A stretch of DNA of 63,691 nucleotides, the filler included, from Reclinomonas americana ATCC 50394 (Eukaryota): assembly GCA_048213135.1 (NCBI GenBank). It is 15 parts of 15 records of this genome, joined end to end, with 100 filler letters (N's around TTAATTAATTAA, not from the genome) between each part and the next. Parts side by side here need not be neighbours in the genome. Positions count along the whole stretch, not along the records: positions 33,254 to 43,246 come from AFZH01020237.1; positions 43,347 to 44,938 come from AFZH01020238.1; positions 45,039 to 49,450 come from AFZH01020239.1; 12 more parts are not named here. One strand, written 5' to 3'. The position numbers and the translations under genes were made by a program. The notes under the pieces were generated by a model that worked only from the letters and a program-made list of their open reading frames with translations, was not told the origin of the DNA and ran no database searches. Each line of letters begins with the position of its first letter. Position 1 is the stretch's first letter. Positions 1-63,691 of this stretch are shown piece by piece.

Positions 1-34
1 GGGGGCGTGGGTGTTTGTGTGTGTGCTCTCAACC

Positions 35-1526
35 CTACTCGTCGTCATCGTCATGGTTGTCGAGCTCCTCGTGCTCCTGCTCGTCGTCGCCGCCCTCGAC
101 TTCTGCAGTCTCGGCAGCCGCGGCGGCCGTCGCCGTCTGCGTCATCTCGGCACACTCGAGGCACACGCCGTGCTCGCTCATAATGTCGCACATGATGCCG
201 AGGTGATGATGGTACGACGGTGGGGAGTCACCGCGAGGAGCGGCGGCGTCGCCGTCGTCGTCGTCGGCATTGTCGCTGCGTGCGCCGACGGTGGCGAGCT
301 CGGCCTGCAGCTGCTGCGCCTCCTTGTCGGTGCGCTGACGCACGGCGGCCAGCTCGCGTTGCAGCAGAGCGAGTTCGTCGCCGAGGGAGGAGGAGTCGCC
401 GGTGGTTTGTTGGTGGCGGGCTGTGCGACTGGCGGATTCGAGGCGCGTCAGCTCTGTGGGGAAGAGGGGAGTGAGGGGAAGGTCTGAGGGAGAAGGGGAA
501 GGAGAAGGAGGGAGAAGGGGAAGGAGAAGGAGGGAGAAGGGGAAGGGAAGGAGAAGGAGAGGGAGAAGGGAAGGAGGCGAAAGGGCATGAAATGGCAGAG
601 ACGAAGAAATGGAAGAAAGTACTGGCTGGAAGGGAAGGGGAGAGTGAAGGTGAAGGGCATGAAATGACACAGACGAAGAAATGGAGGGATGGGGTGGCTG
701 GAAAGGAGGGATGGAAGGAAGAGAAGGCGAGGGCGTGCATGAGGAGATTGTAAAGCAGGGATGGATGGAAGAAGATACTCGAGAAGGAGAAGGGACAGAA
801 GAAAGGAACTGTGCCGAACACAACGAGCCAAGTCGAGGCAAAGAATGGCATACTGAAGTAAAACTGTCCCGGAATGCAGTTTCTGAGGAGAAGAGAACAC
901 GGCGAGCGAAAGGAAGAGAGCATGATGCGAAGAAGCAGATTGTTACGGACGAAGGACAGGTAGCAGAACAAAGCTGTCTTTCGATATCGAGGAAACGAAC
1001 GGAACGAGTGACTGACAGAGCAAGAAGCAAATGAGGGAGCTCGAGATTGTTGAGACGATGCAAACGATGCGCACACTGCTCCTCGAGCTCGCTCAGTCAA
1101 GTTTCCAGTTGGAAAGAAAAGACGCACAGCGAGTGGGAAGAAAATCTCCCCTTCTCGCTCATGCATCGGAAAATCACCTTGCTGAGTCGCCAAAACACGC
1201 GCCGCAGTCGCCTGCCTGTCAGCCTCCCTCTCCCGCGTCTCTGCCTCGAGTTGCTGCAGGCGATTGATTGCTGCACTCAAGTCAGACAACTCACACGAAC
1301 ACAAAACAAAGTGACTTTGTTGCAAACCATCCTCTCTCTGCCTCCGCACCGCATCCCTCTGCGCCTGCACCTGCACTCGCTTCACCTCCGTCTCACGAAT
1401 CGCATCCTCCAACTCCGCCACCTGCTGCAACACCGACTGCGTCTCGCTCATCTCTCGCAAAGCGGATGTATTTATGTTCAACTCGATCCGCAATTTCAAT
1501 TCGTCGAAGCACGAAAATGACGTCAT
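35..1526 (-). CDS. Multi-exon coiled-coil protein of unknown function
   Basis: Heptad-rich exons (SVLQQVAELEDAIRETEVKRVQVQAQRDAVRRQRE; DLSAAINRLQQLEAETRERE; ELTRLESASR...ELALLQRELAAVRQRTDKEAQQLQAEL) separated by GT-AG introns. Start codon uncertain (1526 or 1451). Confidence 0.55.
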
Positions 1527-1571
1527 CGCCGATTGTCCATTTCTCAGGCTTGGCACGCGTTTTCGTCGCGA

Positions 1572-4500
1572 ATGAGCGACAGGTATGTGTGTGCCTCTCT
1601 CTCTCTCTCTGAGTGTGTGCATGTTGTCTCATGCGCGCGTGTGTGCACAGGAGTGATGAGTCGCACTTTTTGCGGCCAACACAGGAACTCGTGTCGCGTT
1701 TGATTGAAGGTGCGCGTCACTCTCTCTCTCTCTCTCACACACACTCTTTCTCACTCTCTCTGTGTGTGTGTCTCACTCAGTTCCCTCACAATCACCGACT
1801 CCTCCACATCGGTCGACATCGCCATCGTCGGCATCGCTGTCATTGTTCTCCAGTGGTGGAAGTTGCGTCGCTCTCTCTCTGTCTCTCTCTCTCTCAGTGC
1901 ACTCTCTCAGTGACGCCTTTCCATTCATTGCTGCAGCCACTGACATGCTGCTTTTGCGAATCGACGACTCGATGTCGGCCGTGAGCAGTGGTCGCTCATC
2001 GTCGCTCGATCGACTGCTCTTTGATGTGGGCGATGGAGTGCCTCCTCCTCCACCTCCGCCTCCTCCTCCGCCTGCTGCTGTGCAGGCAAAGGTGCAGCAG
2101 AATGGGAGGAGTGGGAGACTGCGATCGCCTCCACCGCCTCCTCCTCCTGCTGCAGACGTGCTGTTGTCTTCGGCGCAACCGGTGTGCATGTGTGAGCGAT
2201 TCATTTTCAGTTGTCTTTTGTCTTGCTGACTCTGTTTTGTGCTGCTGCAGAGTCTCGCTGTGGATGGTGGAGAGGCTGAGGTCTGCAATCTTCGTTTTTG
2301 CTGATTGAACGTGCTTTGCTCGTCTCACTTAGTTCGATTGCAGGAGGCCGATGATCACTTTGAGATTTCGTCGGCGCCACTGGCGTCTGTGGATGAGGTG
2401 AGTTGTTGAATCCTTTCATGGGTGCAGGTGTTGTGCATTGTGGTCACGCCGCTCCAGCGCTCTGCGCATCGTTCCTCTCCGCGTCTCTCTCGCTGCGCAT
2501 CGCTCCTCTCCGCGTCTCTCTCGCTGCGCATCGCTCCTCTCCGCATGCGTCTCTCTCGCTGCGCATCGTTCCTCTCCGCGTCTCTCTCTCGCTGCGCACA
2601 TCGTTCCTCTCCGCGTCTCTCTCGCTGCGCATCGTTCCTCTCTGCGTCTCTCTCGCTGCGCATCGTTCCTCTCCGCGTCTCTCTCGCTGCGCATCGCTCC
2701 TCTCGCTTCGCGCTCATCCCTCACTCTCTTCCCCCCACAGGCCAGTCTCCGTCGCACCGGCAGCAATGCGTCGTCTGTCGACCCACAGATCAGTGCCTCC
2801 GTCGCTGCCGCCGTCAACATGTATGATCTGTCGGATGACGAAGACAATGACGAGAGTGGAGGTGCTTCCGAAAAGATGCAAGTGGACAACGACGACGGCG
2901 ACGGCGGTGTTGGTGACGGCGACTCTGTGAGTCTGGCGGGGGACAACGCGCAGTGGGCCAGGCGCCTCGTCGACGACGACGATTTCGACGGCGACGACGA
3001 GGAGACAAGGAGAGAAAGGAGATTAGCAGGCGGTGGTGACGACGACGATGATGACGACGACGACGATGAGCAGTTGCTGGTGAGTGCAGTCACGTTTTCC
3101 TTTCTTTTTTCTTTCCAGCGCTCATCGAAATGTCACTGCAGGCCGCACCCCCGCCACTGGTCCTTCTCGATCCCGATGGCGAACCACCAGCGCCCATGTC
3201 AGCCTTCATGGTAACTCGTCCCCTTCACAGCTGCATTGCGTTCCATGCAACTCACCTGTATTGTTTGCAGTCACGCATTTGCATGAGAGAGGACAGCGCG
3301 TCGAGTTCCGCACGCGACTCGCTGGGCGCCGACGAGCGGCGGTTGTGGTCATCGCAAGCCACCAACAGTAGCAGCGTTGTGGAAGAGAAGGTCGGAGACG
3401 ACGACGACGACGACGACGACGCCGCAGCCGCGCATCAATTTCACCAGCCATCTAATGTCTCCCCGATGTCGTCCGCCTCGTCGTCCATGTCCTCCGCGGC
3501 TCCAATCGCACTGGCGGCCTCATTACCACCCGTTGTGCCTGCGACGCCAGAGGACAAGATGACGCTCATTGTGGCGCCAACTCCGTCGGTGCGTTTGCTC
3601 TTTCTCGCTTGCATGTGTCTCTGTCGTCTCACGCCAAATCCCATGCACATTGCCCATCATTACTTCTGCCTTCTTTCCTTTCTTGCCCATCATTGCCTCC
3701 AGTCTCCACCCGCACCTGCACGACCTGCACTGCACTTGTCACACTCCGACTCTGCACAAACCTGTCCCTACGATGCCACACCGTGCTCGCCAGACACATC
3801 TCGTGCTCGCGACGATGAGCGCACACAGCCTCTCATCTTGCTCGATGAACAGTCGATGCCGGAACCAACACCACCACCACCACCTCCTCCTCCTGCGGCG
3901 TTACCGCCACCGCCGCCGCCGCCACCGCCACCCCCTCGTGCCGCATCGCCACAGTATGCAGTGCCAGCGACGCCGAGGTACATTAGATTTAATTTGCTTC
4001 ACTCTTCTCTCTTCGCATCGCTCACCCACACCGCTCTCCGTCAGTTCCGCAATCGCAGCCTCCGCACCGGATTCATTAGCATCGACAACAGCTATCGGTT
4101 TGTGACCATTCCTCTGCCTCCTTATCCTTGCTACCCGCTCACCGTGCCTGTGTACACAGCTCAAGCGGTGCGACGAGTGACATTTGGCGCACACGACCTC
4201 GTCTTCAGCCCCGCTCCCGATCTCAGCGCCGGCAACTCGCAGCCGAGCACGGCGACTCGATCACCGACACCACCGTCGTCGGCACCGACTACGGTGAAGG
4301 CCGCGGCACCACTGCCCATCAACACGGCCAACATTCTGCGCACCGCCGGCCGCGTGTACGAGCAGCAATCCAAGGCGGCGCGCGGTGACACTGCGAGTCC
4401 TCGACCGCAGGTGCTGGACGACGTCAGGCAGCGTCGTTTGCTCGGACAGCAGCCGCCACTCGTGTGCACCACCGAGTCGACTCCGCCTCTTGCACAGCCG

Positions 4501-7500
4501 CCGCTGATTGTGCAGCCGACGCCTCCGGAGGAGCCGAGTAATCAGCCAAAGGTGGTGGCGGCCGCTGCTGCTTCGCTGTCTCCCAGTCCTCGGTGTGTGA
4601 GGAACGGGAGAAGGGGGGAGAAAAGGGAAAGATGGAAGGGGGGAGAGGGGGAGGGGGGAGGGAGGAGGGGAAGGGGCAGAGGAGGGGAAGGGGGGAGGGT
4701 GGGAAAGGGTGAAGACGGGAAGGGAGAGGGGGAAGCGGGAAGAGGAAGGGAGAAGGAGTAAGGAGAAGGGGGAAGAGGAAGGGAGAAGGATAAAGGGGAG
4801 AGGGGTAAGGAAGGGGGAAGAGAGATTGGAAAAGGAAAGGGGAAAGGAAAGATGAAACTGGAATTGGAAAGGGGGAAGGGGTGAATGGGTGGAGGAGAGG
4901 GGGAAGGCGGAAAGATAGAAAATGGAAAGGGGAGAAGGTGAAGGAGGGAATATAGAAGGGCGAGGGGAAGCAGATAATGGAGAGATGGGAACGTGGAAGT
5001 GGAGATAGGGCGAGGTGAAGTGGAGAAGGATGACTTGTGAACGGGGGGAAGACAACTCGGTGAGATGGGTGAAATAAGGAGGAAGGGAGAATGGAAGGAA
5101 GGGGAGAAGCGGTAAGGGGAAAAGAGAGGAATCGGGGAAGCTGGTGGGGAGGAAGCGAAGCAGGACTGAGAGAGAGAGGTGCAAAAAGAAAAGGGAGAGA
5201 GGAATGGAGAAAGAAGATGGGGAGAAACTGCAAAGATGCACTGGGCAAGGGGAGAAAGGATACAGGGAACCTGTGGTGGGGAGTAGTCGAAGAAGCAATG
5301 AGAGCGATATGTGCAAAAAGAAAGAGAGAGGGGAAAGGAGAAAAAGGAGGGGGAGAAACGGCAGTGGGTGGACGGGGCAAGGGGAAAAGGGATACAACAG
5401 TCGAAGAAGGAATGTGAGAGATGGGGGAAAGAGTGAACAGACGAGAGAGGAAGATGCGATATCAAGCAGCAAGTGCCAGAGTAGAACAGAGAGGACACGA
5501 AAGTGTGGAAAAGAGCGTGGTAGTCAGTGAACGGGTGCACGTTGAGTGAGTGAGTTCGCGGTGAGGTGACTGCCTTTTTGCTTGAGTGGATGTGACTATG
5601 CAGTGGAAATGCGTGTAATCTGAGAGTGACGTGTACGAGGTACTTGCATATCCTGACTTGCCTGTTGTGCTCTCCAGACAAGTCACACGACGTCGCATTC
5701 TCGACGAGTCGAACGAGGACCTGTCGGCAACTGACGACGCCATGCGGCCAGTGGTGCGCGCATCGTGTTATCTCCTCTCTCCAGCCCAGCTCTCTCACTG
5801 CATTCTTTTGCGCGCAGCAATCCTCTCCCGCCGAACCACTGCTACCCATGTCGCCATCCAGTCCGTCACCGCTGGTGTCGGAACATGAATCGTCGGAAGG
5901 TGACGATGACCACCACGACGACGGCGGCGAAGACGAGGAGGACGACTTGCGGTTGCCTCTGCCACTGCCACCGGCACCAGGCTCGCCGTCGTTGCAGCGC
6001 GGCGGCGTTGCTCCCTCGCAGGCCGCCTTGGCCGGAGCCGCCGTGCTGGCACGAATTCCGCGAATGATCGAGGTGCGAGCAGCAGTGTTGTGCTCCCACT
6101 GATGCCACACATTCTCACTCCCTTGATATTCACAGCGTCACTCGCCACCCGATGATTTTCTGTTTGAACCACACCCGCCACCACCGGTTGCTCCCGTGGA
6201 AGACCTGCAGTTGCGTCGAGAGAAGTGCTCGAGTCTCTGCGTCTGTGTCTCAACTCACTGGCAACACGCACAGAGCAAGCGAGTGCGTGATGTGTGGCTT
6301 GGAAGGGTCGCCTTTCTATCTGAGTTGCTTATTCATTGCTGTGCAGATCACCGGCGGCCACAAGAGTGCGCGAGTCTCGGTGCGTTTGATGTGCCCTTGA
6401 GCGGCATGTGATGAGCGTGCATCTCACTCGTGGTGGCAGATCGCGAAGCCGACGGAGACCAGTTGTAGAAGAGGACGAGGAAGAGGAGAATGACGAGGAC
6501 GGTGAGTATGTGGACGAAGACGAGGAAGAGGAAGAGGAGGAAATCGAGGAGGAGGAGGAGGTGGAGCCACGGCGACGAAGGCGCCACACTAGCAATGCAG
6601 TGTCGGTGCCTTCTCGACCTCGTCGCTCGGCGACTCCAACCCCACGAGTGGCCGCGCTGGCAGCAAAGAAGAAGAAGAAACAGGAGCAAGAAAAGGCAGG
6701 TCGCGAAAAGGTGGCGGGGAAGCGACAGGAGCTGTCAGGGGCGTCGATGACTTCCGACGACGGTGCCGGTGTCGGTCTTGGCTCTCCTGCTGCGGAGGTA
6801 CTGGCACACTCGCGAATGTGCTTGGCTGTGTGCATTGTGTACTGAAACACCTCGTGTTGCAGTCTTCAAGCCCGTATGGACTGCGCCCGCGCAAAAGTGG
6901 TCGTGTTGGACGCAGCGTCGCAAAGACGGATTCAAGCAGCAGACGCACGCGTTCACCCACTGTTGCGTGAGCGATTATTACATGTACGCAACTCCGTCTG
7001 CTGACCATGACACGTGCAGAAGGAAGTTGAGGAGCCTCCAGCTGCTTCATCGACCAACAAGCGTCGGCGTGTGGAGCCTGTCGCCAGTGAGGCGCCTGTT
7101 CGTGTGGGGCGCAAGCGCACTCGTGAGGTTTGTCCATCAGCAGCGGTGGTAGTTGTGTCCAGTGGCTGACCCTGTAATAGCAGGTGGAAGCGGCGTCCGC
7201 TGGGTCGACTGCCACCGAAAACTCATCGTCGCCGCCACGCAAGTCACGCCGTGTGGAGGTTGCGTGTTGGTCAGCTGTCTTGTGAGCACGTGATTTGTTG
7301 GCTCAACATTGTTTTGTTTCAGGATCACCGTTCAACGAATTCATCTCGTCGCACCAAGGAAGCTGTGCGTGCAATCACGTGGAAGAGAAACACAGCACGC
7401 AACTCACACGGTGTTTGATGCGCAGGCACAGGTCTCGCCTCCGAAAACACGGCCAACCAGAGTTGAGTCTTACTTTTTGTCATTTTTTTGTTGCGGCATG

Positions 7501-9982
7501 TCTGCGTGCTGACATGGAATGCTGCAACACACAGGCCTCAACTCCTGCAGTGACTGAGTCGAGTAAGGATGCTTCGCCTGTGACCTCGTCGCGCACCTCA
7601 GGTCGCAGAAGTGCGGCTGCCAAACCGCCGGCTGCAGGTAAGCACACGAATGTGGCGTTCTCATTCAACACGCATTTCTCACTCCTGTAGGTGCAGCTCC
7701 CGAACGTGCGTCTCGTCGCCGCGCCGAGTCAGCGTCGACACCGGCAGGTGGTGCAGGTGAGCCGATGTCAGGAATTGTTATCGTCTGTCTTGAATCGTCG
7801 GTAATCCTTGTTGGGTGCGCAGAAGAGTCGGAAGTCACAGACGCGTCGCAGCAGGACGAGGATATGTACACGAATCTTGTGTCGGCGGCGGAACGATGCC
7901 CACCACTCTTCCGCGACATGCATTTTCTCATCACTGCTGGTGGCAAGAAGAGCTGTTGCGTGTTACCGACATGTTCTGCGTCTCTCGCATGCATTGCGCG
8001 TTCTTCTGGCTGCTTTCTTCCTCTGTTGCTCAGCCCCTCTTCTCTCATTCTCGTGTTTCATGTCTAGTCCACCGTCTCTCGCTCAACTGTGTCGTGTCTC
8101 ACGCATGCATTCTTTCGTATCCTCTGAAGATGCCTTTCTATGCCTTCGCTTCCCATTCCTCTCGATGTGTTCTGTGCTCTTCTGCGCTTGTTTCACTTAT
8201 TCTTGTCTGTCATTCTCGTCCACCTGTTGTGGATGCACTCTCCTGCCCAGTCCGACGTATCTCATTCTCCTGTGCAAGTCTCACTCATTCGGCATGTCTG
8301 TCCCACTGTCTCTTTTGCTTTCTCCTCTTGCCCATTTCAGACTGTCTCACTAAGCCGTCTCACGTCTCTCTCATTCCGTCTTTCTCTTTTCCGCGCGCCC
8401 TCACCCAAGATATTCTGTCCACAGCCACGGAATCTCTGACGACTGTGGTGAAGGCGCTTGGTGGCCATGTGTGGAATACGGTGGAGGATCTCGAAAAGCA
8501 ACGACGGCGATGGGAGGATGTTGCGTCTAAACTTCGTGAGTTTCTCGTCTCTCCTTCGCATCGCTCACTGGTGCATGCACGCAGAAAACATGGAGCCTCG
8601 CCGTCCTCAGCGATCGCGTGCACAAGAACGAAAAGTACCGGTATGGATTGGCGGTGGGCGGGCCTGTTCTCCAGTTTGAGTGGGTGCGGGAGTGTGTGAA
8701 GAAGGTGAGGCGGGGGTGCGGAAGGGGAGGGGAGGAGGAGGAAGAAGGGGAGGGAAGGGAAGTATGTGTGAAGGAGATGGATAGAGAAGGGGAAGGGAAA
8801 GGGGGAGGAAGGGAAGGGGGAGGAAGGGGAGGGAAAAAGGAGAAGCAAGGGTGAAGGAGATGAATAGAAAACGGGAAGGGGAATGTGAGGGAAGGGGAGG
8901 AAGGGGGAGCAAGGGAATATGAATGGGAGAGAAGTGGAGGGGAAGGGAAGAGATAAGCTCCGGAAGAAGGGGAAGGAGGAGGGAAGGCAAGGAGGATTGA
9001 TGAAGGAGCAAGGGAAGGAGGAAGGAGGAAGGAGATGGAATTGAGAATGTGAAGAAGAAGACGAACGGAAAGGGGAAGTAAGGGCGAAAGAGATGGAACT
9101 GAGAACGGCAAGCGAAAGAGGAAACGGAAAGGAGGGCGAAAGCAACAGAGAAGAGTAGGATAGAGTCGTTGACGGAAGGCGACACGCCTTAAGAGAGAGG
9201 TTGAGACGAAAAGGAGAGAGAGTGAGTTGCGAGATGGCGGAATGTTGACTGCTTGGAAATGGTAAACGGGCAGTTGTTGGGAAAGAGTAGCGTGTTGCTT
9301 TTTGCTGTCACAGACAGAGTGCACTTTGTGCTTGCGATGCACTGAATTCGAAACCATGCAGAAACGCCTCATCGAGGCTGCCGCGGTTGGGAAGTACATG
9401 TTGCCTGCTGGTGTCGACGAAACGAAAACGACGCACGCGCAGATACCGCCTCGCCCTTTGTTGCGTTTCTCTGAGATCTGTTCTCTCTATCTATTTGTGA
9501 AAACTGACCCTCTCTCCCTCCACGCAGGTTCACGGTGTGGCCACGCGCCGATCGAGTGTTTGCCGAACAACACATTCTGCTGGTCGGCGGACCCGGGAGC
9601 GATGTCGATGTGTTGCGTGCTTCATGAGTTGGTGATTTGCACGACGCAGCGAGAACTCACTTTTGGGCCGCAGCGAATCCCTTGCTCGGCTGTTGAGTGC
9701 CGGTGGCGCCACCGTGTACCGAGGCAAGATGCCGTCGGCCAAGCAAGCTATTGATGTGGCCGTGTTTACCGGGTTTCCCTTGCCGACTGTACTCGCGCAG
9801 AGGTATGCGTCTTATCCTCTCACTCGACCCTCCTCTTGCTCGCTACTGATCACCACCACCCACACAGTTGTCGTGAGCGCGACATCGCCATTGTGAATCA
9901 CCAGTGGGTCATCGACTCGCTGTACTGGCAGCGGATACTTGGGCCGACCGAGTGTGCATACTTTACACCGCACCCGAAATGA
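1572..9982 (+). CDS. Large low-complexity protein with C-terminal tandem BRCT domains (53BP1/Crb2/Rad9-like checkpoint mediator), many introns
   Basis: Starts ATGAGCGACAG|gtatgt at 1572. Spliced C-terminus reads LFRDMHFLITAG...VVKALGGHV...KNEKYRYGLAVGGPVLQFEWVRECV...RVFAEQHILLVG...ARLLSAGGATV...IVNHQWVIDSL...TPHPK* (TGA 9980-9982), a BRCT-pair pattern. N-terminal exons are S/T/P/acidic with some SQ/TQ motifs. That all exons form one gene is inferred. Confidence 0.7.
2456..2705. repeat. Intronic minisatellite, ~31-bp unit (CGCTGCGCATCGTTCCTCTCCGCGTCTCTCT), about 8 copies
   Basis: Direct tandem repeat visible in the sequence. Confidence 0.9.
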
Positions 9983-10013
9983 AATTAAACAAAGGTAGTG
10001 TGTTTACAGTTAG

Positions 10014-11640
10014 TTACTTGCCGAGCACCTCCCACGCCATCTTGTCGTAGTTGATGACGCCCTTGTGATCGGGATCGAGTTCGTCGATAATGGCCAAAAT
10101 CTCCACGTCGCTCAGCGCACCCAACGAGGCGTTGCCGTAGAATTTGAGGACGTGCATGAGGCGCTCGGTGGTGATGGTGCCAGGCTTGTTGGGTGTCTGA
10201 AACTGGTTGAAGGAGCGAATCACGTCGCGGGCGGTGTAGTCGGTTTCCGGTTGTCGCGAGAGCACCTTAACGAACTCCTTGAAGCCGATGGCGCCGTCTT
10301 CGTCTTCGTCCACCTGTAGAGGGGGCGAGGCAAAGGGGGTTGGTGGGATGAATCGAAAAAAGGGAAAGTAGAACGATGAAGAAAGTGTGAAATTTGAATC
10401 GACGGCTGCGCAGCGGCTGTCGCAAGAGGAAAGCAACGATGGGCACGATTGATCAGGCGGCTGGCGACGTAGCGTCAACAGTGCTTGGAGGATGAAGAAA
10501 AGGGAGAGAAATATGAATCGACGGCCGCGAAGCGGCTGTCGCAAGTGCAAAGAGTGAACGCGTGCAGTGGGTGGCTGGCGACGACAGCGCCAACAGTGCT
10601 TGGAGGATGAGGAAGAGGGAGAGAAATATGAATCGACGGCCGCGAAGCGGCTGTCGCACAAGGAAAACAACGATGGGCACGATTGATCAGGCGGCTGGTG
10701 ACGACAGCGTCAACAGTGCTTGGGGGATGAAGAAGAGAGAAAAGTAAGAATCGACGGCCGCGCAGCGGCTGTCGCAACAAGAAACCAACGCAGGGCACGG
10801 TGGAGTGGGCGGTTGACGACGACAGCGGAACAGTGCTTGAAGGATGAAGAAGAGAGAGAGAGAAATGTGAATCGACGGCCGCGCAGCGGCTGTCGCGAGC
10901 AATGATGGGCACGGTTGATCAGGCGGCTGGCGACGACAGTGGAACGAGGATTAAGAACAAGAGAGAGTGAAATATGAATCGACGGCCGCGCAGCGGCTGT
11001 CGTAAAGTGGCCAGGCAGGCGGTGGTGAAGGATGAAGAAGACAGAGAAATAAGAATCGACGGCCGCGCAGGGCTGTCGCAACATGAAAGCAACGATGGGC
11101 ACGGTGGATCAGGTGGATGACGACGACAGCGTCAACAGTGCTTGGGGGATGAGGAAGACGGAGAGAAATAAGAATCGACGGCCGCGCAGCGGCTGTCGCA
11201 AGAGACTTAAAAGAACGTGTGCACTGGGTGGCAGACATGTATTCGAGGACGAAGCGCGATGCGGCGCAGCGAGAAGCAATGGGGACGCCAGCTTTTCTCT
11301 CACTGAAGTGACAACATTTCTCCTCTTAATGTGACAGCGCCCTCTCGATCTCAATCTCGCCACGCACCTCCTTCACAATCTCCTCCACCTCCTCCATACT
11401 CGTCGGCACTTGGAGCATCATCAGCAGCGAATACAACTCGTCCACATCAATGGCTCCGCTGCGATCCAGGTCGACGTAGTCAAAGATTTCTCGAAACTCC
11501 TTCAGCTCGGCTGCCGACACCTTGCGTTGTCTGTGAAGGGAGGCGGGGTGAGATGCGTCGGAGAGGTGAGGAGTGGCACGATGCGACGAACCGTACAGGT
11601 TTCTTGACGGCAGGTGAGCCGGTGCTCTGTCGACAAAGTC
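10014..11640 (-). CDS. Calmodulin/centrin-like EF-hand protein (5' end uncertain)
   Basis: ELKEFREIFDYVDLDRSGAIDVDEL...VEEIVKE|VDEDEDGAIGFKEF...ELDPDHKGVINY, joined in frame across GT-AG intron 11367-10314. Confidence 0.85.
10396..11200. repeat. Intronic array of 8 degenerate units (77-121 bp period) with conserved hairpin core GAATCGACGGCCGCGCAGCGGCTGTCGCA
   Basis: Cores start at 10396, 10515, 10630, 10748, 10869, 10976, 11053 and 11172. Confidence 0.9.
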
Positions 11641-12230
11641 GGCGATGAGTGATGAAGAGGCGAGGCAAGGAGAGGCAAGAGAGAGACGCAACAGCTCGCA
11701 GTGATGCGGCCTCGGCGGCCGCTGCAAACATGAGAACGCTGCCGGATCGTTTGCCGAGGATTTCCGGGGTGGATGGACGGCGTGCGCGAGAGCCCTGCAG
11801 ATTGGGGGGAAGGGCAAGATTAGCTCGAAGAGAGAAAGAATACACAAGGACTGGATCATGTCTGCGCGACAGAGTGCTGAGCGGCACAAGGAGAATGAAA
11901 CATCGACACTTTCGGAAACAAGTGCACAGGGATGAGAATGAAGGAGACATACAAAGCAACGGGAGACAGGATCACGTCTGCCTGATGGGAAGTGGGTGAG
12001 AGATCTGTGCGATTGTCTCTCAAGAACAAGAATGAAAGAGAGAGAGAGAGAGAGAGAACGCAAAGAGAGACTGCGACAAGCTGTACTAAGCAGCACAAGG
12101 GAAGGGCAACATCGATGCTCCTGTCCCTCTCGGAAATAGTGCATGGAAATGAGAAGAAGAGACAAGGAGAGAATGCGGAGAAGCGCATGGATCACGCAGT
12201 CCCTGCGCTCTCTCTCTCTCTCTCTCTCTC

Positions 12231-12330
12231 NNNNNNNNNNNNNNNNNNNNNNNNNNNNNNNNNNNNNNNNNNNNTTAATTAATTAANNNNNNNNNNNNNN
12301 NNNNNNNNNNNNNNNNNNNNNNNNNNNNNN
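12231..12330. other. Artificial assembly gap spacer N44-TTAATTAATTAA-N44 (also at 13945, 16814, 23687, 25151, 30091, 33154, 43247, 44939, 49451, 54901, 59656, 61198, 62522)
   Basis: Identical 100-nt spacer containing a six-frame stop linker. Confidence 0.98.
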
Positions 12331-12787
12331 TACCAACAACTGACCGTCCGAGGCGACAACAACAGAGCACACAGTGGTGGACGTCGGGACAAACCCTTCC
12401 AACCTCACCTTCCAGCCATCGACGAGCGATGCGCTCCACAACAGGACCGAGGAAGATATAAAGCAACTGGTAAAAAGTACCTTCGGAAGAGACCACTCGC
12501 GCCCAAGGCTGCTGACTCGTGCACCACAAGCACCGAGACAGACCGAATGTGTGAAAACAAGCCATGCGCTAAAGTCACCAGTATGAAACAGACTCCAACC
12601 AAAGTACACGACGATCCAAAGCAAGTGGCGAGGCTGAGAAGAACCACCACCACCAATTGCTGACTCCCAGCGCCGACCAACAGCAGTGTCCAAGTGCGAG
12701 GGTGGGGAGAATCGCGGTTGGAGGAAGCCACCGGGAACAATCAGTAGATTCCAGGAGATGGAGCATACTTCCGCTGTCTAACGACGT

Positions 12788-13944
12788 CTACAATCCTTCT
12801 GCAATACGCGTCACTCTCCACGATCTCATCGACAAGCCCACCAACATTGCCACGAAAGGCACAACTTCGTAATCGGGATACAGCCGTCGAAGGTTTGCCG
12901 CGTATTGCAGCACCTGCTGATCGGCGCTAGCTACTGTGGCCGCAAGTGTCGATTCGACCATGCCCCTCGCTTTCTTGTCAAAGTACCTGTACGACAGCGA
13001 GGGCATATTTTTCCTCTCCTCTTCGGTCGCGAACTGCTCCTTCGTCTGCACACATGCGAGTAAGCGAGCAGCCAACTTACACCACAAGCAACAGGGAACG
13101 CGTACCGGAAGCAAGGCCTCGAGAGCGGACTGAACCTCATCAATACTGCATGCCTTGGCCTCCATGCCTCTTGTCTGGCTCATCGGAGCACCACGGATAT
13201 TGAGGCGGATCCCGTTCAGTGGAATGCACTTGAACTCGAACACCAGAATGCGCTTCGGACACTTTGTGAAAAGCACCATGTCGCAGAATGCGGACAGCGG
13301 CTGGCTCTACCTCAAAGAGTGAGTGTAAGAAAAAATCTTGTTGTGGGAAGCATTGTCACGAACCTCTACGCTGCTGGCATTCAGCTCACGGCTAATTTTG
13401 ACCGGCACTTTGGCGCCTTTGAACAGCGCGTCGAAGGCGTCCCTGACGTTGGCCTCGCGCAAGTCCTCCGGGTTCCGCCACGCACACTTGCGCAAAATAC
13501 CTTCACACGCATCGCTCAAGGGAACAATGTCGAGATCACTGCGGTGCGTTGAGCAACTAGGAGAGAGAAACACGACGTGGAGCGCAAATGAAACAAACCT
13601 GAGGAGCGAATCGCAAGCAGTCGGGTTGACACGCTGCAGAAGGCGTTGGAGAATGCGGTCGCACGTGCTCTCATTCGGCACCATCAGCGCTATGCGAGTG
13701 GAGTCAGCGCCAAGGACGTGAATAGAAGAAGACGAAAACGACAAACGCAACAATTTCCATCCGGCGCGATGGTAAAACCGCCGAGGTACTGGCAGAACTG
13801 TGCAAACGAGTCTGCATTGGCACTGACAATGTCGTCTCCGCGAAAAGCTCGCTTGCCACGCGGCAAAGATATCTTGGAGCCACGTAGCATGCCAAGTAAC
13901 GACGAAAGGTGAGGCGACTCGACCATCATCTGCAGTGCCGTGTT
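12788..13944 (-). CDS. AAA-ATPase-like / PD-(D/E)xK nuclease (PDDEXK_9-type) protein, C-terminal part, 5' truncated by gap
   Basis: Spliced: FCQYLGGFTIAPDGN|SLMVPNES (resembles the family YxGYLTI...L.IPN.E motif), LREANVRDAF...SVE|SQPLSAFCDMVLF...RILVFEFK (D...ExK), ADQQVLQYAANL. At least three GT-AG introns. Confidence 0.7.
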
Positions 13945-14416
13945 NNNNNNNNNNNNNNNNNNNNNNNNNNNNNNNNNNNNNNNNNNNNTTAATTAATTAA
14001 NNNNNNNNNNNNNNNNNNNNNNNNNNNNNNNNNNNNNNNNNNNNTCCACCGCCGCCACCACCGCTGCCGGCAAGCGGTCTCCGCCGCGTGCGCGCACACC
14101 ACCTCGGTCGCCGCCGCTGGAGTTTGACGAGCACGGAATTTTGCTGTCGCCACCGACAGACACCACCGAGTACAGACGTCCGCAAGATGCAAGCGCGGGG
14201 GCATCATCTGCGCACGGCGACCATGCGGTCTCACCGCCACAACCAACGTGCGTGCTGTCGCTGCCCTCTGTGTCTGTGCTGAACCTCATTTTCATTTTTG
14301 GTTGTGGTTGTGCAGTAATGCGACGACGCTTTCCGTCCCCGTGGTACGGCGGCAGAGCATCTCAGAACCGGCATCACCGCGGAGACATCAGCATGTCGGT
14401 GCCAACGGAGTGACAG

Positions 14417-16813
14417 TTGATCATCGTGGCGGTGTCCTGTTGCATGTGGGCGGGAGTACCGCTGCGGAGGATTACCAGACTGGAACGTCGGCTGTCGACG
14501 CGGAGCGTGGAGGGCACTCGAGCGCAGCGGGCGACCTGGCTGGCGGTTTTAATGATGCGGCGAATGGTGGCGCTGCGGAGGCGCAGTCGGCACCGCCACC
14601 GACTTCGGAACCCTCTCCAGCGCCATCACCAGCGTCTGGGTTGACGAGCACTGCGAGCATTTTGGAGGGACTCGGGCTCGGCAGTCTGTGTGCGAAACTG
14701 GAGCAGCAGGTGATTTGCGATGGCAGCGGAGAAGCTTCGCCTTCTGCATCGCTGACATACATCATTGCTGTGCAGATTGCCAGTTCACGCACCCTCGGCA
14801 GGGCCATCAAGGCCGAACGCTCGAGGGAGACGCGATCGCGAATTCAGGCGCGGTCCCCCGCGATGTCGCGTGGCCGACTGCATGGGGAAGATTCACCGTC
14901 GCGCTCGCGCGCTTATTCTCCCGGTCGCACGGCATCGCGGTGAGGAGTGGCAGAGGCCTACACCACCAACCCACTTCTGTAGTATTCTTTCCGCCCTCTC
15001 TTCCTCTCGGTATCGATGACCAAAATAAGTGTGATTGAAAGGAGAAGCAAGAGAAGGCGTAGAAGGGAGAAGAAGAAGAGGAGAAGGGGCGAGTAGGAAG
15101 AGACTGCGCATTTATTTCTCGCGCTCATACGCCTGTTTTTTTTTCTCTCCCCCCCCCCCCTTTCGCACACGGCAGTGGTTATTCCGGCGACTCGAGTGTC
15201 GCGCTTGGCATATCTCGTGATCATCGGTCTTCCAGCCCACTGGGATCCACGTCGTTCTCCATGTCCCCCGGTGCGGCTCGGCCGTCGCCGAACCGTTCCA
15301 CACTGTCGTCCTTCTCCGTGCAGTCTACGCAGGCGGCCGCGCGATTACACCAGCAGCTGCCACCGCCTCCTCCTCCGATGGCTCCACAACAACAACAGCA
15401 GCAGCAGCAGCAGCAGCAGTTGCCTGCACCAGTTGAACGGCCACCACGGCGCAGTGCAGAGACGTCACTGTATCCCGCACTGCAAATCGGCGACCTCGCG
15501 CAACGGAAACACTATGCTCCGTCCGAGCAAGTGCAGACGCGCATTATTCCCGACAATGTGCACGACTTTCAGCTGGCCGAACGCCGACATTTTGATGCCA
15601 TTTTGTCGTCGGCAGATGTTGCGTCTTGCGCCGGTGGAGACACTTTGCGTGTTGCTTACGTGCTTTTTTTCCCTGCAGCTGCCTCTTGCGCACACTGTGA
15701 GGTCAGACAAGAGCACCACTGCGACGCAGCAGCCGCAGGATCCTGACTTTAGAGTTCCCACGTCGTTTCGTCCCCTCCGCGTCTGCTGCCTGTTTCATTG
15801 CCTCTCTTTTGACACACACTTTGCGATGCAGACCCGGCTACCAGTCACGTAATCGTAAACGACTGGACCAGACCTTGTTTTCTCCGTGGAACAAGGAAGT
15901 TGCGTGCACAGGCAAAGCATTGGCTGATAGCTCCTCTCTCTTTCATTCTCTGTGCGCTAACTCGCTGCGTTTGCGTAGACTCGTCGACATGCAGATCCGC
16001 AGCTCGACATGCGAAGATCGCTCAAGAAACTCTTGCACGAAGTGCACCACCAACAGCACCAGCAGAGCGACGTGGAGGTTTGCGCAGCGTCGCTTTCTCG
16101 ATCTCCACTCACTTTGCTCACATCGCCGACTCCTTTGCGCAGCATGTAAACTCTGCGCAAGTCGCGCGTGCAGCCTTGCAGCCGTCGCATGGATTCACTG
16201 CTGACGAAGTGGCCAATTTTGTGACGGGAATGGAGCGCGAGAGGGGGCACGAGGCGGCTATGGACTGGGATTCGCTCGGCAGAAATCCGCCACGCTCTCG
16301 CCACGTGCCTCCCGATCATCGCACGATGCTAGCGTGGCCTGAGCAGGTCGCCGACGGCGATGCCAGCATGGCGCGCCCAGTGAATGCGCGGACACTGCGG
16401 CCGGCTCCAACCGACCACCGTGATATGCTGGAGTGGCGACCGCAATCTGCACCCCGCACGCGCCCATCGCCACACATTTTGCGACCGGAGGAGAAGCCGG
16501 TGCGGCGTCGGACGAGTTTCACGCTCTCTGACAGCGACGATGACGACGACGACGACGGCGCGGCAGGTGTCGGCGACGAGCGTGTGGTGACTGTGGTTTG
16601 TATTGTTCTGTCTATCTCTCTGTGTGTGGTGAGAAAGAATGCTTAGCTGCCCCCCGCCATGCGCAGCCGACCGGGAAACGCATTGACGTGGAGCTCTCTG
16701 AGCATCAGCGATGGGAACGCGCCGAGGCCAAGAAGCGGCGGTCGTCGCGTGTTGTGCGCCTGCGACAGCGACCACCGCGATCCGTCTCCGTCGCCGAAGA
16801 GTGAGTGCAACTC
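14417..16813 (+). CDS. Multi-exon low-complexity hypothetical protein (boundaries uncertain, 3' end runs into gap)
   Basis: Series of GC-rich exons flanked by GT-AG; polyQ/P tracts; repeated DHRxMLxW motif. No recognisable domain. Confidence 0.4.
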
Positions 16814-17391
16814 NNNNNNNNNNNNNNNNNNNNNNNNNNNNNNNNNNNNNNNNNNNNTTAATTAATTAANNNNNNNNNNNNNNNNNNNNNNNNNNNNNNN
16901 NNNNNNNNNNNNNTCCGGGCTTTTCGTGTGCGCTCTGCCGGCAGGCTCACGTGATGTGTTTGTGCCAACAGAGGAGGGCGCAGTCGACCATGGAAGATGA
17001 AGCCGTTGTTCCCGACCGCCGCGGAGCACGAGTACGTCCGCATTCGTGCTGGTGGAGCTGCGGCTCGTGCCTCACTGTTGCGTATATGTGTGTGTATGTG
17101 GGCCTGCGTGATACGTACCCGTCGACTCACGTATCCACAGAACGCACGGTGACATTATCGGCTGGTCCACGGCACAGAACAGGCTGGTGCGTCCGTGTTG
17201 TCGCTCATCAACATCATCGCCCTTTCGAAATTAATGCTCACTCTCCTCTGCAGCCGGGCGAGGCTCCGGCGCGGATGCAGCTGTCGGCCAACGGCCGAGT
17301 CGATCCGCACCTGTTCTTCTCTAAAGAATGATGATACATACGTACACATAAAAGAACGACACAAAGAGAGATGTCCTACGCCCACGCGCAA

Positions 17392-18529
17392 ATGTTCTCT
17401 CGTCGTTGGCTCGCGCGTCTTCCACCCATCGTCGCCTTCTCACTCGCCTCACCAGTGACCACTGCAGCAGCAAGCACCACGTTGTCGAGCACACGAATGG
17501 ACATTATTCCGGTGCCGATTCTCTCCGACAACTACGCCTACCTCATTGTCGATCGCCGCACACAGCAATGCGCAGTGGTGGACCCCGCCGAGCCCGACAA
17601 GATCGAGGCCGCACTGCATCATCACAAAGTGCACCTCACTCATATTCTCACCACGCACAAGGTTTGTGAGAGAAAGGGAGAGAGAGGGACAAGCAGCAGA
17701 TTGTCGCTCTACTGATGATGGATCGTCAGCATTGGGATCACGCTGGTGGCAATGAGGAGATGCTTCGTCGCTTTCCTGCGGTGACAGTCGTGGGAGGCGC
17801 GCACGATGCCATTCCTGGTGTGACGCAGGCCGTGGAAGACGGGGATGTGTTCCCGATTACCGACGCCATCAGCGTTCGAGTGCTCTTCTCGCCGTGTCAT
17901 GTTGCGTTCGTCGTGCGTGCCAGTGCAACTCGCTTCCTCGTTTGACAGTCATCGCTGCATGGCAGACGCGCGGCCATGTGTTGTACTATGTGACGGCCGC
18001 GGGCGACGAGATCGGCAGTCTGTTCACGGGCGACACGTTCTTTGTGTGCGGCTGCGGCAAGTTCTTTGAGGGCGATGGCGCGCAGATGCAGGAGGCCGTC
18101 GACAAGATCCGCCAGCTGCCGGCCACGGTTCGGGTTTTCTGCTCTTGTGCCGAGGGTGGCAGCTGTGGACTTATCTCTCAATCGCAGACTCTGATGTGGT
18201 GCGGCCACGAGTACACGGCCGGCAACATTCGCTTTGCGGAATCGGTGGACCCCGACAATGACGCGTTGCATTCGAAGGCCGAGTGGGTCCGCCAGCGACG
18301 CGAGCACAGCGATCCGCCACTGGTGTGCATTCTCCTCCCTCCTGTGTGTGCGTCTATTTACTTACCTGCCCGCATGAGACAGCCGACAATTCCATCGTCG
18401 CTGGCCGACGAGTACCTCTACAATCCCTTCATGCGTGCACACACTGCGGAGATGCGTCAAGCCACTGGCAAGGAGACGCCGGCCGAGGTGATGAGCGAAC
18501 TGCGGGCGATGAAGGACCGCTTCAAGTAG
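17392..18529 (+). CDS. HAGH: Hydroxyacylglutathione hydrolase (glyoxalase II), 4 introns, N-terminal presequence-like extension
   Basis: DNYAYLI, THK|HWDHAGGN, PCH|TRGHV, LFTGDTFFVCGCGKFFEG, CGHEYT, PTIPSSLADEYLYNPFMR motifs. All four introns are GT-AG and restore frame. Confidence 0.95.
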
Positions 18530-18739
18530 TGAGCAGCAGCACAACGACACAATTACATTTCTCGATTCTTTTTCTGTTCTCTCCTCTCATTGCACCGCCC
18601 ATTTTTTCGCCCTCTTTCAACTCCTGGCACACGCACGCGTGCACTGATTATACAAGCACGGAGAAGACTGGGTATGCACTTTTCCACACACACACGCACG
18701 CACAAAAAAACAGAACAGCCTCCCACACAAACGAGTTGC

Positions 18740-20018
18740 TCACGCCGAGGTACCAAAGCCAAAGGCCGGCGCGTCACGACCCACTTGCTTGGCAGTGTCG
18801 TACGCACCCGGTCCAGGCCTCGTCTCATTGTCCTTGGACTCGATGCGCACGCCAAACGAGTATGCCGGCGCAGCCTTCTTCACATTCGCCTTCAGCACCT
18901 CATACGCACCCGGACCCACGGGGTTCTCGCGGCCTGTCACCGTCGTCGCGTAAGCACTTACACACACTCATGGCGCACCAAGTGGACGACGCAACTCTTT
19001 TGCGGTGACCGTGTGCCCATTGAGTACTGCGGCGCACTGCGGGAAATCCTCTTGGTGTTGTCGTAGGCGGCCGGACCAGGCGAGCGATCCTTCTCAGGGA
19101 AGGTACGTCGGCTGGTGATTGTGTGTGCCGGAGCCTTGCCAACAGCTGTGCCTGCATGTGTTCGTGCAGGGGGAGAAGAGGAAGAGACACACACAGACGG
19201 CATTGAGCACAACCGGGGGGCGTCGAGGCGAGCATGCACGAGGGGGGAAGCGGAGCAAGCAAATGTAATAGATCACCAGACGCACCGAGCTCGTAGGCAC
19301 CGGGGCCAGGTACGACGCTCGCCTTATCCGCCATGTGACGGCCAGAGAGGCTGTACGCCGGTCCACGACGAGGCGGCGACGGGTTGTATGCTCCCGGTCC
19401 CTGTCCAACCGTGTCTGCATACGCACACAGCGATGAGGAGAGAGGCAGAGGCAGAGGTTGGCATCACGTGCGTACTCACCAAACTTCTCCACCGGTCGAC
19501 CCTGCCAAAGCGTAATCACAAGCAGAGAAACAGGAGTCAGTGCATGATGGCACGCGTGTCACAACGGAAATCAACATGGGGGGCGAGTGCCACAACCGCA
19601 AAACAGACACACACACACACAAGCAAGAAAAGGAGTTTGATGGCGTGAGGAGGGCAAGGCAGCAAGAGAGCACAAAGAGGAATGCGGAGAGTGTGTGCGT
19701 GTGAGAGAGAGTGAGGGGGAGAGAAAGAGAGAATGGCCGTTTTCCGCACCGACATGGAGTACTTTGGAGTTTCGCCGACATAGGTTCTCTCGCGGTACTG
19801 GCCCGGTCCGGGAGTGGCCAGTTGCTCATTGCTCACAAGCGGGCGACCGGCCAGTGTGTGGTCACGCACCTGCACACACATAAAGAAAGAAAGAACAGAA
19901 CACACAATACAGAGAGATGCTTTGTCAACAAACGCGCAAAGAATGAGAGAATGTGTGGGAGTGAGAGTGAGTGCGTAACTGGCTGCTTTGGTCCCTTGAA
20001 CGACGACTTGGATGTTTG
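18740..20018 (-). CDS. ODF3/CIMAP1-like sperm-tail PG-rich (STPG) repeat axonemal protein (5' end uncertain)
   Basis: Multiple PGPGxY repeats: TPGPGQY, PGPGAYN, VPGPGAYE, SPGPAAYD, VGPGAYE, RPGPGAYD, each followed by an AP.YS(M/F)-like motif. Confidence 0.85.
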
Positions 20019-20253
20019 CTGAGCAAGAGAGAGAATGATTGCGTCAGATGCATGCACAAAAATAATCCCGCGCACTCACTCGCACACACTCTCTCACACT
20101 CTCAACACACATGCGCGCGCGAGAGTGCTCACCGACATGACTGCAACACAATGAAAAGCGACTTGGTGAACGCGTGCAAGTGTGCGACAAAAAAAGATCT
20201 CGACGATGACGTCATGTCGACAACAACTGCTTGCGCGGGTCGACTGATTGGGC

Positions 20254-21494
20254 ATGTCGAACATGGGTGAACTGTTGGTGGGCGCGCTCGCTGGCAGTGA
20301 GATCGCGCGAGAGTGGAATGCCATGGCGACACTGTGCGCAGAAGCGCGAGCAGTGTTGGGCGACGACGACGACGAAGAGCGGGAAAAGTTGAGTATGCAA
20401 GATGCTGTCGAGGAGACACCGGATGAGCGCGTTGAGCGGGCCATTTGTGAGCAACTGGTACGCATATTGTGCGTAAAACAAAAAAGACTGATTGAAAAAG
20501 CTCTCATGTGCCTGTGCAGGTGGAATCGCGAAAGCGTCCATTTCCGGTCGATGTCGACGAGGACGAGAGTGCGTTTCGGAAGCGGCGGTGTCGCGGCTAC
20601 CTACACAACCCGCAGTTAGTGGCGGAGACGGTGGATTTGCAGGCAATTCCACCAGTGAAGCCGGAGATGATGTGGTCGACGGAGTTGGAGACGTGCAGGA
20701 CGGGGAGGAGTGCGTTGCCGACGCGCGTGCGGCAAAAGGACTTGAATTTTCTGCGGAGAGAGAGTGGGGCGGCGGCGCAAATGGCCGAGGTGCCGGTGCG
20801 CGAGGGCGAAGTGGTGATGACGGTGGCGTTGTATCAGCCGCGAAGGGGCGTCAAGTGGCAGGAGTTTGAGGTGTTGGGCTCGCAGACGCTGCAGTCGCTG
20901 CGCGAGAGGATCTACTGTTTGCATGATGTGACGGCGGCGGAGGTGTGCCCGGAGAATCCGTCGGGCACGGGATTTTTCTTTATCGAGAATACGATTTATG
21001 CGAGCGGCGAGGAGGAGAATGCGTCGGCGACGCTGGCGGAGTGGTTGGCGCGACCGGGTCGGTGCACGCAGTCGTGGGTGTCGCCGCCTGCGGGGCGCGA
21101 GCCGGCGGTGCCGCCACCGATTGTTTCAATGGAGGCGACGACGTTTTCGGCGCTCACGTTTCGCCTGCACCGACCGTACGTGTATGCGCATCATGGCGGC
21201 GCGTGTGAGCATCGCATGGTGTTTACGCAGTGTCGACTGTACGATCCCGCCTCCACCACGTGTCGCAACGCGGCGCAGTATCCGCATCTCGTGTTCCAAG
21301 CGCGCTTCCGGCGACGCCGCTGTCTCGTGTGCAATTTGTACTATGCCGAGCGCGTGCTGCACGGCGACGCCATGGCCACCGAGGATCCGGCCTTTTTCTG
21401 TCTCAGTTGTTTGCGGCGGATGCACTACGAGAAGGATGGAACGCTGCGGAATGCGGCCGATGCGTTCAAAATGTACACGTATTATCATGAGTGA
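20254..21494 (+). CDS. SNAPC3: snRNA-activating protein complex subunit 3 (SNAP50)
   Basis: QEFEVLGSQTLQSLRERIYC, GFFFIENTIY, YVYAHHGGACEH and C-terminal CxxC...FCxxC..MHY zinc finger. Intron 20458-20519. Confidence 0.92.
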
Positions 21495-21651
21495 TTTAGG
21501 GGGAAGGGTGGAAGGGGAAGGGGTAGGGAGAAACAATCGATCTCATGTGTGGGATGTGTGTCGAGGAAGAGAATTCTCTTTCCTTTCCTGTTTTTCTTCT
21601 CTTCTCCTCTCTTCCTTTCTCTTCTCCTCTTCTTTCCCATTGTCTTCTGTT

Positions 21652-22169
21652 GTGGTTGAACTGTTGCTTGTTTGTTGGTACATGAAATGCTGCTGCTATC
21701 TCTTCGCTTGTCTTCTCCTATCTCGAGTCTTATCTGTTTTTCTGTGTTTCTTTGCTCTCCCCTCCTCTCCTATCATCGCTTCTCCTCTTCTCTTTCCAAC
21801 TGTCTTCTGTCCTCCCCTCCTGGTTAAACTTGGTGATCGAGACAGCTGTATGTTGGTGAATGTGCTGTTGTCATCTCTCCTCTGCTCACCTCTCTTCTGT
21901 TCTCCTCTTCCTTCTCTTCTCTCATGCCTTCTCTTCTCTCCTCATCTCCTTTCCTTGTCTCTTCTCTTCTCTTTTCTTCCTATTTTCTTGTCCTCGTGAT
22001 CGAGACAGCTGTTGCTTGTTTATTGGTGAATGTTGCTGTTGTCATCTCTCCTCCGCTCACTTCTCTCCTCTCCTCTCCTCATCTCCTTTCCTTGTCTCTT
22101 CTCTTTTCTTCCTATATTCTTGTCCTCGTGATCAAGACAGCTGTTGCTTGTTTGTTGGTGAATGAATTG
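21652..22169. repeat. Locally amplified ~40-55 bp element (…GATCRAGACAGCTGTTGCTTGTTTGTTGGTGAATG…) within a CT-rich tract; another copy at 34597-34650
   Basis: Copies near 21652, 21821, 21997 and 22128. 22131-22169 is identical to 34612-34650. Confidence 0.8.
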
Positions 22170-22848
22170 CTCGTGTCATCTCTCCTCTCTTCTCTTCTCT
22201 CAAGTTTTCTCTTCTCTCCTCATCTCGTCTCTTCATCCCTTCTTCTCCTCTCCTTCTCTTCTCTCCTCATTACTTTTCTCATCTCTTCAGCTCTCTCCTC
22301 TCTTCCCTTTTCTTCTCTCCTTTTTTCTTCAGCTCTCTTCTCCTCTTCTCTCTTCTCTTTTCTTCTCTTCTCTTTCCCTATCTTGTGTTTCCTTTCCTTC
22401 TCCTCTCTTCTCATATCATCTCTTCTCTTTACATATCGCCACTTCACTTCACAACCTTCACTAAAAAACAAACAAAACAACACAGCTCCTAACCTCTTCT
22501 CCCTTCAGCATATCTTTTCCCATCTCTTCCCTTCCTTTCCTCCTTTCTCTTCCTCTCCTCTTCTCATCCCTTCCTTTCCTCCTTTCTCTTCCTCTCCTCT
22601 TCTCATCCCTCTTCTCTTTCCTCTCCTCTTTCCTTCCTTCCTTTCACATCTCTTCCTTTTCCTTCCTTCCCCTCCACTTCTCTTCTCCTCCCTCTTCTCC
22701 GCCCTTCCCTCTCTCTTCAGGCAACTCTGCAAGTCCCATGTAGGAAGGGCATCGGTGCCGCTGTATTCTGTTTAGTGATTGCTTCGCGGACATGCACACG
22801 AATTCAACAAGGAAGAGAGACAGAGGCGCGGATGAGGTGAGCGGAAGC

Positions 22849-23655
22849 TCACGCCGAGCCGCGGCCAGGTGGGTTCTTGGTGGCCTCCTGACGCACTCGC
22901 TCGCGATACTGCTCGGGATGGTCACTGTACACCGCCAAAAACGTGAGCATTCCCCTCCACAAACCACGACTCTCTCTCTCTCCCACACACACACTCACCG
23001 CAGCATCACATACGCCTCGGCTTGCGCCGGCGAGTTCAGACTGCACGCTGACGTCAGCAACACGACAACTCGAAACGCACCACACACACAATGAAACCGC
23101 AACTTGGGGCTGACCAACAGCTCCGCAATGCCCAACAGCACCTGCTTCAGCGTAATCGACGGTCTCCAGTCCTCATCCTCGTTGACAATCGACAGACACA
23201 CAGTTCCGCTCGGATACACATTCTACACAGCAGAAGTCGTCAGAATCAAGAAAGGGCAATCGCACTGCTGCACATCAACGCGGGCGCGCAACTGGGTGGA
23301 ACAGCGGCTGCACATTACACAGAGAATGAGCACTTTATCACGCGCACGTGTATATGTGTGTGTGTAAAGAGAAACGCACCGGTTCAAAGACACACTTCGG
23401 CGGGCGAATGGGATAATCCTGCGCACAAAGCGAGTGAGAAACGCATGGCAAAACGCACACGTACACACACGAGACACTTGCCTCAGTGAAGATCAGCTTG
23501 AGCACGTACTCGCCGCCTTCCCAGTCACTGCACACACACACACACAAGCGCAAATGAGCGCGCGCGCGCACATCAAGGACAACCCCACATTGCACACAAA
23601 ACGTCTTCTCCTTGCCCGGAATGCCAGCGTGCCACAGAAGCAGGTTGAGCGAGCC
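22849..23655 (-). CDS. UBC9: SUMO-conjugating enzyme UBC9, 5' truncated by gap
   Basis: Spliced: [18 protein letters not shown]...[33 protein letters not shown]...[15 protein letters not shown]...[13 protein letters not shown]. Confidence 0.93.
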
Positions 23656-23786
23656 TGAACAACGCAAGCAGTGAGACAGAGAGAGANNNNNNNNNNNNNN
23701 NNNNNNNNNNNNNNNNNNNNNNNNNNNNNNTTAATTAATTAANNNNNNNNNNNNNNNNNNNNNNNNNNNNNNNNNNNNNNNNNNNN

Positions 23787-24570
23787 AAGTTGGACAGTGG
23801 TGCTGCTTCTTCTTTCGCTTTTGCTGCTTGTCTTCTCCTGCTGCGCCTGCTGCTGCTCCTGATATCTCTCCTGCTGCTTCAGCTCCTGCTCCTGCGCCTG
23901 CTGCTGCTTCGGCTCTCTTGTTGTTGCTGCTCCTGCTATTCCTGCTGCTGCTGCTGCTCCCGCTCCTGCTCCTGTTGCTACTGCTGCTGCTGCTCCTGCT
24001 GCTGCTCCTGCTGCTGCTCCTGCTGCTGCTCCTGCTGCTGCTCCTGCTGCTGCTCCTGCTCCTGCTCCTGCTGCTCCTTTTTCTGTTCTCTTATTCCAGT
24101 TCGTGCTGCTGGTGCTCCTGTTATGTCTCTTTCTCCTTCAGCTCCCGCTGCTGCTCCTCTTGCTTTTCTTCTCCTGTTGCTCCTGCTTCTCATGTTCCTC
24201 TGTTGCTGCTGCTGCTCATGATGCTCCCTTTTCTGTTCTCTTATTCCAGTTCCTGCTGCTGGTGCTCCTGTTATGTCTCTTTCTCCTTCAGCTCCCGCTG
24301 CTGCTCCTCTTCTTTTCTTCTCCTGTTGCTCCTGCTTCTCATGTTCCTCTGTTGCTGCTGCTGCGCATGATGCTCCCTTTCTGCTCTCTTATTCCAATTC
24401 CTGCTGCTGGTGCTCCTGTTATCTCTCCTTCTCCTTCAGCTCCCGCTGCTGCTCTTCTTGCTTTTCTTCTCCTGTTGCTCCTGCTTCTCATGCTCCTCTG
24501 TTGCTGCTGCTCCTCTTGCTTGTGCTCTCTTATTGCTCTTCCTGCTACTGCTGCTCCGCTTGCTGTTTGT
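23787..24570. repeat. CTG/CTC-rich simple repeat with ~140-bp higher-order duplications
   Basis: (CTGCTGCTGCTC)n plus three copies of a TTATTCCA…GCTGCTGGTGCTCCTGTTAT…TCAGCTCCCGCTGCTGCT block. Confidence 0.8.
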
Positions 24571-27559
24571 CGCTGTGCTGATGGCGCAGCTGGTTCTTTT
24601 TCTTCGTGGCAGTGCAATGGTCGATCGCATACTCACAGAAAGAGAGGGAGCGAGGCAGACTAGCTTTCTCGAGTCGCTGATTTAATGTCTGTCTCTTTTG
24701 AGAAGTAACTCACCCTTGTGCAAACTTCCCACCCCCTCACACAGAATCGACAACTGCGCGCTCAGCTGGCCACTCGCTCCGAGCAAATGCTGGCGCTGTT
24801 GCGCGCCTCGCCTCGCGGCCACCCCTCGGCCTTTGCTCGTCCCTTTGATGCGTGGCACTCGGGCGTCGAGGAACCCGAGGACGATGTCAGCGGGCGCGCG
24901 GTGCCGCGTGCCGGCAGCGTCAGCGGTGGTGGTCGCAGCAGCGGTGGCAGAAGAGGTGGCGGCGGCAGCGGCGGCTTGCCCGGCCACCAACGCAGTCCGT
25001 CGACCGCCGGCGGCCGCAGCAGCAGCGGCGTCGACGACGACGACTACGATGACCACGTGCTGTACGACGGCACCGAGGACGACGAAGACGAGGAGGAACG
25101 CCGACAGCGGCAGCAGTTGCTGGGCGCCGACGACAGTGAGCGACCACAAGNNNNNNNNNNNNNNNNNNNNNNNNNNNNNNNNNNNNNNNNNNNNTTAATT
25201 AATTAANNNNNNNNNNNNNNNNNNNNNNNNNNNNNNNNNNNNNNNNNNNNCCTCATGTCCTCACCGCCCGTGACACTGCCCGAGGAGCAAGTGACGCTGA
25301 TTCTCGCCGAGCCACTGGACGACGGCGACGATCACCACCGCCACCACCACATAGTGAAATGAGTGGACTTTCTTTCCTTTTTACACGAACAAGGAGAGTT
25401 GCTTCATTGCCGTGCTGCAGGCACACAAGTCTCACTCGCGCACACGCATGCGTTTTTGCTTGTTTTACAGAGCGCCAGAGGTGTGAGTCACGCCCTCGGT
25501 GGCAAAGTGCACCGAGGCCGCTCCGTGTGCGTCTGTTGACACGGCCTCCGTGTCGGTCAGTCCAGAGGTCTGCGCACAAAAAGAGAAAAGAGTGAGCACA
25601 ATGAGAGGGCACAAGACACACACACATGCGCGCGCACACGCACCGGATCACTGGCAGTCACGGTGATGGAGTCGCTCGGTCCCACTGCACATGCAGACAC
25701 ACGCAATATAGAGTGAGTGAGAGAAGTTTCTCACTTGATGGTTTCGCATCAGAAGCGCAACTGATGGAAGTGGCAATCGACATTCCGCTGGTGGCAGAGG
25801 CCGCGTTGGTGCCCGATGAGTTGTCAGTGCTGTCGTTGTTGCCGCCGCCGCCGCCCATTTTTTGTGATAAATGTGTGGAGAAAAGGGAGAAAGTGAACTG
25901 CGCGCGCGTGACAGAGAGAGAGAGTGAGTATGTGAAGTGAGAGAGCGTGTGTGTGTGCGTCTTTCAATGTGCAGTGCGACTGCGAGTGCTCACAAACCTG
26001 CGAGAATGTGTTTGTGTGTGTCTGCGGGCAAGTTCGCGCACGTCGCGGGACAGCGGCTGCGAGAATGTCACACACTCCGCGTGCCCATGCCCATGCGCGT
26101 CTGTGAGGGGAGAGTGGTGGAGAGTGTGTGTGTTGCGTCAAGAACGCGGAGTGTGGTTGCGAAGAACGTCGAATTTTATGATTGTCAAGTCCGTGAAGTT
26201 TGCGCGTGGTGAAGCATGTGCGGCAACGTCGTGCGCGGTCGGCTCCCTAGAGGTGGAGAGGTACAGAGCAGGTGCGTGTGAAGCAACGTGCGCGATGACG
26301 TCGGCAGGCAAGAGCGCAAAGACGTCGACGTCGACGTTCGAATCTAGAAAATTCTCGTGATCAATATCGACACGAGTACAAGCTGGTGCATACAAGCAGC
26401 ATTGTGTCATGCTCCCTGTCATGTCGCAAAGGAAGAGATCATGGCAACAAAAGTCCTGTCCGTTTCGACCCATTTTTGACTTGTTGCATGAGTGGTGAGT
26501 GTGTGCCAGACAGCTGCAGAGTGCTTCATGCTGCTCATCTCTCTCTAACATTAGGAAAGCGTGGACGTGCGTGGAACACTGCAGCAGCAGTGGGTGCAGG
26601 CGGCAGTGTCGGTGCTGCGAGTGCCTCACATCCTCCTCCTCTTCCTCCGCCTCCTCCGCGCATCACTCGAGGAGAGGAAGAAGAGGAGGAGGTGGAGGTG
26701 GGCGGGAGTTCAAGTCGGCGTGCGACTGCCTGGGTGCGGCCTTTGCCAGTGACGGCTGCAGGTGGCGGGAGAGCAGCAGCGGGATCTGCAGCTGTGTCTG
26801 TCGCCACTGCTGCTGCTCCTCCACCTCCTCCTCCTCCTGCGGAAGAGGTGTCGCCTTCACCGGCGCCGGGCGAAGTGGAAGCAAGTGAGTTTCGAGCGAG
26901 GAGGGAGAGGAGTGAGTAAGAAGAGAGTACGGAGAAGGATGATGTCTTGCAAGCAGCTGCTAGTGTTGTCAACGACGGTAGCTTCACGTCGACAGGCAGC
27001 ATGCAGTCTGGAACTGTGAGCTCTGCGGGATTGATCAGTGGCGGCAGTGTGAGGACAGTCGGCAGTGTGCGATCGCGCACTGTGAGTTGTGTGCAGCCTG
27101 GCATGAGGAGCTGCAGGCATGCGTTGCTCATGCCCAGAGAGAGATGGATTGTAAGAGGAAGAGATATAAGGAGAGACAATAAGCGAGAAAGGTGTGATGT
27201 TGACCTCTGTATTGAGGCATGTTAGGAGCGTGAGATTCACGAGCACGGAGAAGAGGTTGAACAACAGCTGTACTTGTTGATCACGAAGAAGAAACCAGAC
27301 ACGTCGTCTCGCTGACACCTCCTCGTGTGCAGAATTTTCCCGCGAGAGACTCACGTTTGGTCGAGTTGTCGGCCTGCGCGTCCGCTGCTACAACTCGCAG
27401 CGGTCGAGTGCACTCGGTGGCGAGGATCGACTGCAATCGCATCCCGCCGGTTCGCTCTCTCTTTCTCTCTCTCGGTGCTCGTCTCTCTTGCGCACCGCTC
27501 GCTCCTCACTGCACTCGCAGTGTGCTTGTGGTCCAGCGACAGTCACCGCTGTCACTTGC

Positions 27560-28567
27560 TGATCAACGGATCCTCCTTCCGTGTACGATACCTGCACGAT
27601 GGCGTGGAGGCACAGGATATCCCCTACAAGGACGTGCGCGTCTATCCGAAAGATCATCCGAAAGCAAATAGCGGTGACGCGGCTATCAAGAATGTGATGC
27701 TGCTGGCCACGGCTCCGTGCGTCACTTTTATTGTCTCTCTCTCACACACAGCCTTTCTCATCTCGTGGTGTTTGCAGGCTCCATTGTCCCGACTACCGAC
27801 GACCGGCAATGGTCGCCTACTTCCCGTACAAGCACCCATCCGATGGCTACGTGCTGCATCGTGTTCACCGGTCGCGTCGCTGCCGCCTGCGCGACAGCCT
27901 CGGTGCGTACCTTACCGAAAGCTATTTGTCAACGGTGAGGCATGTCGAATCGTTGGCCGAAGCTGGGGCAACGAAAGAAGCGATCTCGCACTTTCATGCT
28001 TGGCGATGTGAGAGCCGTATCGGTGCAGTCTTTGAGCTGCCAGTGCGCCCCTCCGATGGCGTGCTGTGCTCTCCGACCGAAATCAGCACCGCAAGTCCAC
28101 AGCCAGCCAAATTCATGGTGCTTCGCACGTTCTCGTTGCGTCGTCATTTCCTCGTTCTCCTCACAGTCTGTGCGTTGTTTGACCATGTTTCGTTCCCTCG
28201 CTTCAGTACTGCGGGATTCAACTCGAAGCCAGTCGGCATGGTGTGCGTGTGCCAAGTGGTGCCTGTCAGGCGCAAGGGAGATCGCGAGGATGACGGGGCC
28301 ATTGACGTCGACCTGCAATTTGTGGTCGACGAAGCTGACGACGAAATAGGCGTGCAGTGGGCCGTGCTGCCGACAATGACGTACACAATCGACCGTGCGC
28401 TCTACTTGCCGTGCGATGACGAAGGGTATGAGCTTCCAATGGCATGGCTTCGCCCAGGTGACTACTACGCGGTGTTCACAATGCTGCAACAACAACTTGA
28501 TCCGGACCGTCGCGGCTCCGAGCTTATCAACAACCGAGTACCAGCTCGCAATCGTCTTGGGAAATGA
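27560..28567 (+). CDS. Hypothetical protein (spliced, no recognised domain)
   Basis: Globular-looking ORF segments (VRYLHDGVEAQDIPYKDVRVYPK; MVAYFPYKHPSDGY…RNRLGK*) with candidate GT-AG introns. Confidence 0.4.
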
Positions 28568-28776
28568 ATGGATTTTGTGATTTTACGTGCATAGCGTCAA
28601 GCCACGCAGATCGCAGTTCTCGATTTAAAACCTGCCGCTGCCTGCAAGACTGTGTTTTTTTGGATAAGGTTGGACTTGGCCACCACGACGAATGGAATGC
28701 AGGAGACGGCGTACACAAAGAATCACTATTACATTATATACAATGAAAGAATAAAGAAAAAGAAGCACACAACTGC

Positions 28777-30298
28777 TCATCGAGCGGCAAGTTGACTCCT
28801 CGTCAGCTGGTTGCGGCGATGGAAGGCGGCCATCGCAGCCTTGGCGTCCTCCGTCCACAAGTTCGGGTCCACGCCGTCCGCCAGATCCGCCGGCGCCTGC
28901 AGACGTGCAGGTGGTGGCGGGAGTGTCGAGTTGCGCAGCAGCGTGCTCACCGCGGCCAGCGACTCCCACTCCTTGTTCATCGCCTCCTTGTTCTCGTACA
29001 GATGCCGGCTCCGCAGACTGCCCTTCTCGATGCACAGCCGCAGCATGCGATCGAGCTTGTTGAAGCCGACGTGCGACTCACAGTGATAGTCGGGGGCCTC
29101 GGTGGCAGCCGCTGCTCGTCGTCGCACAGCGACTCGTGAGGGACGCTGCGACGCATGCTGTAGCGGCGGGAAATCATCATCATCATCATTCGCAGCCGCA
29201 GCCACCGTCACAGGCCCACTGTCGTCACCGTCGTCACTGTCATCACTGTCGACACCATCGCGACCGCGCAGCCACTCATCGGCCAGCGTCACAATGCGAA
29301 CCTTCACCGGGTGCGACAAAAACAGGGGCGCGAACTCAGACGCCTCTGCTAGTGCCTGCACCTGCTGCATGATCGCCACGCCGGCGTCGAACGAGTCCAC
29401 GCACACCTCCAACGCGTGCTTGTGCTGTGCGGCGCTCGGATCACACGAACGAATGAGACTCACGGCGAGTCCACGAACCACCACCTCCGCCACCATCGTC
29501 GCAAACAGCTGGTTGATGAAGCGTGCAAACTGCAGTACGGCACCGCTGTTGCGCGCCACGACACCAAACGCAAACGACAGCATCACACTGTCGGCCAGGT
29601 CGCCCAGTACGGCGCGGGGTGTGCGCTCGTGTGCAGGCAGCGAGATCCATCGCTCATGCAAGGAGGCGGGGGGTTGGGGGTGGTTCCCTGGGTGCGGGGG
29701 GGAGTGAGGAGGGGAAGGGAGAGGAAAAGGGGTAGAAGGGGAAGAAGATGGGGGAAACAAGAATAAGCACAAAGATCAGATGGGGAAGAAGGAGAGAAAG
29801 CAGAAGAAGTGGAAGGAGGGGGAGGAGGTGGAAGAGTGATGAGAGAGAGAGAGAGAGAGGACGAGAGAAAAGGTGAGAAGAAGAACGAGAAGAGAGACGC
29901 ACAAGAGGTGAGAGAATGAGGAACGGCAGGAGAAGGAGAAGAGAATGGGGGAAAGAGGAGAGATGCACAAGACGGGAGAAGAGAGGAGAATGAGAGAAGA
30001 ACGGCGATGGAGAAAGAGAGGAGAGGAGACAAGAAGAAGAAGAAAAGAAGAAGAAGGAAGAAGAAGAAGAAGAAGAAGAAGAAGGAAGAANNNNNNNNNN
30101 NNNNNNNNNNNNNNNNNNNNNNNNNNNNNNNNNNTTAATTAATTAANNNNNNNNNNNNNNNNNNNNNNNNNNNNNNNNNNNNNNNNNNNNGGAGAGAGAG
30201 AAAAGGGAAGGGCATGATCAATAGCGCATATCTTCTCTCTCGTGGCGAGTCGCTCCCTACTCCTCTCGTCTCGCATCTCCTTCTCATCTTCTCACTCA

Positions 30299-30346
<48 letters not shown>

Positions 30347-30690
30347 TACTCCTTCTTCCCCCTTTGCCTCCCTCCCCTTTGTCTCGCACCTCCTTCTCAT
30401 CCTTCTCACTCACTCTCTCTCTCCCTTCTTCCCCCTTCCCCTCCCTCGCCCTTCCCCTCGCCCTTCCCCTCCCTCACACACTCACCTACAGACAACTCGT
30501 GAAACACCATCTCCGCACCCGCCAGAGTCGCCACCGACACACTCTCCAGCCAGTGCCGAGTGGCCTCGACATCGCGTCGTGCAAACACCTCATCGCTCAA
30601 GTGCGACTCACTGTTGACCACACGCGATGACGATGAAGTAGCAGTCTTGCTCGCTTCCTTGCGCGGACCGCGTTCACGGTCTCCGCTCAT
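28777..30690 (-). CDS. Hypothetical protein; predicted intron spans the gap at 30091-30190
   Basis: Exon 1 MSGDRERG…HELSV G|gtgag (phase 1) joins acceptor cccag|GG AAC CAC (phase 1) of a ~900-nt terminal exon. Confidence 0.55.
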
Positions 30691-31038
30691 GAGAATGCAG
30701 AAAAGAGGGAAAATGGTCGGTCAAAGTGCGCCGGATATCAAGGAGCTATTTGCAGATCCGGTCAAACGACCATCAACCTCGACCAGTGGACGAGACGGTG
30801 TGTCTCAGTCAAAAGCGGGCCCGCGGTGAATCAGCGCGGGCAGAACTGCGCAGCAATGGTGTTGATCGTGGACATTTGTCGCATATTGCAAGCAGGTCTG
30901 CTCGGACGAGCACGTCTACCTGGCTCTTTGACACCGATCTGCACCCTTCAACCAATGCCACAATCAATGTCTATTACACAAAATAACGAAACGCCTTTTC
31001 TTCCCCCTTCCTTCCTTCCTTCCATCTGCATGCAAAAA

Positions 31039-33253
31039 CTACTTGTCGGCCGGTCCGGCAGCGGCGATCATCGTGCGACCGCGTGTCGACCCGGCGCCCA
31101 CTGCGGAGAGACCGGTTCGTGGTGCCGACGATGAGCGTTTCGCCGGAGCGCCAGCTGCAGTGGAGCGCCGTGTCGAGCCGGCGCTGGAGAGGCCGCCGAC
31201 TCCGGCACCGGCGCCGCTGGTGGTGGAGGAGGCGGTGGAGAGTTGGGCAGGTGAGCCGCCGGGAGGAATCACGCCACCAAAGTTGGTGTCGGTGCCCAGG
31301 ATCACGCCACGCATGGCCATTTCGCGGTTCTGGCGCGTGATCTGGTCCTGCAGGCGTTGCTTTTGTGCACGCAGCGTCTGGCCTTGCTCCACATAGGCCT
31401 GCACCCAACTGCGTGAGCAGAAAGAGAAAGACGATGAGGGGAAAGACTTGGCGAACGCAACTCGCTTCTGCGCCGCCAGCAGCTCCTCCAGCTGCCGATA
31501 CCGCTCTGTCCACTCGCCCACTGCATTGGCCGACTTCTCGAGCGACTTCAACCGTTGCTTCTCCGTCGCCAAATCGTTCTGCAGCGTCTCAATCTCCCCG
31601 TCGCGATCCTCCACGCTGCGCTCCAGCTCCTGCACCGTGGCACGCTCGTCGTTCAGCTCCTCCGTTAACCGGTCCACTTGCGAGCGCTCATGCTCCAAGT
31701 CGTCTTCGCACTCGTTCAGGGCGGCCTCCAGCCCTCGCACACGCTCCTTGGTCTCCACCAGCTGCCGCTCCATGAGGCCGAGTCGGGTCAGAGCGTCGTC
31801 GAGATCGTTCTGCGCCTTGTCGGCCCGTGCCTGCGTGGCCTCCAGATCGACAGCCAACGCCTGTGCGTGCTGCCGCTCCGCAGCCAGATCCGTCTCCAGC
31901 AACTGCTTGGTGCGCGCAGCATCCTGGCTCACCGTAGCAACGGCCGTGGCAAACTCGTGCTCCAGCTGTGTGCACACACACACACAAAAGAGGAGGTCGG
32001 TATCACAACCAACGCCTGCAAGGCACGATCAACTCACCGTTCTCTTGGTGCGCTCCAGCGACTCGCACCGCTCATTGAGGCGTCGCACTTCGCTCTCCAA
32101 TCGCGACACTTCACCACGCCTCTCGTCCGTCAGCTTTCCGACCTCCTCGCGATGCTCCTCACCGAGCCGAGCCAGTTCAATGCGCTTCTCCTCCAGCAGC
32201 CGTTGAACATCGGCGCGACGCTCGTCGTCGATGCGGCGTACCGCAGTGCGCTTGTCCTCCTCCACGCGCCTCACTTCGCTCTGCAGCTGCGCCGAGTCAC
32301 TGCGCAGCTGGCTCACTTCCGTCATCAGCTCTTGCAGTCGCTTCTCATTCTGTGTGCCACCACGCGCGTGTCAGGGACGACAACAACAAACATGCTCTCC
32401 GCGCGCGGGACATCGGTAAGAAAACGCAACTCGATCACGCTCCAGCGTCGTCGTCTCCAGCTGTCCACGTAGTGTCTTGTTCTCGCCTTCCAGCCGCGAG
32501 CTGTCCTCTTGCAGACGCCGATTGGAGGACTCGGCTCGCTCAGCGCGGTCGGTGGTGTTGGTGAGCTGCAGCTTGAGCTCACTGACCTCGGCCTGTTGCC
32601 GATCAATAAAGGAATTCAAGCGACGTTCCTCCTCGCTCGCTCGCGCCAAGTCGTTGCGCAGTCTGAACGACGTCTGATCGCGCTCCGTCACCGCCGACGC
32701 CAAATCACCCGTTAGCCTCTTCACGTCGTTGCTGCAAGCAAGATGAAAAATGAACACCACTTTCTCCATCTCTCATATGCCACGTTGGAGCAAACCTCAG
32801 CGATTCCCGCTCTCGCGCGAGTGCCGCCGTCTCGGCCTGAATGCGTCCGAGGTCGCCAGTCTGCAGGTTGAGCTGCTTGCCGAGCTCCGTGGCCTTGGAT
32901 CGCTCCGTCGTCAACTCCGTCAGCAACCGCTGCTTCTCGTCCACCTCCGCCGTCAGCTGCGCCAGCATCTCGGCGCACCGCGCGCGCAACTCGGCCAGCT
33001 GCGACTCGTACGACGCAATATTCTGCTCCAATTCGCTCTCCAGCTGCGACGCCGAGGTGAGCGACGTGTGCACACGAGGAGATATTCAAGATCGAAGACG
33101 CAACTGCGCTGCGCGTCTCCTCCAGTTCGCGACCCAGCGACGCCTTGGTGTGCNNNNNNNNNNNNNNNNNNNNNNNNNNNNNNNNNNNNNNNNNNNNTTA
33201 ATTAATTAANNNNNNNNNNNNNNNNNNNNNNNNNNNNNNNNNNNNNNNNNNNN

Positions 33254-33286
<33 letters not shown>

Positions 33287-34004
33287 CGACAGAGAGAAGC
33301 GACAGAGAGGGAAGCGAGAGAGAGAGAAGCGACAGGGAGGGGAGCGACAGAGAGAGGGGAGCGACAGACAGAGAGAGAAGCGACAGAGAGAGAGAGAGAG
33401 AGAAGCGACAGAGAGGGAGAGAGAAGCGACAGAAAGGGAGAACCGAAAGCAAACGCAGCACACCTCCTGCCCATACGCCAGCACAGTCTGATTCATGCCA
33501 CGCATAAAGTCGTCCACCAGCGGCGCCACCGCCTCAGAAAACACTTGCTCCTGTCACCACCACATCGCTCTCCCAATCAGCAACACGCACCAAAAAACAA
33601 GCAAGAGAGAGAGAGAAAAAGGAGGAAGCCGCAACATTGGAGACGCCAAAGCCAAACGCATGATCAAACTCTGCATGAAGATCGAATGTGAAATCAAGTT
33701 CGCGCGCAGCAGTGATGTGTGCGAGTGAGAGAAACGCAACTGAATCGGCGACCACCAACCACCACCAATCCCTCCGTGTCCACCGACACTGCGCAAGATC
33801 GTCAATCACAGCAAAAAAACACATAAGGAATGACACGCACACACACACCATGTGAAGCATCGCCATCGCCACGATCGGGGCCCACCTGTACGCACACAGA
33901 GAGAGAGAGAGAGAGAGTGAGTCAGCAAAGAAGCGAGAAAGACTGGGGTTTGCGACGAGTGCAAACATGGCGCGCGCGGGAACAGTCACACGCACGCACG
34001 CACG

Positions 34005-34039
<35 letters not shown>

Positions 34040-34409
34040 CGACACACTCCCTCTCTCTCTCTCTCACACACACACTTCTGCCACACACACATAGAGACGC
34101 AACTCGAACAGCGACCTCAAACGCACGCGGGGTGCCGCGAGGTGCTGCTGCAGTAGCTGCTGCGGATGATGCACCGACTTGGCTGGTGGCTGTGCTGGTG
34201 CCGGTGGCGGTCGACGCTGCATCACTCTCGTCCCCCTCTTCCTCCTGCTGCTCCTGCTTTGCGATCTCCGTGGCCATCTCCGCTGCTGCTGCTGCTGCTG
34301 CTTCCTCGTGGCGATCGCCGTGCTCACTGGTGGGTGTGGCGGCGACGTCGATCGGCGAGGGTGCCGATGAGTCGTCGGCGGGGTCGACGAGGTTGGCGGG
34401 CGACGACAT
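31039..34409 (-). CDS. Kinesin: N-terminal motor start (34409-33465) and long coiled-coil tail (33153-31039); most of the motor presumably lies in the gap
   Basis: FEVAVRV…EFDHAF…EQVFSEAVAPLVDDFMRGMNQTVLAYGQ (just before the kinesin P-loop). Same-strand heptad exons continue on the adjacent contig to a stop at 31039. Confidence 0.78.
33254..33440. repeat. (GA)n / AGAGAAGCGAC tandem repeat in kinesin intron
   Basis: Directly visible. Confidence 0.85.
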
Positions 34410-34689
34410 GCGCGATTGTGTGTGTAAGGTCGGATTGATGGAAATCGACTTTTGCTGAAAACAAGGTTGTTTTGGCGATGTAAACGGATCGCACAAGCGA
34501 ATGTGTGGAGTGGATGTAGTGGGAGGAGTCGTCGAGTGACATAGTGCGCCAGACACATGCGTCAACGTGGACATGATAATGACAATATGGTGGCCATGGT
34601 TGAACTTGGTCATCAAGACAGCTGTTGCTTGTTTGTTGGTGAATGAATTGTTGTTGTCTCATTCGTTGCCAGCGATCGGTAGTACCTTC

Positions 34690-37600
34690 ATTGCGCGCTA
34701 CAGAGATATGTGCAGTAGGACAGAACTTCCAACAGCAAGTCGCAAGCGGGCAAAAGAGAGTTGCCGTACGCGTACAGAGATACGCTCAACAGTCCCACGC
34801 GCTCGTCACTGGTACGAGCACACTTGCGGGTACAGCGTTAGCTTGTACGTTGTAGACGCGTTGGTGTTTTGGTCATCAGACGTCTCAAAACCTCCGATAA
34901 GTGCGACAGACCTTTGAACGCCGGACAACGGATAAGCGCAACAGTGTGCTATTCAGACAGTGTACAGTGCAACCCAGACACTCACATGCTGTCACCGGGC
35001 CATGGAACTGTCGTTGCCTGTCGGCGACGGAGCTCGAATGCAGTGTTGTTATCCAAGTCGTCGATTACATACTGACTCCAACCCTGATCCGGCGACGACA
35101 GATCGAGAACCTGAGGCATCGCAAACAAAGATGAGAGATGCGTGTCACCATGCGGTGGTGTTTCACACATACCTGTATGTCAGTCGCATAATCGAACGAC
35201 TGCGAAATGTCGAGGTCGTAGAAATTGTTTGAGATCTGGTGGAAAACTCCGTTCTGTGTTTATCACAGTCGCGGTCAGATCAGGGTTGGTTTCAAATACA
35301 CCTCGACAACGATATTGAGAGCACGCACTTGCACACCACCAAATACATACAGCTTGTTGTTCACGACGACAACGTTGCCTTGCACTCGAGGCGTAAGCAT
35401 CGGAGAAAGAGTTGACCTAGACAAGACAAAGTGAGCCCAACGCAAGCAGAAGACACTTCAGCAACACAATTTCAATGCGCAAACCATTCATGAGATGCAA
35501 TTGTGTACGACCATGCTCCGCTGCAAACTGCCGGTCCGTCTTGGATGTTAAGACCACCTACGAAGTAGATTTTGTCACCTTCCGGACTGACGACCTGCGT
35601 TGCGGAAGTAAGCAACATGCAACATTCTACGCGGACGAGGCACTTGAAGTTCGTACCCCTTGCAAGTGAGTGCAGCTGGTCGGGATATAGTTCGAACTGC
35701 CATCGGCAGAAGCACCGCCCACTGCAAACAGCCAATCAGTTCTCCAGGAAACCCACATATCGTTTTTTGCGATTTAAACGAACTGGCGGCCATGTTTGCC
35801 AAAGCCATGACGTTTTGCATCACCAGGAACACTCTTACGTCAGTGGGATCCGGACTCATCAGCGGGAAATTGCCTGACTGACTCACGTCTGAGGCACACA
35901 CGCGTAAAAGTATATGGTGAGCTCACAAGACAGCCGCACGAGATCGCGCGAATACTGACCCCAGTTGCAATTTGGCGCATCACAGTTAGTTCCAACATCT
36001 AGAACGTTCCCATTCCCATCGGAGCTACTCGAGCTACGCACATCGTGAGATCGTGGACTGACTCGTGACATCACCAAAAGAGTTTCACGAGTGCACCCAC
36101 CTCTGCCTGCAACAAGAGAATCACGACACGAATGAATCAACTGGCACAAAATACGAACGAGAAAGCACATCAGGAACTTACATGGTCGACAAGTCATAGG
36201 TGACTTCGAATCCTTGGTTTGGCTCGAGGCAGTTATTGCACGAACCTGACGTACTGAATACAGTGCCGAGTACTCGAAACGTGACAGTTGTGTTTTGAAT
36301 CGCCTTCAAATAAAGAGCTCCGCCCCAAGTGGTATAGCCAATATTGTATGCGCTCCAGACGCGAGCTGTACGATTTCAAGTGACCGTTAACAAATGATCA
36401 GAGCGCGAAGAAAGTGTTGATAACACTACCATTTGTATCATAGATCTGAAGCACGGACATGCCGGTGCCAGCGTTGGGTTCCTCGACTGATCCACCGTAG
36501 CAGAATATCTTATTCGTCGGCGCGTAGCTTACGCACGCTGCAGACGACAGTTAGCAGACCAGCTCAAAGCTGTGGACGACATGAGACCAAGCGATCAATC
36601 TCCTCACCAGTCAATGCAGCTGCGTTGATCATCTGACCAACTGCCGTGGCTCCCTCCGGAGTGTTCTGCGACAATGTATGAGCGGCTCTGGCAGTCACCA
36701 AAATACGCAATGAAGCAAAATTACGAAGCTGAACGAGAATAGTCCAAGATTGCAGCTTGCAGTGCTTGTTGAATCGTCGCATCTTGAACCAAGTTCCAAA
36801 GCGGACTTAGGCGTACTCTGCAAAACCCACATCAAACCGCGTGTCAACGCACGCTGCACACATACGCACGCACATGAATGCACGCTTCGTTGACACGCCG
36901 ACACTTACTTGGTGGGCACTGGGAATTGGGAAAGTGATCCAAGCCAGTCACTAAACGGAGCATCGGCAGAAAATGGCGCCGTGGAAGGATTGCCACCGTA
37001 CATGAGAACTTGATAGTGAAAATTAGAGTTGTTGTTCGACAGCATATCAGACTGAGCGTGTAGGACGTAGATTTTGAGGACGACAACCTGCACCACACAT
37101 ATAGAGCACAGCACGTACCAGAGTATCACCAACGTTTAGTCCTCCGCTGAGAACATTTGCAACTGTCAACTTGAGACCAGCAGTCACTGTCGTAGACGAG
37201 GCGCTGGACATTGCGGCTGCATCCCATGAGGCTGCAATGGCTGCAACAAAAAAGCACCGAGATCAGAACTGTTGAGTTCAAAGGATTCTCTTCAGCGCAC
37301 AGAACAAACCAAGATGTCCTCCGACTGCAGCATTGTACAATTAAATCCGAAGGCAGTTAGCAACAACAAGGAGTCACTCTCATCTCAAACAAAACCGCAA
37401 CGCACTAAGAGCCTCCAGAACGAAGTGCGTGCCGAAGGCTGAATAACAAATGATGCGCAAACTTTCAGTAATGTGACAGACAAAGATTATCGATCTGCAC
37501 AGTACAGGCCACCATTGATGAAGCTTGAGAACTGTTGGCAAGTCGAACTGTTGAAGCTTTGCGGCAGCAACAGGAGCGACGACGAAAAGACGTCAGAGAG

Positions 37601-37839
37601 CGGCGGAGTCCAAGAGAGGAATGGGCCAGTTTGCCACCTGGAGCAAAGGAACGGTAAGAACGATGAACGGACGCACGTAAAGAGGATGACATAGCGCACA
37701 TTGCCCGGAAAAGCGCGACATCGCCAGTGGACAGCACAATTGTTGTCGATGAACTCGAGGACCGAGAGTTGTACATAGAAACCCCAACGTTCACAGAGCC
37801 GCTCACAGGAACACCTGGGGGAAAGTGTGTTTGAGTGTG

Positions 37840-37879
<40 letters not shown>

Positions 37880-38605
37880 CGCGTGTGTGTATGTATGTGT
37901 ATGCGTGTGCGTGTGAACAAGTGCTCGTGGATGCAGAAGTTGCGGCGCGTGAACACAGACACGGAAGAGCGCGGTGGGCACCTGGCACAGTAACATCCAG
38001 ATTGGCAGACACTGAGAGTGTCGAAGACGTCTGCTGTGCCGAAGACGCAGCAGTCTCGGAGTGCGATATGTCAGTGGAATCGTCCACGAGCACGGTCAAG
38101 AAGTCAGGCACAGCGGCAGGTTGGCCGAGCACGGACGTTTGCGACCGCGACTGAAAAGTGAAAGGCGCAAAAATCGCCTGCCCAGTGATGCCCTCTATGG
38201 GTGGGTACAAATTCATCGAGTTGAAGCCGTAGCGGAACACACTGTCGATTGCCGGGAGAACTGGTGGTGAAGCGGCAACCGCTTGTTGCAAAGCTGTTGA
38301 ACAAGTCAACAAGACCATCACGACTGATAATCATGCATGGAGAATGAATGCATACAAATCGCGTTGGACACACCTGCTGTCAGCTTGGCAATGAGAACTG
38401 CCGCAGCTTGGTCGGCCGTGGTCATGCCACACGCATCGGTTGTCGTCGAGTTCGTGGGAACCGTCACACCAACTGTTGTAGGGTCCGCACTGAGGGGTGC
38501 TGTCGCTGCGCGGCTGCCCACTGTGTGGGCGGCGGCGACGGCAGCCGTCGTCCACAGCAAAGCGAGCGCGCAAGCGAGCGCGATGAACAGAGCAGCACGC
38601 GTCAT
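34690..38605 (-). CDS. Secreted MACPF-domain protein with C-terminal Kelch repeats (MACPF-1)
   Basis: Signal peptide MTRAALFIALACALALLWTTAAVAA. N-terminal LPAIDSVFRYGFN…AVPDFL. Spliced signature TCQQFSSFIN|AFGTHFVLEAL|IGG (~37520-37316). YGGNP…SDWLGSLSQFPVP. Kelch motifs KIYFVGG, TPRVQGNVVVVNNKLYVFGG, SVALIGG. 3' end approximate. Confidence 0.85.
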
Positions 38606-38736
38606 GAGCTCACGCGAAGCACAAGACAAAATGTTATGTATTGGGGGACGCGCGGAGTTGCACAGCGCGGGGTAAATTGGACGCGAAATCGACTCAGCGA
38701 GCAAGGAAGGGGGACGACAATACACTTCCTTACCCC
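38606..38736. promoter_or_regulatory. Putative bidirectional promoter between MACPF-1 and the FN3 membrane-protein gene
   Basis: Divergent predicted ATGs only 131 nt apart. Regulatory function is inferred from geometry. Confidence 0.5.
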
Positions 38737-41467
38737 ATGCATCGCGGGCAGGCCGCGGTTTCGGCGGCGGCAGTTGCCATCGCTCTGCTCATCGTGGCAA
38801 TGCTGGCAAGCACAACACTTGCTGCTCGGCAAGACGCGCATGTGCGTTCCCGTCTCCCGCTGTCGTCAAACAAGTCGCGCCCTGCTGTGCCCCGAAAGCC
38901 TGCTGTCACCGGCGGTCTCCCCGTTCGTCGATGCGTGCAAGTGCCGCCGGCCACGTTGCACTGCACATTCAGCTCTCCCGCTGGACTGCTCTTCAGTCAA
39001 TCTGCTGTTGATTTGCGCGCGGACATTATCCTCTCTGTCAGTGAGCCGTCAACATCCTCTGTCTCGTTCTGGAGCGAATCCGTGGGACGGAATTGTGTGT
39101 GAGAGTCGTGCGCCCGTGTACTGCTCGTCTGCATGTCGTCAAATTTTAACCCACACGTTCTCTCACATTCACAGCAACTGTGACTGCGCCGCTTGCCAGT
39201 GTCGTTGCGCAACAGACACCATCAAGTGGCAATGATGCTGGTATACGGGGACTTTGCTTGCCGAGTATTCTGGGGGCAAACAATGCATCGCCGAGCGGGG
39301 CTTGCCTCGTCATTCGTCCCCAGACTTGGCGCTTTGAGCCAGTTCTTGGTCGGGTGCAGCTGGACTTGTCTCTCCGTTTCAGCACGTCTGCTGGCGGCGC
39401 GTTTACCATGACATGGGATTCGGTTACCATTGATTCATCAGGTAAAGTGGACTGAAGCGTGCACTTTGCGCGCGCTGCCTCCTGCCAGTGTGGTTCACTG
39501 ATCGTATTTCTCTGTTGAAGATGTCTACTTAATGGCCGAGAGTCCAGCTGTCAGCGGCTCTGCGAGTGCCGGACCTGTGGTGCTCATTGAACCGCGGCCA
39601 CAAACCCAACAGCACGTTGTCTTGCAACGGCGCACTGGCACCTTCAGTCCCACCGACACTGTGACACTGATTCCTGTGGACACAACTGACCCTTCAAGTA
39701 TTGCCTTCAGTCTCTTCTCGGACGCAAGCCTATGCCAGCGCACACCCGTATCATCATCGAGTGCTATGAGTGTCGTCGGCCCGTTCTCCATCGACTCCAA
39801 CGGCAAGCAGCTCACTGTTGGCGTAATCGCCCGTGCTGCCGCCGGTACAGAGGTCCCCATCTTCGCTGTTTGCTACTCTTCCAACAGAATGACTGGCCTT
39901 TCGCGTGCTTTGAACCTTGCACTCGCCGTCGGTGAGTCTCAGCAATCTATGCGTCGTCACTGGCCGACTTTTGTGAGCTCACTCGATAATGCGTATGTTC
40001 AATAAGAAAATCTTGTGCCTCCGTCCAGTTCGCCAGTTAACGTCGAAGTGGTGAGGTCGAGCGAATCGACTGTGACTTTGACGTGGAATCCACCGCCGCA
40101 CGAGGGCTTGTTGGAACCGCAGAGAGTGAATTACATGGTGTCCTACAAGGTCGGTGGTGATTCGACACAAGCAAGTTCGGTAGTGACGCAGCTTGCTGAA
40201 ACGGAGACCACAACAATTACGGTAAGGTTGTTGGTAGCGCTGTTTGTGCTGTTGCATCTTACTGATCGATTTCACTTGCGCAGGGCTTGTCTCCACTCCA
40301 AATCATCCGTGTCACAGTCGCCGCTGCGAACAAGGTCGGTATCGGGCCGCCATCGTTTTCACTTGTGTGCCAAGCAGCTGGTAGGAGACACTGTTGTTCA
40401 CTCCTAGTGCGTTCGCCTTACTCACCGTCATGCACTCATTGTTCAGCTCCTCTGTTGCCGACGGCTCCAGTGGGCCTGCATGTTACCACCGTTATCCAGA
40501 ACGGTGTCACGTTGAGCTGGTCGCACTCTTCGACTGTGCAGGATCCGTTTGTGTCCGCAGCAGTGCGAGCTCTTCCAGCAACAAGCTCCAGTATCGCCTT
40601 CGCACAGCGATCCACTTCGAGTGCAGATGACGCTGACTCAACCACAACGTCACCCACGAAGAAATACATTTTCGAGTTCGTTGAAGTCGGTGACTCGCAG
40701 GTACGTGCTTGCAAACTAGCTTATTTCACACCCAGATGATAACTTTTGCTGCATGATTCAGCACGTGCGATCAGGCACCAAGCGAGTGGGACCTGTAACG
40801 CTGCAAGGTACTGCAGTGCAGTCAGATTTGGGAAGCTTGACTTTCCAGCACACGCTTGCTGACGAGGTTTGGATGCACGGTTGTTGTCGGCACGCAGTGA
40901 TCGACATTCTCAGTATGATATCGTTCGTATTTCACTAGGATGGACTTGACCCGAACTCGAACTACGCCGTGCGAGTCCTCGAAGTGAACGATGCTGGCGA
41001 GGGAACGCCATCTTTTTCTGCTCTGTTCCGAACTGGGCCTGCAGGTGCGCCTTGAGTCCGCATTCTTTGCCGCTGGCCATGGGCGCTGACTTACGACCTC
41101 CTCTCTCTCTCTCTCTCTTGCCGTCCACAGCCCCTGTCGTATCGCCATCCCCAAACCCAGGTCTCTCTGCGGGGTCGATAGCGGGGATTTCAATTGGTAC
41201 TGTCGCCGGTGCTGTCATTCTCGGAGTCGCAATCGCGCTCGTCGTTCGCCGTCGTCGCCGTCACGCTGCTCGCCCTCGAGCACAGCAGTTTTCGGTTTGC
41301 GCATTCGTCGTCAAAGGCACAGACGTGTATAGAGAGTTCTCACACATATTATTATTGTTCAGCTGAATGACAGTAACGAACTTGCGAGTGGTGTCCTTGG
41401 AGAGCCGTTGCTGCGTGACATGCCTCTGTCGACGTCGAGTGTGCCTACGGGTGTGGCTAGCGCGTAA
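38737..41467 (+). CDS. Type I membrane protein: signal peptide, beta-rich ectodomain, two FN3 domains, TM helix, short tail
   Basis: SP MHRGQAAVSAAAVAIALLIVAMLAS. FN3-1 PVNVEV…TVTLTWNPP…YMVSY…GLSP…VTVAAANKVGIGPPS. FN3-2 PTAPVGL…VTLSWS…GLDPNSNYAVRVLEVNDAGEG. TM SIAGISIGTVAGAVILGVAIALVV followed by RRRRR. Tail …GEPLL…GVASA*. Confidence 0.88.
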
Positions 41468-41582
41468 ACGTTGCCAGTCTTCAGAGATTCAAGCCACGCT
41501 TAAGGATTCTGGATGACCAACAACACATTCGAAAAATGAATGTACCTCGTCATCATTCTGAGTATGTCAACCATGAGAAGAT

Positions 41583-44500
41583 TCAGGCGCTCAGCTGAAC
41601 AATAACTGCATATTCACGGCCTTTACCAAGTGCCGACTGCAGACGCTAATCTGCTGCACTCCAAATCACGAGTACAGACTTGAAAAGTCACACACGGATG
41701 ACACGCGAGTGAAGCGGCTCATGAGAGCACCGGTTCCATTGGGGCCAGCTGAAAAAACCACTGACATCGTCGACGGACTCGCAGGGTGAGCAAGCGCTAA
41801 GAAAGGTGTCGTCCCTGCACGCAAACCAGATCGAAATCAATCACGTTGACGACCAAACGACTCGGATCACCATGCCTCAAACCTGAAAAATCGAATTTGT
41901 CGATTACAGTCCAGCGAAGAGAACTTTGATCCAAGAAGTAGACGGATCCATCCTACGCAAAGTGCACACGGAAGAAGTTCTGTCAGATAGGAACCTTGCC
42001 AAGCGACAGCAAAATTGCAGAATGGAGTGGTGGAAGACGTTTTTGCAACCCGCAGACGGCAACCAACCTCACAAAACCCAAGGACATCGTCACCGATGTT
42101 CGTCATCGTCGACCCAATGAACCGGCCGCTCGGGCATACGGGGGGTGGATTTGTGACGGCAGGCACAGTAGCCCTAATTAAGCCTTTAGTCGCAGCAGCA
42201 GCTGCATCGAAAATCATCTGAATGTACAAACCATGCAGCAGCTGTCGCATTGAGGGCAAGGACAGCTGACGGCACACGCGATCCGACAAATGAAGAATAG
42301 AACAAGTGGGGTATCCCAGCCACCAAGCCCTGCGACATAAAGAGTTAGCATGCAAATCACATGAGTTCAATACGCGAAGAATACACAAGCACACACGTAC
42401 ACAAGCACACAAACACACGCGAACCAGACTAAAGCTGTTGATGTCAACTGTAGATGCCCAGCTGGGCAGCGCGAGCGTTTGCCACGGAGAGAAACCTTGT
42501 GTCAGATCTGTCGATCCACACCACAATAGACTTCCAGCAGCACCGTTCGCGTGCGAGAGACACACAATCAAGGAGCCGGTGGAATCGATCACCGCAAGCG
42601 GTGCGTCCAGCGGAAGTTGCGGTAGCTGCGGGATGGTCTCAGGAGCGGCCCAGCTGCAGAAAATTCGTCAATGGAGGAGATAGTCGCAACGAGACATAGA
42701 GAGACAACGAACGTGTCGTTCGACGAAAAGTACTGCATTACTTGAGTGGAGTTGGCGGCAAGGAGTACAACGCTGTCCGTTGTGAAGGCGGGCGAAAAAT
42801 CATTCTCAAACGTTGCTTGGCCCTGCGAACTTACGAGAGTAAACGCCGCAGTGTCCGTCGCGTTCAGTACAGCAGGTGGCAGGGATGAAGCTGAGGAGAA
42901 CCAATATCCCGTGTCTGCGCGATCGCACGGAAACGGAGAGTTCAACCAACAGGGTAACGGCACAAATTGTGCAGCTTGGGTTTCTGCACCTGTGTGAAAC
43001 AGGCGGAGAGAGTACGCTGGTGCGTTCACACCGTCACCGATGTACATCAAGGCGACAACAAATTTTCCAGAAGATGATGCCGCTGCTGTACAACACACCT
43101 GTGAGATGAACAGACAATCCGGAGTGCACTCTCTGAATCGACAAACAAGAGCAAAACGCGACGCAACAAAATCCTGTGGCAGCGCTGTACGGCACCGGTG
43201 TCACGCCGATCTCATCTAGCGCAACTCTGGATGGACCAGTAATCCANNNNNNNNNNNNNNNNNNNNNNNNNNNNNNNNNNNNNNNNNNNNTTAATTAATT
43301 AANNNNNNNNNNNNNNNNNNNNNNNNNNNNNNNNNNNNNNNNNNNNTTCTCGACTGGCTTGCAACAAAGCTGTCTGGTTTGCAGGTGGCAGTAATCGCCA
43401 CAGCGGCTCCAATACAAAGCTGTGTCGAAAAAGATTTGAGGTCGAAGAAATGGGAGAGAGGGGGCGTAATAGAGCACATGTCACGCAACTTGACAGGCAC
43501 TGGCGCAGCAGTTACAGTCTGATTCCACAACGACAAACTACTGGGGTCATCGGCAGTGGTAAACACACTAATGTCACCACCGCCAACTGAGTCTGCGAAA
43601 TTCGTAGAATTCGACGTAGTGGAAGCCTCCGACAACTGGTTGTCCACATTGACACGATGAGGAAGCAGCGAAACAATGCACAGAGACATTAACCACGTAC
43701 CATCGAAGTTGAATGCGAAATTGAGAACAGGAACAAGTTCACCGACCAAGTTGTCTCATGATAGTACAGCGAGAATGACTGCGTGCTGTCGAATTCGTAC
43801 ACTCGTCGCAAGTATCCACTGCGATCAAGCGCTCAGCCCGCAACAGCAACAGGAAGTTCCCACAGATTCACGTACCCTGACTGCATGCTAGATACGAAAT
43901 GAGTGCCGTAGAATTGCAAGAACTGGCCAAATATCTTGCAGCTCCCAGAATCAACAACCGACGGCAGGCGGGCAAGCGATGACTTGAAACCAGTGGACAG
44001 GTTGAATCCGGGAGAAACGGCATCGTATGGTGGAGACCACCTGAGTGCCAGCAAGTCAATACACTGTCAAACACAACCGGCCAACAAAACCGAGTACGCA
44101 TGTGCCTGAGTTGTTGTGTGACGAAGTTTACACGTGTGCTGGACATGACTTCACTGGCACTTGAATCGTCCTCCGTTGTCGTGGATGACTCGTAAGTGAC
44201 TGAGCATTTTGTGAGATATGTAACGCAGTAACAGCAGAATAAACAGAGCACAATGCACGTTTTCATACCGAAGAATGCGTCGAACCCAAATTGTTGGTTG
44301 TTGATTACTGACGATTCAGTCTGTGACGAAAACCAGAGAGTCTCCGGGTATGCGACCTGCGGCTCGTCATATATGACAGCCTGCAGCCCATCAGGGACGG
44401 AAAACTGTTCTTCTCCGTCGCTCCGCATAGCTTGAACAGTCCTACACACAGGCACGTCCAGTCAATCACCGAAACACGGGAGAGTTGTGCAAGAAATGTG

Positions 44501-44935
44501 ACACACTGATCGCTGTCGAATGACAGAGAAAAGACGGAGGTCCCAGTGGACGTGCCAGTGCGTGCATCAAATCCTGAGAGCATGACTGCCGCATCGGGGA
44601 TCATTGGATCTGACATGCATGGTTGGGGGACGCATATCAATATAGATCAAAATTTCTCTCTCTCACACACACACACGACACGTGCACGCACACACGAAGC
44701 TTCGGCTTCTTCACGCACCGCGCATTCCGGCAATCGTTGACGACTCCGCCATAGTTGCATTGTTGCTGGACGCAAATGCAAGTGCTGCAATTTGCGCGAG
44801 GCACTGCGTCACTGCAGGAGACTCGTCGCTGACGACCGGTGACAATGCTGCCGCAGTACTACTGCCATGCACGACAACCACAACAACAATACATGCCACG
44901 AATAAGGCAACGCAGTTGTGTGCGAGTCGCAGCAT
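41583..44935 (-). CDS. Secreted MACPF-domain protein (MACPF-2) with beta-rich C-terminal region, interrupted by gap 43247-43346
   Basis: SP MLRLAHNCVALFVACIVVVVVVHG. IPDAAVMLSGFDARTG…FSVPDGL. SCKIFGQFLQFYGTHFVSSMQSG|G. VGGGD…SLWNQTVTAAPVPVN|FVLEPLWRLL…ALLQASRE. Assigning exons 43246-41583 to this gene is inferred from strand and position. Confidence 0.85.
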
Positions 44936-45038
44936 CGANNNNNNNNNNNNNNNNNNNNNNNNNNNNNNNNNNNNNNNNNNNNTTAATTAATTAANNNNNN
45001 NNNNNNNNNNNNNNNNNNNNNNNNNNNNNNNNNNNNNN

Positions 45039-46802
45039 CGTCCGAGAGGAGGCCACCTGAATCGTCGACTCCGCCAATAGCCACAAACGTGCTGCTCCAA
45101 AACAAGTACGACGATGTCGGCGACGGTCATCACGCGCAACAAAATGGAAAAATCATGAACAAACTCTGACGCTGTGGGCCAAGGCGCTGTTGCGACACCG
45201 GAGCGTGCGAACAGGCTGTATGGGTCCGGAACAATGGTCCAAGTGCTTGCAGCGATGTCAAAAGCGACTGCAGTTGTAACTGCCTGCGGCCCTCCGTCGC
45301 TCTGCGTAACCTATTCAGCAGCTGTCGCAAACAAAGAAAAAATGGCATTACTCACCGACGAGTAACCGCCGAATACAACAATCAGTCCTTGTGAATGCGC
45401 AGCTGTGGCGTTCGCCCTCGCCAGTGGCATCGACGGCAACAATTCGCTGCGAGAGACAACCGAGTCAACAACGATCATGGCATGGTGCTAGTCTGCTGAT
45501 ATGTGAACGAACAATGTGTCCGTCTGCACGAGATACATGTATGCCGCATCGGTCTCAATCGTCTCGTCGCACTCTGAATTGCCTGTAGAGTGACATATGC
45601 ATATATTTGAGCTCATGTTGACTGAAACTTGTAAACTGGAGAACCAGATCACCTGAACTACCCGAGCACTCGACACCACCGAAGATGAAAATCGAGTTAT
45701 TGTAGGCAACCTGCACATTGCAGCGCGAATCAGTGTGACATCTCAGCAGTTTCTACGGCGGTGCAAAGTTGACATGAGATACAGTACCATCGCGGCACCA
45801 TTGACTTGAGGGGTTGATGAGACACTGCTGGTGTCTTGCCAGGCAGGCGGTGGCCCATCTGAGAGCTGCGAGTCAAAAAGTGGCCCATGCAATCAATCGA
45901 ATGTATACACACAACGATTACTTACTTTGGGGTCGATTTCGAAAGTCGGCAAGTTGAGGTAAAACACCGAGAGAAATCTTTAGCGCGACTCCGCCTGCAT
46001 ACGCAACTGTCTTCCTGTCGGAAAGCGCACTATCGCTTTGCTGGCTATAAATATTCCAAGTTCCTGACCTGCACGTGCACAGACAGCAGATTAATGGGTG
46101 CACCCGAGTGAGAAGCCAACGAACTTTTGACGATTGATAGAACACTATTCAACGAACATCCACTGGTACTGAAGCCATTGCTCGTTCCACACAATTTGCT
46201 GGCCGTCGGGGGATACCCTGCTGCCGCCGTAAACCATGACGTAGTTGCACAACGAAGAAGTGCTCACATCGGGGCAGAGCACGGTGAATGCTTGCACGTC
46301 TGTCCAATTTCCAACCTGAGACGGGAAGGTCTCCTGTGTATTCCAAAACCCAGTACCTTCGAGTTTACAAAGAGGGAGTGGGAAGAAAGTTGACAAGAAT
46401 CAACGGTAAGCTGGTGGAAGGGCATTCAACAACTTACCCAGATTCAGAATTTGCAGCACATTTGTCTCTTGAAGAGTATCGTCGCCAGGAGCCATGCGCG
46501 TGCTTCCGCCGATAACGAACAACAACTGATCGGTGGCAGTGGCAGCTGGAGTACGAGCGTTCATGTCAATGGCAACGAGCATCGGAAAGGTTGGTGATGC
46601 TAACGAACCAGCGTGCGTTACAGGCATAGGAAGAGTGACATTAGCAGCGGACAGTTTGATCTGGGCGAGTCCTTGCAAATAATCATTGATTGCAACCGCG
46701 AACGCAGCGCGCACGTCGGGATCAGCCACAAAATCCGCAACAGAGCGCAGTTTAACGCTGCAAACACAATACAGCCGTGGGAACTCAGAGTAAAGCGGAA
46801 GC

Positions 46803-46833
<31 letters not shown>

Positions 46834-48296
46834 TTGCATGTGTGTGTCTCACGTGTGTGTTCGTACAGATGCGAGCGACCAGGAGGCCAACAAAAGAGCA
46901 GCGTACCTCAGTATCGTCGGGTTTCCCGCGATAGTCTTCACCCACGCACCGACGTCTGTTGACTCTTTGTCGCCGCCAAATATGTTGGTGGTCGAACTGC
47001 ACTGCGTGCTAGCCTGCAACAAGCTCTGGTACTGCTCGGACGACAGACCAAATGAAAAGACCTGATTGTCGTCACCGCCAACAGCAGCAGCGACATCGCT
47101 CAAGGTTGAACCAAGTGGCAAAGAAGTGCTCGAACTCGTCGCCCCGGTAATGACGGCTTGCATGGAAGCCGAAAACGCCTCGGTTGCTTCAAACGAGCTG
47201 AATTCTGCAGTCTCGGTGCAAATGCCAGACATGGCTAGAGAGGAAAAGTGAGAAGGCACCAAGGCAAATGGCATCTCACCAATTGCCACACAAAACGCAA
47301 CTTGTCGCACCGCCAATTGTGACTCCCATAACAACAGACGTGCCGTAGTAGTCAAACATGGACTGGAAATACTGGCATGTGGTAGAGCTCCCGTCGTAGC
47401 CAAGTGGCGCGACTTGCCTCGACACAGACGCGCTAAACGACGGGGTTGGTGGAGGAAGATCGTCAACGAACGCGCCGGTGTCGTAAGTTATCTCAAGTAG
47501 ATTAACGCTGTACGCGGATTGCGCAGCGAATCGCGTGACACTGCTCGACTGCGTGTCCTCATTGGCGAAAGATGCACTCAAATTCAAGCCGCCCAAATCA
47601 AGGGCGACACCGGTTGACGATGAACTGGCAGTCAGCGAGGTGGACGAAAATGACGATGTGGTAACCGAGTCACTACGGAAGTCGACAGGGATCACTGACA
47701 CAGTTGATGGTAGCAAATATGACTTGCCAGGTAAGGGCGTGACAGTACTCCACGTCACAGAGGACCCGTCAGTGGTCGATGTGATGTTGAATACGCCTGC
47801 TCGGAGACCAGTGATTGGAGGCATCGGCTGCGGAAGTGTGGGTGTGAGAGTGCTGAAGATCAAGCGCGCATTCACAGAGAAATCAAAGGCGTGCGAGTTG
47901 AAAGCATTTTTCACATACTCTCACCTCCACAACGTCGAAGCCTGCTCCGATTGCGTTCAGGAATGGCGAAGTAACTGGGACCTGCAACTTCAACGGGGTT
48001 TGTGACACCATTTGTGTGCGGACCACATCTGTGACATCGTGTTATATTGGGGGACGCTGATGCAGACTTGATCCAAAATCGATCACATGCGCGTGAGTCT
48101 CACCAGCGATATCGGGAGGCAAGAAGGAGCCAGACAGGTCTGCAACACCAGCAGCACTCAAGAGGCGCAGGATACCAGTCGGTGAATTTGTGTCACTACC
48201 ACCGCACGACTGGGCACTCGCAGAGTGGACGGTTGCGCAGAGAGTGACAACCAGGAGCAACAAAAAGGAGACAGCATATCTGCTGCCAGGGCGCAT
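45039..48296 (-). CDS. Secreted MACPF-domain protein with Kelch beta-propeller (MACPF-3), 3' truncated by gap
   Basis: SP MRPGSRYAVSFLLLLVVTLCATVHSA. TCQYFQSMFDYYGTSVVMGVTIGG. IFGGD…GAWVKTIAGNPTIL…VADFV…AFAVAINDYL. Kelch motifs LLFVIGG, YVMVYGG, SIFIFGG, IVVFGG, FVAIGG. Confidence 0.85.
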
Positions 48297-48886
48297 TAGG
48301 AGAAGAGTATCGTTGCCGCGCAGATCGGTACACACACGGAGTTCCCCAATGCGACACAGGACACTGTAATGACAGTGAAGTTGTCTTGCCGTCTTGCTCT
48401 TTACACTGATTGAGGGGAAATGCACAAATATCTGCAGCCGCCACAAATTTCTGCTCCTCTTGCTATGGTTTCACTCTTGCAGTCACAGGCTCCTCATGGG
48501 CCGGGCAAAAAACAAATATCGACCGGAACTTCGATCGAAATTGCCAATCGAAAGAGATTCGACTGCTTTGAAAGAGGCCTGCTCGTTGTTTGGATACTTT
48601 TCACGTGACCACCACTTGTACGGAACATGGCTTTCGTCATGAGATCGCTGTCGTCAATGCACGCAGCCATTTGCAATTGAATTCGACTTCGATTTCCTTC
48701 TTCCGCCCGCATCGGTATGTTCGCTTCCTTCCCTCACTTCTCCACCCGCTCCCCATCCTCCACCCTCTCTCCTTCCACCCAGACCTCACACCCTCCCCCA
48801 AACCTTCGTTCGACCGTGTCCGATTGCGCGAGCAGGCCGTTGAAACTGCCTCCGTCCTGTTTTTCAAGAAATCAGTGAGACAAGGC

Positions 48887-63691: not shown

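Follow-up and report, generated by a model that had tools for sequence, protein, structure and literature searches.

Complement, killer lymphocytes, parasite egress and several toxins all rely on pore formers of the MACPF family, which differ mainly in the ancillary domain that picks the target. The MACPF/CDC fold consists of a bent sheet of four strands and two clusters of helices. Some members are non-lytic, such as the astrotactins, BRINPs and Torso-like in animals. Apicomplexan PLPs and other protist and fungal MACPF proteins carry a signal peptide, the MACPF domain and a lineage-specific, β-rich C-terminal domain for membrane targeting, and occur as several paralogues; to our knowledge, none of them has a Kelch propeller in this position. 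In pleurotolysin, the MACPF protein PlyB needs a separately encoded membrane-binding partner, the aegerolysin PlyA. The MACPF consensus motif is given as Y-x6-[FY]-G-T-H-[FY] in PMC7593815, which describes self-sufficient pore formers of this family as usually having a signal peptide and an ancillary region of their own. In the snail toxin PmPV2, a MACPF chain is combined with a six-bladed propeller lectin that delivers the toxin to membranes (bioRxiv 10.1101/2019.12.23.880021).

The locus described here lies in a window of 63,691 nt, filler included, from the genome assembly of Reclinomonas americana ATCC 50394 (GCA_048213135.1). The window strings together 15 contigs, each 1–12 kb long, and three of them, joined by linkers N44-TTAATTAATTAA-N44, make up the locus. 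It contains three MACPF genes on the minus strand, numbered 1 to 3 below (38605-34806, 44935 to about 41500 and 48296 to about 45153), all with canonical GT-AG splicing (Table 1). We consider it probable that they are a tandem array of three old, diverged, secreted MACPF paralogues, two of them fused to Kelch repeats, whose targets have diversified and which form no obligate complex.

The predicted proteins share their plan with perforin-1 and complement C6-C9: all are of secreted type, beginning with a signal peptide and ending in an ancillary domain, and the MACPF signature region aligns in a profile search. The general plan and the multi-paralogue habit are also those of apicomplexan PLPs and their kin, as we know them. 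Unlike in perforin-1 and complement, no C2, TSP1, LDLa or EGF domain was found in the 147 locus ORFs of at least 60 aa (33254-49450), the ancillary part of genes 1 and 3 is a Kelch repeat array, and at this level of identity single-sequence searches fail to pick up the relationship. The same ORFs include nothing aegerolysin-like, in which the locus differs from pleurotolysin; the candidate partner here would be the producer's own FN3 transmembrane protein, for which no precedent was found. Genes 1 and 3 pair MACPF with a predicted β-propeller that would bind the target surface, as perivitellin-2 of apple snails does (PmPV2/PcPV2; bioRxiv 10.1101/2019.12.23.880021; PMC3667788). However, perivitellin-2 has two chains with one disulfide bond and a propeller of tachylectin/tectonin type, whereas genes 1 and 3 apparently encode both modules in one polypeptide with repeats of Kelch type.

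Table 1. Features of the MACPF locus, with positions counted along the whole window.
Feature	Position	Strand	Description
Gene 1	34806..38605	-	Signal peptide, MACPF, linker, Kelch repeats; about 21 exons, 767 aa (predicted model)
Gene 1, linker and Kelch repeats	34806..36817	-	Six hhhhGG blade motifs (predicted model)
Gene 1, MACPF region	36909..38293	-	Exons 2-8
Head-to-head spacer	38606..38736	.	131 bp; gene 1 ATG 38605 (-) to FN3 ATG 38737 (+), 132 nt apart
FN3 gene	38737..41367	+	Signal peptide, about 300 aa without family match, two FN3 domains, transmembrane helix, basic stop-transfer stretch
FN3 domains	40039-40379 and 40449-41043	+	Each split by an intron
FN3 transmembrane helix	41187-41243	+	ISIGTVAGAVILGVAIALV; mean hydropathy 2.47
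Gene 2, probable 3' part	41500..43246	-	Carried by the neighbouring contig; no family match over its roughly 300 aa (programme model)
Contig junction inside gene 2	43247..43346		N44-TTAATTAATTAA-N44
Gene 2, 5' part	43348..44935	-	Signal peptide and MACPF; 7 exons, 385 aa; frame open at contig end
Contig junction, gene 3 3' end / gene 2 start	44939..45038		Gene 3 ORF 45310-44990 runs into the junction
Gene 3	45153..48296	-	Signal peptide, MACPF (48028-46907), linker, Kelch (46757-45153); 13 exons, 725 aa (predicted model)

After splicing, the signature reads CQQF-SSFINA-FGTHF-VLEALI-GG in gene 1, CKIF-GQFLQF-YGTHF-VSSMQS-GG in gene 2 and CQYF-QSMFDY-YGTS-VVMGVTI-GG in gene 3. The later motif reads YGG...W-LGSLSQF-P, GGGD...W-NQTVTAA-P and FGGD...W-VKTIAGN-P, respectively. 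This is the same series, with C-x2-F and the later GG...W...P motif in all three spliced genes, that the earlier note had reported. Genes 1 (F-x6-FGTHF-x6-GG) and 2 (F-x6-YGTHF-x6-GG) keep the core of the consensus, Phe standing where its first Tyr would be; in gene 3 (F-x6-YGTSV-x6-GG) the His and the last aromatic residue of the consensus are both replaced. A looser core, [FYW]G[TS][HS][FYVIL-type], occurs seven times in the 1448 six-frame ORFs of the window, and three of the seven occurrences are these signatures. Searching the window with an HMM of the three domains brings up no fourth MACPF copy.

The three MACPF domains are only distantly similar. Pairwise identities are 26% (66/257), 29% (84/293) and 22% (58/261), and ORF-level blastp gives no match among the MACPF parts of the three genes, which agrees with the earlier claim that the copies have little other sequence in common. 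The spliced domain of gene 1 scores 30.4–31.7 bits against that of gene 2 and 31.6–32.4 bits against that of gene 3 (phmmer), values reached by none of 300 shuffles in either comparison. Direct similarity between genes 2 and 3 is not significant, with scores of 1.9 bits (reached by 9 of 300 shuffles) and 6.2 bits (reached by none of 300). A profile made from the three signature pieces (the gene 1 row being 37490-37699) matches residues 166-215 of perforin-1 with an E-value of 3.3e-5. C8 alpha and C7 follow, and 8 of the 15 matches listed are MACPF proteins. A profile of the C-terminal MACPF part has no significant match (best E 0.93). Single pieces give none against solved structures either: the gene 2 piece finds perforin at E 1, and the gene 3 exon and the gene 1 piece have no MACPF match there.

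Pfam MACPF (PF01823) is matched above the cut-off by a single exon of gene 2, in two parts and below the cut-off by gene 3, and by no exon-level piece of gene 1. In gene 2, the signature exon (44063-43876) lies in the ORF 43836-44066, which scores 29.8 bits (E 8.4e-7, profile positions 42-86, cut-off 21.5); a second, colinear match of 15.3 bits covers positions 140-188 of the profile at 43347-43755. Gene 3 gives two partial matches: at 47279-47920 the score is 15.7 bits (profile 22-89), and at 46852-47487 it is 13.2 bits (profile 129-192). They are colinear and on consecutive exons; each alone is below 21.5, and their plain sum of 28.9 would be above it. In gene 1 the domain is cut into eight exons, and none of 8 ORF pieces matches at E<=10. 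The gene 1 signature itself is spread over exons 37637-37513 (ending in LPQSFNSSTCQQFSSFIN), 37438-37406 (AFGTHFVLEAL) and 37324-37301 (IGGHLGLF), and homology of this gene rests on the phmmer scores of its spliced domain against genes 2 and 3.

A protein atlas relates gene 1 exon 37983-38291 to cytolysin/MACPF clusters with a top score of 0.86, which we take as a lead only. For the gene 3 exon the score is 0.98, with 20 of 30 matches in MACPF clusters, and this is weak evidence because the recognition value of 1764 is below the tool's bar of 2300. An AlphaFold2 model of the largest gene 3 exon alone (206 aa) has a pLDDT of 32.9, with no residue above 50. On this sequence evidence, gene 2 has strong support as a member of the MACPF family, while the support for genes 1 and 3 is indirect or partial. 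The earlier description of the genes as secreted MACPF paralogues and candidate pore formers is backed by Pfam, by the perforin-1 profile match and by the similarity of the spliced domains.

In genes 1 and 3 the MACPF domain is followed by Kelch repeats; the tail of gene 2 differs. Kelch-family matches are found in 5 of 19 pieces. Kelch_1 (Pfam PF01344) scores 23.4 bits in gene 1 (35278-35457) and 20.7 bits in gene 3 (45314-45487), with a cut-off of 20.1. Gene 1 also has sub-cut-off matches to Kelch_3 (16.9 bits) and Kelch_6 (13.6 bits), and gene 3 has one sub-threshold repeat. The gene 3 model contains five hhhhGG blade motifs. Compared with each other, the tails of these two genes score 21.6–23.9 bits, reached by none of 300 shuffles. 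Between the MACPF and Kelch parts of both genes there is no start codon and no signal peptide, the splice phases are compatible, and the end of MACPF leads into a linker, V[RK]L..AI.DY, that looks alike in both genes. From their sequence, the repeats of genes 1 and 3 are expected to form a closed propeller, and this propeller probably finds the target. In gene 2, none of 4 tail pieces matches Kelch at E<=10, and the tail matches neither the blade HMM from genes 1 and 3 nor their tails by phmmer; one weak ORF-level blastp match relates it to the tail of gene 3 (E 0.004, 45 aa). Among the papers listed in full-text literature searches for MACPF with Kelch and MACPF with beta-propeller, a MACPF domain joined to a Kelch-type propeller did not appear.

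No relatives of the 214-aa exon of gene 3 or of the signature exon of gene 2 are found among 1.84 billion representative proteins. Protist and fungal MACPF proteins of the apicomplexan PLP kind would be expected in protein libraries, yet none matched these two exons. This distance marks a gap in the sampling of eukaryotic pore formers. If the fusion is real, it would do in one chain what the lectin-MACPF toxin of apple snails does with two, and would be an independent invention of that solution. The three copies, at 22–29% identity, would then be a natural series for the co-divergence of targeting and pore domains.

From the general action of MACPF proteins, we expect each protein to be secreted as a soluble monomer and to be docked on a target surface by its C-terminal ancillary domain; the Kelch propeller would serve as a lectin-like or protein-binding module. 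The monomers would then oligomerise, and the two Ser/Thr-rich helix clusters would become β-hairpins lining a large pore. Divergence of the three copies would most simply be target diversification, the targets being prey, microbes or compartments. The FN3 gene is a tightly packed, oppositely oriented neighbour, perhaps with a promoter region in common with gene 1.

A MACPF fold with a non-lytic role in adhesion, signalling or development, in which the Kelch propeller is simply a binding module, seems to us unlikely. Such a role would suit the YGTSV signature of gene 3 and the extreme divergence of these proteins, which have no known lytic relative, as well as the FN3 receptor-like protein next to them. 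It would also suit the β-amphipathic segments, which reach significance in none of the genes; at the expected TMH1 and TMH2 of gene 1, none is above the 95% level of the shuffle maxima. However, the FGTHF and YGTHF cores of genes 1 and 2 are kept with Gly-Gly after them, and by eye all three genes keep Ser/Thr-rich stretches at both hairpin-forming cluster positions. A lytic precedent for a secreted MACPF protein with a propeller is PmPV2 (bioRxiv 10.1101/2019.12.23.880021).

The single-pass protein with two FN3 domains that the earlier note placed between genes 1 and 2 is real, though it is on the plus strand, opposite to the MACPF genes. Its domains match Pfam fn3 (PF00041) below the cut-off of 25 bits: domain 1 scores 15.9–18.3 bits over profile positions 1-52, its second half being unmatched, and the two partial matches in domain 2 reach 16.4 bits (2-62) and 21.6 bits (55-79). 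The gene ends at 41367 if unspliced, or at 41467 in the programme model. The spacer to gene 1 is possibly a shared promoter, and a functional link of the FN3 protein to the MACPF genes is likewise possible. Its adjacency to them says little, because it is on the opposite strand and neighbouring genes are only 100–200 nt away in this region.

The earlier note had proposed that the three MACPF proteins form one hetero-oligomeric pore, similar to the complement MAC, with the FN3 protein as anchor, receptor or self-protection factor. Three different MACPF paralogues do adjoin on one strand with the FN3 gene amid them, and its possible promoter sharing with gene 1 would fit such a unit. Gene 1 resembles genes 2 and 3, which barely resemble each other; this pattern would suit subunits with specialised roles, and plain divergence fits equally well. 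We find the proposal improbable. A signal peptide and an ancillary region of its own are present in every one of the three, a make-up that PMC7593815 presents as usual for self-sufficient pore formers, and this favors independently acting, separately targeted pore formers. Neither the ancillary domains of the MAC, whose distinct subunits with TSP1, LDLa or EGF modules assemble in order, nor an aegerolysin-type partner was found in the 147 ORFs, a set that would miss shorter ORFs and exons that introns cut small, and adjacency carries little weight where genes are so closely spaced. Equally doubtful is a more elaborate reading, with lineage-restricted one-chain 'propeller-perforins' in tandem copies of different specificity, one of them co-transcribed with an FN3 anchor or protector through a shared promoter.

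The tandem array of independent paralogues depends on gene models, which come from a dynamic programme using splice sites and codon usage, followed by hand curation, and their exon borders are predictions. ORFs of the genes under study served to train the codon table, and the motifs steered some of the splice choices. By eye, each MACPF gene starts with a signal-peptide-like N-terminus: MTRAALFIALACALALLWTTAAVAAA in gene 1 (ATG 38605), MLRLAHNCVALFVACIVVVVVVHG in gene 2 (ATG 44935, 3 nt from the contig end) and MRPGSRYAVSFLLLLVVTLCATVHSASA in gene 3 (ATG 48296). With these starts, the intact spliced frames and the full motif series, the claim of three same-strand genes of secreted type is borne out. 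Gene 1 is uncertain in its exons between about 36180 and 35630, and two of its introns, placed by hand, measure just 31 and 37 nt. The 3' end of gene 3 is also uncertain and may extend into the gap at 45038.

It is improbable that the array is in part an artefact, with MACPF and Kelch parts as separate genes, with pseudogene copies, or with a wrong contig order that makes the cluster and the halves of gene 2 look adjacent when they are not. The window does chain many short contigs, contig ends touch the 3' end of gene 3 and the start of gene 2, the reads covering parts of the window resemble low-coverage fragments about 450 nt long, and the borders are predicted, with the two gene 1 introns unusually short; however, canonical splicing leaves the frames of the predicted models uninterrupted over 767, 385 (plus tail) and 725 aa, the order of MACPF then Kelch is found independently in genes 1 and 3 on different contigs, and the gap in gene 2 is flanked on both sides by open frames on the same strand.

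Two apparent frameshifts in the MACPF genes are unneeded once the genes are spliced canonically. The GT-AG introns of the programme models are 45–167 nt long. The genome at this locus is gene-dense, intron-rich and eukaryotic in character.

The gene models show three intact, secreted-looking MACPF paralogues (genes 1, 2 and 3, all on the minus strand), and two of them, genes 1 and 3, are predicted to carry Kelch repeats fused to the MACPF part. The models come from our own small dynamic programme, which combines codon log-odds trained on the genes' own ORFs with basic scores for donor and acceptor sites and allows intron lengths of 45-700 nt. The MACPF parts were hand-curated after the programme, and their exon borders are predicted. 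All introns are GT-AG and those in the programme models are 45-167 nt long; the gene 1 model includes two hand-placed introns of 31 and 37 nt, which are suspicious lengths. Frameshifts in gene 1 (near 37706) and gene 3 (near 47910) were considered and rejected, since a canonical intron, of 62 nt in gene 1 and 97 nt in gene 3, accounts for each place. These introns (37699-37638 in gene 1 and 47924-47828 in gene 3) keep the frame and raise the similarity between paralogues. The genes look intact because canonical introns replace both presumed frameshifts. In gene 2, 3 nt separate the ATG from the end of the contig.

Coordinates of the predicted genes, the gene 1/FN3 gene spacer and the contigs of the locus
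Feature	Position	Strand	Description
Gene 1	38605 to 34806	-	21 exons, 767 aa, predicted model
Gene 2	44935 to 43348	-	7 exons, 385 aa; frame open at contig end
Gene 2, probable continuation	43246 to ~41500	-	~300 aa
Gene 3	48296 to 45153	-	13 exons, 725 aa; last ORF enters gap at 45038
Spacer, gene 1 ATG / FN3 gene ATG	38606-38736	divergent, head-to-head	131 bp (ATGs 132 nt apart)
Contig	33254-43246		gene 1, FN3 gene, gene 2 tail
Contig	43347-44938		MACPF half of gene 2
Contig	45039-49450		gene 3

The motif series that the earlier note had described for three secreted MACPF genes is seen in all three spliced models. The signature is CQQF...FGTHF-VLEALI-GG in gene 1, CKIF...YGTHF-VSSMQS-GG in gene 2 and CQYF...YGTS-VVMGVTI-GG in gene 3, and the later motif GG...W-x7-P lies downstream of it in each gene. 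By eye, each ORF has a hydrophobic, signal-peptide-like N-terminus at its first Met. The published MACPF consensus, taken from PMC7593815, is Y-x6-[FY]GTH[FY]; genes 1 and 2 keep its core with Phe replacing the first Tyr, and gene 3 differs from it at two positions. The low sequence similarity among the three, also noticed before, holds after alignment, with MACPF identities of 26%, 29% and 22%, and ORF-level blastp gives no match between the MACPF parts of genes 1, 2 and 3.

Pfam matching of exon pieces, a check suggested with the original observation, places gene 2 above the MACPF cut-off of 21.5 bits, leaves gene 3 below it and gives nothing for gene 1. Gene 2 reaches 29.8 bits from one exon alone, with a second colinear match at 15.3 bits. 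Gene 3 shows two colinear sub-threshold matches in consecutive exons: one covers profile positions 22-89 with 15.7 bits, the other positions 129-192 with 13.2 bits. The domain of gene 1 is spread over eight exons, and none of the eight pieces matches. The signature pieces of the three genes, unspliced, were aligned (A1), and the resulting profile was searched against all solved-structure sequences. Two perforin-1 entries rank first, the better one being mouse perforin-1 (residues 166-215, 27.2 bits, E 3.3e-5); next come two unrelated HSF4 rows at E 0.017-0.019 and, below these, C8 alpha (E ~0.1) and C7 (E ~0.3); MACPF proteins are 8 of the 15 rows among the matches listed. Against solved structures, single pieces give no significant match and the profile of the C-terminal MACPF part is not significant, and both results count against MACPF membership, as do the departures from the published consensus and the low AlphaFold2 confidence (below).

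Comparison of the spliced domains by phmmer, against 300 shuffles of the target, connects the three genes. Gene 1 matches gene 2 with 30.4-31.7 bits and gene 3 with 31.6-32.4 bits, and in neither pair does any of the 300 shuffles score as high. Genes 2 and 3 match each other with only 1.9 bits (9/300 shuffles as high) and 6.2 bits (0/300), so it is gene 1 that links them. In the protein atlas, the 214-aa exon of gene 3 falls nearest to MACPF clusters (score 0.98, 20/30 matches), with cholesterol-dependent cytolysin clusters ranking next; this placement is weak evidence because the recognition value of 1764 is under the bar of 2300. The 103-aa exon of gene 1 reaches only 0.86, to cytolysin/MACPF clusters, and is a lead only. 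Structure prediction, also proposed earlier, was uninformative: AlphaFold2 on the largest exon of gene 3 alone gave a pLDDT of 32.9. When the window was searched with a profile built from the three MACPF domains, no additional copy appeared.

Searches for relatives elsewhere were empty. The 214-aa exon of gene 3 gave 6466 candidates in a word-index search, none of which scored, and no phmmer match among 1,835,955,588 representative proteins. The 77-aa exon of gene 2 gave 81 word-index candidates, none at E<=1. In two metagenome scans the patterns matched in 202 and 149 stretches, and tblastn upheld none. As a coverage control, the SNAPC3-like ORF at 20496-21494 matched one protein only, from a sponge, at 39% identity, suggesting that the libraries are without close relatives of the organism. 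With such coverage, absence of homologues is weak evidence of uniqueness; at the level of sequence, the lack of library matches shows strong divergence of these MACPF genes, not uniqueness of the family.

The Kelch repeats of genes 1 and 3 lie downstream of the MACPF part and were absent from the earlier note. Each gene has one Kelch_1 match above the cut-off of 20.1 bits, with 23.4 bits at 35278-35457 in gene 1 and 20.7 bits at 45314-45487 in gene 3; Kelch matches, sub-threshold ones included, occur in 5 of the 19 pieces tested. The models contain six hhhhGG blade motifs in gene 1 and five in gene 3, and the two tails (the regions after the MACPF part) match each other with 21.6-23.9 bits, a score that none of 300 shuffles attains. 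In both genes the stretch from the MACPF part to the first blade has neither a signal peptide nor a start codon, and its splice phases are compatible; by eye, the two genes also share a similar linker after the MACPF end. For these reasons MACPF part, linker and Kelch repeats are predicted to form one polypeptide. The tail of gene 2 is different: none of its four pieces matches Kelch, the blade profile from genes 1 and 3 gives no match, and blastp finds only one weak match, to the gene 3 tail (E 0.004, 45 aa).

Families and clusters of MACPF paralogues are commonplace. What may be new here is the MACPF-Kelch fusion, predicted from a draft assembly with predicted exon borders. A full-text literature search, with most subscription journals outside its coverage, found no such fusion. 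The apple-snail toxin PV2 is the closest precedent in function: its MACPF chain is joined by a disulfide to a lectin with a six-bladed propeller (bioRxiv 10.1101/2019.12.23.880021; PMC3667788), and this lectin brings the MACPF chain to membranes (bioRxiv 10.1101/2019.12.23.880021). PV2 combines a MACPF module with a propeller, as predicted for genes 1 and 3. However, PV2 has two chains, whereas in genes 1 and 3 a single chain would hold both modules and the predicted propeller is of the Kelch type.

The three genes probably encode secreted MACPF proteins that dock to a surface through the C-terminal domain and oligomerise into a pore. Each protein would be exported from the cell, its C-terminal domain would bind a surface ligand on the target, and the monomers would then oligomerise, with two Ser/Thr-rich clusters refolding into the hairpins that form the pore. 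The top beta-amphipathic segments of gene 1, LSVSANLDVTV and VPVSGSVNVGV, are adjacent where the first cluster is expected; their scores, 2.85 and 2.52, stay under 2.99, the 95% level for the maxima of shuffles, and are only suggestive as candidates for that cluster. We consider it unlikely that the proteins, for all their MACPF motifs, have a non-lytic role instead.

The protein with two FN3 domains and a single membrane span between genes 1 and 2 is real, as first described, with its strand now set to plus (ATG 38737), opposite to the MACPF genes. The FN3 gene encodes a signal peptide, ~300 aa without a family match, the two FN3 domains, a transmembrane helix (41187-41243, mean hydropathy 2.47) and an arginine run. 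Both FN3 domains are interrupted by an intron, and partial fn3 matches reach 18.3, 16.4 and 21.6 bits, all below the cut-off of 25. The FN3 gene lies tail-to-tail with gene 2, its 3' end ~30-130 nt from the gene 2 stop. Intergenic spacers at the locus are very short. The FN3 gene is tightly wedged in and head-to-head with gene 1, so a promoter shared by the two is possible from this arrangement. Its adjacency is a weak sign of a functional tie because all neighbours lie within 100-200 nt; a hetero-oligomer of the three MACPF proteins with the FN3 protein as partner, the model of the earlier note, is quite improbable in our judgement. On both strands of 33254-49450, the 147 N-free ORFs that reach 60 aa give MACPF, Kelch and fn3 matches, and no domain of the aegerolysin, TSP1, LDLa, EGF or C2 type is found in them. 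The only other matches are sub-threshold, to SopE_N (19 bits), AvrPtoB E3 (18.2 bits) and FXMR_C2 (19.9 bits) at 35233-35412 (+), 35648-35878 (+) and 46604-47062 (+), on ORFs antisense to genes 1 and 3, and we regard these three as chance.

The window is built of 15 contigs of 1.1-12.2 kb with 14 identical linkers, N44-TTAATTAATTAA-N44, between them (14 places, 12231-62621); the linkers have stop codons in every reading frame of both strands. A number of contig ends fall within microsatellites or low-complexity runs. Artefacts of the models or of the assembly are an improbable explanation, with the frame kept by canonical introns. The DNA is eukaryote-style, with numerous short introns, (CT)n and (GT)n microsatellites and a G+C of 49-60%, and tRNA and Rfam scans of the window give no match.

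Two DNA runs, X1 and X2, cover the contig 33254-43246 only at ~34.6 kb, 39.36-39.83 kb and 40.44-40.91 kb. At 39358-39829, in the FN3 gene, their read-length contigs have 14 mismatches in ~470 nt (~3% different), and that of X1 also a 1-nt deletion; over 40441-40911 the X1/X2 pieces show no difference from the window. The divergent contigs may come from another allele of the N-terminal region of the FN3 gene or from a close paralogue of it. Elsewhere, 20496-21494 (+) is a 332-aa open frame matching snRNA-activating protein complex subunit 3 (PF12251), and 23735-24663 (+), immediately past a contig junction, has long open frames of poly-Leu and Ala/Pro-rich repeats. By eye, 17756-18529 (+) and 10014-12282 (-) hold one ORF like the C-terminus of hydroxyacylglutathione hydrolase (glyoxalase II) and two ORFs with EF-hand-like motifs.
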